Below, piece by piece: positions 1 through 64,000 of a DNA stretch of 64,000 bases; position 1 is the first letter of the stretch; each line of letters begins with the position of its first letter. The stretch is from positions 38,881 through 102,880 of the forward strand of contig WTFV01000004.1 in the NCBI GenBank assembly GCA_011523845.1, written 5' to 3'. The DNA is from Acidobacteriota bacterium (lineage in GTDB: Bacteria > Acidobacteriota > Vicinamibacteria > Vicinamibacterales > UBA8438). The notes below the pieces were generated by a model. The model searched no databases. It was not told where the DNA came from and saw only the letters and a list, made by a program, of their open reading frames with translations. The translations under genes were made by a program, and so were the position numbers.

Positions 1-315
1 CAGCAGCAGGGCCGGGCGGCCTCCGGTCTCGAAGCCTGCCTCCAGCACGTGCATCGTCAGGCCGTTGACGTTGTGGACGAAGCGCGAGCGGACGCCGTCC
101 GGCAGCCAGCTCGGGTCGTAGGGACCGATCGCCTCGGCCTGCTCGGCCGGCGTGCGGGCGCTCTGCGCGGGTGCGGGGCGCGCGGCCGCGCTTCCCGGCA
201 GTTCCCGCATCACCGCGGCGGACCCGAGGACCGCGCCGACACCCGCAAGCGCCTGGCGCCGCGTGACCCGACCCTGCGCAACCGGCTCGCCCGAAGTGCT
301 TCCCATTGTGGCCAT
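1..315 (-). CDS. alpha/beta hydrolase (epoxide-hydrolase-like), N-terminal part only; gene runs off the left edge
   Basis: Not in the ORF track (no stop inside window). Reverse-strand ATG at 315..313 opens a frame that stays open to base 1: MATMGSTSGEPVAQGRVTRRQALAGVGAVLGSAAV...DPSWLPDGVRSRFVHNVNGLTMHVLEAGFETGGRPALLL. TRRQAL plus a hydrophobic stretch looks like a twin-arginine signal. NGLxMHVxEAG...PxLLL is the usual beginning of epoxide-hydrolase-type alpha/beta hydrolases. Confidence 0.55.
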   Translation of the reverse strand, partial: MATMGSTSGEPVAQGRVTRRQALAGVGAVLGSAAVMRELPGSAAARPAPAQSARTPAEQAEAIGPYDPSWLPDGVRSRFVHNVNGLTMHVLEAGFETGGRPALLL

Positions 316-334
316 TTCCGTCTCCTGCCTCTCA

Positions 335-382
335 GCGTCCGAAGCCTGAAGTTCGTCTGCGTCCGAAGCCTGAAGTTCGATT
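335..382. repeat. 24-bp direct tandem repeat, two copies
   Basis: gcgtccgaagcctgaagttcgtct (335-358) is followed immediately by gcgtccgaagcctgaagttcgatt (359-382), 22/24 identical. It lies in the spacer between the hydrolase start (315) and the Lon-domain gene stop (467). Confidence 0.9.
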
Positions 383-466
383 CCCTGGCCCGTCGCCGCT
401 CCGCGTCGCGCCGCGGAGGCGGGCCTCCTCGACACGGAGACCTCTGCGTTCCTTCGAGCCGGCGGC

Positions 467-1189
467 TCAGCGCGACAGCTCTCCCCGCTCGAGGAGTCCG
501 ATCAACGCCTCGGCGCGCGCCAGCGGCCCATCCTGCCGCAGCAGGTCCAGCCGGTCGAGCGCGGACATTCCGAGGAACTGCGAGAGTCCGTTCACCAGCA
601 TCTCGTCGGGCAGCTCGTCCGGCGACGGAGCCTGGTCCGCCTGGCCCGGCGCGACGGAGGCGAGCAGTTGCATGAGCAGCGGGCGGTGGCCACGGAGCGC
701 CTCCCGGTCCGCGTCGTCCAGCGGTTCCGGAAGCGGCTCGATCTCCGCCACGCGGTACGAGCGGCTCCGATCCTCGCTCGTGATCCGGAACTTCACCAGG
801 CCGCCGAGGACGATGTTGTAGCGGCCGTCCTCCAGACGCTGGACGTTGGTGATCACGCCCGCGCAGCCGATGTCGTAGATCGGCGGGTTCCCGGCGTATT
901 CGTCCTCGTACCCCGCGTGCAGCATGACCATGCCGATGATGCGGTCGCCCTCGAGCGCGTCGGCCACCATCTCGCGGTAGCGCGGCTCGAAGATGTGCAG
1001 CGGCCGCGACGCGTTCGGGAACAGCATGATGTCCTGCAACGGAAAGATCGGGATGGCGGCCGGCAGGGCCGCCGCGGGATCGGGCCCGGTCTGGCCGCTG
1101 GAGTGTCCCGGGAAGGCCGCCGCCCACAACAGCAGGCCGCACAGGACGAGCCCGACCCGAAAGTGACGCCGCGAGGTCGTGGCATGCAT
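467..1189 (-). CDS. Lon N-terminal (LON substrate-binding/PUA-like) domain protein, secreted or membrane-anchored
   Basis: 240 aa with a hydrophobic N-terminus (VGLVLCGLLLWAAAFPG). Then IPIFPLQDIMLFPNASRPLHIFEPRYREMV...IGCAGVITNVQRLEDGRYNIVLGGLVKFRI, the typical Lon N-domain block. No AAA+ or protease domain. Confidence 0.8.
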   Translation of the reverse strand: MHATTSRRHFRVGLVLCGLLLWAAAFPGHSSGQTGPDPAAALPAAIPIFPLQDIMLFPNASRPLHIFEPRYREMVADALEGDRIIGMVMLHAGYEDEYAGNPPIYDIGCAGVITNVQRLEDGRYNIVLGGLVKFRITSEDRSRSYRVAEIEPLPEPLDDADREALRGHRPLLMQLLASVAPGQADQAPSPDELPDEMLVNGLSQFLGMSALDRLDLLRQDGPLARAEALIGLLERGELSR

Positions 1190-1249
1190 GACTACGCCAT
1201 CATACCGCCGCCGGCGCCTGCCAATCGCCGGGCAGGGCGCTCGGCGTGC

Positions 1250-1678
1250 TCAAGCGATCGGATTGCGCCACCGCAATCCGGAGAAGCGGGAGAAGTCCGT
1301 GTCATTGGAATGCAGCTCGGCCTGATGCTCGATCGCAAGCACGGCGAGATGCGCGTCCGCCACTAGGTTGGCGCCCATGGCCGAGTCGGCCGCGAGTTCC
1401 GCGAGCACGTCCAGATGGTTCGGCCCCGGCAGGACGATTCGGACGTTGGGCTGTCGGAGCCACAGCCTGCACTGTGCGATGGCCTCCGATGCCGGCATCG
1501 GATCCAGCAGCACGCGACGATTCGACATCAGCCGTACGAACGCCAGCAGCGTGATCCAGGCGACGCCGACCGGTTCGTTCCCGGACAGGTAGCGTTCCCA
1601 CCAGGCCTTCGCGGCGGCATGGAACGGCGCGTCCTCGTTGTACGCGTAAACGAGGAGATTGACGTCGGGGAGGATCAT
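1250..1678 (-). CDS. vapC: type II toxin VapC (PIN-domain ribonuclease)
   Basis: 142 aa, MILPDVNLLVYAYNEDAPFH...LVADAHLAVLAIEHQAELHSNDTDFSRF, a PIN-domain pattern with acidic residues near the N-terminus and in the SxDxDF tail. Its start overlaps the antitoxin stop by 1 nt (TGATG). Confidence 0.85.
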   Translation of the reverse strand: MILPDVNLLVYAYNEDAPFHAAAKAWWERYLSGNEPVGVAWITLLAFVRLMSNRRVLLDPMPASEAIAQCRLWLRQPNVRIVLPGPNHLDVLAELAADSAMGANLVADAHLAVLAIEHQAELHSNDTDFSRFSGLRWRNPIA

Positions 1679-1965
1679 CAGCGGGGGGGTGCCGGTGGGG
1701 TCTGCGTCAGAAACTGCTCCACCTCGAGTTCATCGACGAGTTGGTTCAGCTTGAACGGATCGATCCCCGGGACGAATCCGCGGCGCGCCGATTCGACCTT
1801 GAACGGCTCACGGCGAGCCTCCGGTTTGGCGCCACTCGTCAGCCCCTGCCGCAAGACCTCGTTGACCACGGTCTTGAAGCTCTTGCCGGCGTGGCGAGAG
1901 AGGTCCTTCAATGCTCGTCCGACGTCTTCGTCGATGGTCAACGTGGTTCGCATGGGCCTGTACAT
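1678..1965 (-). CDS. vapB: type II antitoxin VapB family
   Basis: The track ORF 1678..2064 is over-extended. Internal ATGs at 1965 or 1953 give M(YRP)MRTTLTIDEDVGRALKDLSRHAGKSFKTVVNEVLRQGL, the classic VapB-antitoxin N-terminus. It sits directly upstream of the PIN gene. Confidence 0.8.
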   Translation of the reverse strand: MYRPMRTTLTIDEDVGRALKDLSRHAGKSFKTVVNEVLRQGLTSGAKPEARREPFKVESARRGFVPGIDPFKLNQLVDELEVEQFLTQTPPAPPR

Positions 1966-2008
1966 CGTAACGTCTGTTCTCTGAAGCATCAAGATGTCAC
2001 GCCGGGCG

Positions 2009-2329
2009 TCAGCGTGGCGGTTCGGCAAGTCCGTCGAGGTATTCCAGGAACCGTCGGCCGACATGTGACTGGTAGCCTTCGACCGGTTCGGTCACCAGGT
2101 TGTCGAAGAAGCGGTCGTAGACGGTCGAGCGCTCGTGCTGCAGCGGCGTCGGGCAATAGCAGACCTCGCTCCATTCGACGACGCCGTCGTCGGAGACGAC
2201 GGCCCGCTGCATCGACGCGACGATCTCCTGTCCGTCGGGCTGCTGCCGGGCGATGGTGCCGTTCTGGAGCAGGCGCCGGAGTTCCCCCGCCGTCTCCTTG
2301 CGAAGCTCGGCCCGGACCCGGTAGTGCAT
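2009..2329 (-). CDS. hypothetical protein
   Basis: Non-shadow-like composition (MHYRVRAELRKETAGELRRLLQNGTIARQQPDGQEIVASMQRAVVSDDGVVEWSEVCYCPTPLQHERSTVYDRFFDNLVTEPVEGY). It fills the gap between vapB and recQ on the same strand. No family recognised. Start could be 2371 or 2329. Confidence 0.4.
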   Translation of the reverse strand: MHYRVRAELRKETAGELRRLLQNGTIARQQPDGQEIVASMQRAVVSDDGVVEWSEVCYCPTPLQHERSTVYDRFFDNLVTEPVEGYQSHVGRRFLEYLDGLAEPPR

Positions 2330-2440
2330 CGGTGCCGCCTCGTTGCCTCCTCCGGACAGGATACGACACATCCGCTCGCTGACGACACCGTGCAGGCGTC
2401 GCGGCCCGCCGCCGGACGACCCGTCATGCCGGACTGGCGA

Positions 2441-4291
<1,851 letters not shown>

Positions 4292-4440
4292 CCAGCCATC
4301 GTACTACGCGGCCGCCCCCGCCGCTTTCGGTCCGGAGCAACCCGCCCGGATTCGCCCAGGCACGAACTCGTCGGGAACCGGTGGACGATGATGCGATCGA
4401 GTCGAGTCGTCGGCCCGCGCCTCCGGCGGGTCCCTTCCGG

Positions 4441-4480
4441 GGGATTCCAGGGGGTTCCACGGGTTCCCGGGGTTCCAGGG
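4441..4480. promoter_or_regulatory. four tandem GG(A/T)TTCC decamer-like repeats in the recQ / porin divergent intergenic region
   Basis: gggattccag ggggttccac gggttcccg gggttccagg, with GGTTCC cores at about 4443, 4453, 4462 and 4471 (9-10 nt phasing). The block ends 35 nt upstream of the ATG at 4515. A TATGAT hexamer sits at 4503-4508. Confidence 0.4.
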
Positions 4481-4514
4481 GACACGGCGGTCGGGAAATG
4501 GGTATGATTTCGAG

Positions 4515-5309
4515 ATGAAGAACATCGCGCGCACGCGTGCCGCACGGTTCCGGACCGTGGTCGCGGCGTTTCTGGCGGCCGTGCCGGCCGTCGCCGGGGC
4601 GCAGACCGAGTTCCACTACCAGTACGGCAAGCTCAGCAACCCTTTCGCGCGCACGCGCCAGTTCACGCACATCCTGACCGTGCAACAGGCGTCGAGCTGG
4701 TCGCTCGGCGACAGCTTCGTCTTCATCGACATCCTCGACGACGGCGTCCCGGACGGCTTCAACGACCTGGAGTTCTACGGCGAGTGGTATCCGACGCTGA
4801 GCTTCGGCAGGCTGGCGGATCGGACCGTGGGCGGCGGACCGGTCCGGGACGTTGCGCTGATCGGCGGCATCAACTTCGACGGCGACGCCAACGTCCTCAA
4901 GTGGCTGCCCGGCGCGCGGCTCTCCTGGGACGTGCCCGGCTTCGTCTTCTTCAACACGGACCTGACCGCGTTCATCGATGCCAGCAGCGGTCTCGAACGG
5001 GGCGGCGCGCCCCGGACGAGCGACAGCTTCATGTTCGACGTCAGTTGGGGCGCCGCGTTCGACATCGGCAGCCAGTCGTTCTGGTTCACCGGCCACGCCG
5101 AGTACATCGGGGGCGCGACCAACGAGCTGAACCAGCCGGTGAAGGGGTGGATTCTCGCGCAGCCCCAGCTCGGGTGGGACATCGGCAAGGCGCTGACCGG
5201 CGCCGCCAACCAGCTCTTTCTCGGCGTGGAGTACCAGTACTGGTGGAACAAGCTGGGCGTGGACGACGACGACAACGTTGCCCAGTTGTGGGTGATGTGG
5301 CGCCTGTGA
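4515..5309 (+). CDS. outer-membrane beta-barrel channel, Tsx/OmpK-like family
   Basis: 264 aa. Signal peptide (AAFLAAVPAVAGAQT), alternating beta-strand pattern, FYGEWYPTLSF and a C-terminal aromatic end (LWVMWRL). It resembles nucleoside-channel Tsx/OmpK proteins. The family call is by eye only. Confidence 0.5.
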   Translation: MKNIARTRAARFRTVVAAFLAAVPAVAGAQTEFHYQYGKLSNPFARTRQFTHILTVQQASSWSLGDSFVFIDILDDGVPDGFNDLEFYGEWYPTLSFGRLADRTVGGGPVRDVALIGGINFDGDANVLKWLPGARLSWDVPGFVFFNTDLTAFIDASSGLERGGAPRTSDSFMFDVSWGAAFDIGSQSFWFTGHAEYIGGATNELNQPVKGWILAQPQLGWDIGKALTGAANQLFLGVEYQYWWNKLGVDDDDNVAQLWVMWRL

Positions 5310-5336
5310 CGCCCCGCTGCCGCGCGGGAGCCTGAG

Positions 5337-7883
5337 ATGAACCGAATCGTGACGCAAGCGCTGGATATGCCGAGTACCGGGACCCGGACCATGAAGAGGG
5401 GGTTGCGCCTGGCGGTTCGGGGCTTCCTCGCCCTCGCCGCGCTGCTCACCGTCACGATTACCACGACCTCGGCCACCATGCTCTACAACTCCGCCGTCGC
5501 GCTGCGCGACGAGGCGGAGGCGGCCGCCGTGAACCTGGCCGAGCTGCTGTCGACCAGCTTCGCCGACATCGGCGAGATCTCGCTGGCCAACGTCGCCCGC
5601 ACGCTCGACGCCACGCTCGACGATCAGATGGTCGCCCAGGCCCGCATCGCCGCGCACATGGTCGCCGCGGCGGAGGAGGCGGGGCACGATCCGCCCCGCA
5701 TCATCGAGACCCTCGACGCCATCGTCGCCAACACGGTCCTCGACGAGTTCTGGATCACCGACAGCGTCGGCTTCTCGTACCTCACCAACGTCCGCGACGA
5801 GAACGGGGCGCTCGTGCCCTTCCGGTTCGATCCCGATCCGGCGGTGCAGCCGCAGGCGCACCGGTTCTTCGAGCTGCTCGGATCGGATGTCGACGACGAC
5901 ACCGGCGTGATTACGCAACCGGCGCAGGTCCGGGAGATCGACCAGGAGGTCTACAAGTACGTCGGGGTCGGCGGCGTCGATCAGGAGCGGATCGTGCAGA
6001 TCGGCAACGCGCTGGTCTTCGGCGAGCAGGAGATCCTGACCAACACCTTCACATCCGAGCGTGCCGACGTGTCGGCCGTGGTCGAGGGGATCATCGGCCA
6101 GCACATGCTGGTGCAGGCGCACATCGCCGGTCACTTCGTCGCCGCGGCGGAAGAGGCCGGCTGGTCTCCGGAGGAGATCGAGGGCCGGCTGCGACGCATC
6201 GCCGGTGCGACGGTCATCGGCGAGATCCGGGTCGTGGACGGGGACGGCTCCGTGGCCTACTCCAATCTGCTGCCGCCCCTGGCGGGCGGATCCGCCGCGG
6301 CGGTGCCGTATCTGGACGAAATCGCACCGCTCCTCGATGGCTCGGAGCAGAGCCTCGAGTTCGCGACGGCGCCCCGCGCCTCCGACGGCGAGGTCTACAA
6401 GTACGTCGCGGTCGCCGGCGCCGGCTCGCCGCGGGTCGTGCAGGTCGGCATTCCGATTGAAAGCAGCGCGGGCAACCTGCTCTATTCCGTCTACCAGCGC
6501 GAAGCGGATCTGCTGGTCCAGTCCCGCAATCTCGAGGCCCTCTGGGTCGTCAATCTCGACCGCGAGCTGGCCGCGGCCGCGCCGCGCGCCGGGCAGGCCG
6601 GGGCGGGGACGGTGGAGGCGGCCAGCGTCTTCTCGCGACGGGCGGAAGCGGTCGTGGCCCTCGCCATGGAACAGGAACGGGTGGTCAGCGAGGCCAGCCT
6701 GAGCCTGCTGTCGCCTGCCGAGCGCGGCATCTGGGTCGCCTCGCCGATCGTGAACCCCGGCGAACCCCCGATCGGCGGTCTGGCTCTGGCCGTCAGCCTC
6801 GACGACATCGCGAGCACGGTGCAGGCCGAGGCCTTCAACACCACGCTGATCGCCTTCGTGCTGCTCGGCTTCACGGCCGCCGCCGCGCTCTGGGGAACGC
6901 GGTGGCTGACCCATCCGATCGAGGTGATTGCCTCGGCGGCGCGCCAGGTGGAGGCGGGCAGACAGCCCGACGAGGGCCCGCTCGAAGACGTGATCAAGCG
7001 CACGGACGAGATCGGCAGCCTGGCGCGGGTGTTCGAGGCGATGACGGTGCAGGTCTTCAACCGCGAAGAGCAGCTCGAGATGATGGTGTCGGCGCGGACC
7101 GAGGAGCTCCAGCAGAGCAACCGCAGCCTGCGCGTCGCCCAGCGGGCGCTCGAGCAGGACCTGGAGATGGCCAAGGTGGTGCAGGCCGCCCTGGTCCGCG
7201 AAGGCAACGTGGAGCTGGGCCGTTTCGTGGCCTACGCGAGGATGACGCCCGCGCAGCAGGTGGGCGGCGACTTCGTCGACGTGCTCGAGCCGTCCGGCGG
7301 CAAGCTGTTCTTCACCGTCTGCGACGTCTCCGGCAAGGGCGTGGCGGCGGCCCTCTTCATGGCCGCGTCGCAGGGCGCGATCAATGCCGCGGCGACCCAG
7401 AGTCAGAACGGAGACGTGGGCGCCATCGCCACCGAGGCCAATCGCCGGCTCTGCGGCGAGAACCCGATGGGGCTCTTCGTTACGGGTGTCCTCGGCATCG
7501 TCGATCTCGAGCGCGGCGTCATGCAGTACGTCTGCGCCGGCCACGAGCCGGCGTTTCTCGTGGCCGCGGACGATTCCCGGCGGCCGCTCCCGATGACCGG
7601 CGGGATGGCGATGGGGGTGCTCGACGACTTCGAGTACGAGAGTCGCGAGGAGCAGTTGCGGTCCGGCGACGCGCTGTTCCTCTACACCGACGGCCTGACC
7701 GACGCGGTGAACCTGAGCGGCGAGCTGTTCGGGAAGGAACGGCTGGAGACGACGCTCGACGGCGCGTCGGCGCGCTCGCCCGAACAGATCGTGGACCACG
7801 TCTGGAGCGAGATCCTCAGCTATTCCGCCGGTGCTTCCGCCGCCGACGACATGACCTGTCTGGTCCTGCGGCGCCGCCGGTGA
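5337..7883 (+). CDS. membrane sensor serine phosphatase (SpoIIE/PP2C family, RsbU-like) with HAMP-like linker
   Basis: 848 aa. N-terminal TM, an internally duplicated ~130-aa extracytoplasmic module, a second TM (LIAFVLLGFTAAAALWG), linker and coiled coil. C-terminal PP2C block GGDFVDV...FFTVCDVSGKGVAAALFMA...LFLYTDGLTDA...ADDMTCLVLRR. Start could also be at M19 (5391). Confidence 0.9.
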   Translation: MNRIVTQALDMPSTGTRTMKRGLRLAVRGFLALAALLTVTITTTSATMLYNSAVALRDEAEAAAVNLAELLSTSFADIGEISLANVARTLDATLDDQMVAQARIAAHMVAAAEEAGHDPPRIIETLDAIVANTVLDEFWITDSVGFSYLTNVRDENGALVPFRFDPDPAVQPQAHRFFELLGSDVDDDTGVITQPAQVREIDQEVYKYVGVGGVDQERIVQIGNALVFGEQEILTNTFTSERADVSAVVEGIIGQHMLVQAHIAGHFVAAAEEAGWSPEEIEGRLRRIAGATVIGEIRVVDGDGSVAYSNLLPPLAGGSAAAVPYLDEIAPLLDGSEQSLEFATAPRASDGEVYKYVAVAGAGSPRVVQVGIPIESSAGNLLYSVYQREADLLVQSRNLEALWVVNLDRELAAAAPRAGQAGAGTVEAASVFSRRAEAVVALAMEQERVVSEASLSLLSPAERGIWVASPIVNPGEPPIGGLALAVSLDDIASTVQAEAFNTTLIAFVLLGFTAAAALWGTRWLTHPIEVIASAARQVEAGRQPDEGPLEDVIKRTDEIGSLARVFEAMTVQVFNREEQLEMMVSARTEELQQSNRSLRVAQRALEQDLEMAKVVQAALVREGNVELGRFVAYARMTPAQQVGGDFVDVLEPSGGKLFFTVCDVSGKGVAAALFMAASQGAINAAATQSQNGDVGAIATEANRRLCGENPMGLFVTGVLGIVDLERGVMQYVCAGHEPAFLVAADDSRRPLPMTGGMAMGVLDDFEYESREEQLRSGDALFLYTDGLTDAVNLSGELFGKERLETTLDGASARSPEQIVDHVWSEILSYSAGASAADDMTCLVLRRRR

Positions 7884-8083
7884 CGCCTCTCGCGGCCGGC
7901 AGGGAGGCGACCGGGGTTCGCTTCGGAGGCGGGTGGAGTCTGCTAGAGTAGGGCGTCCCTCCAGGAGCTTGCGCCGCAGAACGCAACGACGTGAGTTCTG
8001 CGGCTAGAGGTCCTGGGCGGTGGGGGCTCGGGCCGAACACGGAGCCTGCGACGGGTTCGGCGGCGCGAGCAGGGCACGACCTC

Positions 8084-8512
8084 ATGGCTGACGAACTCGA
8101 CGTGACGATCCCGGCCCGGCTGTCGGAGGTGCGCGAGTTGTCGGGCATGGTGGAGGCCTTCGGGGACGCCAACGGCCTGCCGGATCCGAAGGTGTTCGTC
8201 ATCAACCTGGCGCTCGACGAGTTGATCACCAACACGGTCACGCACGGTCTCGAAGACAAGGCCGACGCCGAGATCCGGATCCGGATGCAGGTCGATGGCG
8301 GCACGTTGATTCTGGTGATGGAGGACAACGGTCAGCCGTTCGACCCGACGCAGGACACCAACGCCGACGTCACGTCTTCGCTCGAGGAGCGGGCCATCGG
8401 CGGCCTGGGGCTGCACCTGGTGAAGAGCTTCGCCGATCGCATCACCTACGAGTTCGTGGGAGGCCGGAATCGACTGACGATGGAGCACGACCTCGCAAGG
8501 GCGGCGGAATGA
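8084..8512 (+). CDS. anti-sigma regulatory factor / serine kinase (RsbW/SpoIIAB-like HATPase), copy 1
   Basis: Start re-set to ATG 8084 (MADELDVTIPARL...). LALDELITNTVTHG (N box), EDNGQPFDP and GGLGLHLVKSFAD (G boxes). Confidence 0.85.
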   Translation: MADELDVTIPARLSEVRELSGMVEAFGDANGLPDPKVFVINLALDELITNTVTHGLEDKADAEIRIRMQVDGGTLILVMEDNGQPFDPTQDTNADVTSSLEERAIGGLGLHLVKSFADRITYEFVGGRNRLTMEHDLARAAE

Positions 8513-8555
8513 GGCTTCCAGATCCGATCAAACTCTACGTGCAGGTGGTATCCCG

Positions 8556-8894
8556 ATGAACATCGAAGTAGCCGAGGAACGGGACGGCGACGCACTGGTG
8601 CTGCTGCCGGTCGGCCGTCTCGACAGTGCGAATGCCCGCGCGTTCGAGTCGATCGTCATGGAACGCGTCGATGGCGGCGAGCAGCGGTTGATAGTCGACT
8701 TCAGTCGTCTCGGCTTCATCAGCAGTTCCGGGATGCGCGTCCTGCTGATGGCTGCGAAGAAGCTGCACGCAGGTCAGGGGAAGCTGGTGCTGTGCGCGAT
8801 GCCGGACCATATCCACGAGGTGTTCCGGATCAGCGGCTTCGACCAGATCATCCCGATCCGGGACACGCGCGAGTCCGCGCTGGGCGAGGTCTGA
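8556..8894 (+). CDS. STAS-domain anti-sigma-factor antagonist (RsbV/SpoIIAA-like), copy 1
   Basis: 112 aa. VLLPVGRLDSANARAFE...LIVDFSRLGFISSSGMRVLLMAAKK...VFRISGFDQIIPI, with the phosphorylatable Ser in the FISSSG motif. Confidence 0.9.
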   Translation: MNIEVAEERDGDALVLLPVGRLDSANARAFESIVMERVDGGEQRLIVDFSRLGFISSSGMRVLLMAAKKLHAGQGKLVLCAMPDHIHEVFRISGFDQIIPIRDTRESALGEV

Positions 8895-8996
8895 CGTCCG
8901 GCTGACGACGGCCCCATCCCCTGTTCGATGGCGCTGCGCCTTGTGTGACGACAGCGCCGCTGGTACAGTTGCGCGTTCTCTCGGGAGGGCACGTTC

Positions 8997-9431
8997 GTGG
9001 CGATGACGGATGAACTGCGCGTCTCGGTGTCGCCGAGGTTGTCGGCGGTACGCAGTCTGGCGCAGATGGTGGAGGAGTTCGGCGACGCCAACGAGCTGCC
9101 GGATCAACAGATCTACATGATCAACCTGGCGCTCGACGAACTCATCACGAACACGGTGAGCTACGGCCTGCGGGGCGTCTCCCGTCCGAAGATAGAGATT
9201 ACGCTCCAGGTCAGCGAGAACAGGCTGGTCCTGACCATGGAGGACAACGGCCGGCCGTTCGATCCGACCCGGAACACGAATCCCGATCTGTCGTCGCCGG
9301 TCGACGAACGACCGGTCGGCGGTCTGGGCCTGCATCTGATCAAGACGTTTGCCGACCGGGTCGACTACGAGTACTCGGACGGGAAGAACCGGCTGGTCAT
9401 GGAACACGATCTCACGCCGGCGGCCCGGTGA
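8997..9431 (+). CDS. anti-sigma regulatory factor / serine kinase (RsbW-like), copy 2
   Basis: 144 aa (GTG 8997 or ATG 9003). LALDELITNTVSYG, EDNGRPFDP, GGLGLHLIKTFAD. A clear paralogue of 8084..8512. Confidence 0.85.
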   Translation: MAMTDELRVSVSPRLSAVRSLAQMVEEFGDANELPDQQIYMINLALDELITNTVSYGLRGVSRPKIEITLQVSENRLVLTMEDNGRPFDPTRNTNPDLSSPVDERPVGGLGLHLIKTFADRVDYEYSDGKNRLVMEHDLTPAAR

Positions 9432-9452
9432 CGGGAGCCGGCCAGTGACGAG

Positions 9453-9803
9453 GTGCATCGTATGGATATCGAAGTCGCGGAAGAACGCAACGACGAGGTG
9501 CTGGTGCTCTTGCCCGTCGGACGGCTGGACAGCGGCAACGCCCGCTCGTTCGAGTCCGTCGTGATGGATCACGTCAGCAGCGGCGAGCGGCGCCTGGTCG
9601 TCGATTTCAGCCGCCTCGATTTCATCAGCAGCTCGGGCATGCGGGTGCTGCTCATCGCCGCCAAGGCGCTGAAGGCGGGCGAAGGGACGCTCGTGCTCTG
9701 TTCCATGAAGAACCACATCGAGGAGGTCTTCCGGATCAGCGGCTTCGATCGCATCATTCCCATCAAGGAATCCCGCGAAGCGGCCCTTGCCGCCTCGTCC
9801 TAG
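9453..9803 (+). CDS. STAS-domain anti-sigma-factor antagonist, copy 2
   Basis: 116 aa. VLLPVGRLDSGNARSFE...LVVDFSRLDFISSSGMRVLLIAAKA...VFRISGFDRIIPI. A paralogue of 8556..8894. Confidence 0.9.
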   Translation: MHRMDIEVAEERNDEVLVLLPVGRLDSGNARSFESVVMDHVSSGERRLVVDFSRLDFISSSGMRVLLIAAKALKAGEGTLVLCSMKNHIEEVFRISGFDRIIPIKESREAALAASS

Positions 9804-9826
9804 AAGTCTGCGCCGACTGAGGCGGA

Positions 9827-10483
9827 TCACGCCTTGTAGGCCCTGATCACGTCGAGCATGGCCTGTTCCTCCCGGTCCCACGCGGTCTGAATCTCCTGCA
9901 GGGCCCCCGCGGCGGTCGGGGCCTGCCTGGCGAGCGCGCGGTTCTGCGGCAGCAGCAATCCCCGTGCGGCCGCGTGATCGAGGAACTCGAACAGGTGGTC
10001 GTAGTAGCCGTCGATGTTGGCGAAGCAGCACGGCTTCTCGTGCAGCTCCAGGGGGCGTTGCGACCAGCAGAGGGCCTCGAGGATCTCCTCCAGGGTGCCG
10101 AACCCGCCGGGCAGTGCGATGCAGCCTTGCGACAGCTCCTGCATCAGGTGCTTGCGCTCGTGCATCGTGTCGACTTCGAGGAGACGGCTGAGCCCTTCGT
10201 GGGCGAGCTCCTGATACGAGAGTTGCCGGGGTACCACCCCGGTGACGAAGCCTCCGTTCGCCAGGACGGCGCCCGCGAGGACGCCCATCAGTCCCACCCG
10301 GGCCCCGCCGTACACCAGCCCGATGCCCTCGGCCGCCATCAGCCGGCCCAGCGCGTCGGCTTCGTCGAGGTAACGCTGTTCCTTTCCCAGGTTGCCTCCC
10401 AGGTAGACGCAGATGTTCTTTCCGCTGGGTGGCCCCGCGGGAGCACGGTCGCCGCGCGCCTTCTCGTTCCCGACCTTCTGCAT
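9827..10483 (-). CDS. LOG-family (TIGR00730-type) nucleotide 5'-monophosphate nucleosidase / cytokinin riboside 5'-monophosphate phosphoribohydrolase
   Basis: 218 aa. VYGGARVGLMGVLAGAV and the PGGFGTLEEILE motif. Confidence 0.85.
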   Translation of the reverse strand: MQKVGNEKARGDRAPAGPPSGKNICVYLGGNLGKEQRYLDEADALGRLMAAEGIGLVYGGARVGLMGVLAGAVLANGGFVTGVVPRQLSYQELAHEGLSRLLEVDTMHERKHLMQELSQGCIALPGGFGTLEEILEALCWSQRPLELHEKPCCFANIDGYYDHLFEFLDHAAARGLLLPQNRALARQAPTAAGALQEIQTAWDREEQAMLDVIRAYKA

Positions 10484-10505
10484 CGTCTCGGATCCGGCTG
10501 GCCGG

Positions 10506-11780
10506 CTAGTCTCGTTCCGGCATGAGAACGAACTCGGGATAGGCGTCGATACCGAGCTCGGTGACGTCCTGTCCCATCTCCTCGACCTTGCGGGAAACGC
10601 GAACGCCCATCGTCTTTTCCAGCGCCACCCACGTCAGCCAGGAGGTCACGAACGCGAACGCGCCGATGGAGACCATGCCGAGGAGCTGCACGCCGATGTC
10701 GGCGCCCGCCGCGATGACCGTAGCCATGGTACCCCAGGCGCCGGCGAAGAGGTGCGCGGGCACCGCCCCGACCACGTCGTCCACCTTCAGTCTCTCCAGC
10801 AGCTTGATGGCGGCGGTGCAGATGATGGCGCCGACCGCGCCGATCAGGATCGCCCAGTAGTGGCCGGTGATGTCGGGCCCTGCCGTGATCGAGACGAGGC
10901 CGGCGATGGCGCCGTTCAGTCCGGCCAGCAGATCGACCCGCCCGAGAATGGGCCGCGACACGGCGATTGCCGCGATGACGCCGGCCGCGCCCGCCAGGTT
11001 CGTGTTGACCAGCACGTGGCTCATCGCCAGCACGTCGGCGGCGCTTCCCAGGGCGAGCTGCGACCCGCCGTTGAAGCCGAACCAGCCGAACCAGAGAATG
11101 AAGACGCCCAGGGTCACCACCGGGATATTGGACGGAGGAGTGCTGGTGACGGTGCCGTCGGCGCGGAACTTGTTGTGTCGCGGTCCCACGACCAGCGCGC
11201 CGGCCAGCGCGGCGGCGCCGCCGGTGCCGTGCACGATGGTCGATCCGGCGAAGTCCTGGAAACCCATCTGGCTGAGCCAGCCGCCGCCCCACGTCCAGGC
11301 GCCGACGATCGGGTAGATGAGGCCGGTCAGCACCAGGGTGAAGACGAAGAACGTCCAGAGCTTGACCCGCTCCGCCAGCGCGCCGGAGACGATGGACGCG
11401 GCGGTCGCCACGAAGACCATCTGGAAGAACCAGTCGGACATGACGGCGTAGTCGGTCGCGATCACCGCCTCCCGCGCGCTCTCGGCGCCCGCCAGCAGCG
11501 CGAGCTCGTCGGACGACGGTTCGCGGAGGAACCTGAAGGAGCCGATCAGGCTGCCCACGTCGACGTACATCAGGTTGTAGCCGATGAGGTAGAAGGCGAT
11601 TCCGGCAACCGAATACAGGCCGATGTTCTTCAGGCAGATCACCGATGCGTTCTTGGTGCGGACCGAGCCGGACTCGAGCATCGTGAAGCCGGCCGCCATC
11701 CACATCACCAGCGCGCCCCAGAGCAGGAACGAGAACGTGTTGAAGATGAACTGAAGCTCGTCGCTCGACAACTCGGTCAT
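10506..11780 (-). CDS. amtB: ammonium transporter (Amt family)
   Basis: 424 aa polytopic protein. FLLWGALVMWMAAGFTMLESGSVRTKN...DFAGSTIVHGTGGAAALAGALVVGPR...GFNGGS...VGAVPAHLFAGAWG are the classic Amt signatures. Confidence 0.95.
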   Translation of the reverse strand: MTELSSDELQFIFNTFSFLLWGALVMWMAAGFTMLESGSVRTKNASVICLKNIGLYSVAGIAFYLIGYNLMYVDVGSLIGSFRFLREPSSDELALLAGAESAREAVIATDYAVMSDWFFQMVFVATAASIVSGALAERVKLWTFFVFTLVLTGLIYPIVGAWTWGGGWLSQMGFQDFAGSTIVHGTGGAAALAGALVVGPRHNKFRADGTVTSTPPSNIPVVTLGVFILWFGWFGFNGGSQLALGSAADVLAMSHVLVNTNLAGAAGVIAAIAVSRPILGRVDLLAGLNGAIAGLVSITAGPDITGHYWAILIGAVGAIICTAAIKLLERLKVDDVVGAVPAHLFAGAWGTMATVIAAGADIGVQLLGMVSIGAFAFVTSWLTWVALEKTMGVRVSRKVEEMGQDVTELGIDAYPEFVLMPERD

Positions 11781-11864
11781 GGGTCACCTCCGGACAGGAG
11801 GCCGGCCTGCGCCGGCGCCAGGGATACCCGAACCGCCGTTCGCGGCTTCGGGCGTACACGAATA

Positions 11865-12839
11865 CTAGCGCACCGGCGCCCCGTTCGGATCGTAGTCCAC
11901 ATGAGCGGCCATCACCAGATCGTGCAGCCGGAGGCACTCTCCGGCCAGGCGTCGCAGCCGTTCGGCGTGGTCGTCGAGGCTCGGCGCCGCGGGCCAGGGT
12001 CGATGCACGGCGGACGCGATGTCGCCGGCCAGACGCCGCACCGCGCCGGACGGACCCGGGCCGAGCGCGATGGCGCCCAGCGTCTCGGCCGCCGCGTCGA
12101 CGGCGCGGCACAGGGACCGGGGCAGCCGCGGATCGTCGACGAGCAGGTCCAGCACCCGCGCCGGTCGGATCTCGACCCCGTAGCGGTGCTTGTAGATGTC
12201 GAAGGCCAGGCAGATTCGCAGCAGGCTCGACCATTCGCTGTCGGCTGTCTCCCCGTACGATCGCACGCCGTCGAGGTGCGCCGCCAGCAATGCGGTCGTG
12301 AACTGCGCGCGCTCGACGAGGCGCCCGAGCTGCAGGAAGCGCCGGCCGTCGTCGCGGTACAGGGTGGTGTCCGCCACCCCGGCGAACAGGTTCATCTCGC
12401 GCGCCAGATCCGCGTAGAAACTCTCGGGAGCCGCCTTCCAGATGTCCTCGATGCGCCGCGCGCCCAGGCGCAGCCACGCCAGGTTCAGGCAGGTCCACAT
12501 CTCGCCGCTGATGCAGTGGCGCATCTGGCGGGCGTTCTCCCGGCCGTTCGAGAAGCTCTTCAGGACGGAGCCCGGATTCGTGCGCTCGAAGGTGAGGTCG
12601 TCGGCCAGCGTGTACGAATCGGCCAGGGCGTAGTCGTCGTCGCTCTCCGTCACGCCGACGGCCGGGCCGGGCGGCCGTCGGCCGAGCGTGCCGTAGATGC
12701 GGCGCCAACCGAAGTTGATCTCCCGCACCGGCCGGTCGACGAGCGTACCCATCTGCTCCAGCAGCAGGCGGCAGAGGTCCTCCGTCCGCTCGACGTGGCG
12801 GCCCAGCCAGTACAGGCCCTCCGCACTGCGCGCCAGCAT
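11865..12839 (-). CDS. alpha-E domain protein (DUF403)
   Basis: 324 aa. MLARSAEGLYWLGRHVERTEDLCRLL is the hallmark start of alpha-E/DUF403 proteins. It lies immediately downstream (1-nt gap) of the ATP-grasp partner. Confidence 0.85.
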   Translation of the reverse strand: MLARSAEGLYWLGRHVERTEDLCRLLLEQMGTLVDRPVREINFGWRRIYGTLGRRPPGPAVGVTESDDDYALADSYTLADDLTFERTNPGSVLKSFSNGRENARQMRHCISGEMWTCLNLAWLRLGARRIEDIWKAAPESFYADLAREMNLFAGVADTTLYRDDGRRFLQLGRLVERAQFTTALLAAHLDGVRSYGETADSEWSSLLRICLAFDIYKHRYGVEIRPARVLDLLVDDPRLPRSLCRAVDAAAETLGAIALGPGPSGAVRRLAGDIASAVHRPWPAAPSLDDHAERLRRLAGECLRLHDLVMAAHVDYDPNGAPVR

Positions 12840-12840
12840 G

Positions 12841-14274
12841 TCAGGACTCCAGCACCCAGACGTCCTTGCCGCCCCCGCCCTGGCTGGAGTTCACGACGAG
12901 GCTGCCGCGGCGCAGCGCCACGCGGCAGAAGGCGCCGGGCACGATGCGGGTGTCGCGGCCTCGCAGGACGAAGGGCCGCAGGTCCACGTGCCGCGGCTCG
13001 AGGCGGCCGTCCACCAGGCAGGGCGCCCGCGACAGCGACAGCACCTCCTGCGAGATGAAGTCGCCCGGGTCGGCCCGCAGGCCGGCGGCGTAGGACTCGC
13101 GCTCGGCGGGCGTCGCGTGGGGACCGACGAGCATGCCGTAGCCGCCCGCCTCCCCGACGCGCTTGACGACGAGCCGATCCAGGTTGTCCAGCGTGTATTC
13201 GAGATCCTCCGGCCGGCGACAGATCCGCGTCGGCACGTTGGCGAGGATCGGTTCCTCGCCCAGGTAGTAGCGGATCAGGTCCGGCACCCAGGCGTACACG
13301 CTCTTGTCGTCCGCCACGCCCGTGCCGGGGGCGTTCGCCAGGGTCACGTTGCCGAGCCGGTACGCCTGCAGCAGACCGGGCGCGCCGAGCAGCGAGTCGG
13401 GCCGGAAGACGAGCGGGTCGAGGAAGTCGTCGTCCACCCGCCGGTAGATCACGTCGACCTGTCGCAACCCCTCGGTCGTGCGCATGTAGACGAAACCGTT
13501 GCGCGTCAGCAGGTCGCGGCCCTCCACCAGCTCCGCGCCGAGTTGATGGGCGAGGAACATGTGCTCGTAGAAGGCCGCGTTCCACACGCCGGGGGTCAGC
13601 ACGGCGATGCACGGGTCCGGGCGGTTCGGCGGGGCCAGCTCGCGCAGCGTCGCCAGCAGCAGATCGCCGTAGTGCTCCACCTCCCGTACGCGGCAGCGCC
13701 GGTAGAGCCGCGGCAGGTTCGACTTCACCGCCTTGCGGTTGGCGATCATGTAGGACACGCCCGACGGCACCCGCAGGTTGTCCTCCAGCACGACGAAGCC
13801 GTCTTCGGTGCGCACCACGTCCGTGCCGCAGATCGCGACCCACGTGCCGTGCGGCGGCGCGGCGCCGTGCATCTCGCGGCGGTACTGCGGGCAGCCGCGC
13901 ACCATGTCCTCGGGAATCACGCCGTCCGCGATCGCACGGCATTCGCCGTAGACGTCGCCCAGGAAGCGGTTCAGGGCGAGGACGCGCTGCTTCAGGCCCG
14001 CTTCCAGCTCCGCCCATTCGGCGGCCGGCAGGATGCGGGGTATGCAGTCGATCGGAATGATCCGCTCGTCCGCCTCCCCGTCGCCGTAGACGGTGAAGGT
14101 GATGCCCTCCCTGAGGAACGAGCTCGTCACCCGGTCCTGAATCTCGCCGAGCTCCGCCGCGGAGATACCGGCCAGGGAATCGCAGAGTGGCTTGCAGTGC
14201 GCCCGCGGCGTGCCGTCGGGCTGCAACACCTCGTCGTAGAACCCGGCGTCGAGCCGGTAGTTGCTGAAGTCCAT
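12841..14274 (-). CDS. circularly permuted type-2 ATP-grasp protein (DUF404/DUF407)
   Basis: Track ORF 12841..16398 is over-extended. The in-frame ATG at 14274 gives MDFSNYRLDAGFYDEVLQPDGTPRAHC...FTVYGDGEADERIIPIDCIPRIL...VLLEDNLRVPSGVSYM...NAPGTGVADDKSVYAWVP...NSSQGGGGKDVWVL, 477 aa. Confidence 0.85.
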   Translation of the reverse strand: MDFSNYRLDAGFYDEVLQPDGTPRAHCKPLCDSLAGISAAELGEIQDRVTSSFLREGITFTVYGDGEADERIIPIDCIPRILPAAEWAELEAGLKQRVLALNRFLGDVYGECRAIADGVIPEDMVRGCPQYRREMHGAAPPHGTWVAICGTDVVRTEDGFVVLEDNLRVPSGVSYMIANRKAVKSNLPRLYRRCRVREVEHYGDLLLATLRELAPPNRPDPCIAVLTPGVWNAAFYEHMFLAHQLGAELVEGRDLLTRNGFVYMRTTEGLRQVDVIYRRVDDDFLDPLVFRPDSLLGAPGLLQAYRLGNVTLANAPGTGVADDKSVYAWVPDLIRYYLGEEPILANVPTRICRRPEDLEYTLDNLDRLVVKRVGEAGGYGMLVGPHATPAERESYAAGLRADPGDFISQEVLSLSRAPCLVDGRLEPRHVDLRPFVLRGRDTRIVPGAFCRVALRRGSLVVNSSQGGGGKDVWVLES

Positions 14275-14489
14275 CCGCGCGGACCCCGGGGCGCGACGGT
14301 CGTCGGGCGCGGCTCGGCGCCGTCGTTCCCGACACCGTGTCGACACGTAAGACCGCCAGTGTGCCACGTGCGGAGGCGGACGGCAACCCCCGGGCGCGGG
14401 CGACGGCGGATTCGCCGGCGGGGGGGACGGCGCGCCTGGGAGCGCAGAGAACCTCCAGTGGGCAGGCGCGCCTCGCGTGCCCGGTAGTC

Positions 14490-16466
14490 CTACGTCGTCT
14501 CCCGGTTCGCGGCCAGCACCCCGCCGAAGAGCGCGACCCCGGCCACGTCGAAGAGGGGGACGCCGATACCGCCCAGGGCCAGCGAGGGGCCGGGCGCCAG
14601 CAGCAGGGCCGCTGCCCCGAAAACAGCCAGACGCAGACCGAGGCCCAGCGGATACCGCAACTGCCCGGCGATGCCGGCGGCGAAGCAGGTGACGCCGAGG
14701 GTGGCGATGGCGACCGGCAGCAGCATCTCCAGCCAGCCGGCCGGCTCGCCGGAGGCGGTCAGCATCAACAGCTCCGGCCGGTAGACGAACATGTAGGGCA
14801 GGGTGAAGCCGACCAGCGCGAAGCGGAACGCCGCCAGCCCGGTGGGCATGATGCGCGTGCCGGCGATGGACGAGGCGGCGTAGGCGGCGAGCGCCACCGG
14901 CGGCGTCACCATCGACATCATCCCGAAGTAGAAGATGAACAGGTGCGCGGCGAGTGGTATCACCCCCAGGTTCCCGAGGACGGGACCGATGAGCGTCGCC
15001 ATCAGCAGGTAGCAGACGGCCGACGGCAGACCCATCCCCAGGACGATCGACGAGACCATGATCAGCACGAGCGCGAGGAACAGGCTCTGCTCGGCCAGGG
15101 GGATGATCGTCGCGGGCAGGCGCGTGCCGACGCCGGTCAGCGTCACGATGCCGATGATGATGCCGACGCAGGCGGCGGCGGCCACCAGCGGCACGACCCC
15201 GCGCGCCGCGGTGACGAGGCTCAGGAGCGTGAAGCGCCAGTCGAGTCGGGTCGCCTTGTTCAGGCTGCTGACCACGATGATCACGACCAGCGAGAGGGTG
15301 ACGGCGCGGAACGCCGTGTAGCCGAGGACCAGGAACAGGATGAGGCTGCCGAGCGCCGCCCCGAAGACGATGCCCGCCGCATGCGAGCGCGCCGCGACGT
15401 CGGGCGGGTCTTCCCCCGCCGCGCGTCCCGCTTCCTCCGGCGCTCCCTCGGTGGCGATCGACATCCGCCGGGCGTGGAAGTGCACGATGAGGATCAGCGA
15501 CAGGTAGTACAGGAGCGCCGGAATGAGCGCGGCCCGGATGATTTCGAGGTACGTCACCGGCGGGTCGACGATCTCCAGCATCATGTAGGCGCCCGCGCCC
15601 ATCACCGGCGGCATGAGCGCCCCGCCCGAGCTGGCCGCCGCCTGCACGCCGGCCGCGGTCACCGGCCGGAAGCCGGCGCTGCGCATCATCGGGATGGTGA
15701 ACGTCCCGGTGGTGGCGGTGTTGGCGACGGCGCTGCCGGAGAGCGAGCCCATCAGGCCGCTGCTGAGGACCGCCACCTTGGCGGGGCCGCCCGAGCTGCG
15801 CCCGAACACCCGCTCGGCGAAGTCGACGATGAACCGCGTCGCGCCGGTCGCTTCGAGGAACGCCCCGAAGATGACGAACAGGAAGACGTAGGTGAACATC
15901 ACGTTCAGCGCCACGCCGAAGATGCCCTGGCTGTGGAGGAACGTCTGCGCCACGACGCGCGGGACGGTGTAGCCGCGGTGCGGAAACAGCCAGTCGGGGA
16001 ACGCCGACCCGAAGAGCGCGTAGAGGATGAACGCCGCCGCGAGCAGGGGCAGCGCCAGGCCCAGCGCGCGCCGGGCCGCCTCGATTACCAGCAGCAGGCC
16101 GAGCAGGCCGATCGCGGTGTCGAAAGCGGTCTCGAAGCCGGCCCGGTTCCCCAGCGTCTGGCCGTCGACCCACCAGGCCGAGAACAGCGGATCGGTCTGC
16201 ACCACGATGTAGCCGCAGCAGGCCGCGGCCAGCACGGCCAGCACGACGTCGCCGGCGCGGGCGCGCGGGTCGTCCTTCAGGGACGGATGGAGCGGGACGT
16301 TCAGGAAGCAGAGCGCCAACCCCACCAGGGCGAAGAACGCCAGTCGGCTCTGCGGCGCCAGCAGCGGATAGTTGACCTCGACCAGCGTGAAGGCGCACAG
16401 CAACACGCCGAGCGCGCCGCTCGCGAGAAGCCGAAGGTCACGGGGCTGCGACTGCTCCGGCGTCAC
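14490..16466 (-). CDS. TRAP transporter fused (DctQ-DctM type) permease, TAXI-associated
   Basis: In-frame GTG at 16466 overlaps the receptor stop (GTGA). Gives 658 aa of highly hydrophobic sequence: VNYPLLAPQSRLAFFALVGLALCF...GGPAKVAVLSSGLMGSLSGSAVANTATTGTFTIPMM... Confidence 0.85.
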   Translation of the reverse strand: MTPEQSQPRDLRLLASGALGVLLCAFTLVEVNYPLLAPQSRLAFFALVGLALCFLNVPLHPSLKDDPRARAGDVVLAVLAAACCGYIVVQTDPLFSAWWVDGQTLGNRAGFETAFDTAIGLLGLLLVIEAARRALGLALPLLAAAFILYALFGSAFPDWLFPHRGYTVPRVVAQTFLHSQGIFGVALNVMFTYVFLFVIFGAFLEATGATRFIVDFAERVFGRSSGGPAKVAVLSSGLMGSLSGSAVANTATTGTFTIPMMRSAGFRPVTAAGVQAAASSGGALMPPVMGAGAYMMLEIVDPPVTYLEIIRAALIPALLYYLSLILIVHFHARRMSIATEGAPEEAGRAAGEDPPDVAARSHAAGIVFGAALGSLILFLVLGYTAFRAVTLSLVVIIVVSSLNKATRLDWRFTLLSLVTAARGVVPLVAAAACVGIIIGIVTLTGVGTRLPATIIPLAEQSLFLALVLIMVSSIVLGMGLPSAVCYLLMATLIGPVLGNLGVIPLAAHLFIFYFGMMSMVTPPVALAAYAASSIAGTRIMPTGLAAFRFALVGFTLPYMFVYRPELLMLTASGEPAGWLEMLLPVAIATLGVTCFAAGIAGQLRYPLGLGLRLAVFGAAALLLAPGPSLALGGIGVPLFDVAGVALFGGVLAANRETT

Positions 16467-17497
16467 GGCGCGGCCTGTTGCGGCCAGATTCCGGCTTCCT
16501 CGTAGAAGCGAATCGCGCCGGGATGGAAGTCGGTCCCCGTGTCGCGCACCACGTTGTTCGGGTTGATGGCGCGGCCGGCGGCGTGCTTCTCGACGACCAG
16601 CTCCCGGTTCTCGTAGAGCAGCCTCGTCCAGTTGTAGACGAGATCGTCCGGCGCGGTGGCCGACGCGATGACGTGCATCGAGCCGACGTCGAGCCCCTCG
16701 AACGGCTCGGCCTGCCCGCGGTAGGTCTCGGCCGGGATGCTGGCCGGGCGGAAGAAGAGGTACTCGTCGACCAGCGCCCGTTTCTCTTCGTCTCCGAACG
16801 GGATGAAGGTGAGATCCATCGAGGCGGCGGCCTGGGTGATCGACGCGGTCGGCACGGCGCCGCCCAGGAAGGTCGCGTCGGCGGAGCCGTCGGTCAGCAT
16901 GTCGACGGCCGCCTGCTGCGTCGCGTTCAGCGGCGAGAAGTCGTCGTAGGTGACGCCGTGCGCGCCCAGCAGCGGACGGACGAAGTACTCGAATCCGGCC
17001 CCGGCCGGACCGACGGTGACGCGCCGGTCGCGCAGGTCGCCGATGCTCGTGATGCCGGATCCGGCCTGGGTCACGAACAGCGCCACGTTGGGAGCCAGCG
17101 TCATGACGGAGCGGACCGGGTACGCGCGGTCCCAGCCTTCGCTGCCGCGCACCGCGAAGTAGGTGATCGCGGCGTTCGACAGGGCGAAGTCGAGCTCGCC
17201 GCTCGCCAGGCGCCGGATGTTCTCCTGCGATCCGCTCGTCGCCTCGGCGGTCACGCTGTAGCCGAAGTCGCCGCCCGTTTCGTTGACCACCTCCGCCAGC
17301 GCGCTCCCGACGACGAAGAAAGCGCCTCCCGGCGGCGCGGTGCCCATGCTGAGGAACTGCCGCGCGGGAGCAGCGTCTCCCGCTTCGCCCCCACCACCGC
17401 CGCAGGCGGCCGCGGCCACGCACAGGACGGCGGCCAGGACACCCGACGGCCACAGAGAGATGGATCGACGCACGAACTCCTCCTTGAACCCGCTCAT
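16463..17497 (-). CDS. TAXI-family TRAP transporter solute-binding receptor
   Basis: Start re-set to ATG 17497 (MSGFKEEF...). Lipoprotein-like AAACGGG, then MGTAPPGGAFFVVGSALAEVV...ATSGSQENIRRLASGELDFALSN...HPGAIRFYEE, typical of TAXI proteins. Confidence 0.85.
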   Translation of the reverse strand: MSGFKEEFVRRSISLWPSGVLAAVLCVAAAACGGGGGEAGDAAPARQFLSMGTAPPGGAFFVVGSALAEVVNETGGDFGYSVTAEATSGSQENIRRLASGELDFALSNAAITYFAVRGSEGWDRAYPVRSVMTLAPNVALFVTQAGSGITSIGDLRDRRVTVGPAGAGFEYFVRPLLGAHGVTYDDFSPLNATQQAAVDMLTDGSADATFLGGAVPTASITQAAASMDLTFIPFGDEEKRALVDEYLFFRPASIPAETYRGQAEPFEGLDVGSMHVIASATAPDDLVYNWTRLLYENRELVVEKHAAGRAINPNNVVRDTGTDFHPGAIRFYEEAGIWPQQAAP

Positions 17498-17511
17498 GCT
17501 ACTACGCTTCC

Positions 17512-17865
17512 TCATTCGGGGCCGAAGATCGACAGCAGGTGACCGTCCGGATCGCGGAAATTCGCCGCCCACGAGTCGCCGGTGACGTTGGCCGGCTCCC
17601 GCAGGAACTCCACGCCGTTGTCCTCGAGGGCCGCGTAGGCCCCGCGCACGCTCGCCACCGCCAGCACCACTTCCGTGGGGCCCGGCTTCTCGGCCAGTCC
17701 GGCATGGGCAGCGCTCAGACAGAGCGTGACGGGTCCGGTTTCGAGGAAGACGAAGCCCGGGATCTCCTGCTTGACCGGCAGTCCGAGCCTGTCCCGGTAG
17801 AAGGCGCGCGAGCGGTCGAGGTCCGTGGCTCCCAGCATGATGTTGGCGATTCCGGTGATGGTCAT
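17512..17865 (-). CDS. VOC (glyoxalase/bleomycin-resistance/dioxygenase) family protein
   Basis: 117 aa from ATG 17865: MTITGIANIMLGATDLDRSRAFYRDRLGLPV...FRDPDGHLLSIFGPE. Confidence 0.8.
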   Translation of the reverse strand: MTITGIANIMLGATDLDRSRAFYRDRLGLPVKQEIPGFVFLETGPVTLCLSAAHAGLAEKPGPTEVVLAVASVRGAYAALEDNGVEFLREPANVTGDSWAANFRDPDGHLLSIFGPE

Positions 17866-17900
17866 TGGTCCTCCTGGCCGATCCGGACGGAAGCGTACGG

Positions 17901-19292
17901 TTACGGTTCTTCCCGGGCGCCCGAGGGGTCGACCGGCGGCGCCCCGCGATCGATGACGAAGCGGCGGGCCTTCATCTCGAAACGGGGCAGCACGCCGGCG
18001 GACACCGGGGTGACGCGCACGGCCAGCCCGAGCGCATCTCGCAGCCGGTTCGCGGCCACGGTCGCGACCGCGGCGGGCTCGGCGCCCGGCGCGACCTCCA
18101 CCTCGACCGCGATGGCCCGCAGCGCTCCCGCCGCCCCCACCGTGCAGCGATACTCGGCCACCGCGCCGATCCCGCGCAGCACGGCTTCCACCGCGGCGGG
18201 ATAGACGTTGACGCCGCGCACGTTCACCATGTCGTCGGCCCGTGCGACGATGCCGCCGGCGAGCCGCGCAAGCGTCCGGCCGCAGGCGCAGCGTTCGCGG
18301 GTCCGGATCACGAGGTCGCGCGTACGGTAGCGGATGACGGGACTCGCCGTCCGGCCGAGGTTGGTGATCACCAGCTCGCCGCGCGTGCCGTCCGCCACCG
18401 GCGCACCGGTGCCGGGATCGACCACCTCGGCGATGAACTCCCGCTCGTTGACGTGCAGGAAGCCGGGCGCCTCCAGGCACTCGAAGCTGATCGGGCCGAC
18501 TTCGGTCAGCCCGTGATGGTCGATGACCCGCGCTCCCCAGCCGCGCTCGATCCGCTCGCGGGTGGCCGGAATGCTGCCCCCGGGCTCCCCGGCGACGACA
18601 ATCACACGCACCGCGCTGTCCGCCGGCGTCGGGCCTCCCCCCGGTTCGCCCGCCGCGTCGAGCAGGCGCAGCGCGTAGGTCGGCGTGCAGCAGATCACCG
18701 TCGGCGCCAGCGCGTCGATCAGGGCGAGCCTCTGGGTGCTGGTCATGCCGCCTGCGGGGATCGCGTGCGCGCCGATCTGCACCGCCGCGTCGAATCCGGT
18801 CCAGAACCCGAGGAACGGCCCGAACGAGAACGGGAAGAAGACCCGGTCGCGCGCGGTGACGCCGGCCGCACGATAGACCGCCTTCCAGCAATCGAGCATC
18901 CACTGCCAGGTCTCCGGGGTGTCGATCCAGCGCAGCGGGCGCCCGGTCGTCGACGACGTCTGGTTGTAGCGCGTGTAGCGGTGGAGCGGCTCGGTCAGCG
19001 CCGTCCCCCAAGGCGGCGACGCCGCCTGGTCGGCCGCCAGCTCGGCCTTCGTGGTGAAGGGCAGCGCGGGCAGGTCCGCGGGCAGCGCAACCCGGTCCAC
19101 GCCGACACCGGCGGCGGCCAGCTTGCGGTCGTAGAAGGCGTTCCGGCCCGGCAGATGCCGGAGCAGGGCCGCGAGCCGTTCGGCCTGCCGCGCCTCCAGC
19201 ACGGCGCGCGGCTGACACTCGCCCGCCGGCGGGTCGGTCGCGCCGCCTGCAGCCGGCGGTGTGTCGGGGACGTTTCCGTGGTGGGCGGTCAT
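17901..19292 (-). CDS. adenylate-forming phenylacetate-CoA ligase family protein (PaaK / coenzyme F390 synthetase-like)
   Basis: 463 aa from ATG 19292 (ATGA overlap with the thioesterase stop). LPFTTKAELAADQ...YNQTSSTTGRPLRW...FSFGPFLGFW...VICCTPTYALRL...VVAGEPGG...GLTEVGP...RYRTRD...CACGRT...RADDMVNVRGVNVYP. Confidence 0.8.
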   Translation of the reverse strand: MTAHHGNVPDTPPAAGGATDPPAGECQPRAVLEARQAERLAALLRHLPGRNAFYDRKLAAAGVGVDRVALPADLPALPFTTKAELAADQAASPPWGTALTEPLHRYTRYNQTSSTTGRPLRWIDTPETWQWMLDCWKAVYRAAGVTARDRVFFPFSFGPFLGFWTGFDAAVQIGAHAIPAGGMTSTQRLALIDALAPTVICCTPTYALRLLDAAGEPGGGPTPADSAVRVIVVAGEPGGSIPATRERIERGWGARVIDHHGLTEVGPISFECLEAPGFLHVNEREFIAEVVDPGTGAPVADGTRGELVITNLGRTASPVIRYRTRDLVIRTRERCACGRTLARLAGGIVARADDMVNVRGVNVYPAAVEAVLRGIGAVAEYRCTVGAAGALRAIAVEVEVAPGAEPAAVATVAANRLRDALGLAVRVTPVSAGVLPRFEMKARRFVIDRGAPPVDPSGAREEP

Positions 19293-19717
19293 GCGTCCGG
19301 GGGCGGCGCGACGGCGAACCGGCCGGCGATCTCGGGCGGGATCTCCGTCGACCGCAGCGGCGCGCCCGCCCGCTTCGCGATGCACGCGATGGTGAGGCTC
19401 CCCGTGGCGACGGCGGCCCCGTCCTTCGTGATGTCTGCGGCATAGCGCATCGATCGCGCGCCGATCGCGGCAATCCGGATGTGCACGTCGAACTCGTCCT
19501 CGAACCGCAACGGACGGTGGAAGTCGAACGACGCCGCGACACGCGGGAAGCCGACCTCGGCGTCCCGCGGCGCGATGCTCAGGCCGGCCGCGCGCCAGAG
19601 CGCGTGCTCCGCCTCCTCCATGTAGCGGTAGAACCAGGAGAAATGGACGATGCCCGCGGTGTCCGTCTCGTAGAACTGCACCCGGCGCTTCAGCCTGTAC
19701 TCGCTGACCACCGGCAC
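19289..19717 (-). CDS. acyl-CoA thioesterase, hotdog fold (4HBT/YbgC type)
   Basis: 142 aa. RVQFYETDTAGIVHFSWFYRYMEEAEHALWRAAG matches the 4-hydroxybenzoyl-CoA-thioesterase-type N-terminal catalytic Asp block. Confidence 0.8.
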   Translation of the reverse strand: MPVVSEYRLKRRVQFYETDTAGIVHFSWFYRYMEEAEHALWRAAGLSIAPRDAEVGFPRVAASFDFHRPLRFEDEFDVHIRIAAIGARSMRYAADITKDGAAVATGSLTIACIAKRAGAPLRSTEIPPEIAGRFAVAPPPDA

Positions 19718-19770
19718 ATTCTACGCCGCGGCGCATGGAATGCCGGGGCGGTACAGGTTCTGCATCGGCA

Positions 19771-19962
19771 GTGACGTCGAGGCACCACGAGGTGGACCGC
19801 TTCCGCGAGCAGTTGTCGCCGCAGATCGAAACGGTTCGCCGGGAATTGTCGGCGCGCATCGACGCGCCGGATCAGAGGATGTCGCGCCGCTTCCTGCTCG
19901 GCGTCCAGGTCACGGTGCTGCCGGCGGTGATCGGAACGCTGCCGGCCGTCTCGGTGCGGTGA
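19771..19962 (+). CDS. possible small membrane-anchored coiled-coil protein
   Basis: GTG 19771 in frame with track ORF 19735..19962: VTSRHHEVDRFREQLSPQIETVRRELSARIDAPDQRMSRRFLLGVQVTVLPAVIGTLPAV, a helical segment plus one hydrophobic helix. It is the only plausible coding signal in the 285-nt gap. Weak. Confidence 0.3.
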   Translation: MTSRHHEVDRFREQLSPQIETVRRELSARIDAPDQRMSRRFLLGVQVTVLPAVIGTLPAVSVR

Positions 19963-20002
19963 CGGAGTGCGCCGGCGCTTCGCCGTTGCGGCCGCGAACG
20001 GC

Positions 20003-21271
20003 TCACGACCCACCGCCGGCCGGTTGCGCCAACTCGGGCCGCGACGTCCGCGCCGAGAACTCCTGCAGCGCCTCGAACAGCGGCCCGAGATCGGCGAACA
20101 CGTTGCCGACCAGCGCGTCCACCAGCCGCGGATGCAGGTCCGGATGGGCCCGGATGAAGTCCCGGAAGCTGAACGTCCGGTTGTAGAACGACAGCACGAG
20201 CTGCCGGAACTGGTCGAGCGCCCAGCGCATGTCGCGCTCGTACTCCACGAACGTCCCGGCCGTCACGCCGCCCGCGTCGAGGCCGCGGTGCACTGCGTCG
20301 GCCGCCATCTCCCCGCTCTTGAGCGCCATGAACACGCCGGTGGAGAACACCGGGTCGAGGAACGAGAACGCGTCGCCGGCCAGGCAGAACCCGTCGCCGC
20401 CGATCGATTCGGCGCGGTAGCTGAACTCGCCGGTCACCCGCACCGGCTCGACGCGCTTGCCGGTGCGCAGGTGGTCGGCGATCCAGATGCAGTCGGCCGC
20501 CTCGCGCGCGAAGATCGCCTCCGGGTCGCGGGTGTCCCGGTACAGGTAGCCGGCCTCGGCGACGACGCCCACGCTGACCACGTCGTCCGGCAGCGGGATG
20601 TACCAGAACCAGCCCTTCTCGGGGATGTAGGCGACCGTGGTCGCGCCCTCGTCCAGGCCGGGGTCACGCTTCGCGCCGCGGTAGTAGGTGAAGATCGCGA
20701 TCTTCGTCAGGTCCGGGTCGCGCCGCTTCCAGCCGAGCTTCGAGGCGAGGAAGGTGTCGCGTCCGGAGGCGTCGATGACGGCGTCGGCGCGCAGCGTCAA
20801 CCGCTCGCCATCGGGGCCGTCAGCCCGGACGCCGACGGCGCGGTCGCCGTCCATCAGCAGCTCGCGGACCGCCGTGCCCTGCCGCACGTCGGCGCCTCTG
20901 GCCCGCGCGTTGTCGAGCAGCATGCGGTCGAAATCGCTTCGCAGTACCTGCCACGTCGTCGAGCAGGGGTGCTCGATCGTCTCGAAGAAGTAGAACGGTT
21001 GCGACACCTTGCCGGTCGTCGAGACGAACTGCACGCTGTACTTCTTCGGGCACGCCGCCTGCTCGAACCAGTCCAGAACGCCGAGCCGCTCGAACGTGAA
21101 CCACGTATACGGCATCAACGACTCGCCGATGTGGTACCGGGGAAACGCCTCGCGTTCCAGGATCGCCACGCGCCGGCCGTGCTGCGCCAGCACGGTCCCC
21201 GCCGTCGCGCCGGCCGGACCGCCGCCGACGACGATGCAGTCGTAGTGCTCCCGGGTCTCCATCGCGTTCAT
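20003..21271 (-). CDS. FAD-dependent oxidoreductase with flavin-dependent-halogenase signatures
   Basis: 422 aa. CIVVGGGPAGATAG (GxGxxG), GWFWYIP (WxWxIP motif characteristic of flavin halogenases), GDAFSFLDPVFSTGV. ATGA overlap with the upstream gene's stop. Confidence 0.7.
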   Translation of the reverse strand: MNAMETREHYDCIVVGGGPAGATAGTVLAQHGRRVAILEREAFPRYHIGESLMPYTWFTFERLGVLDWFEQAACPKKYSVQFVSTTGKVSQPFYFFETIEHPCSTTWQVLRSDFDRMLLDNARARGADVRQGTAVRELLMDGDRAVGVRADGPDGERLTLRADAVIDASGRDTFLASKLGWKRRDPDLTKIAIFTYYRGAKRDPGLDEGATTVAYIPEKGWFWYIPLPDDVVSVGVVAEAGYLYRDTRDPEAIFAREAADCIWIADHLRTGKRVEPVRVTGEFSYRAESIGGDGFCLAGDAFSFLDPVFSTGVFMALKSGEMAADAVHRGLDAGGVTAGTFVEYERDMRWALDQFRQLVLSFYNRTFSFRDFIRAHPDLHPRLVDALVGNVFADLGPLFEALQEFSARTSRPELAQPAGGGS

Positions 21272-21849
21272 CGTATTACGAGCGGCAGCACCTCGACGAT
21301 GTCGCCGATCTTCGCATCCTTGCGCACCACCTCGGTTCGCCGGCCGTACAGGACGCGCGGCTCGCGCATCCAGAAGACGCCCATCATCTCCGGGTTCGGG
21401 GTGACCGCGAGAAACGCCTTGACGCGGCTCTGGTACTCGAACCGCCCGTCGCGGAGAATGCGGCCCAGCGGCACCTCGTTCTCCAGGATCTGCCGGCGGA
21501 TCTCGTCGCCGAAAGCGTCGAGCCGCATCCGGATCGCACCCATTTCCACCGGCTGCCCGGCGTACTCCTGCACCAGCAGCACACGGCGGAAGTACGAGCC
21601 GCCCTCCGTGAACGTCGACAGCGGCCGCAGCACCACCCGCCCGCCGAAGTGCCGCTCGAGCGTCAGCGTCATGTCGATGTCGTGAACGAGGAGCGAGCGG
21701 TAGGGGAGCGGTATGTCGTCCGGCTGGACCACCTCCACCTGCGGGATCTCGATGCCGGCCCGTTCGTAGACCAGGTCCAGAGGGTAGAGGAGACCACTCT
21801 CGGGAGATTCGGTTAGCCGGCTGGGCGGCAACTCGTGTGATGTCGTCAT
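21268..21849 (-). CDS. chorismate-lyase-like (UbiC/DUF98-type fold) protein
   Basis: 193 aa. GGSYFRRVLLVQEYAGQPVEMGAIRMRLDAFGDEIRRQILENEVPLGRILRDG resembles the R-x-V-x-L...PLG-x-IL core of chorismate pyruvate-lyase/DUF98 proteins. Assignment by eye, moderate. Confidence 0.45.
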   Translation of the reverse strand: MTTSHELPPSRLTESPESGLLYPLDLVYERAGIEIPQVEVVQPDDIPLPYRSLLVHDIDMTLTLERHFGGRVVLRPLSTFTEGGSYFRRVLLVQEYAGQPVEMGAIRMRLDAFGDEIRRQILENEVPLGRILRDGRFEYQSRVKAFLAVTPNPEMMGVFWMREPRVLYGRRTEVVRKDAKIGDIVEVLPLVIR

Positions 21850-21866
21850 GCCACCTTGTCTGTTCC

Positions 21867-22085
21867 TCAGGAGTTGCGCGTCATGGAGCGACTGTGGTTG
21901 TGGATCCTGGTCGGACGCCGGCCGAATGGAGGCTCGATGTTGTAGCTCGGCTTGATTTCGACGCCGAACTTCTTGAGTTCGCGCTCCAGCCGCTCGTGCG
22001 CGGCCACGACGGAGACGTCGATCTTGGGATTTCGCCGGAGCACTTCCTCTCGATCCGGCAGCGAGACGGTTCGCCTGTCAGCCAT
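21867..22085 (-). CDS. small conserved-looking protein (72 aa; 79 aa if started at 22106)
   Basis: MADRRTVSLPDREEVLRRNPKIDVSVVAAHERLERELKKFGVEIKPSYNIEPPFGRRPTRIHNHSRSMTRNS. Balanced Lys/Glu/Ile-containing composition, unlike shadow ORFs. AAGGGG lies 10 nt upstream of ATG 22085. It is wedged with 17- and about 54-nt gaps between the chorismate-lyase-like and HemN-like genes. Confidence 0.4.
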   Translation of the reverse strand: MADRRTVSLPDREEVLRRNPKIDVSVVAAHERLERELKKFGVEIKPSYNIEPPFGRRPTRIHNHSRSMTRNS

Positions 22086-22139
22086 GTCAGAAATACCCCT
22101 TGGCATGAAACGAAAGAGCAGAGTTGCTGGCGGTCGGAC

Positions 22140-23489
22140 CTACGTGTACCGGATGTCGGTGTGGGCGGGCAGGAAGAACCGCGGCAGCAGGCTGTCGACG
22201 CGCAACAGGCCCTCACGCGACAGCCGGACCCGCTCCGGCGACGACTCGGCCAGATAGCCGTCGGACGCGAGCGACGCGAATGGGTCCGTGAAGCGTTCCC
22301 GCACGTCCACCCCGTACTTCGCCCGGAAGTAGGAGGGCCGGATCGAGCCGAGTTTGAGTTGCAGCACCAGCTCGCGGATCAGCCGTTCCTCGTCGGTCGG
22401 CCGGTAGGCGCGGTTGAGGGGGATGCGTCCCTCCTCGATGGCTCGCGCATAGGCTCCCCAAGAGTCCAGGTTCTGCATGTGCACGCCGTTGACGTGCCCG
22501 AACGACGCCACGCCCAGGCCGGCGAGGTCCGCGCCCTGCCAGAGGCGATCGCGATAGACGAAGCTCGTGCGCCCGGGGTGCTTCACCGCCGTGTAGGCGC
22601 TGCCTACGGTATAGCCGGCCTGTTCCAGCGCGGTGAACGCCTCATCCACCCAGCGGCGCTTCGTCGCCCACGGGGCGACGGTCTCCTGGAACTGTCCGGT
22701 GCCGCGCAGGCGGTCGCCGCTGATCGTCGTGTTGAACGGCAGCTCCATCTGGTAGATGGTGACGCTGTCCGGATCGAGTGCGACGGTCCTCCGGACCGCG
22801 TCCTGCCACTTCTCGTCGGTCTCGCCGAGCATGCCCGCGATCAGGTCGATGTTGATCTGCGGAAAGTCGATCGAGCGTGCGAACTCGTAGGCCCGGAAGA
22901 TCTCGGCCGAGCGGTGCGCGCGCCCGTTGAGCTCCAGGACGTGATCGTCGAAGTGCTCGACGCCGAGGCTGAGCCGCGTCACCCCCATCTCGCGGATGGC
23001 GCGCAGCTTCGGCTCGGTCAGGGTGCCCGGCTCGCACTCGAACGTGATCTCGCTCGCGGTCGACCAGGGCGTGACGGCCGAGAGCCGGTCGACGAGCCCG
23101 CCGAGTTGTCGGACGGAGAGGAACGACGGCGTGCCGCCCCCGAAGTAGATGAAGTCGAGCGGCCGCCCGGCGATGGCCGGCTGCCCGGCGTACAGCTCCC
23201 ACTCGCGCCCCAGCACGTCGAGATACGACTGCACCTCGGCCGCGTTCTTGTCGGTGTAGACGCGGAAATAGCAGAAGTGGCAGCGTTTGCGGCAGAACGG
23301 GATGTGCAGGTACAGACCGAGCGGGACGCCTTCCGCAGCCGGCGTGGCGAGGGCGGGTCGCGCCGCGTCCGCCACCGCGTCCGCCGTCCAGGTGGAGAAC
23401 GGCGGGTAGTTGGCCACGAAGTAGCTGCCAACCTCCGTTTCCTTCGCGGTCGCCGTGGCCGCCGCTGCCGCATCGCTCATGAAGTTCAT
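22140..23489 (-). CDS. HemN-like radical SAM protein (oxygen-independent coproporphyrinogen-III oxidase family)
   Basis: Start re-set to ATG 23489 (MNFMSD...). LGLYLHIPFCRKRCHFCYF (CxxxCxxC), FGGGTPSFL, RLSLGVEHFDDHVL, IDLIAGMLGET. Confidence 0.85.
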   Translation of the reverse strand: MNFMSDAAAAATATAKETEVGSYFVANYPPFSTWTADAVADAARPALATPAAEGVPLGLYLHIPFCRKRCHFCYFRVYTDKNAAEVQSYLDVLGREWELYAGQPAIAGRPLDFIYFGGGTPSFLSVRQLGGLVDRLSAVTPWSTASEITFECEPGTLTEPKLRAIREMGVTRLSLGVEHFDDHVLELNGRAHRSAEIFRAYEFARSIDFPQINIDLIAGMLGETDEKWQDAVRRTVALDPDSVTIYQMELPFNTTISGDRLRGTGQFQETVAPWATKRRWVDEAFTALEQAGYTVGSAYTAVKHPGRTSFVYRDRLWQGADLAGLGVASFGHVNGVHMQNLDSWGAYARAIEEGRIPLNRAYRPTDEERLIRELVLQLKLGSIRPSYFRAKYGVDVRERFTDPFASLASDGYLAESSPERVRLSREGLLRVDSLLPRFFLPAHTDIRYT

Positions 23490-23839
23490 GATACCAGCCC
23501 GCCGCCCCGCGGCCCGGGCGTCGTGGCCCGACCGGCATTCGGCGGCCGATGCTGAAGCCGGGCGCGTCTGCACCCTGTGACCGCGATCCGCGACCGGCGG
23601 GCCGGTTCTCCCGATGCGACCGGCACGCGTTTCGCGTACAGGACGGCCGTGGACATGATGGACGCTCACGCAGGACGTGCAGCCGCGGTTCGATCCTCAT
23701 CGCCGGTCCCACCGTCTGAGGCGAGTCGGGTTGCGTCTGAGTAGCGGTGCCAGGGCCTGCGCCGCACCAGCGGTGCAGACCCTGGAGAGGCCTGGTTGGG
23801 CGGAAAGCGGGACCGCAAGGCGACGGATTCCGGGCTACG

Positions 23840-24403
23840 ATGGCGTCCATGCAGGGCACGCAGCCGCGGTTCGGCTACACCGACCTCCTGACCATGCCGG
23901 AGGACGGGCGCCGGTACGAGATCCACGGGGGGGAGCTCGTAGTGATGCCGTCACCGCTACTGTGTCACCAGATCGCCGCCGGGGAGATCTTCACCGTGCT
24001 GAACGACTACCGGCTGCGGTCGGGCGGGCGGGCGGTCACGGCACCGTTCGACATCGTGTTCGACGAGTACGACGTGGTGCAGCCGGACGTCGTTTTCTTC
24101 CGGGCCGAGCGGCTTCATCTGCTCGATCCGAATTCGGTGGCGCGGGCAGTGCCGGACATCGTTGTCGAGGTGCTCTCGCCCTCCACGGCTTCCATCGACC
24201 GCGGCCGGAAGATGCGGATATTCGCGGAGTACGGGGTGCCCGAGTACTGGATCGTCGACCCGCTTGGCCGTCAGGTCGAGGTTCATGTTCTGGAGGACGG
24301 CGCCTACCGCCAGGCGCAGGTGGCAACCGGCGGAGACACAGTGCGCTCGGTCCTGCTTCCGGAGTTGACGTTCACCGCTGCCGGCATCTTCACGTTTCCA
24401 TAG
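23840..24403 (+). CDS. Uma2-family (DUF820) restriction-endonuclease-fold protein
   Basis: Start re-set to ATG 23840. YEIHGGELVVMPSP...QPDVVFF...PDIVVEVLSPST...D...KMRIFAEYGVPEYWIVDP shows the typical PD-(D/E)xK Uma2 layout. Confidence 0.85.
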   Translation: MASMQGTQPRFGYTDLLTMPEDGRRYEIHGGELVVMPSPLLCHQIAAGEIFTVLNDYRLRSGGRAVTAPFDIVFDEYDVVQPDVVFFRAERLHLLDPNSVARAVPDIVVEVLSPSTASIDRGRKMRIFAEYGVPEYWIVDPLGRQVEVHVLEDGAYRQAQVATGGDTVRSVLLPELTFTAAGIFTFP

Positions 24404-24653
24404 CCGTCCGGGCCAGCAGCCACAGCGGCCGTCAGCAACCGTTCGGCGGCGGTCATCGCTCGCCCTCGCCGGCTACTTCGTTGGGTGTCGTGGCGCGATC
24501 CCTCTCATTTGCTTTCGCGCTTTGGTGCGTCCAACTGTCCACCACGCTCCTGCAGGATACCGGCGACGATCCGGTGGAGTCGTCTCGCTCGCGCCGTCCT
24601 GCTTGCGAGGTCTCTGCATGCGCTCGTGCCGCGCATCGATTCTCGACAGGTCG

Positions 24654-25820
24654 TCACCCGAAGCAGTAGAGCACGCCGTCCTGCGAGCCGATCACCACCT
24701 TGCCGTCGGCGATCGCGGGGGACGCCGACAGCGGGGCGCCGGTGTCGAACTCCCACAGCTTCTCGCCGCTGTCGAGGTCGAGGATGTAGAACCGCCCGTC
24801 GCCCGAGCCGATGTAGACCCGGCCGTTGGCGGCGGCGGGGGACGAATCCACCCGCGCGCGGGTCATGAACGTCCAGCGCATCTCCCCGGTCTCGGCGTCG
24901 ATGCCGTGGACCATGCGGTCGCGGCCGCCGATGACGACCGTGCCGTCGACGTTGAGCGCCGACGAGTAGAACGGGAAGTGCCGCCGCGGGTGCTCGTAGC
25001 GCCAGAGGATATCGCCGGTTCCCAGGTCGAGGCTGACGACCTCGTTGTCGAACGTGCCGAAGTAGGCGCGGCCGTCGCGGATGGCCGACGACGCGGCGGT
25101 GTAGGCGCCGGCCGGCACGCTGGTGATCTCCTCGCCGTCCGAGATGCGGACCCCGTGGAACGTCTCGTCGCAGCCTCCGAAGTAGGCGATGCCCTCGGTG
25201 ACGGCCGGCGTCGCGTGGACGTAGTTCTGGGTCTCGGCCTGCCACTGCAGCTCGCCGGTCGCCGCGTCCAGCCCGTACAGGTAGCCGTCGTACGACCCGA
25301 TCAGCACACGGTCCCCGGACAGCACCGGTGACGACTTGATCTCGCCCTGCGTGGCGTAGGTCCAGACCTCCTCGCCGGTCTCCGCGTCGACGGCGTGCAG
25401 CACGCCGGCCAGGTCGCCGATGTAGACCAGCCCGTTCCCGACGGCCGGCGACGACTCGCCGATGCCCATCCGCTCGCTTGCCCGATAGCGCCACTTCGGA
25501 TCGCCGGTCTCGAGATCGAGCGCAACGAGTTCGCCGGTGTAGGTGCCGACGTAGACCGTCCCGTTGACGATGGCGGCCGACGAGTCGATCGACTCGCCCG
25601 CCTCGAACGACCAGAGCAGCCGCGGATTCTCCGGCACGGTTGCCGACGAGACGCCGGTCAGGCCGGCCGTGCCGCGGAACTGCGTCCAGGCGTCCGGCGG
25701 CGCCGCGTCCTGGGCTGCTGCCGCCCCGGCGCCGGCCAGCGCTACCGAGGCGACGAAGACAGCGGTTGCGGCGACCGTCGCCGCGAACGTCCTGGGGTGT
25801 GACTGACTCAGTAGGCGCAT
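24654..25820 (-). CDS. PQQ-like beta-propeller repeat protein (BamB-like)
   Basis: Start re-set to ATG 25820 (MRLLSQ..., signal peptide). Repeated G-x-L-x-ALD-x-x-TG-x-x-W blades: LVALDLETGDPKWRY, LHAVDAETGEEVWTY, LYGLDAATGELQWQA, VVSLDLGTGDILWRY, VHGIDAETGEMRWTF, FYILDLDSGEKLWEF. Confidence 0.85.
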   Translation of the reverse strand: MRLLSQSHPRTFAATVAATAVFVASVALAGAGAAAAQDAAPPDAWTQFRGTAGLTGVSSATVPENPRLLWSFEAGESIDSSAAIVNGTVYVGTYTGELVALDLETGDPKWRYRASERMGIGESSPAVGNGLVYIGDLAGVLHAVDAETGEEVWTYATQGEIKSSPVLSGDRVLIGSYDGYLYGLDAATGELQWQAETQNYVHATPAVTEGIAYFGGCDETFHGVRISDGEEITSVPAGAYTAASSAIRDGRAYFGTFDNEVVSLDLGTGDILWRYEHPRRHFPFYSSALNVDGTVVIGGRDRMVHGIDAETGEMRWTFMTRARVDSSPAAANGRVYIGSGDGRFYILDLDSGEKLWEFDTGAPLSASPAIADGKVVIGSQDGVLYCFG

Positions 25821-26950
25821 TGATATACCTCCAACGCTTCTCGCGCGCCAAAGGGCCTCGGATTGAACGTGCCGGTCCATTGTGTGGCGGCGGCCGCGGC
25901 GAGGGTGGACAGATCCTGTTCGGGCACTCCGGTCGTCCGCAGGTCCGCCGGAAACCCGCCCGATCGGCCGATCTCGATCAACCGATCGGCCAACCGGTCA
26001 CCGATCCCGCCGGACGCGGCGGCCAGGGGAATTCCGTTGACGAGGTCGCGGTAGAGATCGTCGGCGGCATGTGCGTTCCACCTCACCACGTGGGGGAGCA
26101 GGATGGCCAGCGCCACGCCATGAGTCATGTCGTAGCGTGCGGTCAGGGGATTCGCGCACGCGTGGGCGGCGCCGAGCATCGACTGCTCGATGGCCACGCC
26201 CGCGTAGAAGGCGCCGAGCTGCATCGCGCCTCGCGCCTCGATGTCGTCAGGGTGGTCGAGTACGCGTTCATAGTTGGCGTTCAGCAGCCGGAAGGCCTCG
26301 CGCGAGAAAAGCGCCGAGATCGCGGTACGGCGCTTCGTCACGGCGGTCTCCACCGCGTGAGCGATGGCGTCGAATCCGCCGGCGGCGGTGACCGCGGGAG
26401 GCTGCGAGAGGGTCAGCTCCGGGTCGAGGGCGGCCACGCGGAAGGCGAGCTGGGGGTCGCCGCACGCCATCTTCATGTGGGTCTCGGCGTCGGCGATGAC
26501 CGCGTAGCTCTGCGCTTCCGAGCCGGTGCCGGCGGTGGTCGGGACGGCAATCATGGGCAGCAGCGGCTTGTGCGCGTGCCCGTAGCCGCGATAGTCGGCC
26601 ATCGCGCCGCCGTTCGTCAGCAGCAGGTTGACACCCTTGGCGCAGTCGAGCGAGCTGCCGCCGCCGAGCCCGATGACCGAATCCGGCCGGAACGTCCGTG
26701 CGAACGCGACGCCCCGTTCGACCATTGTCGCGTCCGGATTCACGTCGAAGTCGTCGAAGACCTCCACCTCCAGCCCGGCGGCCCGCAGCAGGCCGAGCGC
26801 GCGGTCGACGTGACCCGCCTCCTCGAGGCCGTGGTCGGAGATCAGCAGCGGTCTCGCGAAGCCGAGATCCCGCGCCAGCGTTCCGAGGCGCCGGATGGCG
26901 CCGGCCCCGAACACGAGGCGCGTCGGCACGTGAAAGTCGAACGGTGTCAT
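25808..26950 (-). CDS. iron-containing (group III) alcohol dehydrogenase
   Basis: 380 aa from ATG 26950. VIGLGGGSSLDCAKG, AVPTTAGTGSE, and GFDAIAHAVE...LGAAHACANPL...HGVALA metal-binding histidines. Confidence 0.9.
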   Translation of the reverse strand: MTPFDFHVPTRLVFGAGAIRRLGTLARDLGFARPLLISDHGLEEAGHVDRALGLLRAAGLEVEVFDDFDVNPDATMVERGVAFARTFRPDSVIGLGGGSSLDCAKGVNLLLTNGGAMADYRGYGHAHKPLLPMIAVPTTAGTGSEAQSYAVIADAETHMKMACGDPQLAFRVAALDPELTLSQPPAVTAAGGFDAIAHAVETAVTKRRTAISALFSREAFRLLNANYERVLDHPDDIEARGAMQLGAFYAGVAIEQSMLGAAHACANPLTARYDMTHGVALAILLPHVVRWNAHAADDLYRDLVNGIPLAAASGGIGDRLADRLIEIGRSGGFPADLRTTGVPEQDLSTLAAAAATQWTGTFNPRPFGAREALEVYQCAY

Positions 26951-27123
26951 CGCTAGAGCTGCCGTCGCTGTTGGCAGCCTTCGAATATACCCCGACCCGC
27001 AACGCCCCGAGTCCGACATGTCCGACATCGATTGTACGCGTGCCGAGCAGGCATGGCGGTGACGTTCATCTCCATGAGCGCCGTCAGCCACCGATAGGGG
27101 CCGATTTGGACGATCTGCCACGT

Positions 27124-27666
27124 CTACGCAGCCCGTTCGGCGTCGAATTCGCGCAAGGCGCCCGGAACCGCGTCGACGAAGCGCGCGGCGCGCGTGTACA
27201 GGGCATGAATCTCTTCCGTCGTCTTCTCCAACGGGAAGGTACCGAAATCCTGATGTACGAGGCGATTCCGGTCCCTTCCGAGTTCGAGGAACGCCCGGAC
27301 CGAGGCGTCGAGCTCGTCGTCGGCCTTGATCCTCTCCTTCATGAAGTCGCGGAAGTCCGTTCCGAACAGACCGAAGAAGCTGTTGGCGTTGCTCGTGTCC
27401 CACTGGAACCACGTGTGGTACTGACGGGTCACCGCCTTGTTGCGGACCAGCGCAGCAACCAGCGCGTTGCGGTTCGTTGCGTCTTCGACGAACGATATGA
27501 CCGTCTCCGTCATTCGGCGCTCGAAGTAGCTCGCGGATGCGAGCAGCAGTGACTTCCGGAAATTCTCGTCCGCGACGGCACGCAACGACACCTCGCCGGC
27601 TTCTTCGAGGATGGAGAGCAGGCTCGCAAAGCTCTCGTGCAGCTCGTCGACCACGGTACCAGGCAC
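27124..27666 (-). CDS. HEPN-superfamily protein (putative RNase) partnered with DUF262
   Basis: 180 aa, apparently all-helical. Rx4H motif RNRLVH in ELGRDRNRLVHQDFG near the C-terminus. Starts 21 nt downstream of the DUF262 gene. Local GC about 55-58% against about 70% in the flanks. Confidence 0.55.
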   Translation of the reverse strand: MPGTVVDELHESFASLLSILEEAGEVSLRAVADENFRKSLLLASASYFERRMTETVISFVEDATNRNALVAALVRNKAVTRQYHTWFQWDTSNANSFFGLFGTDFRDFMKERIKADDELDASVRAFLELGRDRNRLVHQDFGTFPLEKTTEEIHALYTRAARFVDAVPGALREFDAERAA

Positions 27667-27687
27667 GCCGTCCGCTCCCTTTGCCCG

Positions 27688-28899
27688 TCAGAGGCCGCCG
27701 ACGATCTCGCGGGATCTGGACAGACGTGTCTTGACGTTCGCCGTGCTCGTGGTGTTGGAAGCTGCAGCTGCGGCGAACTCACGATCCTTCCTCAGCGCCC
27801 GCAGGCGGTCCAACGACAGCTCGCCGTCGACCCGGCGCCGCTCGGCGAAGGCTTGTTCGCAGACGGCCGTGAAGGCAGCCTCGTACAGCATTATGTTGAA
27901 ACGACTGTCGTGAGGGTTCCGGAAGGCGTCCTCGGGCAGGCTACGGCATGCGTCCAGAAAAGACCGGAACAGCCCCTTGAGGTAATCGTTCTGGTCGCTG
28001 TCGTGCGTCCTGCACTTCTTCGAGAAGCGGTTCAGGAACCTGAGCATCGACGGTGCGTACGTGTCGCCGTCCACGAGCATGGCGAAGCCGCGAAGGAGGA
28101 CCTCGACATCCTTGAGGTGGAGATCCGGCGGGGCACCGAGGAGCGCACGCCACCTCGATTCGGCATTCATGTCGTACAGCATGGTGTAGAAGCAGGAGTG
28201 GTACATGCTGGTACGGATCTCCTGGGGTCGGAGATTCATCCCGCCTGTGTTCAGTCGATTGAAGATCTCGAATATCGACGAGTCGTCGTCGGACGGCGAC
28301 ACCTGCTTCACGATGATGTTGCGGAGCGGACGCAGGTCGAACTGGGACTGGTACTCGCCGAGAGAATCGTAGTCGAAGCCGTCGAACCTGCTCGCCCGGT
28401 CGGAGAACCGTCCCGAAAGGTGCAGCTTGAATGGCCGAAAGTACTTGTCGTCGTTGAGCACGTCCTCCGGAATGTGTCCGAGGTCGTCGAAGACGGTCCG
28501 CAGTTCCCGGCGGCGTTCCTGGCGCGGGAACCGCCGCTTGATGAAGTAGTAGATGGACATCAGCCGCTGTTGGCCGTCGATGACGAGGAATCGGTTGCGG
28601 GATTCTTCGTACAGGAACAACTGCGGCACGGGCAGGCCGAGGATGAGCGACTCGATGAGCCTGGACGCGCGGGGAAGATCCCAGACGAAGTGTCTCTGAA
28701 ACCCGGGAATCCTGACGGCGCCCCGGTCGATGAAGCTGCCGAGCGTCACCAGGTTGAAGTCGTTCGGGGAGGCGGTGATGTCGTACTGGTCGATGTGGAT
28801 GCCGCCGTCGTCCTCGGCATCGTCCGCGAACCACGTGTTCGGCTGATTGTCCGTTTCCGGCTCCACCTTGTCGATGCTGTGTACATCCATCTTCTGCAT
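27688..28899 (-). CDS. DUF262 (ParB/Srx-fold, GmrSD N-terminal-like) protein
   Basis: 403 aa. IPGFQRHFVWDLPRASRLIESLILGLPVPQLFLYE...FLVIDGQQRLMSIYYF (DGQQR motif) and FEIFNRLNTGGMNLRPQEIR. No DUF1524/HNH domain. Confidence 0.85.
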   Translation of the reverse strand: MQKMDVHSIDKVEPETDNQPNTWFADDAEDDGGIHIDQYDITASPNDFNLVTLGSFIDRGAVRIPGFQRHFVWDLPRASRLIESLILGLPVPQLFLYEESRNRFLVIDGQQRLMSIYYFIKRRFPRQERRRELRTVFDDLGHIPEDVLNDDKYFRPFKLHLSGRFSDRASRFDGFDYDSLGEYQSQFDLRPLRNIIVKQVSPSDDDSSIFEIFNRLNTGGMNLRPQEIRTSMYHSCFYTMLYDMNAESRWRALLGAPPDLHLKDVEVLLRGFAMLVDGDTYAPSMLRFLNRFSKKCRTHDSDQNDYLKGLFRSFLDACRSLPEDAFRNPHDSRFNIMLYEAAFTAVCEQAFAERRRVDGELSLDRLRALRKDREFAAAAASNTTSTANVKTRLSRSREIVGGL

Positions 28900-28918
28900 T
28901 CCGCCCGCCGTCCGGGGT

Positions 28919-30606
28919 CGTGGAGGACTCTATCCATGGTACCGGAGATCGGTGGTCTCGACAGCAGCCAGTGCGCCGACCGCGAAGGTCCGCGGGTACA
29001 GCTTCTCGGAGTACCAGAGCTTCGCGAAGTACAGCCCGATCGGGGTGGTCCGGACGCGTCGTCCACCATCGGTGGCGTCGATCAACCAGCTCGCACCGCG
29101 AGCCAACGCCTCGTCGAGGCTGTGGACCGCGGCGGCCCGCGGCAACCGGCGATACGTCGCCAAGGCCGAGACCGCCAGCGCCGTCTCCTCGATGGACGGC
29201 GAAACGCCCGGGCCGCCGCCCCAGCCGCCGTCGCCACCTTGCGCGTCGACGAGCCAACGCGTTGCCCGCTGCTCGGACGCCGCGATCGTCTCGACGTCGG
29301 AAAGGACGGCGAGCCCCTCCAGCACCCGCGCCGTGCCGTAGACCGGGTTGACCTCGTCCGGGGCGCCCTGGTTCCCGAACCACAGGGGAATCCACGATCC
29401 ATCCGGTTGCTGCGCCCGCTCGAGAAACCGGACGGCGCGTCCGGCGGCGCGCTCGGTGCGGGTCCGGAGCGCGTCGGGCAGCGCGGGTCGCCAGACGGTC
29501 CAGGCCCGCAGCGTGTGGGCGGTCAGGTCGGGACTGCTGCGGTCGAACGGCAACGCGCCCCAGCCGCGGCAGAACGTCGGAATGCCGCCGTCGGCGTTCT
29601 GCAGGTCGAGGAGCCAGCGGATCCCGGCGCAGGCGGCGTCCAGATGCTCGGCGTCTTCAGCGCCGAGGGAGTGGAGAGCGAGCAGCGCTCCCGGGGTGTC
29701 GTCGGCGTCCGGCACGCCGCCGGGCAGGTCGGTCCAGGCCCAGCCGCCCGGGTCGGCGTCCGTGGAGGACTCTATCCATGGTACCGGAGATCGGTGGTCT
29801 CGACAGCAGCCAGTGCGCCGACCGCGAAGGTCCGCGGGTACAGCTTCTCGGAGTACCAGAGCTTCGCGAAGTACAGCCCGATCGGGGTGGTCCGGACGCG
29901 TCGTCCACCATCGGTGGCGTCGATCAACCAGCTCGCACCGCGAGCCAACGCCTCGTCGAGGCTGTGGACCGCGGCGGCCCGCGGCAACCGGCGATACGTC
30001 GCCAAGGCCGAGACCGCCAGCGCCGTCTCCTCGATGGACGGCGAAACGCCCGGGCCGCCGCCCCAGCCGCCGTCGCCACCTTGCGCGTCGACGAGCCAAC
30101 GCGTTGCCCGCTGCTCGGACGCCGCGATCGTCTCGACGTCGGAAAGGACGGCGAGCCCCTCCAGCACCCGCGCCGTGCCGTAGACCGGGTTGACCTCGTC
30201 CGGGGCGCCCTGGTTCCCGAACCACAGGGGAATCCACGATCCATCCGGTTGCTGCGCCCGCTCGAGAAACCGGACGGCGCGTCCGGCGGCGCGCTCGGTG
30301 CGGGTCCGGAGCGCGTCGGGCAGCGCGGGTCGCCAGACGGTCCAGGCCCGCAGCGTGTGGGCGGTCAGGTCGGGACTGCTGCGGTCGAACGGCAACGCGC
30401 CCCAGCCGCGGCAGAACGTCGGAATGCCGCCGTCGGCGTTCTGCAGGTCGAGGAGCCAGCGGATCCCGGCGCAGGCGGCGTCCAGATGCTCGGCGTCTTC
30501 AGCGCCGAGGGAGTGGAGAGCGAGCAGCGCTCCCGGGGTGTCGTCGGCGTCCGGCACGCCGCCGGGCAGGTCGGTCCAGGCCCAGCCGCCCGGGTCGGCG
30601 TCCGTG
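28919..30606. repeat. perfect tandem duplication, period 842 bp (copy 1 28919..29760, copy 2 29761..30602, plus shared cgtg 30603..30606)
   Basis: Line-by-line comparison shows 28919..29764 identical to 29761..30606, and I found no mismatch. The same 4 nt (cgtg) sits at the left end, the junction and the right end. Identical translated ORFs appear twice in the track (for example 29082..29402 = 29924..30244). Confidence 0.95.
28930..29764 (-). pseudogene. duplicated promoterless 3' fragment of the terpene cyclase gene (residues about 391-667)
   Basis: Encodes DADPGGWAWTDLPGGVPDADDTPG...AVETTDLRYHG*, identical to the C-terminus of 29772..31775. It has no start of its own. The period is 842 (not a multiple of 3), so it is out of frame with the intact copy. 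Confidence 0.8.
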
Positions 30607-31775
30607 TAGACATGCCGCTCGCGGTACTGCTGGTTGAGAAGCCAGCGGCTCAGGGCGGCACGATCGGCGGGCCGGACGAGGTCGTGCCAATCGGGCCGGC
30701 GCGCCAGCGCGTTCACGCTGAGGGTCGTGACCCAGGTGGCGAGGTTGGTGTCGATGGGCCAGCTCCCGTCGGCGCGCACCGAACGTTCCAGAAACGCCGC
30801 GCCGCGCTCCACCACGAGGTGCGCCGATTCCCCGGCGGCGACCAGGCTCATGACGACGAAGCTCGTCAGCGGCGTCGCCTCCAGGAAGCCGCCGCCGGAC
30901 GGCTGAATCGCTTCCAGCCGGCGCAGGGTACGGGCGCGTACCGCCCGTCGCAGAAGGCGGGCCGCCGGATTGCGAGAGGGTCGCTGCCGGTGGCGTGCCT
31001 GCCCGATGGCGATCAGGGCCGGCAGGGCGTAGCTGACCACCGGGAGCCGCAGCCAGCGGTACCAGGACGGCGGAACCGCGGCCAACTCGAACGGGAGCTG
31101 CGGAACGTGCCGCCAGCCGCTGCCGATGGTCCCGCTGCCGTCGCCCTGCCCACCCTGGTCGTCGCCGGCGCGGAAGCCGGTGCTTCCTTCCTTGCCGGCC
31201 CGGCCTCCTTTCGGCGAGTGACCGCCGCGTCGTGCCTCGGCGCCGCGCCCGTTGGCGTCCAGGAGACCCGCCAGCGCGAGCACGGTCAGAATAGGCACGG
31301 AGAACGTGCGGTCCTTGCCGTAGCGCCGGCTGATCGTGTCGGCGAGCGGCCGCGGTTCCAGGCTGCCGGCGGCGCGGCGCATCCAGTCGCGCACGCGATC
31401 GAGCGCCGCGACGCAGGGCGGGTCGTCCGTCCCGCCGATGGCAAGCGCCGCCCAGCAGAGGGCGGTGGTGCTGACATTGCTGGGACTGTCGGTGGTGTCG
31501 CCCCAACCGCCGTCCCCGTTCTGGGTCCGGGTCAGCCATCCGACGCCGCCGCTGACGAGGGCGCTGTGGGCGGCCGGTGGGCGATGACGGTCGACCAGCG
31601 TGAGCGCGATGACCGCGACGGCCGTGGACAAGGCCGACGACGACAGCTCTCCGGTCCAGTGGCCGTCCGCGGTGCGCGCGGCGAGCAGGCTGTCGGTCAG
31701 CCGGTCGAGCGTTGCACGCCACTCTGCACGGTCGGTCGGCGCCGACGCTGCCGGCGTCATGGCAGCGGCTCCCAC
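29772..31775 (-). CDS. class II terpene cyclase, squalene-hopene cyclase family
   Basis: 667 aa. DxDD-type acid motif (GVPDADDTPGALLAL). Multiple QW-like repeats (AQQPDGSWIPLWFG, TQNGDGGWG, AQGGDGGWGG, LQNADGGIPTF). N-terminal DGHWTGELSSSALSTAVAVIAL. Start 31775 or 31760. Confidence 0.85.
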   Translation of the reverse strand: MGAAAMTPAASAPTDRAEWRATLDRLTDSLLAARTADGHWTGELSSSALSTAVAVIALTLVDRHRPPAAHSALVSGGVGWLTRTQNGDGGWGDTTDSPSNVSTTALCWAALAIGGTDDPPCVAALDRVRDWMRRAAGSLEPRPLADTISRRYGKDRTFSVPILTVLALAGLLDANGRGAEARRGGHSPKGGRAGKEGSTGFRAGDDQGGQGDGSGTIGSGWRHVPQLPFELAAVPPSWYRWLRLPVVSYALPALIAIGQARHRQRPSRNPAARLLRRAVRARTLRRLEAIQPSGGGFLEATPLTSFVVMSLVAAGESAHLVVERGAAFLERSVRADGSWPIDTNLATWVTTLSVNALARRPDWHDLVRPADRAALSRWLLNQQYRERHVYTDADPGGWAWTDLPGGVPDADDTPGALLALHSLGAEDAEHLDAACAGIRWLLDLQNADGGIPTFCRGWGALPFDRSSPDLTAHTLRAWTVWRPALPDALRTRTERAAGRAVRFLERAQQPDGSWIPLWFGNQGAPDEVNPVYGTARVLEGLAVLSDVETIAASEQRATRWLVDAQGGDGGWGGGPGVSPSIEETALAVSALATYRRLPRAAAVHSLDEALARGASWLIDATDGGRRVRTTPIGLYFAKLWYSEKLYPRTFAVGALAAVETTDLRYHG

Positions 31776-31815
31776 CGCCGGGTTCCTGCGAGCCCGTGGT
31801 GCAGCCGCGCGTGAC

Positions 31816-31890
31816 AGCCCGTGGTGGAACCCCGCGTAGCACCGAGAGCGGCGAGGCGCCCCGACACCCGGTACCCGGCGTGAGGAGGGC
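31816..31890 (+). repeat. ~75-nt extragenic repeat element, copy A
   Basis: agcccgtggtggaaccccgcgtagcaccgagagcggcgaggcgccc... Its reverse complement matches 56715..56783: the 46-nt core has 2 mismatches, and the flanks align with one 9-nt indel. Located in the spacer between the PFTB-like gene and the cyclase gene. Confidence 0.85.
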
Positions 31891-31907
31891 GCATATTGGG
31901 CATATGC
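31891..31907. promoter_or_regulatory. AT-rich perfect palindrome GCATAT-N5-ATATGC upstream of the cyclase gene
   Basis: gcatat tgggc atatgc, about 115 nt upstream of the cyclase start, directly abutting repeat copy A. It is a conspicuous low-GC island in a GC-rich spacer. Confidence 0.35.
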
Positions 31908-32034
31908 AACCGACGAACAACGCGGTCAGGCGGGATGCATCGCCGCTCGAATGCGGCGGGGACTCTCGCCACGGGCCGGTAACGCCGATAGTGACCGGGC
32001 AGTCGCACGACAAGGCGCGACAGGGGCTGCACGC

Positions 32035-32913
32035 TCACAGGCTCAGGTGTCCCAGGGCGAGCAGGGCATAGAAGGTGTACTCGCAGTCCTGCACGTCGTC
32101 GCCCCAGCTCCCGTAGAAGCCGCCGGAGTTGGTCCAGAGGCTGTCGATGAAGTCGAGGCAGGGTTCCTTGATCGGTTCGAGCGGGGCATGCGCCCCGGCC
32201 AGCGCGTGCAGCGCCGTGGCGGTCGAGAGCAGATCGGGGAGCGGCGTCGACGGCGACGCGCAGAACCCGCCCGCCGGCGCGTGGCGAGCCCGGAGCCACT
32301 CGATCGCTTCACGATCCGCCGGCCGCGAAAGGCGTCGCTGGATCGTTACCGCCGCGGCGGTCGGCGGCGTCAGGCCCGCCGGTACGCCGGGCTGGTTGGC
32401 GTATCCGCCGTCCCCGGCGCGCAACGCGGCCAAGCAGTCCAGGAGCCGGGCGGGATCGTCGAGCGTCGCGCCCAGGTCCTCGTACGCCCCCAGGGCCAGA
32501 AAGCAGCCGTACGCGGTGCCGTGGCTCGCCCGGTCCGTCGGGCTGTAACCGCCGTCCGGTGTGCGGTAGGTTTCCAGCCGTTCCAGCAGCGGCTCCGCGG
32601 GCGCCTCGTCGGCGGAGCCGATGTCGGCCCAGCAGCGAGCGAGGCAGGCGGTGTGCACGAAATCCAGTGCGGTGGGGTCCTCGTGGCGTTCCAGATAACG
32701 CCGCACCTCGACGACCGGCAGGTCGCGCCGGAGAGCGGTGAGCGCCTCGAGGCCGAAGACGGTGTAATAGAGGTCGCTGGCGCCGTCGCGATCCTGGAAG
32801 CCGCCGTCGGGATTCAGCCGGGAGGAGAGAAAGCCCGCCGTCAGGTCTGCCGCGTCACCCAGCAACGTCGGCGACAGCCTGGCTACCTGCAGCATTTCGA
32901 GCCTCGAACTCAC
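32035..32913 (-). CDS. prenyltransferase / squalene-oxidase repeat (alpha-alpha toroid, PFTB-like) protein
   Basis: 292 aa with five repeats of the xDGGF/Y type: LNPDGGFQD, RTPDGGYSP, RAGDGGYAN, HAPAGGFCA, TNSGGFYGSWG. The start (32913 or 32895) overlaps the upstream gene end by 41-59 nt. Confidence 0.75.
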   Translation of the reverse strand: MSSRLEMLQVARLSPTLLGDAADLTAGFLSSRLNPDGGFQDRDGASDLYYTVFGLEALTALRRDLPVVEVRRYLERHEDPTALDFVHTACLARCWADIGSADEAPAEPLLERLETYRTPDGGYSPTDRASHGTAYGCFLALGAYEDLGATLDDPARLLDCLAALRAGDGGYANQPGVPAGLTPPTAAAVTIQRRLSRPADREAIEWLRARHAPAGGFCASPSTPLPDLLSTATALHALAGAHAPLEPIKEPCLDFIDSLWTNSGGFYGSWGDDVQDCEYTFYALLALGHLSL

Positions 32914-34600
32914 TGCACCAGCCCTGAATCTCGACGCTGAAGATCTTGCCGATGACCCGGCGGAGCAGCCCCTTGAGGCTGGGGTTGGTCAGGCCGGGCA
33001 GACAACGTATCGCTTCTTCCTTGTAGCCTTCCATCAGGCGCCGGCTGCGGTCCGCGGCGTCGAAGCGGGACAGCAGCTCGCGCACCTCGTCGGAGCGGCC
33101 GTCGAGCGCCGGCTCCCGGCGCCACGCCGCCTCCAGGGCGGCCCGCGCCTCCGGCTCCGACTTGGCCTGCTCGTAGCCTACGGCGAGCGGCAGCGACGGG
33201 CGGAGCGCGGCCACGTCGTCCGGGGCATCGGCGGACGGCTCGAAGTCGTCGAGGTCGTCCCGGATCTGGTAGGCGATGCCGAGCGCGTCACTGTATGCGC
33301 GCAGCTTCTCGAATACGTCCTCGCCGGCGCGGGCGCAGGCCGCTCCCAGCTCGAGCGCCACACCGAACGCGGGCGCGGTCTTCTGCCGGAAAATCTGCAG
33401 CACCTGCTGCGAGCTGAGGGGACGGGGACTGCGCGCCCAGGCCAGCTCCTCTCCCTGTCCGAGGCAGAGGGTGCGGTGGCCGCGGGCCGCAATCGCAGTC
33501 ATCCCGGCGCGGATCTCGGGCGCGAAATCGCTCTCCGCGAGCAACCGGTAGCCCTCGCCGACCAGGAAGTCACCGACGTTGAGCGCCGCGGGAATGCCGT
33601 GCGAGGCGTGCAGCGTGGGCTCGCCGTAGCGTCGCGCGTCGCCGTCCTCGATGTCGTCGTGGACCAGCGAGGCCTTGTGGAAGCACTCCACCGCGACGGC
33701 GACCTTGCGCAGCGCGTCCGGCGGCGCCGCGTGCGGATCGTCCTGCAGCGCGTGGTGCACGCAGACGGTGAGGAAGGGCCGCCAGCGCTTGCCCGCCCGG
33801 GTGAGCTCGGCCCGCGCCAGCGTCTCCGTCTCTCCTTCCGGCGGTCCGCCGAACAGCGTGTCGAGCGCCGCGGGCTCGAACCAGCTCTCGACGTCCCGCC
33901 GCAACGCGTCGAGATCGAGCCGGCGCGTCCGGTCGTCGCTCGTGGCGTGGATGAAGTCCCAGACCCACTCGACGTCGACCCCGGTGTCCTTGCAGTCGTC
34001 CTGCAGCAGCGGAATCGCCACGCCCGGAATCGCCGCCGCCTCCATGTAGGGGAAGGCCCGCTCCAGCACCGAGAGGCAGCTCACGCCGACGATCGCCTCG
34101 ATCTTGCCGGTCTGGATCAGCGCCATCACCAGCGCCGAGCCCTCGGCGACGAGCACCGCGTAGCCGAGCTTCTCCGCTTCTTCCTGCAGATCCTGGATCG
34201 TGCACAGGCCGCACTGCTTGCACAGCAGGCCGAACTCGTCGAACGGGGCGGGGCAGCGGTCCTCCACCCGCAGGCACTTGGGCAGCAGCAGCAGGCGCCG
34301 GTCGTAGGGGACGGCAGCCAGGTGCTCGCGCCACGTCTCGTTGCCGAGCAGCACGCCGACGTAGTCGACGTACTTCGGATCGATGCCGTGCCCGCGCACG
34401 ATCTCCTCGGACCGCGCCTGCAGCTCGTCCAGGACCAGCGGCGGCGTGATCTCGCTCTGCCGCGCCGCGACGTAGGCCTGAACCTGCCGCAGCATCACCT
34501 CGCGCTCCGACCGGGTCTGCGGAATGTTCTCCTGCGGCGGCCGCATGGCCACGGGCGGCACGGCGCGCGGGAGCGAAACGACCGGCAGTTGATAGCTCAC
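32855..34600 (-). CDS. fusion protein: N-terminal DUF116 (Cys-rich) domain + C-terminal polyprenyl diphosphate synthase
   Basis: 581 aa. N-terminal half LLLLPKCLRVEDRCPAPFDEFGLLCKQCGLCTIQDLQEEAEKLGY...VGVSC is DUF116-like. C-terminal half has both Asp-rich motifs: LVHDDIEDGDARRYG (DDxxD) and YQIRDDLDDF. Confidence 0.8.
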   Translation of the reverse strand: MSYQLPVVSLPRAVPPVAMRPPQENIPQTRSEREVMLRQVQAYVAARQSEITPPLVLDELQARSEEIVRGHGIDPKYVDYVGVLLGNETWREHLAAVPYDRRLLLLPKCLRVEDRCPAPFDEFGLLCKQCGLCTIQDLQEEAEKLGYAVLVAEGSALVMALIQTGKIEAIVGVSCLSVLERAFPYMEAAAIPGVAIPLLQDDCKDTGVDVEWVWDFIHATSDDRTRRLDLDALRRDVESWFEPAALDTLFGGPPEGETETLARAELTRAGKRWRPFLTVCVHHALQDDPHAAPPDALRKVAVAVECFHKASLVHDDIEDGDARRYGEPTLHASHGIPAALNVGDFLVGEGYRLLAESDFAPEIRAGMTAIAARGHRTLCLGQGEELAWARSPRPLSSQQVLQIFRQKTAPAFGVALELGAACARAGEDVFEKLRAYSDALGIAYQIRDDLDDFEPSADAPDDVAALRPSLPLAVGYEQAKSEPEARAALEAAWRREPALDGRSDEVRELLSRFDAADRSRRLMEGYKEEAIRCLPGLTNPSLKGLLRRVIGKIFSVEIQGWCSEFEARNAAGSQAVADVAG

Positions 34601-34771
34601 GGGAATCTCTTCCGTTGGTGTTCAGCGTTCTCGGTCGGTGACTCGCGCCGCCGGGTGCCAGTAGAAAGAACCCCGCCAGCGTCGTCTGCTTCGCGTACGA
34701 TTCTCACGGCGCAGACTCCTGGTGTGCCGCCCCGGAGACACACAACACAACTCGGTCCGCCCCGTGGTGAG

Positions 34772-34812
34772 GAATTCCTGGCGTCTCCGCCGTGTTGAGC
34801 GGCCAGGAATTC
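34772..34812. promoter_or_regulatory. 11-bp perfect inverted repeat (gaattcctggc / gccaggaattc) with 19-nt loop
   Basis: 34772-34782 pairs with 34802-34812. It lies 26 nt downstream of the radical-SAM stop (34838), inside the only sizeable spacer (237 nt) between the radical-SAM stop and the DUF116-polyprenyl synthase start. No U-tract follows on the transcribed strand. Confidence 0.4.
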
Positions 34813-34837
34813 TGCATCGAACTTGAGAGGCAGGACA

Positions 34838-36031
34838 CTAGCTGTAGGCTCCGAATCCGAAGAACCAGTGCTTCTTGGCGAAGGCGTAGGCCCAGTGTTC
34901 CTCCGGGATCTCGTTCCCCGGGTCGTACTGGCTGCTCCGCGGCGTGAGCTGCGCCAGCTCCGCGGACGCCGTCTGCCGCCGGGTCGTGTCCCTGGCGCCG
35001 TGGCGCTCGACGAGATCGCGGACGAGATCCGGCCGCTCCAGCACGATGCAGCCGCGCGTGGTCCGTGCCGCCGTCTCCCGAAAGTCCTTGAGGAACGATG
35101 AGCTCGTCATGGTCTCGTAGACGCTCGGCCGATCATAGACGGTTTCGGTCGCGAACTGGATGATCGGGCACGGCTCGATGTCGCCGTAGGGGCTGATGTG
35201 GTGGCTCACCCCGGTTGCCATCGGGCACAGCGCCTGCCCCTCGTCGTCCCAGTACGCGTCGACGATGGCGATGGGCAGCTTCGCGCGCATGCGGACGATG
35301 AACCGGCGCACGCGGAGCACCTCCTCGGGCGTCAGTGCGATCTCCGCCGTCGGCTTCGGGCCGACGACCCGGTAGGTGTGGAACCAGGCGTAGTGCACGC
35401 CCATGTCGATGAGCCGCCGCAGCCACGACTCCTGCACGAGGTCGTCGATGTTCGTCTTGCAGACGCTGGTGGCCACGCCGGTGACCAGACGGTTCCGGGT
35501 GCATGCCTCGAGTCCCGCCAGCGACTTGTCGAGAACGGCGGTCCGGCCGCGGCGCTCGTCGCTCACCACCGAGGTGCCCTCGATGCTGACCAGCGGCGTG
35601 ACGTTGCCGAGCCGGCGCAGCTCGGCCGCCCGCGCGTCGTCGATGAGATGCCCGTTGGTGAAGAGCTGGAAGTAGCAGTCCGGGTGCGCGGCGAACAGGT
35701 CGAACAGCTCGGGGTGCAGCAGCGGCTCGCCCCCCAGGATGCCGAAGTAGCTGTTGCCGTGCCGCTTGGCGTCGCCGACGATGCGGTTCAGCTCGTCGAT
35801 CTCGATCTTCCGGCTCGGCGCCTCGACGTCGACCCAGCAGCCCTGGCAGCGCAACTGGCAGCCCGAGATCACCGAGATGAACAGGAACGGGGGGAAGTGC
35901 TCGCCCCGCTTGATCCGCTGCTTGTAGAGCTGCACCGAGCGGACGCCCTTGACGCCCATGTTCCAGACCAGCTTGCGCAGCGCGCGCGGGTCCGGCTCGG
36001 TGAGCATCCGTCTGGCCAGTCCGAGCACCAC
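34838..36031 (-). CDS. radical SAM protein
   Basis: 397 aa (GTG 36031 or ATG 36007). FLFISVISGCQLRCQGCWV gives the CX3CX2C cluster motif. Then GILGGEPLL, and C-terminal Cys residues (CPMATG...IEPCP). The N-terminal layout resembles HpnH/MoaA-like enzymes, but the subfamily was not identified. Confidence 0.8.
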   Translation of the reverse strand: MVLGLARRMLTEPDPRALRKLVWNMGVKGVRSVQLYKQRIKRGEHFPPFLFISVISGCQLRCQGCWVDVEAPSRKIEIDELNRIVGDAKRHGNSYFGILGGEPLLHPELFDLFAAHPDCYFQLFTNGHLIDDARAAELRRLGNVTPLVSIEGTSVVSDERRGRTAVLDKSLAGLEACTRNRLVTGVATSVCKTNIDDLVQESWLRRLIDMGVHYAWFHTYRVVGPKPTAEIALTPEEVLRVRRFIVRMRAKLPIAIVDAYWDDEGQALCPMATGVSHHISPYGDIEPCPIIQFATETVYDRPSVYETMTSSSFLKDFRETAARTTRGCIVLERPDLVRDLVERHGARDTTRRQTASAELAQLTPRSSQYDPGNEIPEEHWAYAFAKKHWFFGFGAYS

Positions 36032-36035
36032 GTCG

Positions 36036-36917
36036 TCAGCCCTCCTGCCGCGCCGCGGCGGCGTCGACGGCGGCCTGGGCCCGCGCCTTGGCCGCCTCGG
36101 CCTTGGCCTGGATGTCGTCGAGGCTCGGCAGGCTCGCCAGCACCTCGGCCGGAATGTCCAGGTTCTTCTGCAGCTTCACCAGGCACTTCTGGCGTTCCTT
36201 GAGTGCCCGTTCCTCGTCGCGCTCCTTCGAGAAGCGCGACTTCGCCTTCGCGCTCCGGTCGCGCAACGCGGCGTAGATGTCGCCGCCGAGCAGGGCCGAG
36301 ATGTCGACCTTCATCGCCTCGCGGCGCATGTCCTCGGCCTGGATCTCGCCGCCGTGGATCGGTCCGTGGCGGTACTTGGGAAACAGGATCGCGACCTCCG
36401 GGCAGACCCGCGAGCACGCCGGGCAGTCGGTCTTGCAGTTGTCGTGGTTCTGGACCTGTATCTGCCCCCCCTTCGATACGCCGTAGACGTCGAAGAGGCA
36501 GAAGCTCAGGCACTGCATGCAGTTGGTGCAGCGGTCGAAGTCGATGACCGGGAACCACGGCTTCCACTTGCCCGGCTCGCGGACCTCGGAGTCTGCGCGG
36601 ATGGCGTCCACCAGCGCCGCCACCGCGTCCGGCGTCTCGTCGCCGATGTCGCGGAACCAGACCCGGCCCCCGGAATCGGACGCAACCGCCTCGGCCGGCT
36701 GGCGCTCCGTGAAGCGGCCGAGCACCGCCAGCGCGTCGCCGTCGTCCGCCTGCGCGGCGGTCGGGCCGCCCGATCGCACCCGCGTCACCCGGTAACCCTT
36801 GTCGAGCAGCGTCTGCATCAGGGCGAACCGGCGCGTTCCGTCCAGCGGCTCGGCGCCGCGCCCTTCGTACAGCGCCACCCGCAGCACGGGCAGGGACAAG
36901 TTGCCGGCACCGCTCAT
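36036..36917 (-). CDS. 4Fe-4S dicluster ferredoxin-domain protein with Lys/Glu/Ala-rich C-terminal tail
   Basis: 293 aa. IDFDRCTNCMQCLSFCLFDVY and DNCKTDCPACSRVCPE (two Cys clusters). ATGA overlap with the upstream gene. Ends 4 nt before the radical SAM start. Confidence 0.75.
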   Translation of the reverse strand: MSGAGNLSLPVLRVALYEGRGAEPLDGTRRFALMQTLLDKGYRVTRVRSGGPTAAQADDGDALAVLGRFTERQPAEAVASDSGGRVWFRDIGDETPDAVAALVDAIRADSEVREPGKWKPWFPVIDFDRCTNCMQCLSFCLFDVYGVSKGGQIQVQNHDNCKTDCPACSRVCPEVAILFPKYRHGPIHGGEIQAEDMRREAMKVDISALLGGDIYAALRDRSAKAKSRFSKERDEERALKERQKCLVKLQKNLDIPAEVLASLPSLDDIQAKAEAAKARAQAAVDAAAARQEG

Positions 36918-37372
36918 CGATTGCCTCCATCGCCGGTCGGCGCGTCACCGTTCGATGCCCCGCCGCTGTCGCCCGCGGCCGGCACGTCCGAGTCGCCGGC
37001 CGTCCCCGTGCCGTGGCCGTCGGGTGTCAGCATCGCCGCCGCCACTGCCTCGGCCGTTTCCTCCCGCATGTTGAGAATCGTGACCCGCTCCTTGTCGAGC
37101 GGCGTGCCGGCCGACGAGAACAGCCAGCGCACGGCCCGCGGGTAGCAGGCGGCGATGGTCACGTCCTTCGCGCCGGCTATCTCCTCGAGCCGCGGATCCC
37201 TCCGGGCCGACATCTCGCACAGGTCCGGAACGGCGTCGAAGTCGACGCCGGAGCCCGCCAGCGTCTCCAGCACGCCGTCCTTCACCTTGCGCGGCACGAC
37301 CCGCGCGTAGGCGCAACGGCAGTAGACCAGGCCGGGAGACGCCCCCGTCGTCGGTTTCTCGGTCTCGCTCAT
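36914..37372 (-). CDS. hypothetical Cys-containing protein
   Basis: Start re-set to ATG 37372. MSETEKPTTGASPGLVYCRCAYARVVP...DLCEMSARRDPRLEEI...IAACYPRAVRWLF, then a Gly/Asp/Ala-rich tail. Translationally coupled on both sides (TGATG, ATGA). No family recognised. Confidence 0.5.
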   Translation of the reverse strand: MSETEKPTTGASPGLVYCRCAYARVVPRKVKDGVLETLAGSGVDFDAVPDLCEMSARRDPRLEEIAGAKDVTIAACYPRAVRWLFSSAGTPLDKERVTILNMREETAEAVAAAMLTPDGHGTGTAGDSDVPAAGDSGGASNGDAPTGDGGNR

Positions 37373-38520
37373 CACGCCGTCGCCATGCGCCAGGTCGGGG
37401 TCGGCTTGCCCGGCCGGAAGTGCTCGATGTGCTCGATCGCCGCCCGGCGGCCGGAACCGGCCGACTCCCACGCCGCGAGCGCCGCCAGCGCCGCGTCGTT
37501 GAGCCGCTCCGGGTCTTCCTCGGCCCGCAGGTTGACGATCAGCTCGCCGGCGTCGACCGGCGCGTTCAGCCTGTGCGCCAGCTCCGCGCCCCGGTCGCCG
37601 GCCACCAGATTCAGCACGGCAATGTCCGAGGACAGCTCCTCCGCCGTCAGCGTCATCTTCAGGTGGGCGATCTCCGCGGCGCCGACCGCGTCCGCCATGT
37701 GGGCGGCGAGGTCCCGCAGCAACGCGTTGCCGTCGAAAGGCGTGTCGCAGGAGACGTGCACCGTGGCGTTCAACCAGCCGAGCAGCGCCTCGCCCTCGGC
37801 GTACACCGCATAGTCTACGTCGGGCGACTTGCCGAGACCCATCGCGCCGCGCGTCGCCCGCTCGAACCAGGAACGCACTCCGCTTCCATCCCGGGCCGAC
37901 ATGGCCAGCACGTCGGCTCGCGGATAGCGCGCCGCCAGCGCTTCGCGCAGCCGCTCCAGGCGCGGCCCTTCGAGCAGGTCGACCTTGTTCACGACGATCA
38001 CGTCCGCCTCGGCGAGCTGCCGGTCGTAGACGTACAGCACCTTGCTCGAGAACGACCGGCCTGTTTCCAGTCCGAGCACCCGCAACGCGCGGAGCGGATC
38101 GACGAGCACGCTCAGCGGCGCGATCTCGAACGCATCGCCGTACATTCGGCGCAACGGATAGCTGACCGCGGCCCGCAGGTCGGTGCAGCTTCCCACCGGC
38201 TCGGCGATGAAGACGTCCGGCCGCGCCGCTTCGTTCAGGCGGTCCGCCGCATCCATCAGCGTGTTGAACCGGCAGCAGAAGCAGCCGCCCGTGATCTCCT
38301 CGACCGGGAATCCCTGCGAGCGCGCGAGGGTGGTGTCGACGAGGCCGACGCTCTGGTCGTTGGTGATCAGTCCGACCCGCCGGCCCCGCTCGGTGAGATG
38401 GCGCGCCAGCCGGATGATCGCCGTCGTCTTGCCCGCGCCGAGAAACCCGCCGACCATGACGTAGCGTGCCCGGGCGCCTTCCGACGGCGGCGTGCCGGGT
38501 TCAGGTTCGAGGCTAGGCAT
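37372..38520 (-). CDS. G3E-family P-loop GTPase (CobW/COG0523-like metallochaperone)
   Basis: 382 aa from ATG 38520. MVGGFLGAGKTT (Walker A), GGCFCCR (CxCC metal motif), VNKVDL (NKxD). Confidence 0.8.
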   Translation of the reverse strand: MPSLEPEPGTPPSEGARARYVMVGGFLGAGKTTAIIRLARHLTERGRRVGLITNDQSVGLVDTTLARSQGFPVEEITGGCFCCRFNTLMDAADRLNEAARPDVFIAEPVGSCTDLRAAVSYPLRRMYGDAFEIAPLSVLVDPLRALRVLGLETGRSFSSKVLYVYDRQLAEADVIVVNKVDLLEGPRLERLREALAARYPRADVLAMSARDGSGVRSWFERATRGAMGLGKSPDVDYAVYAEGEALLGWLNATVHVSCDTPFDGNALLRDLAAHMADAVGAAEIAHLKMTLTAEELSSDIAVLNLVAGDRGAELAHRLNAPVDAGELIVNLRAEEDPERLNDAALAALAAWESAGSGRRAAIEHIEHFRPGKPTPTWRMATA

Positions 38521-38986
38521 CCGTATCGCCCTCGCGGCGGCTCGCCAGCATCCGGTCGATGGTCGCGTCGAGCACGTGCACGTACTCGCCGACGTCGAGA
38601 CTCTCCGGATCCGGCGCTCCGTCCACCTTGTAGAGCCAGCCGTCGCCGTACGGCTTCGACTCGACCAGCGTGATGTCGGTGTCGAGGGCTTCGTTGGTCC
38701 CGGCAAAGCGGCCCGACGCGACCGCGTAGATGTCGGAGATTGCCTTGAAGCCCTCGATCGAGCCGATGGGCTGGCCGAGATCCACCGGCTCGCCCGGCTC
38801 CACCGCAAACGTGCATTCTACTAGGTCCCCCAGCATGCGGGTGGCGAAGGTGGTCAACCCGACACGCCAGCTCCCGGAGTCGTCGCGGTCCAGCCAGTAG
38901 TGCGACCGCGTGTAGCGATGGCGGACCGGCAGGCGCGTCGCGAACCGTGACCGCTTGTAGCGGAGGAGCTCGGGCGGCGTCGTCAT
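38513..38986 (-). CDS. GcvH-family lipoyl-carrier-like protein with N-terminal extension
   Basis: 157 aa from ATG 38986. YTRSHYWLDRDDSGSWRVGLTTFATRMLGDLVECTF...IGSIEGFKAISDIYAVASGRF...ESKPYGDGWLYKV aligns with E. coli GcvH (YSKEHEWL...VAESVKAASDIYAPVSGEI...EPYAGGWIFKI), including the lipoyl-Lys position. Confidence 0.8.
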   Translation of the reverse strand: MTTPPELLRYKRSRFATRLPVRHRYTRSHYWLDRDDSGSWRVGLTTFATRMLGDLVECTFAVEPGEPVDLGQPIGSIEGFKAISDIYAVASGRFAGTNEALDTDITLVESKPYGDGWLYKVDGAPDPESLDVGEYVHVLDATIDRMLASRREGDTDA

Positions 38987-40158
38987 GATGACCGCGGCGC
39001 TTCGGGGACGGCGCCGGCGAGCAGCGCGGCGGTCATCGCCTCGATGTCCGGCTCCCGGGAGAGATGACACCAGGACAGCCGCACGGCGCCGGCTTCCTCC
39101 TCGGGAGACAGGCCCATCGCGGCGAGCACGTGGCTGCAGGCATAGGATTGCGAAGTGCAGGCGGCGCCGTCGGAGATGGCGACCAGCCCCGCCCAGGCGT
39201 CGATGAGCGCCTCCTTCTCCCAGCCCGGAATCGAGAGGTTGAGGATGTACGGCAACCGGCGATCGGCGTCGCCGTGCACCCGCGGTGCGAGCGGCGCCAG
39301 TCCCGTCAGGAGGCGCTGCTCGAACGCACGCGCTGCCGCGAGCCGGGCGTCGTGCTCGTCGAGAGCCAGCTCGGCCGCGGTGCCGAAGGCCGCAATCAGG
39401 GGGACCGGCAGCGTGCCGGGTCGCAGCCCCAGCTCCTGTCCGCCGCCGTGGAGCAGGGGCGTCAGCGGGGGGCGCGCGCCGTCCCGATGCCGGACGAGCA
39501 GGGCGCCGGCGCCCTTGGGTCCGCAGATCTTGTGGCCGCTGACGCTGGCCAGATCGACCCGGCGGTGGCGGGGGGCGTCGAACGCCTTGCCGAAACCCTG
39601 TGCGGCGTCCACGTGCAGGAAGGCCGGCGACCCGGCGAGCCGGTCGGCGATCTCCACGATCGGTTGCTGGATGCCGGTCTCGTTGTTGACCTGCATCACC
39701 GAGACGAGCAGCGTGTCCGGCCGCACCGCGGCGGCCACGCGGTCGGCGTCGACCCAGCCGCCCGGCTCCGGATCCACCAGGGTCAGGTCGAAGCCGCGCG
39801 AGGCGAGCATCCGCAGCGGCTCCAGCACCGCGTGATGCTCGATCGTCGTGCTGACGAGGTGCATGCGGCCTTCGGCTTTTCCGAAGCCTTCAAGGCCCAG
39901 GATCGCGAGGTTGTTCGACTCGGTGGCGCCGCTGGTGAACACGACCTCGTTGCGACGCACCCGGGCGACCCGGGCGACGCGGGCGCGGGCGCGCTCCACC
40001 GCCTGCCGCGCCGTTTGCCCATAGGCGTGCGTGCGGCTGCCCGCGTTGCCGAAGTCCACCTCGGCGAAGCGGCGGAGCGCCGCCTGCACCCGCGGATCGA
40101 GGGGGCAGGTCGCCGCGCAGTCCAGATACACTGGCCCGGAAGTTACAGGTGCCGGCAC
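38983..40158 (-). CDS. cysteine desulfurase (class V aminotransferase, NifS/IscS-like)
   Basis: 391 aa. FTSGATESNNLAI, HVDAAQ, SGHKICGPKGAGAL (PLP Lys), GAACTS (active-site Cys loop). ATGA overlap with the GcvH-like gene. Confidence 0.9.
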   Translation of the reverse strand: MPAPVTSGPVYLDCAATCPLDPRVQAALRRFAEVDFGNAGSRTHAYGQTARQAVERARARVARVARVRRNEVVFTSGATESNNLAILGLEGFGKAEGRMHLVSTTIEHHAVLEPLRMLASRGFDLTLVDPEPGGWVDADRVAAAVRPDTLLVSVMQVNNETGIQQPIVEIADRLAGSPAFLHVDAAQGFGKAFDAPRHRRVDLASVSGHKICGPKGAGALLVRHRDGARPPLTPLLHGGGQELGLRPGTLPVPLIAAFGTAAELALDEHDARLAAARAFEQRLLTGLAPLAPRVHGDADRRLPYILNLSIPGWEKEALIDAWAGLVAISDGAACTSQSYACSHVLAAMGLSPEEEAGAVRLSWCHLSREPDIEAMTAALLAGAVPEAPRSS

Positions 40159-40284
40159 GGTGGATCCGGATTGTACCTGGAACGCCGGTCGCCTCCGGCC
40201 GCCGCCGGTTGCGGGCGCCGTGTCGGGCGTCTCGCGACGTGCGAGCTGCCTCGGGCGGCAAGGTCTCGTCGTGAGCCTTTACCC

Positions 40285-40989
40285 ATGCAGGTCGAAGACC
40301 ACGGACTGGTTGCGCCCGAGCGCGGCCTCGGGCTCGAAATCGAGGCACTGCGGCGGCTGGAACGGGATGCGCGCCGGTGCGTGGATCCGCGAGCTGATTC
40401 GCACGACCGCAGGCAGAGAGCAGCGGGCGACGCTGCCGTGTCGTTCGCCGGCGAGCGGTTGCTCGTCTGGGAGTCGGTTCGGCCCGCCGTGGTATTGCCC
40501 CGGCACGGTGATCCCGACACGTGGGTACACGTGCAGGCGTGCGCCGCGCGGGAGGTTCCGTTGCTGTACCGGGAGTCGGGCGGCGGCGCCGTGGTCGTCG
40601 GCCCCGGATGCCTGAACTTCGCGCTCGTTCTGTCGCTCGACCGGCGCCCCGGGCTGGTCGACGTCGAGCTCAGCTACGACCGGTTGCTCTGCACGCTGGC
40701 CGGCGTCCTGGCCATCGACGGCATCGCGACCCGAGCGACCGACCTCGCCATCGCCGAGCGGAAGTTCGCCGGGCACGCGCAACGGAGGGTGCGAGGCGCC
40801 CTGCTCCATCACGGGGTGGTGCTCTACGACTTCGACCTCGGTCTGATCGACGCGCTGCTGCCGGAGCCCTCGCGCCGCCCGGCCTGGCGCGCGCATCGGA
40901 CCCACCGCGAATTCCTGACCACGGCGCCGCTGATGCGACACGAGATCGTTCGCTGTCTCGGACGGCTCCCGGCTGCGCTGGATGAATGA
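40285..40989 (+). CDS. lipoate-protein ligase / octanoyltransferase family protein (BPL_LplA_LipB catalytic domain only)
   Basis: ATG 40285 inside track ORF 39064..40989. YRESGGGAVVVGPGCLNFALVL and IAERKFAGHAQRRV (catalytic Lys motif of LplA-type enzymes). Divergent from the nifS-like gene, with a 126-nt spacer. Confidence 0.7.
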   Translation: MQVEDHGLVAPERGLGLEIEALRRLERDARRCVDPRADSHDRRQRAAGDAAVSFAGERLLVWESVRPAVVLPRHGDPDTWVHVQACAAREVPLLYRESGGGAVVVGPGCLNFALVLSLDRRPGLVDVELSYDRLLCTLAGVLAIDGIATRATDLAIAERKFAGHAQRRVRGALLHHGVVLYDFDLGLIDALLPEPSRRPAWRAHRTHREFLTTAPLMRHEIVRCLGRLPAALDE

Positions 40990-41120
40990 GCCGCGGGCGG
41001 GGCAGGATCCTGTCCGCGCCGTCGGATTGCTTCACCCGCGCCGTCCAGGGATCGGTCCAGGTGGCGGGTCGCTGACCGTGAACTCGTAGCCCGGCGTGCA
41101 GGCGTCCAGGCGCGTGATGC

Positions 41121-42227
41121 TCACCCCTCGTGCTTCCGGATCTCCAGGTGCAGAGCCCGCAGGGCCTCCCATGGACGGGCGTGCAGGCTCAGCGGCCCGC
41201 TCGTGGTCTCCCAGCGGCGGACCGTCGGCGCCGTGACCTGGATCAGATCGGCGAACTCGGTGACCGAGCATCCGCACCGCTCGCGCAACTCGCCGACCAG
41301 CTCGCCCGTGGGCTGGAACCCGGCGGCTTCGTCGCCGATGTCGGCCGGCAGGGCGAGCGGGAGGGAGGCGATCGGGGTCGATGGTCGATACGTGAGCGTC
41401 TTCTTGACCCTGCGCGGCGCCGGCGCAGGGTCGGCCGGGGTCGGTGCGCCACGAGCGGGTGCATTCGAGAACGCGCCCGGTTCCGTCGCGTTCGAGGTCG
41501 CACCCGACCAGTACGGCGCCGTCGCGGCGTTCCCGGAGCCGGGATCGACGCCGACGGTCGGTTTCCCGTTGCCGCCGGCCGAGGCGTCGGGGGTTGCGCG
41601 GGCCGATGCCGGCGCGACGCCGTCGGCAATCAGCTCCTTCTCGTCGACGCCGCGTAGCCGGAAGAGCAGCTCCGGGCTGTCGTCGAGGCGGCTGCCGACG
41701 CCGGACAGCACGGCTGCCGCATGCTTGCACATCGGCGCGCGGTCCGCGCATTCGCAGCTCGGCACGATCTCGCCGGGTTGCGGAAACAGGCCCGCGTCGG
41801 GGGTGACGATCGCGGCGACGACGCGGTCGGGCAGGAGACCCTCGTGCAGCTCGGACAGCGTGCCGATCCGGCCCGCACAGGCGCTCCTGATGGCCGTCCA
41901 GGCGGGCTCGGGCAGTCGTCGTATGCGAATCGCAACGCGATAGAGCGCGGATCCGATCACCATTGCATCGACGCTGCCGACGTCGACCGCCAGGTGACAG
42001 ATCGAGCCGTTGCGCACGTAGGCCCGCCCGTGCGCGAGTCGGGCCGCGTATTCCGAGAACGACTCCAGATGTTCGCACCAGTGCCGGCCCCAGAAGCTCC
42101 GTGCGATGGTGCGTCCTCTGATCTCGATTGGCTGCACGCTCACACCGCGTGAGCGCAACTCGTGCATTTCCGAGACGGCTCGGGCGCGCTGCCCGTCGAC
42201 CGGCACGTAGCGTGGATACCAGTGCAC
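41121..42227 (-). CDS. SWIM zinc-finger protein with C-terminal HTH
   Basis: 368 aa. PSCECADRAPMCKHAAAV (CxCx(n)CxH SWIM motif). C-terminal CSVTEFADLIQVTAPTVRRWE is an XRE-like helix-turn-helix. Confidence 0.75.
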   Translation of the reverse strand: MHWYPRYVPVDGQRARAVSEMHELRSRGVSVQPIEIRGRTIARSFWGRHWCEHLESFSEYAARLAHGRAYVRNGSICHLAVDVGSVDAMVIGSALYRVAIRIRRLPEPAWTAIRSACAGRIGTLSELHEGLLPDRVVAAIVTPDAGLFPQPGEIVPSCECADRAPMCKHAAAVLSGVGSRLDDSPELLFRLRGVDEKELIADGVAPASARATPDASAGGNGKPTVGVDPGSGNAATAPYWSGATSNATEPGAFSNAPARGAPTPADPAPAPRRVKKTLTYRPSTPIASLPLALPADIGDEAAGFQPTGELVGELRERCGCSVTEFADLIQVTAPTVRRWETTSGPLSLHARPWEALRALHLEIRKHEG

Positions 42228-42717
42228 TGTCAGATCCTGTTGTTCCCTTCCACGGGTTGGTGAGCTCCGCCGGCCTCACGGCTCTTCCGGACGGCCAGGG
42301 CCTGACGTGCCGGCGACGGCATGGCGCGGTTCATTCGTGGCTCGGGCGTACGAACCGCCGCGCGGTCCGTACGGACCGATATGGCTCGCAACGACTGCGT
42401 GTCGGTACTTTCGACATCCGGAATCGGGGCAACCGACCGAACGGAGAGGACATCGCCGGATGTCCGCACCGGCCGGTACGATCCAGTGCTCATTACAATG
42501 CGCCGTGACCGCCGGAATGTCAAGTGAAGAAGCCTGCATTCCTGTTGGCGGATTCTGCAACGGAAACGTCCCGGCACGTTTCCATAGTCGTCAAGAGACA
42601 TCCGGAAGTGCGAGGTCGGCCATGATGCATGCGTTGGTCGAGTTCCGCTCCCAATAGGAAGGCGCATTGTCGTTGCGGCGCAGGCTGCTCCCTTCCCTGC
42701 ATTCTCGACGCGCCATC

Positions 42718-44634
42718 CTACACGTCCAGGTCGAGGGCCTCGTCGGCCCGCTCCATGATGAAGCGGAAGCGGGCCGAGGCGTCCTTCCCCATCAGGTCGG
42801 TGATGACACGATCGGTCAGAAGCTGGTCGCTGACCGCCACCCGCAGCAGGCGCCGGGTGCCCGGGTTGAGAGTCGTCTCCCAGAGCACCTTCGGCATCAT
42901 CTCGCCGAGGCCCTTGAAGCGCGTGATCTCGGGGGCGCCGCGGCCGTTGGTGTGCGCCTCGACGAGGGCGTCGCGATGGGCGTCGTCGAGCGCCCAGAAG
43001 GTGTGCTTGCCGACGTCGACGCGGTAGAGGGGCGGCTGTGCCAGGAACACCTTGCCGTGCTCTATCAGTTGCGGCAGGAACCGGTAGAAGAAGGTCAGCA
43101 GCAGCGTGGCGATGTGGTTGCCGTCCGAGTCGGCGTCGGCGAGTATGATGATTCGGTCGTAGCGCAGCCTGGCGATGTCGAAGGTCTTGCCGAGGCCGCA
43201 GCCGAGCGCGGTCACGACGTCCGACAGCTCCTTGTTCGCCAGCACCTTCGACGCCGGCGCGCTCTCGACGTTCAGGACCTTGCCGCGCAGCGGCAGGATC
43301 GCCTGACGCGTCCGGTCGCGTCCCTGCTTGGCCGAGCCGCCGGCCGAGTCTCCCTCGACGATGAACAGCTCGCTGTCGCCGCGGGCGCTCCCCGTGCAGT
43401 CGCTCAGCTTGCCGGGCAGATTCAGCCGGTTCGACGTCGCGCTCTTGCGCGAGACCGCCTGCTGCGCGGCGCGGCTCGCTTCGCGGGCGCGGGCGGCGAG
43501 GATGATCCGCGCGACGATCGCCTCGGCCACGCTGATGTTGTGGTTCAGCCAGTGCTCGAGGGCGGGCCGCACCGCCCCGTCGAGCACCGGTGCGAGCTCC
43601 GGGTTGTTGAGTCGGTCCTTGGTCTGCCCCTGGAACTGCGGATCCGGAACGAAGATCGAGACGACGCCGGTCAGACCCTCGCGGATGTCGTCGGCGGTCA
43701 GGCTCACGCCCTTGGGGGTGAGATTGTGCGTGTCGATGAAGTTCCGGACGGCCTTGCCGAGTCCGGCCCGCAGCCCGTTCTCGTGTGTCCCGCCCGACGC
43801 GGTCGGGATGCCGTTGACGTAGCTGCGCAGGTGCTCGTCGGTCGCCTCCGTCCACTGCAGCACCACCTCGAGCCGCGACCGGGAGTCGGCGTGCTCGCGC
43901 GCGAGGACGAACGGCGCCTCGTGCACCGGCCGGGCTCCGCGCTCCCGCACGAGCCGGGCGAGGTAGTCGGGCAGGCCGTTCTCGTGCCGGAATTCCTCCT
44001 TCGAGTCCCGCGCCTCGTCCACGAACGCGAACCGGACGCCGCCGTGCACGTAGCTGGCGATCTCCAGCCGCTGCCGGATGAGATCGGCGTCGAAAGTCGT
44101 CTTCGGAAAGATTCGCGGATCGGGGTGGAAGCGGATCGTGGTGCCGGAGCCGCGCGCCGGTTTCAGCTTGCGCAGCGCGGCCACCGGCTTGCCGCGCCGG
44201 AAGGTCTGCTGCCAGCGGAAGCCGTCGCGCTTCGAGGTGGCGACCAGCTCCTGCGACAGCGCGTTGACCACGCTGGCGCCGACGCCATGCAGCCCGCCGG
44301 CCGTGCGGTAGGTCCGGTTCTCGAACTTCCCGCCCGCGTGCAGCGTGGTGAAGATCACCTCCAGCGCGTTCTTGCCGGTCTTCGGGTGCCGGTCGACCGG
44401 CATGCCGCGGCCGTCGTCCACCACCGTTACGGTCGACCCGTCGCCGTGCAGCGTCACCTGGACGTGCGCGGCATGGCCGTTCATCGCCTCGTCGACCGCG
44501 TTGTCGAGGATCTCCCAGACCAGGTGGTGCAGCCCGGCCGACCCGACGCCCCCGATGTACATCCCGGGACGCTTGCGGACGGGCTCCAGGCCCTCCAGTA
44601 CCGTAATGTCCTTCGCCGAGTACGAATTCGCCAT
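42718..44634 (-). CDS. type IIA DNA topoisomerase subunit B (ParE/GyrB family)
   Basis: 638 aa from ATG 44634 (track ORF over-extended to 46191). LEGLEPVRKRPGMYIG, EILDNAVDE, GGLHGVGASVVNALS, ELFIVEGDSAGGSAKQGRDR, ILPLRGKVLNVE, IIILADADSDGNHI, PPLY. Confidence 0.9.
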   Translation of the reverse strand: MANSYSAKDITVLEGLEPVRKRPGMYIGGVGSAGLHHLVWEILDNAVDEAMNGHAAHVQVTLHGDGSTVTVVDDGRGMPVDRHPKTGKNALEVIFTTLHAGGKFENRTYRTAGGLHGVGASVVNALSQELVATSKRDGFRWQQTFRRGKPVAALRKLKPARGSGTTIRFHPDPRIFPKTTFDADLIRQRLEIASYVHGGVRFAFVDEARDSKEEFRHENGLPDYLARLVRERGARPVHEAPFVLAREHADSRSRLEVVLQWTEATDEHLRSYVNGIPTASGGTHENGLRAGLGKAVRNFIDTHNLTPKGVSLTADDIREGLTGVVSIFVPDPQFQGQTKDRLNNPELAPVLDGAVRPALEHWLNHNISVAEAIVARIILAARAREASRAAQQAVSRKSATSNRLNLPGKLSDCTGSARGDSELFIVEGDSAGGSAKQGRDRTRQAILPLRGKVLNVESAPASKVLANKELSDVVTALGCGLGKTFDIARLRYDRIIILADADSDGNHIATLLLTFFYRFLPQLIEHGKVFLAQPPLYRVDVGKHTFWALDDAHRDALVEAHTNGRGAPEITRFKGLGEMMPKVLWETTLNPGTRRLLRVAVSDQLLTDRVITDLMGKDASARFRFIMERADEALDLDV

Positions 44635-44767
44635 CGTCTTCCGGGCGACCCGGCCGGGTTGCAGGTCGCGTCGGGCCCGCTGCGCTCCGCAGTGCCGGCG
44701 GCTCCAGCGGGCCTCGTTGGTGGGAGCCTCAGTGTAGCATGGGCCGCGCGCGTGCCGGGTGCGCGCC

Positions 44768-44789
44768 AGCCCGCGGCATGCCGCGGGCT
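44768..44789. terminator. perfect 22-nt GC-rich palindrome between the symporter and topoisomerase B genes
   Basis: agcccgcggca|tgccgcgggct is exactly self-complementary. It lies about 100 nt downstream of the symporter stop and about 135 nt upstream of the subunit-B start. No U-tract, so function (terminator versus operator) is open. Confidence 0.3.
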
Positions 44790-44885
44790 CCGCGGGGAGA
44801 CGGAACGTGTCAGCGCAACAACCAGCACTCCGCAGCTCTTCGGCGAGACGAAGGCGTTGGCCGGCGTCTCCGGCCGGTCGCCGCA

Positions 44886-46304
44886 TCACCACCGGTACCG
44901 CTCCAGCTCCCGCCGGACGATGGGCGCCATCAGGTACAACCCGATCAGGTTCGGAATCGCGACCACGAAGACCAGGGCGTCCGACAGATCGATGAGCGCT
45001 CCGAGATTGAGGCTGGCCCCGACGACGACGAACGCGCAGTAGCCGAGGTTGAAGCCGAGGCGCTGGAGTCTTCCCTCGCCGGCCAGGTAGGTGAATGCCT
45101 TCAGCCCGTAGTAGGCCCAGGCGATCATCGTCGAGAAGGCGAACATGATGGCCGCCGCGGCCAGCGGGATCGGCGACCACGGCAGGGTGGAGGCGAACGC
45201 CCGGGTGGTCAGCTCGATGCCGCTGATGTCGCCGGTGGCGAGCGCCGGGTCGTAGACCGTGGTGGTGATGACGAGCGCCGAGAGGGTGCAGATGACCACG
45301 GTGTCGATGAAGGGTTCGAGCAGGGCGACGAAGCCCTCGCTGGCCGGCTGCGGCGTGCGGGCGGTGGCGTGGGCGATGGCGGCGCTGCCGAGCCCCGCTT
45401 CGTTGGAGAAGACGGCGCGCCGGAAGCCGATGACCAGCGCCCCCAGCCCGCCGCCGGCCATCCCCTGCGACGTGAACGCCCCGTTCCAGATCGCGGCGAC
45501 GGCCCCCGGCAGCCGGTCGGCGTTGATCGCGATGACCAGGAGGGCCAGCGCCACGTAGAGCACCGCCATCGTGGGCACCAGCTTCACCGTCGTCCGGGCG
45601 ATGGACTGGATGCCGCCGATGATCACCAGGGCGACGATGCCGGCCAGCAGCAGGCCGATGAGCCAGCCCCGGCCGGCGAAGAAGCTGGCGTCGGCGCCGG
45701 TGATGTCGATGAAGATTGCGGCGGCCTGGTTCGACTGGAACATGTTGCCGATGCCGAGGCAGCCAAACACCATGGCGGCGGCGTAGAAGAGGCCGAGCCC
45801 GCGGCCCAGCGCCGGCCAGCCGCGGTCGCCGAGACCCCGTTCCAGGTAGTGCATCGGTCCGCCGGAGACCGAGCCGTCGGGATTGCGCCTCCGGTACAGC
45901 ACGCCGAGCGTGCACTCGGCGAACTTGGACGACATGCCGAGCAGCCCCGCGGTCATCAACCAGAAGGTGGCGCCGGGGCCGCCGGTCGAGATGGCGACGG
46001 CCACGCCGGCCATGTTCCCGATCCCGACGGTGCCGGAGACGGCCGTCGCGAGCGCGCTGAACTGCGAGATCTCGCCGGGATCGCCCGCGCGGGCGTAGCG
46101 GCCGGAGACGATGCGCAGCGCCTGCGCGAAGCCCCGGACGTTGATGAAGCGCAGGTAGACCGTGAAGAACAGCCCGCCGGCCACCAGCCACAGCACGATG
46201 AGCGGCATCTCGGCCCCGAGCAGCGGAACGGGGTAGAAGATGAAGCCGGACACTGCGTCCGCCACCGGGCGCATGATCCGGTCTACGAGTCGGTCGATGT
46301 CCAT
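44886..46304 (-). CDS. alanine/glycine:cation symporter (AGCS family)
   Basis: 472 aa. GEISQFSALATAVSGTVGIGNMAGVAVAISTGGPGATFWLMTAGLLGMSSKFAECTLG is the AGCS signature region. Confidence 0.9.
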   Translation of the reverse strand: MDIDRLVDRIMRPVADAVSGFIFYPVPLLGAEMPLIVLWLVAGGLFFTVYLRFINVRGFAQALRIVSGRYARAGDPGEISQFSALATAVSGTVGIGNMAGVAVAISTGGPGATFWLMTAGLLGMSSKFAECTLGVLYRRRNPDGSVSGGPMHYLERGLGDRGWPALGRGLGLFYAAAMVFGCLGIGNMFQSNQAAAIFIDITGADASFFAGRGWLIGLLLAGIVALVIIGGIQSIARTTVKLVPTMAVLYVALALLVIAINADRLPGAVAAIWNGAFTSQGMAGGGLGALVIGFRRAVFSNEAGLGSAAIAHATARTPQPASEGFVALLEPFIDTVVICTLSALVITTTVYDPALATGDISGIELTTRAFASTLPWSPIPLAAAAIMFAFSTMIAWAYYGLKAFTYLAGEGRLQRLGFNLGYCAFVVVGASLNLGALIDLSDALVFVVAIPNLIGLYLMAPIVRRELERYRW

Positions 46305-46410
46305 GCCTTGGATGTCTCTCTCGTTCCGGCCGCCGCCGGCGCGCGCTCAGTTCGGCTCGAGCTCCGGTGTTCCGATCGGCCTGGGGACGACGCGCACGAC
46401 CTGCCCGCGC

Positions 46411-48819
<2,409 letters not shown>

Positions 48820-48928
48820 CGGATCCGATCTCCTCGCACGTCTCGTTGCTGCGGGCGGCGTCCGGGAGCGCGCCGCCGGGGGTGGGATGCTGGCGGGGGC
48901 CGCGCGGGGCCGCCGTCAATTTACCACG

Positions 48929-49627
48929 TCACCGGGAGTCCGCGGCGACCATGGCAGCCCAGGGGGCGCGGGGGCCGAGACCGAGCATGACGAGAAGCTC
49001 GGCAAGCACCATGGCCGTTGCGCCCCACACCCGCTCGTTCCGGACCTCGAAGTACGGCACGTCGCAATGGAGGCTGTCCCGCCAGCGGCTCCCGCGCCGC
49101 AGATTGCGCGGATCCGCGACCTCGGCCACCGGGACCGGAAGCAGGCGCGCCACCTCCGCAACCGACGGGCGCAGGTGCGGCGTGGCTTCGGAGATGCCCG
49201 CGACCGGGTGGATCGCGAAGTTGCTCACCGTGATGTAGAGGGGCGAGAGCGGGCCGACCACGCGCACCGCCTCGGGGGCCAGGCCGACTTCCTCGAACGC
49301 CTCCCGCAGGGCCGCCTCGCGGATGGACTCGCCCGCATCGACCAGACCGCCGGGGAACGACACCTGGCCGGCGTGTTTTCCGAGCCTTCCGGCGCGCACG
49401 GTCAACAGAACGTGCGGCGCGTCGTCTAGAGGATAGAGGAGTACGAGAGCGGCGGCGGGCGTCGCGTGGTCCGGCACCTCGCCGGGCCGCCAGCCGGGGC
49501 GCGGCCGCGGCGCGAGCAGCCGATGCGCGTCCGCACCCGGCAACGGCGTCCTGCTCGCGGACCGGAGCCTGGATTCAATCTGATAGAGTGTCGGAGATTC
49601 GACCGGCACGGTAAGGCCACCGATCAT
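48929..49627 (-). CDS. Nudix hydrolase (CoA pyrophosphatase-like)
   Basis: 232 aa. Nudix box FPGGLVDAGESIREAALREAFEEVGL. The preceding LLTVRAGRLGKHAGQVS resembles the CoA-pyrophosphatase subgroup. Confidence 0.8.
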   Translation of the reverse strand: MIGGLTVPVESPTLYQIESRLRSASRTPLPGADAHRLLAPRPRPGWRPGEVPDHATPAAALVLLYPLDDAPHVLLTVRAGRLGKHAGQVSFPGGLVDAGESIREAALREAFEEVGLAPEAVRVVGPLSPLYITVSNFAIHPVAGISEATPHLRPSVAEVARLLPVPVAEVADPRNLRRGSRWRDSLHCDVPYFEVRNERVWGATAMVLAELLVMLGLGPRAPWAAMVAADSR

Positions 49628-49656
49628 ACTGCGGCCCGCGCCGACCTCCCCTGTCC

Positions 49657-51072
49657 ATGAGCGCCAAGGGCCGCCCCGCCAAGTCGTTTGATCGCGCGAT
49701 CGTCGAAGGCCCGCTCCGCCGCGCCGTCTGGAAGCTGGCGTGGCCGACGATGCTGCAGAACGTCTTCGGCGGCATCCAGGGCATCGTCGACCAGGCGATG
49801 GTGGGCAACTACGTCGGCCACGTCGGCAACGCCGCGATCGGCGTCAGCGTCCAGCTCTTCATCCTGGTCATCGTCTTCGTGGCGTCGGTCTTCAGCGGCA
49901 TGGGGGTGCTGGTGGCGCGCTTCGCCGGCGCCGACGACCCCGACAGGGTCAACCGGACGGTCTACCAGGCCTTCCTGACCGCGGTGTTCATGGCGCTCGG
50001 CATCCTGGCGCCCCTCGGCTACGTGCTCGCCCCGACGCTGCTGGAGGCGATCAACGCCGCGCCGGAGGTGCAGGACGAGGCGCTGACGTACATCCGCATC
50101 ATGTTCGTCTTCAGCATCGGGATGCTCATCTTCTTCATGATGAGCGGGGCGCTGCGGGCGGCCGGCGATGCGCGGACCCCGTTGCGGCTCGGCATCGCCA
50201 TGACCGTGCTGAACGTGGTCCTCAACGTCGTCCTGATCCGCGGGCTCGGGCCGATCCCGGCGTTCGGCACGGCCGGCGCGGCGATGGGGACGGCGATTGC
50301 CAGCGGGCTCACCGCCGCGGCGTTCCTCTGGCTGCTCTTCTCGGGATCCCTGGTCGTCCGGTTCTCCTGGGCGATGTCGTTCGCTCCCGACTGGCGGATC
50401 ATCCGCGAGCTGTTCCGCTTCGGCCTGCCGACCGGGTTCCAGGGCATCGTGATGAACCTGGCCGGCGTGCTCCTGCTGCGGTTCATCGGATCGCTGGAGC
50501 AGAGCGCCGAGGCGCAGGCGGCCTACGCCGTGGCGTACACGGAGCTGTTCGCGCTGATTACCTGGACGTCGGTCGGCCTGATGGGGGCCACGGCCGCGGT
50601 CGCGGGGCAGAACCTGGGCGCCGGCCGGCCCGAGCGGAGCCAGCAGGCGGCGGTGGTGGCGTCGGCGATCGGCATCGGCGTGGCGTGCGTCATCGGTCTC
50701 GCGTTCGTCACCGTGCCGCGGGCGCTCCTGGCGGTCTTCGGGATGGACGACGGGGTCCAGTTCGAACTGGCGCGGCAGTTGCTCGCCTACCTCGCCGTCT
50801 CCGGGCTGTTCGTCACCGTGGCGCTGGTCTACACCGGGGGCTTGCAGGGAACCGGCGATACGCGAAGCCCGCTCTACATCTCCATGGTCTCGCAGGTCGT
50901 CGTGCCCATCGGTCTCTGCACCTGGCTGCAGATGACGCGGGGGCTGGAGGCGCCGGACATCTGGCTGGCCATCGTGCTCGGCCACGTGATGCGCGCCAGT
51001 CTGAGCGTGATCCGTTTCCGGCAGGGGAAATGGCGCGACATCGCGATCGACATCGGTCCGGCGCGCGCGTAG
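49657..51072 (+). CDS. MATE-family efflux transporter
   Basis: 471 aa, 12-TM-like. LAWPTMLQNVFGGIQGIVDQAMVG and a second-half repeat ELFRFGLPTGFQGIVMNL. Confidence 0.9.
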   Translation: MSAKGRPAKSFDRAIVEGPLRRAVWKLAWPTMLQNVFGGIQGIVDQAMVGNYVGHVGNAAIGVSVQLFILVIVFVASVFSGMGVLVARFAGADDPDRVNRTVYQAFLTAVFMALGILAPLGYVLAPTLLEAINAAPEVQDEALTYIRIMFVFSIGMLIFFMMSGALRAAGDARTPLRLGIAMTVLNVVLNVVLIRGLGPIPAFGTAGAAMGTAIASGLTAAAFLWLLFSGSLVVRFSWAMSFAPDWRIIRELFRFGLPTGFQGIVMNLAGVLLLRFIGSLEQSAEAQAAYAVAYTELFALITWTSVGLMGATAAVAGQNLGAGRPERSQQAAVVASAIGIGVACVIGLAFVTVPRALLAVFGMDDGVQFELARQLLAYLAVSGLFVTVALVYTGGLQGTGDTRSPLYISMVSQVVVPIGLCTWLQMTRGLEAPDIWLAIVLGHVMRASLSVIRFRQGKWRDIAIDIGPARA

Positions 51073-51219
51073 GCCAACCCCGATCGGCCGGACGATCATC
51101 GAGACCGCCGCGCAATCGGCCCGGCTACGCGTAGGCCGACCCCGTCGGTCCGATTTCCCACGGTCCCGCCGGCAGCGGACGGGCAATTCGTACAGTTTCG
51201 CATTCCCGGAGGTTCCTGC

Positions 51220-52374
51220 ATGTCCCGTTTCCCGGCCGGCCAGAAACCGTCCACGCGCGCCGCGCAAGCGCTTGGATGGATCGATCCGGAGACCGGTGCG
51301 CTCGTCCCCCCCGTACACCCTGCAGTGCAGTACGAACGGACGGCCGAAGGCGAGCCCCCCGGCGGGCGCGTCTATACCCGCGACCAGAACCCGACCTACG
51401 AGCAGGCCGAGGCGCTGCTGGCATCGCTCGAGGTGGGGCAGGCGGCGATGCTGTTCAGCTCCGGGATGGCGGCGGCCACCACCGTGTTCGACACGCTCGA
51501 TGTGGGCGACCACGTCGTCGCGCCGGAGCAGATGTACTGGATGCTCCGGCGCTGGCTGCAGGATCAGGCAGCGCGGGAGCGGATAGCGCTCGACCTCGTG
51601 CCGAACGGCGACATGGCTGCCCTGCGGGCGGCGCTGCGTCCGGGCGCCACGAAGATCGTCTGGGCGGAGACCCCCGCCAACCCCGGCGGGGCGGTTACCG
51701 ATCTCGCCGCCGCCGCCGCCGCCGCGCACGAGGCGGGCGCCCGGCTCGTGGTCGACAACACGCTCCCGACGCCGGTGCTCTGCCGACCCCTGGAGCATGG
51801 GGCGGATCTGGTCATGCACTCGGCCACCAAGCAGCTCAACGGGCACTCCGACGTCCTGGCCGGCGCCCTGGTCACGGCGCGCGAGGACGACCTGTGGAAA
51901 CGCTGCCGCCGCGAGCGCGCGTTCCGCGGCGCCGTGCTCGGGCCGTTCGAGAGCTGGCTGCTGCTGCGCGGCATGCGCACCGTCTGCCTGCGGGTCGGCG
52001 CCTCCGCGCGCAACGCGCAACGGATCGCCGAGGCGCTCGACGGGCATCCCGCCGTATCCGCGGTCCTCTATCCGGGCCTGCCCGGTCATCCCGGTCACGA
52101 CGTCGCCGCGCGCCAGATGGAGGGCGGCTTCGGGGCGGTCGTGTCGCTGAGGATGCAGGGGGGCGCCGACGCCGCGCGGCGGGTGGTGCGGGCGCTGCGT
52201 CTCTTCCACAACGCGACCTCGCTGGGTGGGGTCGAAAGTCTCGCGGAGCCCCGCGGCCAGGTCGAGGGACCCGGTTCGCCGGTGCCGGACGACCTGGTGC
52301 GCCTGTCCGTCGGGATCGAGGATGCCGGAGACCTCGTCGCCGACCTCGAGCAGGCGCTCGACGCCGTGGGATGA
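51220..52374 (+). CDS. PLP-dependent transsulfuration enzyme (cystathionine gamma-synthase/beta-lyase family)
   Basis: 384 aa. YTRDQNPTYEQAE, FSSGMAA, VVDNTLPTP, HSATKQLNGHSDVLAG (PLP Lys), LGGVESL. Confidence 0.9.
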   Translation: MSRFPAGQKPSTRAAQALGWIDPETGALVPPVHPAVQYERTAEGEPPGGRVYTRDQNPTYEQAEALLASLEVGQAAMLFSSGMAAATTVFDTLDVGDHVVAPEQMYWMLRRWLQDQAARERIALDLVPNGDMAALRAALRPGATKIVWAETPANPGGAVTDLAAAAAAAHEAGARLVVDNTLPTPVLCRPLEHGADLVMHSATKQLNGHSDVLAGALVTAREDDLWKRCRRERAFRGAVLGPFESWLLLRGMRTVCLRVGASARNAQRIAEALDGHPAVSAVLYPGLPGHPGHDVAARQMEGGFGAVVSLRMQGGADAARRVVRALRLFHNATSLGGVESLAEPRGQVEGPGSPVPDDLVRLSVGIEDAGDLVADLEQALDAVG

Positions 52375-52399
52375 CCAGTACTGCAGAGCGACGAGGCCG

Positions 52400-52934
52400 A
52401 ATCCGAGCGCCAACGAAGAACGAATCCGGCAAGCGGCCGACCCGGTGGCGGATACGTGCGATCGCGAAACGACCACGCTCCTTCGGCGCCGAACTGGTAA
52501 CTCCTTCGCAACCCGAACGCGTTTGCAACTTCATTGAAGAACCCACGCATCTGGTTGGCGGCCTTGCCACGATTCTCGAACGCATCCAGCGTTCGTATCC
52601 TGATGGGCCCAAACGAGAGATCCGCATGCGTTTGGGGTTCCGAATAGACCATGTCGGAGAGACGTCACCCCGCTGGTCTTCGTTGACGAGTACAAGCCTG
52701 TATCCCTGGACGTTGAGCATGTCGGCATACAACGCCCAGTACTGTGGTCTGCGCGTACTGGTGTGCGCCAACCTTCTGATCTCCTGAAGGGCCTCGATGG
52801 TCTCGATGATGCTGTCTCAGAGCATCCATCGTGTACTTGAACTCCAGGTGCGAGGATTCTACCGGATTGGCCTCCAGCAGCTTGTCCAGGTCCTTCTTGT
52901 TCTCGATTCTCGATGTTGCCATTGCTTCAGTCAT
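52400..52934 (-). pseudogene. probable frameshifted gene remnant (unknown family)
   Basis: Protein-like segments sit in two frames in series. MTEAMATSRIENKKDLDKLLEANPVESSHLEFKYTMDAL, then (+1 shift) SIIETIEALQEIRRLAHTSTRRPQYWALYADMLNVQGYRLVLVNEDQRGDVS, then (back in the first frame) MVYSEPQTHADLSFGPIRIRTLDAFENRGKAANQMRGFFNEVANAFGL. GC about 55%. The 3' limit is uncertain. Confidence 0.35.
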
Positions 52935-53442
52935 CGGAAACGCTCCGTCTTCGAAGCGAAGAAACGGAATCCATCGCATCGTCCATCGAACGTGTTGAGG
53001 ATGAATCCTGCATCGTGAAATGGCGATGGCGCCCGAGTCGCATCAGTGCGTGGGAGTGATCGTTCGGCGCGCTCGAGAGCCTCTTCAGCCGTACGGCGGG
53101 CAACTTCTTCAGTTGCTGGTTCAGCGGATCGACCTCGATGCCGAGCGACTCCAGGGCCGTGACCCCGAGCAGGGGTTCGGCGTCCGCGTCTCCGAACAGC
53201 ACCGTGCCGCCGACGATCTCTCCGAGGAGTTCTATGCGGGCAACGGCGACGCCCATGCGGATCTCGCTGCCGTCGGCCAGTATGTACGTTCGCTGCGCTT
53301 CCGGCGCCAGGCCGATTGCCTCCAGATGCTGTCTGGGGACGAGACTGTCCGTGGCGCCGGTGTCGACGAGGAAGCGGCCTTCCCAGCTTCTCCTGCGGTC
53401 GGCCGGATTGCTGATGACGACGTTTGCGTTCACGACACCCAT
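52927..53442 (-). CDS. clan AA (retropepsin-like) aspartic protease, AF_0612-type
   Basis: Start re-set to ATG 53442. MGVVNANVVISNPADRRRSWEGRFLVDTGATDSLVPRQHLEAIGL...ILADGSEIRMGVAVARIELLGEIVGGTVLFGDADAEPLLGVTALESLGIEVDP, with the DTGA catalytic motif. Confidence 0.75.
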   Translation of the reverse strand: MGVVNANVVISNPADRRRSWEGRFLVDTGATDSLVPRQHLEAIGLAPEAQRTYILADGSEIRMGVAVARIELLGEIVGGTVLFGDADAEPLLGVTALESLGIEVDPLNQQLKKLPAVRLKRLSSAPNDHSHALMRLGRHRHFTMQDSSSTRSMDDAMDSVSSLRRRSVSDD

Positions 53443-53516
53443 CTTGTTCTCCTGCTCGGGTCTGGTCCGCGGTGCCCGATCAACGACCTGATCCCTGTGG
53501 AGGCCAGTAGAGGCCG

Positions 53517-54107
53517 TCATGCGTCGTTCCTGTCATCTGCGCCGTGGTCCTCGTACGTCGCGGCGTAGATCGTGAGCTTCGTCGCCTGTCCGATCTGCTC
53601 CACCGGGCGCTCTTCGAGCGGGTCGATCATCCGCCGTGCGCTGAACATCCGCGCGAGTCGCTCGGCGGGAATCAGGTGGCGGTGGCTTCCGATGCGCTGC
53701 AGGAATCGGCCGTCGCCGGTCTGGTGGATGTCGAACCGCGACACCGGGACGTCGATGATCAGGCACAGCTTCGGTTCATCGCCCTCTCCCGGCAGGTACT
53801 CCCAGTTCAGCGCGGGGACGATGAGCGGGTTGCAGTTGGTGGTCGCGACGTTGACCACGAACTGCTCCAGGAGATCGCGCTTTCGAGGATCGACGCCGAT
53901 CACGACCCGGTCGGTATCGCGGACCCCCATGACGAGGGTTCCGCCGCGGGTGTTCGCCATGCTGACGAAGACCTCGGCGAGCTTCGACGCCGCGCGGCCG
54001 GTTTCCGATCCGAACGCGATCCGGTCTCCGCGGAACACGATCTCCTTCAACTCCAGCTCGGTGTCTTCACCGGCCCGAATGGAGGACATGAGCGCCTGCG
54101 TGTCCAT
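53517..54107 (-). CDS. AlbA_2 (Schlafen-like, divergent AAA) domain protein
   Basis: Start re-set to ATG 54107. IRAGEDTELELKEI...VSMANTRGGTLVMGVRD shows the E-x-x-x-LE-x-K ... ANTxGGxLxxGV pattern of AlbA_2 domains. 196 aa. Confidence 0.7.
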   Translation of the reverse strand: MDTQALMSSIRAGEDTELELKEIVFRGDRIAFGSETGRAASKLAEVFVSMANTRGGTLVMGVRDTDRVVIGVDPRKRDLLEQFVVNVATTNCNPLIVPALNWEYLPGEGDEPKLCLIIDVPVSRFDIHQTGDGRFLQRIGSHRHLIPAERLARMFSARRMIDPLEERPVEQIGQATKLTIYAATYEDHGADDRNDA

Positions 54108-54363
54108 CGTTCTTCTGCTCAAGCAGCCAGGACGTCGAATCCGATTTCCTCCACACGAGCATCGTAACGCTTCGGATCGGTGAAGATACGCCGCACACCG
54201 CGTTGCACCCGTACTCCGCAAGACTTGCCGGCTCGGGTCCGCGGCGTCGACGCTCGCCGCGTCCACCAGCGCGTCGAGACCGGTTCGCCGGAGTGCAGCC
54301 GGATGCGGGTCTCGTGGCCGCCAGGCCGGCGCTTTGGAGCAGCCATGCGTTAATCTGTGCACG

Positions 54364-54870
54364 ATGTCCTCCAACCCGGACCCGTTGCGGATCGACGCCG
54401 CCACGGGCGCCGACGTGTCCCTGATCCTGACCCTGATCCGCGAGCTCGCCGACTACGAGCGGATGGCCGACCAGGTGGTGGCGACCGAGGCGGACATCCG
54501 GTGTGCGCTGTTCGGGGAGCGGCCGTGCGCCGAGGCGGCGATCGCGCGGGCAGGCGCCGAGGCGGTCGGGTTCGCCCTGTTCTTCCAGAGCTTCTCCACC
54601 TTCGTCGGGCGGCCCGGCCTCTACCTGGAGGATCTCTATGTACGCCCCGCGCATCGCGGGCGAGGCATCGGGCGGCGCCTGCTCGCGCACCTGGCGCGCA
54701 TCGCGGTCGAGCGGGATTGCGGTCGGTTCGAATGGTCCGTGCTCGACTGGAACGAACTGGCGATCGCGTCGTACCGCCGCGCCGGCGCGGTTCCGATGGA
54801 CGAGTGGACCGTGTACCGGCTGACCGGGGAGCCCTTGCGGGCGCTGGCCGCGGAGGCGACCGCGCCGTGA
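54364..54870 (+). CDS. GNAT-family N-acetyltransferase
   Basis: Start re-set to ATG 54364. LYLEDLYVRPAHRGRGIGRRLLAHLA is the acetyl-CoA binding R/Q-x-x-G-x-G/A motif. Confidence 0.85.
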   Translation: MSSNPDPLRIDAATGADVSLILTLIRELADYERMADQVVATEADIRCALFGERPCAEAAIARAGAEAVGFALFFQSFSTFVGRPGLYLEDLYVRPAHRGRGIGRRLLAHLARIAVERDCGRFEWSVLDWNELAIASYRRAGAVPMDEWTVYRLTGEPLRALAAEATAP

Positions 54871-55616
54871 ATCGAGCGGGCACCGGCGACGAGCAGCGCG
54901 TCATCGCCGAGCAGGTCGCCTACTACCGGGCGCGGGCGCCGGAGTACGACGACTGGTTCTTCCGCCGCGGGGAGTACGACCACGGCGCGGAGTGGAACCG
55001 CCGCTGGCGCACGGAAGTGGAGGAGTTGCGCCGGGCGCTCGACGCGGCGCGTCCTGCGGGACGTGTACTGGAGCTGGCCTGCGGCACCGGCCTCTGGACC
55101 GAGCGGCTCGCGCCGCACGCGACCGAGCTGACCTGCGTGGACGCTTCGCCCGAGGTCATCGCCCTCAACCGCAAGCGCGTGGGCGCGGAGCACGTCGACT
55201 ACGTGTGCGCCGACCTCTTCACGTGGCAGCCGCCCCGGCGCTACGACTTCGTGTTCTTCGGCTTCTGGCTGTCGCACGTGCCGGCCGGGGCGTTCATTCC
55301 GTTCTGGAGCATGGTCGCGCGGGCGTTGGTCCCCGGCGGGCGGGTCTTCTTCGCCGACAGCCGCAATCATCCAGCTTCGCGCGAGGGCGGGTACGCGGAC
55401 TGGGCTCCCGAGACGGCGCCTGCGCGCAGCCGCAGGCGCCTGCGGGACGGCCGCGAGTTCGAGATCGTGAAGATCTTCTACAGCCCCGAGGAGCTGGAAG
55501 CGCAACTGCGGTCGCTCGGCTGGCGGGTCGTGGTGCGCGGGACGCCGACGTTCTTCCTGCACGGTCTGGCGATGCGTGACGAGCCCGCGCCGGGGTTGCG
55601 GGAGTCTGCGCCGTAG
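54867..55616 (+). CDS. class I SAM-dependent methyltransferase
   Basis: GTG 54867 (GTGA overlap with the GNAT stop), in frame with track ORF 54357..55616. VLELACGTGLWTERLA (motif I), CVDASPEVI, DFVFFGFWLSHV. Confidence 0.75.
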   Translation: MNRAGTGDEQRVIAEQVAYYRARAPEYDDWFFRRGEYDHGAEWNRRWRTEVEELRRALDAARPAGRVLELACGTGLWTERLAPHATELTCVDASPEVIALNRKRVGAEHVDYVCADLFTWQPPRRYDFVFFGFWLSHVPAGAFIPFWSMVARALVPGGRVFFADSRNHPASREGGYADWAPETAPARSRRRLRDGREFEIVKIFYSPEELEAQLRSLGWRVVVRGTPTFFLHGLAMRDEPAPGLRESAP

Positions 55617-55653
55617 ACCGGCGGGGCAGGCAACGCTTTTCCGGGCCACGACC

Positions 55654-56706
55654 ATGCTGAGCTACCAGGTGACCGCGTACGGTCGGCCGCTGGAGCGGCG
55701 GGAGGCGGCGTTGCCCGAGCCGCGGGGCGAGGAGGTGCTCCTGCGGGTCGGCGCCAGCGGCGTCTGTCACAGCGACGTCCACCTGTGCGACGGGTGTTTC
55801 GATCTGGGGGACGGCAAGCGCCTCGATCTGACCGCGGGCCGCGATCTGCCGCACACCCTGGGACACGAGGTCGCCGGCGAGGTGGCGGCGGTCGGCCCCG
55901 AGGCCGCCGGCGTGGAGGTCGGAGATCGCCGCGTCGTCTATCCGTGGCTCGGTTGCGGCGCGTGCCCGCGGTGCGAGGCGGGTGACGAGCACCTCTGTCC
56001 CGCCGGCCGGCCGGTCGGGGTCGGCCGCGCCGGCGGCTTCGCGGACCACGTGCTGTTGCCGCATCCGCGTTGCCTCTTCGAGTACGCGCCGCTGCCGGAG
56101 ACCGTCGCGGCGACGTATGCCTGCTCCGGCCTCACCGCGTACGGCGCGCTTCGCAAGGCGTCGGCGGCCGGGGCCGCGGGGGGAGACCTGCTGATCGTCG
56201 GGTTGGGCGGGGTCGGCATGGCCGCGGTCGGACTGGCGCCGTACGTGGCGGAGGCGCCGGTACTCTGCGCGGACATCGACCCGCCACGGCTCGAGCTCGC
56301 CCGCGCGCGCGGCGCGGCCGGCACGTTCGATGCGGCGGCGCCCGACGCCGCGAAGCAGGTTCGCCGGCGCACCGGCGGCGGCGTGGCGGCGGCCATCGAC
56401 TTCGTCGGATCCGAGCGATCGGCCGGCCTCGCCTTCGGCGCCCTCGCGCCGGGCGGCACGCTGATCGTGGTCGGGCTCTTCGGCGGCGCGTTGAAGCTGC
56501 CCCTGCCGCTGCTGCCGCTCAAGCAGGTGACCATCCGCGGATCGTACGTCGGCAGCCGGGCCGAGATGGCGGAGTTGCTGGCCCTGGGCCGCGCCGGCTC
56601 GGTGCCCGCGCTGCCGGTCGACGAGCGTCCGCTCGTCGCGGCCCAGGCGGCGCTCGACGATCTGCGGGCCGGTCGGGTGCTGGGCCGGGTCGTCCTGCGT
56701 GCCTGA
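55654..56706 (+). CDS. zinc-binding alcohol dehydrogenase (MDR superfamily)
   Basis: Start re-set to ATG 55654. GVCHSDVH, GHEVAGEV, structural-Zn motif CGACPRCEAGDEHLC, GLGGVGMAAV Rossmann motif. Confidence 0.9.
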   Translation: MLSYQVTAYGRPLERREAALPEPRGEEVLLRVGASGVCHSDVHLCDGCFDLGDGKRLDLTAGRDLPHTLGHEVAGEVAAVGPEAAGVEVGDRRVVYPWLGCGACPRCEAGDEHLCPAGRPVGVGRAGGFADHVLLPHPRCLFEYAPLPETVAATYACSGLTAYGALRKASAAGAAGGDLLIVGLGGVGMAAVGLAPYVAEAPVLCADIDPPRLELARARGAAGTFDAAAPDAAKQVRRRTGGGVAAAIDFVGSERSAGLAFGALAPGGTLIVVGLFGGALKLPLPLLPLKQVTIRGSYVGSRAEMAELLALGRAGSVPALPVDERPLVAAQAALDDLRAGRVLGRVVLRA

Positions 56707-56714
56707 GGGCGGGT

Positions 56715-56783
56715 GCCCTTCTCACGCCTTGTCGGACGGGCGCCTCGCCGCTCTCGGTGCGACGCGGGGTTCCGCCACGGGCT
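56715..56783 (-). repeat. ~75-nt extragenic repeat element, copy B (inverted relative to copy A)
   Basis: gcccttctcacgccttgtcggacgggcgcctcgccgctctcggtgcgacgcggggttccgccacgggct is the reverse complement of 31816..31890 apart from 2 core mismatches and one indel. It sits between the convergent ends of the Zn-ADH (56706) and the FAAL-fusion gene (56785). Confidence 0.85.
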
Positions 56784-56784
56784 G

Positions 56785-59574
<2,790 letters not shown>

Positions 59575-59623
59575 CCCTATTGTCGCCCGGATCGGATGGC
59601 GGCCCCGGTACCGGCCGCCCCGG

Positions 59624-60217
59624 CTATGGATCGATGCGCCGGATCGTCCGGATGACGACGTTCTCGCGCGGTACGTCGTTCATGCGGTCCACCCGGGTGG
59701 TGCGGACGCGCGAGATGTCGTCGACCACGTCCATGCCGTCCACGACCCGTCCGAAGACCGCGTAGCCGTATCCTTGCGGCGTGGTGTTGCGGTGGTTGAA
59801 GGGGTCGTTGTGGCCGACGTTGATGAAGAACTGCGCCCGCGCCGAGTTCGGCGTCCCCAGCCGCGCCATGGCGATGGTGCCGCGCCGGTTCTGCAGGCGG
59901 TTCGTCGCCTCGTTCAGGATGGGGCCGCGGAGCCCCTCGACGCGGGGCGTATGGTCCTGCTCGAGCCCGCCCCCCTGGATGATCAGGTTGCGGATCACCC
60001 GGTGGAAGATCGTGCCGTCGTAGAATCCGGCCTGGACGTAGGTCAGGAAGTTGACGACCGAGACCGTCGCCCGCGAGCGGAACAGCTCCACGGTGATGTC
60101 GCCCATCGACGTCTCGATGACGACGTGGGGGTTCGGCGGCGGATCCTGGGCATGACCGGCGCCGGGGGCGCCGAGCAGGACGGCGACGGCTGCGGCCAGG
60201 GCAAGTGAGCGCGACAT
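59624..60217 (-). CDS. secreted cyclophilin-type peptidyl-prolyl cis-trans isomerase
   Basis: 197 aa. Signal peptide, then FYDGTIFHRVIRNLIIQGGG, GTIAMAR, AQFFINV, YAVFGRVVDGMDVV. Confidence 0.9.
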   Translation of the reverse strand: MSRSLALAAAVAVLLGAPGAGHAQDPPPNPHVVIETSMGDITVELFRSRATVSVVNFLTYVQAGFYDGTIFHRVIRNLIIQGGGLEQDHTPRVEGLRGPILNEATNRLQNRRGTIAMARLGTPNSARAQFFINVGHNDPFNHRNTTPQGYGYAVFGRVVDGMDVVDDISRVRTTRVDRMNDVPRENVVIRTIRRIDP

Positions 60218-60230
60218 GGCGTCCTCCGCT

Positions 60231-60812
60231 CTACTGAACGGTAACGGAGTTGATCACCACCGGCTCGACCGGCACGTTCTGGTGCGGTCCCTGCCGTCCC
60301 GTCGCCACCCCGGAGATGGCGTCGACCACGTCCATCCCGGCGGTCACGCGGCCGAAGACGGCATAGCCGTAGTCGCGCGGAGACGTGCCCCGGTGGTCGA
60401 GGCTCCGCCCGTTGTCGACGGTGTTGATGAAGAACTGGGCGGTGGCGCTGTCGACGACGCTCGTCCGGGCCATCGAGATCGTGCCCCGCTCGTTGCTCAG
60501 GCCATTGTCGGCCTCGTTCCGAATCGGCGCGCGCGTGGTCTTCTCGGTCAGATCCGATCGCAGGCCGCCGCCCTGGATCATGAAGCCCGGGATCACGCGG
60601 TGGAAGACGGTCCCCTCGAAGAAACCGTCGTTGGCGTACCGGAGGAAGTTCTCCACCGTGATCGGGGCCGCGTCCGGGAGCAGCTCTATCGAGATGCTTC
60701 CGCGAGTGGTCTCCATGACCACGACCGGGTTCTGCTGCGCCGACGCGCCGAGTGTTCCTGTCGTCATGATTCCTGCCATTCCGAGGATGCCGGCCAGCGT
60801 GCGATACGACAT
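60231..60812 (-). CDS. secreted cyclophilin-type peptidyl-prolyl cis-trans isomerase (tandem paralogue)
   Basis: Start re-set to ATG 60812 (MSYRTLAGILGMAG...). FFEGTVFHRVIPGFMIQGGG, GTISMAR, AQFFINT, YAVFGRVTAGMDVV. Confidence 0.9.
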   Translation of the reverse strand: MSYRTLAGILGMAGIMTTGTLGASAQQNPVVVMETTRGSISIELLPDAAPITVENFLRYANDGFFEGTVFHRVIPGFMIQGGGLRSDLTEKTTRAPIRNEADNGLSNERGTISMARTSVVDSATAQFFINTVDNGRSLDHRGTSPRDYGYAVFGRVTAGMDVVDAISGVATGRQGPHQNVPVEPVVINSVTVQ

Positions 60813-61022
60813 CGGGCTTGCTCCCTGCGGTTGCTTTCGACCGCGCAGTGGTTCCAAAATCTGGGATCCCGGATCCAACAATCGGGATCCGGAATGCGCT
60901 CGCGTGACGAAGCGTCCGGTGTTGAGCGGGTGTGTGCGGGTCTTTTTCGGGATCCGGCTCCCTGCAACGAATCCGGTCCCGAGTATGCATAATCCACGGG
61001 AGTCTGTCCACCCATCCGAGTC

Positions 61023-64000
61023 ATGAAGCTGCTCGAAAGACTTCGCTCTCAACCGGCCTGGCAAAGTGACGACCCGGCGGTCCGGGTCGATGCCGTGCGC
61101 GACCTGCCCGCGGACGCGCGCGACGTGCTGCTCGAGATCGCGCGGAGCGATCCGGACCCCGGCGTGCGCCGGGCAGCCGTCGAGAAGATGCCCGATCTGG
61201 CCACCCTGGTTGCCTTTCTCCAGGACGCCGGGGGCGCCGGCGACGATCGGGACGAGGCCCGCATCGAGGCGGTTGCCGCGGTGCGCGACACCCTCATCGA
61301 GGCGACGGACGCCGCGGCCGCGGTCGCCGCGCTCGATGTGCTGGTCGAGGAACGCGACCTGGCTGCCATCGCCCGCAGGGCCGAGCTGGAAGGCGTTGCC
61401 CATGCCGCGTTGGAGAGGCTGACGAGCGACAAGATGCTGGGAGCCGTCGCGCGGCGCGCGGGTCGCGTCGAGATCGCTCTGGACGCCCTCCGGCGCGTGT
61501 CGGACCGCGACGAGCTGCTCTCGGTGGCGGTGAAGGCGGACGACAAGGCGCCGGCGCTCGCCGCCTGCGAGCGGTTGGTGGACGGCGACGGGCTCGACGA
61601 CGAGGCGTTGCAGACCCTGTCCCGGCAGGCCCGGCACAAGGGCGTGGCGCGGCGTGCGCGGGCGGTGCTGGCGGCGCGCTCGGAAGTCGGGACGGTCGAG
61701 GTTGCACCGCACCCCGGCCGTGATCTGTGCGACCGCCTGGAGGCGCGGGCGGCAACGGTCACGTCCCTGGAGGAGGGGCGCGCGGCGCTCGACGAAGCGG
61801 TGCAGCGATGGGACTCCGTCGAGGGACCGATCGAACCGGCGGTGGCCGAGCGGTTCGCGTCAGCCCGGCGGGCGATGGAGGACCGGTTGCTGGTGCTCGA
61901 CGCCACCGCGGTCGAAGCGCACCGCGCGGCGGCGGAACGATCGGCGGCCGAGTCGTCGCGCGTCGCCCTGTGCGAGAAGGTCGACCGCCTGGAGGGCCGC
62001 GCCGTGCCGGAGGGACTGCGGCGGGCCCGTGCCGAGTGGGAGGCGCTGGAGCCCGTCGATCCGGACGCGGACCCGGAGGCCGGGGCCGTCCTGGAGGCGC
62101 TGGCGTCGCGGTTCGAGGTCGCCGTGACCGCGTGCGAGGCGCGCCACGCGGCGTTCCTGCGCCGCGGCGAGAGGCTGGCGGCGCTGGAGGCACTGGCGGG
62201 GGAGCTGGAGGAGGTCGCCGCGGGCGACCCGACGGCGGATCGCCGTGGCCGGTGGCGCACGCTGGAGCTGGCCTGGAGACGCGAGCGGATCCTGGTGGAA
62301 GAGGGCGGCGCGCCCCCGGACGTGGAGACGGCCGAGGCCCTGGCCGCGCTGGAGGCCCGCAAGGCGGCGGTGGACGAACGGCGTCATGCGCTCGAGGTCG
62401 ACGCGAAGGCGGAACGCGACCGGGAGCGCCAGAAGAACCTCGCCCGGGTGACCAGGCTGGCGGAGGAGGTCGAGGCGGCGATCGCGAACGAGAAGCTGAC
62501 CCTCGCTGAAGCCGAGCGACGGCTGCGGGCCGCACGCCAGACCTTCGAGAAGCTGCCGCCGCTTCCTTCGCGCCGCGATCACGAACAGCTCGCGCGGCGT
62601 CTGAAGGACAACGCCGGCAAGCTGCTCGGCAAGGTGCGCGAGTTGCGGGACTTCGCGGACTGGCAACGGTGGGCCAACCTCGGAGTACAGGAGGAGCTCT
62701 GTCAGGAGATGGAGGCGTTGGCCGCGCCGCCGGAAGGCGCGCCCGAGATGACCGATGCGGAAGTCGCCCGCGTGTTCACCGATCTGATGAAGCGCTGGCG
62801 TCAGGCGGCCGACGTGCCGCAGGACAAGGGGCAGGCGCTGTGGGAACGATTCAGGAAGGCCCATGACCTGGTCTATCCGCGCTGCGAGCCGCTCTTCTCG
62901 GCCCAGCGCAAGGAGCGGGATGCGAGCCTGGCCCGCCGCGTGGAGCTGGTCGAGGAGGCGGAACGGCTGAGCGAGTCCACCGACTGGTTGAAGACGGCTC
63001 AGCGGCTGACCGCCCTGCAGGCGGAGTGGAAGACCCTCGGTTCGGCCCCGCGCCGGGATCAACAGGCGTTGTGGGCACGCCTGCGCCAGGCGTGCAGCAC
63101 GTTCTTCACGCGACGGAAAGCGGATCTGGCGGGCCGCAAACAGGAATGGGCGGTCAACTATGAGAAGAAGGAGGCGCTGTGCGTGCGCGTCGAGGCGCTG
63201 CTCGACGCCGAGGACCTGAAGGCGGCGATTGAAGAGGTCAAGCAGGTCCAGCGCGAGTGGAAGACCCTGGGTCCGGTCCGGCGCAATCGGTCGGACGCCA
63301 TCTGGCAGCGGTTTCGGAAGGCATGCGACGGCGTGTTCGATCGGCTCAACGAAGGGACGCGCCGGGTCGCGGCGGAGCGCATCGCCGTGCGTGAGGCGTT
63401 GTGCGCCGAAGTCGAAGCCCTGCTGCCTCCGCCGGCGCCCCCGGAGACGGGCAGCGCCTCGCCGGGCGCCGCGGCGGCTGCCGAGTCCGCCGAACCGGCC
63501 GAGCCCGCTGCTGCGGCGGTTGCCGAGTCTGCCGCACCGGCCGAGTCCGCTGGCGAGTCTGCCGCGCCGGCTGCCGAGTCTGCCGCGCCGACGGAGCCTG
63601 CCGCCGCGCCGGCGGAGCCCGGCGGCGCCGGGAGCGAGGCGCCGGCCGGCGAGGTCGCGGCGGACGCCGCGGGCGCGTCCGACGACGCCGCGGGCTCGAC
63701 TCCGCCGGTACCCGAGGACCTCGTCGGAACCGTCCGCGACATTCAGGACCGGTGGCGCCGGGCGCCCGAGGTGCCGCCCGAGATCAAGCGGAAGCTCGCG
63801 GCGCGCTTCGGTCGCGCCATAGCCCGCGTGGTCGAGGCGCATGCCGACCGATTCCGCGGCACGGACTACGATCCGGCGCAGCGTCTCAAGCGGCTCGAGC
63901 GACTGTGCGAGCGGGCCGAGGCCCTCGTCACCGCCGAGCCGCGCGGCGACGCGGGCGTGTCGCCCGCGGAGTTGCTGGCCCGGAAGTGGCGCGCGCAGAT
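61023..64000 (+). CDS. DUF349-repeat protein, 5' portion; gene runs off the right edge
   Basis: Not in the ORF track (no stop in window); none of the listed plus-strand ORFs shares this frame. ATG 61023: MKLLERLRSQPAWQSDDPAVRVDAV... Later come repeated W-x-x-LG-x-x-P/R...LW-x-RF-R-x-A-C/H-D units (EWKTLGSAPRRDQQALWARLRQACSTFF; EWKTLGPVRRNRSDAIWQRFRKACDGVF; RWRQAADVPQDKGQALWERFRKAHDLVY), typical of DUF349. Confidence 0.75.
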   Translation, partial: MKLLERLRSQPAWQSDDPAVRVDAVRDLPADARDVLLEIARSDPDPGVRRAAVEKMPDLATLVAFLQDAGGAGDDRDEARIEAVAAVRDTLIEATDAAAAVAALDVLVEERDLAAIARRAELEGVAHAALERLTSDKMLGAVARRAGRVEIALDALRRVSDRDELLSVAVKADDKAPALAACERLVDGDGLDDEALQTLSRQARHKGVARRARAVLAARSEVGTVEVAPHPGRDLCDRLEARAATVTSLEEGRAALDEAVQRWDSVEGPIEPAVAERFASARRAMEDRLLVLDATAVEAHRAAAERSAAESSRVALCEKVDRLEGRAVPEGLRRARAEWEALEPVDPDADPEAGAVLEALASRFEVAVTACEARHAAFLRRGERLAALEALAGELEEVAAGDPTADRRGRWRTLELAWRRERILVEEGGAPPDVETAEALAALEARKAAVDERRHALEVDAKAERDRERQKNLARVTRLAEEVEAAIANEKLTLAEAERRLRAARQTFEKLPPLPSRRDHEQLARRLKDNAGKLLGKVRELRDFADWQRWANLGVQEELCQEMEALAAPPEGAPEMTDAEVARVFTDLMKRWRQAADVPQDKGQALWERFRKAHDLVYPRCEPLFSAQRKERDASLARRVELVEEAERLSESTDWLKTAQRLTALQAEWKTLGSAPRRDQQALWARLRQACSTFFTRRKADLAGRKQEWAVNYEKKEALCVRVEALLDAEDLKAAIEEVKQVQREWKTLGPVRRNRSDAIWQRFRKACDGVFDRLNEGTRRVAAERIAVREALCAEVEALLPPPAPPETGSASPGAAAAAESAEPAEPAAAAVAESAAPAESAGESAAPAAESAAPTEPAAAPAEPGGAGSEAPAGEVAADAAGASDDAAGSTPPVPEDLVGTVRDIQDRWRRAPEVPPEIKRKLAARFGRAIARVVEAHADRFRGTDYDPAQRLKRLERLCERAEALVTAEPRGDAGVSPAELLARKWRAQ

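Follow-up and report, generated by a model that had tools for sequence, protein, structure and literature searches.

A widespread, strongly conserved gene cluster joining isoprenoid enzymes to radical SAM and iron-sulfur proteins, and the possible supporting role of its lipoyl-carrier module

Why should genes for a lipoyl-type carrier, its ligase and an iron-sulfur supply lie beside a polyprenyl synthase and a terpene cyclase in an acidobacterial genome? The locus lies in a 64,000-nt stretch of contig WTFV01000004.1 (assembly GCA_011523845.1), here called the window, and a sequence-only reading had treated the two sets of genes as one unit. Pfam and NCBIfam searches together with junction coordinates confirmed ten genes with all the domains assigned in that reading, an independent gene call on an NCBI MAG gave the same ten-gene layout, and GC3 frame analysis backed all nine minus-strand frames as coding. 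The first six genes are coupled as described, with overlaps of 4 nt (NifS/GcvH), 8 nt (GcvH/CobW), 1 nt (CobW/CysP) and 4 nt (CysP/ferredoxin) and a 4-nt gap between the ferredoxin and radical SAM genes. A spacer of 237 nt precedes the polyprenyl synthase (IDS) gene, which overlaps the gene for a PFTB-like toroid by 59 nt; this overlap, an addition to the earlier description, is also present in most loci with both genes. A gap of 259 nt separates the toroid gene from the cyclase gene. While the positions of the ten genes stand, the unit probably extends past the limits first drawn for it, to a beta-propeller gene at 24654-25820.

One answer would be that an unrelated lipoate/Fe-S housekeeping operon stands beside a terpene operon by chance. 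The 237-nt spacer does split the two blocks in this window, and the inverted repeat reported within it is real: its 16-nt arms (34772-34787 and 34797-34812, 88% complementary) form a palindrome at 34772-34812 that is not a conserved part of the cluster. In one genome, the two halves of the cluster lie ~20 kb apart on the same contig (loci L016 and L172). However, spacer and palindrome are particular to the genome studied here; the corresponding gap in relatives has a median of 35 nt, and the palindrome was absent from them. No T-run follows the palindrome, and the spacer showed no terminator-like site. The boundary between the blocks also lies downstream of the radical SAM gene, itself part of the universal terpene core, and adjacency of the blocks recurs across phyla from both anchors used, so that chance proximity is already contradicted and we give it next to no credence.

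With the synthase fusion as anchor, the full set of genes recurs in Acidobacteriota and Planctomycetota and, at one or a few loci, in Gemmatimonadales, Limnocylindria and Haliangiales; most Verrucomicrobiota copies are fragmented. Every gene is held by 15-16 of the 16 Vicinamibacterales loci and each core gene by 14-16 of 16 loci from other Acidobacteriota, while in Planctomycetota the genes from GcvH through radical SAM are present in 7/7 loci, the toroid in 14/15 and the cyclase in 11/15. The GcvH-like anchor adds Armatimonadota to this range, with the synthase fusion downstream in 60 of 66 loci. The co-localisation is thus real and conserved in several phyla: the two blocks do not behave as independent units, and neither the GcvH-like nor the radical SAM protein falls squarely into a characterised lipoate-assembly or glycine-cleavage clade with no tie to isoprenoid genes. 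The most widely conserved part, found in many phyla, is a core of CysP and ferredoxin, radical SAM enzyme, DUF116-IDS fusion, toroid and DxDD cyclase, and no transmembrane segments were found in these six-function core proteins.

The chain-building enzyme (32855-34600, minus strand) fuses a Cys-rich, putatively Fe-S DUF116 domain to a trans-polyprenyl diphosphate synthase (Pfam DUF116, 5e-35; polyprenyl_synt, 3e-40). It has no transmembrane segment and retains at least 60% identity across phyla; seven Cys of the DUF116 domain are invariant in the orthologue alignment, and the structure model of this domain is of low confidence (pLDDT 52). The fusion had been called unusual but is not rare, having been noted already in 2015 (PMC5898192), and relatives are encoded in at least 425 and at least 587 stretches in two scans, each capped at 600 pattern matches, whose sets overlap. 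Since the residues preceding the first DDxxD motif are small (Ala at -5, Ser at -4), the product chain is probably longer than C20. The cyclase (29772-31775, minus strand) is a class II enzyme of the squalene-hopene cyclase superfamily (SQHop_cyclase_C, 2.6e-38; SQHop_cyclase_N, 5e-20), whose PDADDT lines up with PDVDDT, the DxDD motif of Alicyclobacillus acidocaldarius SHC; the wider GGVPDADDT is invariant across 45 orthologues.

Hopanoid (hpn) loci, which comprise SHC, HpnCDE/Sqs, HpnH and often ispH and a polyprenyl synthase, share several features with the cluster: a DxDD cyclase from the squalene-hopene cyclase superfamily, a radical SAM protein from one broad subgroup, an isoprenyl diphosphate synthase, and enzymes, soluble or peripheral, whose place of action would be the membrane. 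Unlike them, the cluster has no evident squalene synthase: as had been claimed, a scan of ~60 window ORFs revealed no SQS_PSY or hpn-type domain, and the conserved neighbours of the clustered loci included no conspicuous squalene synthase. With 86.5 and 32 bits, respectively, the cyclase and the radical SAM enzyme stay far below the NCBIfam cut-offs for the SHC equivalog (431) and HpnH (225), and the cluster adds the DUF116 fusion, CysP, a dedicated ferredoxin, the toroid and, in some phyla, the lipoyl carrier. A trans-polyprenyl synthase that directly feeds a DxDD cyclase without squalene, as we propose here, is found in the Bacillus C35 sesquarterpene pathway (HepST, YtpB, SqhC) and with class II diterpene synthases acting on GGPP. 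Unlike those pathways, the cluster has no class I terpene synthase partner, its radical SAM and Fe-S partners are obligatory, and its synthase is fused to DUF116 and translationally coupled to the toroid.

The toroid (32035-32913, minus strand) is a single PFTB-like alpha-alpha toroid (Prenyltrans, 1.4e-11) whose family profile best matches RabGGTase beta (E 1.5e-9); it shares the repeat architecture of its best structural relatives, the RabGGTase/FTase beta subunits, and approaches their size (292 versus ~330 aa). One could therefore imagine that synthase and toroid prenylate a protein, such as the GcvH-like carrier or the beta-propeller, and that cyclase and radical SAM enzyme modify the attached lipid. 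Consistent with such a target, a putatively exported beta-propeller recurs near the cluster. In the window it is of BamB/PQQ_2 type (24654-25820, minus strand; PQQ_2, 1e-58), with an N-terminal hydrophobic stretch that we read as a Sec signal peptide. Propellers encoded immediately next to the cluster in Gemmatimonadales (L116) and Bacteroidetes (L120) share 35-36% identity with it over most of its length (E 1e-75 to 1e-83). In locus L001, the propeller gene follows the cyclase gene with one short called ORF between them. The propeller is a probable accessory member of the cluster, displaced in the window by an inserted gene pair, but it is missing from most Planctomycetota and most Bryobacterales loci. 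The cluster also has no alpha subunit, and where the prenyltransferases have their Zn-binding Cys and His, the toroid, as we read its repeats, has invariant Leu229 and Tyr279. Protein lipidation is therefore very improbable. The toroid carries PDLLST in place of a DxDD motif; lacking both this motif and the Zn ligands, its role is a guess; among the prenyltransferase beta-type proteins it is probably a non-canonical member, such as a lipid-binding one.

The radical SAM enzyme (34838-36031, minus strand; Radical_SAM, 1.6e-16) is SPASM/twitch-like, with a CX3CX2C motif, additional conserved Cys and a conserved hydrophobic C-terminal tail. Its best PDB match is BlsE (3e-9); in NCBIfam the NirJ, AhbC and BlsE-like families come closest, all far below cut-off. 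Identity is 73-96% over the 120 best homologues listed, mainly from Acidobacteriota. In 11 loci its slot is taken by a B12-binding-domain-type radical SAM protein; the slot is filled in every locus by either of two unrelated types. The alternative enzyme has just one invariant Cys besides CX3CX2C among the six orthologues compared and thus no obvious auxiliary cluster. Upstream lie a 2x[4Fe-4S] ferredoxin (36036-36917, minus strand; Fer4 family matches, Pfam), with an N-terminal domain, invariant CxxCxxCxxxC and CxxxCxxCxxxCP motifs and a conserved C-terminal tail, and CysP (36914-37372, minus strand), a small protein with four invariant Cys (C18, C20, C52, C76). CysP has no Pfam or NCBIfam match; among its 2485 homologous clusters, none of the 120 listed bears a functional name or Pfam domain. 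Its AF2 model (core pLDDT >90) has a flavodoxin-like alpha/beta fold with no Foldseek PDB match at E <1e-3. In other phyla, CysP and the ferredoxin form a single fused protein; this fusion in lineages devoid of the GcvH-like protein indicates that the two are functionally tied.

The remaining genes center on the GcvH-like protein (38513-38986, minus strand; GCV_H, 6.4e-23). With 81-86 bits against NCBIfam equivalog cut-offs of 116-117, it does not qualify as a glycine-cleavage H protein, and its gene is flanked by those for NifS and CobW, not by gcvT or gcvP. The N-terminal extension attributed to it is present and conserved (YxRxRF) but short, at about 17-25 residues. The lysine of its IEGFKAISD motif is invariant and aligns with the lysine of ESVKAASD in Escherichia coli GcvH (36% identity). 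Members of this subfamily occur in at least 547 species genomes with CobW nearly always next. This CobW-like protein is a COG0523-type G3E GTPase, a putative metallochaperone (37372-38520, minus strand; cobW, 1.4e-23), with invariant Walker A (GFLGAGKT) and CxCC (GGCFCC) motifs and no detected CobW_C domain. The GcvH-CobW pair is tight and also stands alone in several Verrucomicrobiota loci, so it may have a function of its own. The NifS/IscS-type cysteine desulfurase (38983-40158, minus strand; Aminotran_5, 1e-54) is closest to DndA in NCBIfam (TIGR03235; 437 bits, cut-off 480) and conserves the PLP lysine and active-site Cys; its gene varies in position, lying after the cyclase in Planctomycetota. 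Diverging from nifS is the gene for an LplA-like lipoate/octanoate-protein ligase (40285-40989, plus strand; LplA-B_cat, 4.5e-26), most likely starting at ATG 40285. It consists of the catalytic domain only (~234 aa), conserves the lysine motif RKxxGxAQRR and has NCBIfam matches that all fall below cut-off. A neighbouring ligase gene is present in 15/16 Vicinamibacterales loci, in 11/15 from other Acidobacteriota and in none from Planctomycetota or Verrucomicrobiota.

What does the carrier do beside an isoprenoid pathway? It was previously suggested that the carrier may hold the product. In such a scheme, the ligase or toroid would attach an isoprenoid (acid) to the GcvH-like lysine or lipoyl thiols, and NifS and the radical SAM enzyme would insert sulfur. 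A dedicated carrier, ligase and cysteine desulfurase do share an operon with the synthase, RabGGTase beta, which the toroid resembles, transfers prenyl groups to thiols, and SPASM/twitch radical SAM enzymes include thioether formers. However, the core occurs in the absence of GcvH, NifS and LplA in 13 Bacteroidota loci and in loci of Lentisphaerota, Desulfobacterales, Sedimentisphaerales and Anaerolineales, with none of the three detected by family HMMs at E 1e-3. The core thus lives without them, and the lipoyl carrier is more likely a support module than a product scaffold. The adjacency of the ligase in Acidobacteriota only, the loss from the toroid of the Zn ligands that thiol prenylation needs, and the alternative radical SAM enzyme with no obvious auxiliary cluster also count against a carrier-bound product, as does the radical SAM enzyme itself, for which no LipA/LipS family appeared in the best 25 of 40 NCBIfam matches. 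The proposed likeness to radical SAM sulfur insertion is accordingly unsupported, and a carrier-bound or sulfur-containing isoprenoid is unlikely. That likeness had been drawn to sHdr-LbpA loci, which reportedly encode a GcvH-like LbpA, an sLpl(AB) ligase, LipS1/LipS2 and a GGR-like reductase. Both systems place a dedicated GcvH paralogue and an LplA-type ligase amid Fe-S and radical SAM genes, away from glycine cleavage. Unlike sHdr-LbpA loci, the cluster has no protein with an Hdr, DsrE or TusA match (Pfam), one SPASM/twitch radical SAM enzyme in place of a LipS pair, a COG0523 GTPase and isoprenoid enzymes as partners, and an adjacent ligase in one phylum only. Of the sequence-only reading, the conserved co-localisation and the non-glycine-cleavage GcvH stand, while the carrier-bound product is weakened and the sulfur-insertion analogy and the rarity of the fusion find no support.

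Alternatively, the GcvH-like protein, G3E GTPase, NifS and radical SAM enzyme might use DUF116 or CysP as the site for assembling a special cofactor, of metal or Fe-S, that would then perform a reductive step on the prenyl diphosphate. The model here is maturation of the [FeFe]-hydrogenase H-cluster, which uses the radical SAM enzymes HydE and HydG, the GTPase HydF and a lipoyl-H-protein. Both systems bring an H-protein and a GTPase together with radical SAM chemistry and sulfur mobilisation at Fe-S proteins, the seven invariant DUF116 Cys exceed the need of one cubane cluster, and a G3E GTPase gene accompanies the GcvH-less core, after the cyclase, in two Bacteroidetes loci (L120, L130). Against this, the radical SAM gene belongs to the universal core and GcvH and NifS do not, leaving the H-protein module dispensable in many lineages; the GTPase is of COG0523 and not HydF type, the cluster has no hydrogenase, and gcvT, gcvP and glyA (C1 loading) are absent from it. 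Cofactor maturation is likewise unlikely.

We tentatively prefer, at somewhat less than even odds, a reading in which these genes encode one copy of an isoprenoid pathway that is widespread, conserved and as yet uncharacterised and that probably makes a membrane lipid, with the module providing Fe-S support. The catalytic motifs DxDD, DDIED/DDLxD, CX3CX2C and CxCC do not vary, nor do the lysines of the lipoyl carrier and the ligase or the lysine and cysteine of NifS; every chemical step that follows is inferred. The synthase domain would elongate an allylic diphosphate, the toroid would hold the hydrophobic chain, and the cyclase would protonate a terminal double bond and cyclise the chain, with squalene synthase uninvolved. 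The radical SAM enzyme would functionalise the isoprenoid at a C-H bond by radical chemistry, with electrons that the ferredoxin/CysP pair may supply to it and perhaps to the DUF116 cluster as well. An add-on module, made up of the GcvH-like protein, NifS, the COG0523 GTPase and, in Acidobacteriota, the LplA-like ligase, would support the oxygen-sensitive Fe-S and radical enzymes through reducing power, sulfur, metal or Fe-S upkeep. The ligase would lipoylate the carrier, whose dihydrolipoyl arm may give reducing equivalents and/or resolve the NifS persulfide, and the GTPase may deliver metal; the carrier would not be a scaffold for isoprenoid building. This is compatible with the second earlier suggestion, that a lipoylated carrier is a redox partner. 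The lipoamide redox potential is too high for direct reduction of a radical SAM cluster, which counts against a support role. Taxa with the module-free core (Bacteroidota, Lentisphaerota, Desulfobacterales and others) are presumably mainly anaerobic and module-bearing phyla mostly aerobic. Some Bacteroidota clusters carry NuoEF-like, GltD-like and NapH-like redox genes instead of the module, although these are absent in L149, L154 and L157.

No published description of the cluster was found in the literature searched, in agreement with the earlier statement that no such described pathway was known. The cluster is very widespread, strongly conserved and apparently undescribed, and since it couples Fe-S and radical enzymes to a hopanoid-type cyclase and an enzyme that builds isoprenoid chains, the bacteria that carry it probably make an undescribed lipid.

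The window has a G+C content of about 70%, and third-position GC supports a run of nine successive reading frames on its minus strand, from 29772 to 40158. In the direction of transcription these encode a cysteine desulfurase (NifS, 38983-40158), a GcvH-like protein (38513-38986), a COG0523-type (CobW-like) G3E GTPase (37372-38520), a small four-cysteine protein termed CysP (36914-37372), a 2x[4Fe-4S] ferredoxin (36036-36917), a radical SAM enzyme (34838-36031), a DUF116 domain fused to a polyprenyl diphosphate synthase (DUF116-IDS, 32855-34600), an alpha-alpha toroid protein with Prenyltrans repeats (32035-32913), and a squalene-hopene-cyclase-family protein (29772-31775). A divergent plus-strand gene, whose most likely start codon is the ATG at 40285, encodes an LplA-type ligase. 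Pfam and NCBIfam searches confirmed each of the domain calls made in the sequence-only reading and returned no match for CysP, and the junctions between the genes are exactly as described there; an additional 59-nt overlap was found between the synthase and toroid genes. No cluster protein reached a curated NCBIfam cut-off, and transmembrane segments were found in none of the ten. The reported lack of sqs and hpn genes also stands, as a scan of about 60 ORFs in the window found none with a squalene/phytoene synthase (SQS_PSY) or hpn-type domain. The nearest genomes are Vicinamibacterales (Acidobacteriota) MAGs with a 96% identical fusion protein, and the ten-gene layout is identical in the gene calls of others on an NCBI MAG.

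The 237-nt spacer between the radical SAM and synthase genes and the palindrome (inverted repeat) within it are both real and are particular to this genome. The corresponding gap in relatives has a median of 35 nt, and close relatives match only the last ~50 nt of the spacer, upstream of the synthase start. The palindrome is not conserved in relatives, and neither a T-run following it nor a terminator-like site was found in the spacer, which is no operon boundary of the system.

To determine how these genes are distributed, neighborhood scans were anchored on either the fusion or the GcvH-like gene. In the fusion-anchored scan, which used one genome per species, at least 425 of the 600 pattern-matching stretches listed encode a relative; the fusion protein retains at least 60% identity across phyla and occurs in hundreds of species-level genomes at least. 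The ten window proteins were then located by tblastn in the 80 best fusion loci. Every cluster gene was present in 15 to 16 of the 16 Vicinamibacterales loci. Other Acidobacteriota carry each core gene in 14 to 16 of 16 loci, with NifS in 13 of 15 and LplA in 11 of 15. Planctomycetota loci contain GcvH through radical SAM (7/7), the toroid (14/15), and the cyclase (11/15), with NifS relocated behind the cyclase and no LplA detected by this search. A Haliangiales locus has all of the genes except the cyclase, and the cluster is fragmented in Verrucomicrobiota. The GcvH-like subfamily is present in at least 547 species, and the 66 GcvH-anchored loci with at least 6.5 kb of downstream sequence contained the GTPase in 63, the ferredoxin in 62, CysP in 61, the radical SAM enzyme and the fusion in 60 each, and the toroid in 59, adding Armatimonadota to the range. 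The sequence-only reading would have been undermined if the nifS-to-radical SAM and synthase-to-cyclase blocks occurred independently and met only here, or if the radical SAM and GcvH-like proteins belonged to a characterized lipoate-assembly or glycine-cleavage clade. Recurrence from both anchors, together with the matching independent gene calls, indicates instead that the two blocks are linked and that the GcvH-like protein is a paralogue specific to the cluster and no glycine-cleavage protein. Chance adjacency of the blocks is extremely improbable.

Several variant arrangements were also observed. On contig CBDCCY010000002.1 (Vicinamibacterales; L016 and L172), the cluster is split between ferredoxin and radical SAM by ~20 kb. 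Three other Vicinamibacterales loci (L135, L137, and L144) have a version whose fusion protein is only ~54% identical to that of the window, a sign of two divergent lineages in this order, or else of paralogous copies. Five loci, mostly of Verrucomicrobiota (L202, L206, L215, L228, and L236), carry the GcvH-like gene, usually with the GTPase, and no other cluster gene within 8 kb; further Verrucomicrobiota loci have the radical SAM and fusion genes only.

A DUF116 domain scan of 1.84 billion representative proteins returned 872 relatives, the top-scoring of which are mostly fusions of 480-640 residues with identity down to 35%. Anchoring on these distant fusions yielded 77 further loci in Bacteroidota, Lentisphaerota, Desulfobacterales, Sedimentisphaerales, Anaerolineales, Limnocylindria, Gemmatimonadales, and additional Planctomycetota and Verrucomicrobiota. 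By tblastn and family HMMs, the six core genes (CysP, ferredoxin, radical SAM, DUF116-IDS, toroid, and cyclase) form a nearly universal set. A single reading frame encodes CysP together with ferredoxin in Bacteroidota, Lentisphaerota, Desulfobacterales, Sedimentisphaerales, and Anaerolineales (loci including L081, L084, L085, L105, L120, L125, L130, L134, L138, L141, L142, L149, L152-L154, and L157), indicating a functional tie between the two. The same searches found no GcvH, NifS, or LplA in the loci of these five lineages, and detected a G3E GTPase in just two of them, both from Bacteroidetes, where it follows the cyclase. Wherever GcvH is present, it is almost always directly followed by the GTPase. 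The lineages with the GcvH module are, we presume, mostly aerobes and those without it mostly anaerobes. The occurrence of the core alone in many lineages argues for GcvH, GTPase, NifS, and LplA as an add-on module rather than a scaffold for the product. The proposal that the locus builds a carrier-bound or sulfur-containing isoprenoid takes up the proximity of a lipoyl-type carrier and a sulfur supply to the synthase and cyclase; given the add-on character of the carrier, we consider it unlikely.

The GcvH-like protein has the GCV_H fold (Pfam, 81 bits), and the lipoyl-lysine of its E-x-x-K-A motif is invariant, aligning with what we take to be the ESVKAASD lysine of E. coli GcvH. It falls below the GcvH equivalog cut-offs (TIGR00527, 80.8 vs 115.85 bits; NF002270, 86.4 vs 117), and its gene shows no association with gcvT or gcvP, the neighbors being NifS upstream and CobW downstream. 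The LplA-B_cat ligase gene diverges from nifS in the window and in 26 of 31 Acidobacteriota loci and is not adjacent in other phyla. A GcvH paralogue with its own LplA-type ligase is a feature shared with sHdr/LbpA systems; however, the Hdr-like, DsrE, TusA, and LipS1/LipS2 proteins of those systems have no Pfam or NCBIfam matches in this cluster. Catalytic residues are kept in both the ligase and NifS. The GTPase (cobW, 83.8 bits) has invariant Walker A (GFLGAGKT) and CxCC (GGCFCC) motifs, and no CobW_C domain was detected in it. A possible selenium connection, raised by weak matches to a CobW-related selenoprotein, TrsS, and GcvH_rel_desulf, was dropped when the review consulted on it proved to contain nothing relevant. 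Maturation of an H-cluster-like cofactor is an improbable role for the locus.

The cluster encodes a single radical SAM enzyme whose best matches are NirJ, AhbC, or BlsE-like. It contains the CX3CX2C motif (CQLRCQGC) and extra conserved cysteines (in ALCP, EPCP, and RGC) in its central and C-terminal parts. Among families and PDB entries it is best matched by SPASM/twitch enzymes, with no SPASM Pfam domain called; the LipA model is not among the best 25 of 40 NCBIfam matches, and the HpnH cut-off was not reached (TIGR03470, 32.3 vs 225 bits). Identity among its 120 best homologues is 73-96%, and large homologue searches with this enzyme and the fusion returned generic names only. In 11 loci (L031 at 8389-9987, L045, L083, L085, L101, L105, L110, L118, L125, L145, and L150) from Acidobacteriota, Planctomycetota, Desulfobacterales, Sedimentisphaerales, and Anaerolineales, the slot that separates the ferredoxin and synthase genes is taken instead by an unrelated radical SAM protein of ~520 residues, best matched in NCBIfam by a B12-binding-domain/radical SAM family. 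This replacement enzyme has no three-cysteine motif of the auxiliary-cluster kind. Retention of the slot by such an enzyme shows that a radical step is integral to the pathway, and this step probably does not need an auxiliary cluster. Assignment of the replacement as a MiaB-type methylthiotransferase was rejected since its N-terminal domain lacks the three-cysteine cluster motif, and the HemN-like radical SAM protein encoded elsewhere in the window (22140-23696, minus strand) is unrelated to it.

CysP belongs to a family of 2485 sequence clusters, and the 120 members listed all lack both a functional name and a Pfam domain; CysP itself had no Pfam match and no PDB sequence match. Its predicted structure is a confident small alpha/beta fold with four invariant cysteines at strand ends. 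Foldseek returned no significant structural neighbor, only generic flavodoxin/Rossmann folds above E 7e-3 and a weak match to HdrA (8rvu_A, E 0.05). At most, the HdrA match suggests that CysP may be an MvhD-like Fe-S module.

The DUF116 domain of the fusion is a clear match (PF01976, 120.7 bits vs a cut-off of 25) with seven invariant cysteines. Archaeal DUF116 members have N-terminal transmembrane helices (PMC5898192), whereas the window's fusion has none. In 2015, Makarova et al. (PMC5898192) predicted that DUF116 is a flavodoxin-like domain that binds metal and transfers electrons, and they recorded the fusion in the cultured bacterium Pirellula staleyi (Psta_0175). The fusion is also present in Chthoniobacter flavus Ellin428 (L036). 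The AF2 model of DUF116 was unusable (pLDDT 52), the domain has no PDB sequence relative, and long DUF116 proteins revealed no extra Rosetta-stone fusions. The synthase domain retains both Asp-rich motifs and the IPP-binding residues (HDDIED, IRDDLxD, KT, and RYG, all invariant), and its PDB relatives (E 1e-24) span all chain lengths. Ala and Ser occupy positions -5 and -4 before the first Asp-rich motif, which by established chain-length rules favors predicted products longer than C15-C20.

The toroid (Prenyltrans repeats, Pfam 1.4e-11) has RabGGTase beta as its best family profile match (1.5e-9), a relationship that might point to protein lipidation. When the zinc ligands of prenyltransferases, at what we take to be their positions (Asp, Cys, and His), were mapped onto the toroid by reading of the repeat register, Asp227 was kept, with the zinc-binding Cys replaced by an invariant Leu229 and the His by an invariant Tyr279. 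The position of the DxDD motif reads PDLLST. As read from these residues, the toroid is thus not a class II cyclase, and it is not a thiol prenyltransferase of the canonical kind either. No alpha-subunit gene was found among the conserved neighbors of the cluster, and protein lipidation as the function of the locus is very unlikely. The idea of a zinc chaperone supplying a zinc prenyltransferase was discarded, since neither the Cys nor the His ligand is present in the toroid. As the synthase and toroid genes are translationally coupled, the toroid is taken to be a putative chain-binding partner of the synthase. The cyclase has the SQHop_cyclase_N and _C domains of the two-domain alpha-alpha barrel class, and its PDADDT, invariant in 45 orthologues, lines up with PDVDDT, which is the DxDD motif in the SHC of Alicyclobacillus (1gsz). 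It is nonetheless remote from hopene cyclases (TIGR01507, 86.5 vs 431 bits).

Genes for BamB/PQQ_2-type beta-propellers are repeatedly found next to the cluster, namely in Bacteroidota, an unclassified lineage (L081), Desulfobacterales, Gemmatimonadales, one Verrucomicrobiota locus, and Vicinamibacterales. The window copy (24654-25820, minus strand) lies outside the region delimited in the sequence-only reading. Its N-terminal stretch reads as a signal peptide, suggesting putative export, and most of its length aligns at 35-36% identity (E 1e-75 to 1e-83) with the propellers immediately flanking clusters L116 (7370-8494) and L120 (6886-8004). Between the cyclase and the propeller is a defense-like pair, GmrSD-like (DUF262) and RiboL-PSP HEPN (27124-28929, minus strand), of slightly lower G+C; its presence in relative L002 and absence from L001 make it look like an insertion. 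In Vicinamibacterales, three genes follow the propeller (window 17901-23696, minus strand): the HemN-like radical SAM gene, one for a geranylgeranyl-reductase/halogenase-type FAD oxidoreductase (20003-21880), and one for a PaaK-like AMP ligase (17901-19871). The first two are also near the cluster in one Planctomycetota locus (L117). Some Bacteroidota clusters (L120, 1-8004; L138, 13998-21542) include a NuoE-NuoF-like fusion, a GltD-like oxidoreductase, a NapH-like polyferredoxin, a further ferredoxin, an uncharacterized 335-aa protein, and at least two beta-propellers. A GT4 glycosyltransferase follows the GTPase in L120, and a clustered homologue follows the propeller in L116. Elsewhere in the window, an ordinary-looking partner-switching module (5310-9803, plus strand) comprises a HAMP-SpoIIE phosphatase, two HATPase_c_2 anti-sigma-type kinases, and a STAS protein, and an Aas-like protein with PP-binding, AMP-binding, and acyltransferase domains (56785-59679, minus strand) is unrelated to the cluster.

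Taken together, the data suggest, with somewhat less than even confidence, that the core is a squalene-independent isoprenoid pathway and the module its Fe-S/radical support; we infer every chemical step. The synthase would supply the DxDD cyclase, the ferredoxin and CysP would form a dedicated electron-transfer unit serving the radical SAM enzyme, and a Cys-rich domain is fused to the synthase itself. The module would sustain the Fe-S and radical enzymes: the ligase would lipoylate the GcvH-like carrier, the dihydrolipoyl arm would give reducing equivalents or resolve the NifS persulfide, and the GTPase would deliver a metal. The earlier suggestion of a lipoylated redox partner for terpenoid tailoring survives insofar as it overlaps with this support role, its chemistry being likewise conjectural.

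No description of the cluster was found in the full-text literature searched, which covers few subscription journals. A figure in a 2025 preprint lists, for a Bipolaricaulota isolate, an unfused DUF116 gene with ispH, shc, hpnH, and a polyprenyl synthase gene next to it (10.1101/2025.11.21.689855). The superfamilies represented in the cluster are known ones, and terpenoid gene clusters as such are a known kind; what sets this one apart is the fused DUF116 domain, a toroid of non-canonical type, a module of lipoyl carrier and G3E GTPase, and Fe-S and radical partners that are obligatory. There is a fair chance that the cluster is something more distinct than a variant of terpenoid clusters.

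The high identity of the fusion and the radical SAM enzyme, together with the wide spread of the fusion, points to strong selection on their function, in lineages that rank among the most abundant uncultured bacteria of soils. The presence of the fusion in P. staleyi and C. flavus Ellin428 makes that function directly testable. A bolder reading, which we regard as doubtful, is that the product is a new class of cyclic polyprenoid lipids, squalene-independent and radical/Fe-S-dependent, with a lipoylated H-protein paralogue and a G3E GTPase as an obligatory and hitherto undescribed partner of terpenoid synthesis in aerobic lineages. The producers would be abundant bacteria of soil, freshwater, and sediment, namely Acidobacteriota, Planctomycetota, Verrucomicrobiota, and anaerobic Bacteroidota. 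Their lipids would then be candidate sources of orphan sedimentary polyprenoid biomarkers such as tricyclic terpanes, for which we know of no established biological origin. If the product is a cyclic isoprenoid lipid, the cluster would open a new branch of bacterial membrane-lipid and biomarker biology, provide a first function for DUF116 and for a Pfam-less four-cysteine family of ~2,500 clusters, and give lipoylated H-protein paralogues and COG0523 GTPases a role in terpenoid metabolism.

Follow-up and report, generated by a model that had tools for sequence, protein, structure and literature searches.

Tandem duplications that carry 0–4 nt of microhomology at the junction without any flanking repeat have been attributed to template switching or end joining (preprint 10.64898/2026.05.22.727201). 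Citing Andersson and Hughes (2009), the same preprint describes tandem duplications in bacteria as inherently unstable, because recombination between the copies deletes them. The kind of event is already known, and bacteria constantly gain and lose small tandem duplications whose junctions have microhomology. In the stretch of DNA analyzed here (64 kb, hereafter called the window, with 70% G+C and no N), a segment of 842 nt covering the 3' end of a terpene cyclase gene is present twice in tandem. We consider, with a probability of roughly 60%, that this segment represents a very recent in vivo tandem duplication, which was made without homologous recombination and was present in at least a substantial part of one sample's cells.

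When the window was compared with itself, which the earlier note had suggested as a check, positions 28919–29764 and 29761–30606 were found to be identical over 846 nt with 0 mismatches and a period of 842, just as had been claimed from reading the bases. At an offset of 842, the longest unbroken run of identity is exactly 28919–29764, corresponding to an 842-nt unit plus a 4-nt overlap. Repeat finders recovered the same 842-nt pair, and no second long exact repeat was found within the 64-kb window. An exact repeat of 846 nt cannot arise by chance. The two units are arranged head-to-tail (28919–29760 and 29761–30602) with one novel junction, and the tetranucleotide CGTG, reported in the note at both breakpoints and at the junction, was found in all three places: namely, the left edge (28919–28922), the junction (29761–29764, a microhomology to which no strand is assigned), and the right edge (30603–30606). 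The proximal copy (29761–30602, minus strand) supplies the intact cyclase gene with its 3' end and extends 11 nt beyond the stop codon. The distal copy (28919–29760, minus strand) is the extra one and is composed of the 11-nt 3' flank, the copied stop codon (28930–28932), and 276 C-terminal codons of the cyclase. With the stop codon of the cyclase gene (TAG, minus strand) at 29772–29774, the junction lies 8–11 nt past the stop, again as described in the note. Across the two units, the junction 27-mer reads GGTCGGCGTCCGTGGAGGACTCTATCC, and the normal boundaries of the unit in the single-copy allele read CCGGGGTCGTGGAGGAC and GCGTCCGTGTAGACATG.

An origin by homologous recombination between repeats was excluded, because no long direct repeat flanks the unit; namely, repeat searches of the window found no flanking direct repeat of 35 bp or longer. 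Neither a mobile element, a recombinase gene, nor terminal repeats were found at the unit, and an origin by a mobile element was also excluded with no such genes present. Among 200,000 random breakpoint pairs placed 842 nt apart in the same sequence, junction microhomology of at least 4 nt had a probability of 0.026, and the 4-nt microhomology is hence modest evidence as an above-chance signal. Extended homology at the breakpoints (a shared CCGCCCG... stretch in the blast overrun) was considered as well but was dropped with P = 0.065 against random pairs. The note had proposed a microhomology-mediated slippage or template switch; the 4-nt overlap at the junction bears out the microhomology, whereas slippage does not stand as the unique route, as end joining leaves the same footprint. 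The footprint thus fits a homology-independent event, which may be template switching, slippage, or end joining, and separates none of them.

The steps of formation that we infer from the footprint, which is the part observed, would begin with a clone of Vicinamibacterales (Acidobacteriota) having one unit in its normal allele. A DNA end or a nascent strand ending ...GCGTCCGTG inside the cyclase gene would then be re-joined or re-primed at the CGTG situated 842 nt behind it and 11 nt beyond the stop codon of the cyclase, and the segment would thereby be copied a second time. The resulting order would be the intact cyclase, its stop codon, 8 nt, the junction, an out-of-frame fragment encoding the last 276–277 residues, and the unchanged DUF262–HEPN gene pair. 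The perfect 842-nt repeats would in turn be a substrate for homologous recombination back to the single-copy allele. Because such recombination restores the single-copy allele, zero divergence and rarity are to be expected; in other words, identical copies that are absent elsewhere are what a young duplication should look like.

The single-copy allele was indeed found in public assemblies. At least six public contigs carry a gene for the identical 662-aa cyclase, and five of these were retrieved: a 132.6-kb scaffold from ENA ERZ23487589 (L081) and contigs from JGI 3300033057 (L082), Logan SRR10694908 (L083), ENA ERZ23488010 (L084), and ENA ERZ27234777 (L085), each of which has a single unit. 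Over up to 14.8 kb, every base of the five contigs is equal to that of the window, save that there is one unit instead of two, and their sole apparent mismatches to the window represent overrun of the alignment at the junction. Each of these five contigs has the 34-mer opening the unit a single time, and none of the 86 related loci compared, the five among them, contains the junction 27-mer. The 34-mer gave 0 hits in metagenome_contigs, a collection in which these samples are evidently not included. In the single-copy contigs (5/5), the cyclase stop is separated from the DUF262 gene by 39 nt if the latter starts from ATG at 28890 and by 30 nt if it starts from ATG at 28899; accordingly, the unduplicated state deduced in the earlier note, with the DUF262 start at 28899 about 30 nt behind the cyclase stop, is seen on real contigs. 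These five and the other assemblies of the same clone possibly share read sets among themselves or even with the source of the window, in which case the presence of the duplication would be a matter of the pipeline used.

Contigs of at least seven assemblies from four public sources (L081–L094) were identical or near-identical to the window, with 0–6 substitutions and no indel over tens of kb, and one clone of Vicinamibacterales therefore recurs across samples. Additional same-clone contigs among them match the window at 1–11094 and 36809–58819 with no indel and 0–6 substitutions.

The comparison was extended to related genomes, as the note had also recommended, and the unit was single not only in the same-clone contigs but also in more distant Vicinamibacterales. 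Relatives of the cyclase were found in metagenome-assembled genomes of Vicinamibacterales (Acidobacteriota), with the best species-representative match having 84% amino-acid identity, and the 3' end of the cyclase gene was present once in all of the 12 relative loci (L001–L012). In L001 and L012, the nearest other species with DUF262, the DUF262 gene is directly downstream of the cyclase gene, while L002–L010 are without DUF262 and have a single copy of the unit. The pair of DUF262 and HEPN_RiboL-PSP genes (27124–28899 in the window) is located between the cyclase gene and an iron alcohol dehydrogenase (Fe-ADH) gene in the window, L001, and L012. Furthermore, different remnants of DUF262 abut the cyclase end in L002 (approximately 10011–10071, 61 nt) and L005 (approximately 9782–9862, 81 nt), and no remnant was detected in L003 and L004, both of which are without DUF262. 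Since L002 and L005 keep different remnants, at least two independent deletions of the putatively defensive DUF262–HEPN module at the 3' side of the cyclase gene would be implied.

The duplicated state, on the other hand, is recorded only on what is evidently the source contig of the window (110,526 bp), which is deposited in both NCBI and IMG; all evidence for it comes from a single assembly, and the junction was seen in no other sequence compared. Such a restriction to one contig is also what would be expected from an artefact of assembly or library preparation in a single-copy organism: namely, an unmerged overlap of contig ends, gap closing, or chimeras formed by in vitro template switching during amplification. 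The single copy in all the other same-clone assemblies and the zero divergence between the two units would agree with this explanation, and template switching in vitro likewise leaves short microhomologies. We regard an artefact as possible but less likely than a real duplication. At the junction, the copies overlap by 4 nt and not by a k-mer length (i.e., tens of bases), there are no Ns, and arbitrary contig ends would share microhomology of at least 4 nt only 2.6% of the time. No mark of an unmerged overlap or gap closure (Ns, a k-mer overlap, or nearby structural errors) was found, while an origin from chimeric reads would be compatible with the junction; random chimeric reads, however, would seldom reach the coverage that an assembler needs. 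Also, the source assembly is accurate elsewhere, because no indel was found against independent contigs over 1–11094 and 22930–58819, and the duplication is the sole structural difference found in about 47 kb of the window.

As reasoning about assemblers based on the de Bruijn graph, furthermore, a loop of this kind needs reasonably abundant junction reads, which favours a real variant, possibly in part of the population. The same loop would be formed in the graph if the junction were real but belonged to another structure, i.e., at least three units reduced to two by a short-read assembler or a small circular or excised copy. This possibility appears very unlikely to us, given that no terminal repeats, recombinase gene, or mobile element suggest excision and that the unit has no complete gene on which dosage selection could act.

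Regarding the genes involved, the cyclase gene is encoded on the minus strand at 29772–31760 (662 aa from ATG at 31760) and is of the squalene-hopene-cyclase-like class II terpene cyclase type, with the DADD motif at residues 404–407. Its longest open reading frame starts from GTG at 31775 (29772–31775, 667 aa), and this 662/667-aa frame is whole; the preservation of an intact cyclase gene, as stated in the note, is thus confirmed. The public gene calls start the cyclase from ATG at 31760 (662 aa) and DUF262 from ATG at 28890 (400 aa). Exact-protein look-ups with the GTG-start cyclase and the 403-aa form of DUF262 accordingly gave no matches, because the public calls use other starts, and the ATG-start cyclase was matched. 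Both SQHop_cyclase_N and SQHop_cyclase_C of Pfam were detected with 72 and 132 bits, respectively, against cut-offs of about 26, and DADDT of the cyclase aligns with the catalytic DVDDT (D374–D377) of 1gsz. The NCBIfam models were not reached: the cyclase scored 86 bits for hopene_cyclase (TIGR01507, equivalog; cut-off 431) and 129 bits for squalene_cyclas (TIGR01787; cut-off 323). Judging from these profile scores, the protein is a divergent class II terpene cyclase of the SHC/OSC superfamily that falls below the hopene-cyclase cut-offs. The name "terpene cyclase" given in the note is right in this sense, because the superfamily domains are present and the scores are far under the NCBIfam hopene-cyclase cut-offs.

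Compared with the squalene-hopene cyclase of Alicyclobacillus acidocaldarius (PDB 1gsz/2sqc), the cyclase in the window similarly has both SQHop_cyclase domains, an aligned DxDD motif, and three QW-like motifs, but differs in having a glycine-rich low-complexity insert of about 40 residues and low NCBIfam scores. It also differs in its neighbours: in place of the classic hpn genes, there are genes for a radical SAM enzyme and for a DUF116–polyprenyl synthase fusion. The insert, which is rich in glycine and arginine (GRGAEARRGGHSPKGGRAGKEGSTGFRAGDDQGGQGDGSG), is located at residues ~175–215 (31100–31260 of the window, minus strand). Nucleotide alignments to several relatives of the cyclase break at this insert, and it is therefore variable or absent in them.

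Upstream of the cyclase gene are genes for a 286-aa protein with a weak prenyltransferase-like match, the DUF116–polyprenyl synthase fusion, and the radical SAM enzyme. Together with the cyclase, they constitute a conserved cluster on the minus strand at 29772–36031 (radical SAM, DUF116–polyprenyl synthase fusion, 286-aa protein, and cyclase). Relatives of the cyclase with about 50% identity are present in Planctomycetota and Verrucomicrobiota. The cluster may serve an uncharacterized terpenoid pathway and not classic hopanoid synthesis.

Downstream of the duplication, the first gene is an NsnA-like DUF262/GmrSD_N gene (27688–28899, minus strand; 403 aa, or 400 aa from ATG at 28890). Its product matched NsnA of PADLOC at 4.6e-54 over profile positions 35–379 of 385, which is near full-length, and also PD-T4-2_A of PADLOC (4e-38) and GmrSD_N of Pfam (5.8e-29). 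The gene fits the profile of a DUF262/GmrSD-type defence protein, and a putative role in defence is suggested. Its partner is a HEPN_RiboL-PSP gene (27124–27666, minus strand, 180 aa), assigned on the basis of a Pfam match on the identical gene of L081/L083, and the iron alcohol dehydrogenase gene comes after it.

The part of the cyclase repeated in the distal copy begins, with the microhomology included, at Thr391 in the numbering from GTG (Thr386 from ATG) and contains DADD at residues 409–412 (404–407 from ATG). Because 842 mod 3 is 2, this fragment does not share the frame of the upstream cyclase gene. The downstream out-of-frame fragment with DADD that the note had described is thereby recognized as a C-terminal piece of 276/277 codons, with its frame shifted and the motif inside. 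The fragment of the cyclase is no stand-alone domain. Within the fragment copy, there is an open reading frame of 261 aa on the minus strand (28930–29715), which starts with GTG at 29715 and stops at 28930, and the public entries for the source contig (110,526 bp; NCBI and JGI/IMG) list it as a gene. No recognizable ribosome-binding site was found for this 261-aa frame, and it is probably not a functional gene. A chimeric frame of 435 aa (28930–30237) results from the duplication but has no credible start, and seven other candidate reading frames over the fragment were absent from the protein collection.

If the very recent duplication is real, its consequences would be small. The duplication leaves the coding sequence of the cyclase as it was, together with the 8 nt directly behind its stop codon. 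The sequence upstream of the DUF262 gene is also identical for about 860 nt, as the distal copy reproduces the former flank. As judged from the sequence, the duplication is expected to be nearly neutral, because the cyclase is intact and about 860 nt upstream of DUF262 are unchanged. A scan of 27000–32200 for promoters and terminators found nothing resembling a terminator and a single weak promoter-like site, which is within the DUF262 coding region. Co-transcription of the cyclase and DUF262 genes is plausible, because this region has no terminator-like site and the gap in the single-copy state is 30–39 nt. If they are co-transcribed, the duplication would lengthen the transcript by 842 nt of RNA that is probably not translated. 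By means of such RNA, the duplication might even act as a selected reversible switch that lowers read-through into the DUF262–HEPN genes, i.e., phase variation by tandem duplication; we consider this highly improbable. Were it true, a potentially costly defence-like module would be damped, and recombination between the copies would restore the original state. Otherwise, the duplication has little biological weight, with no whole gene broken or amplified. Its value is rather in annotation, where the public 261-aa "gene" is a duplicated fragment and there is no second cyclase. Also, if real, it would provide a clean natural example, with the two alleles known to the base in an uncultured clone that is otherwise identical.

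Other repeats were noticed in the window. A 52-nt sequence is present twice in inverted orientation with a 92% match (31810–31861 and 56738–56789); the first site precedes the cyclase start by about 50 nt, and the second is between two convergent genes. This repeat was seen only in the same-clone contigs, folds no better than shuffled sequence, and has no Rfam match; Rfam and tRNA scans of the window as a whole also gave no matches. At 8084–9761, furthermore, there are two pairs of diverged direct repeats (72–75% identity, spacing of about 906–919 nt), which represent tandem paralogous pairs of anti-sigma-factor-like (HATPase_c_2) and STAS genes as seen in L091. The region 8084–9761 is an old duplication of a gene pair, in contrast to the exact one of 842 nt.

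When the locus is set beside known systems, the duplication resembles artefacts of contig joining or gap closing in draft assemblies in that the copies are exact and occur in only one assembly of the clone, but it differs from them in its 4-nt overlap, the absence of Ns, and a contig that is otherwise colinear and free of indels. With RecA-dependent duplications (e.g., those between rRNA operons, IS elements, or REP sequences), it shares a direct tandem repeat that can collapse by recombination; unlike in those cases, no long repeat flanks the unit in the window. It is also like the bacterial tandem duplications made without homologous recombination in its head-to-tail order, its 4-nt junction microhomology, the absence of a flanking repeat of at least 35 bp, its perfect copy, and its rarity in the population, in agreement with the class as presented by the preprint (10.64898/2026.05.22.727201) and by the review of Andersson and Hughes (2009) cited there. 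In contrast to that class, however, the unit in the window is small and without a whole gene, so that the usual selection for gene dosage is inapplicable, and it was found in an uncultured soil- or marine-type population of Acidobacteriota and not under laboratory selection.
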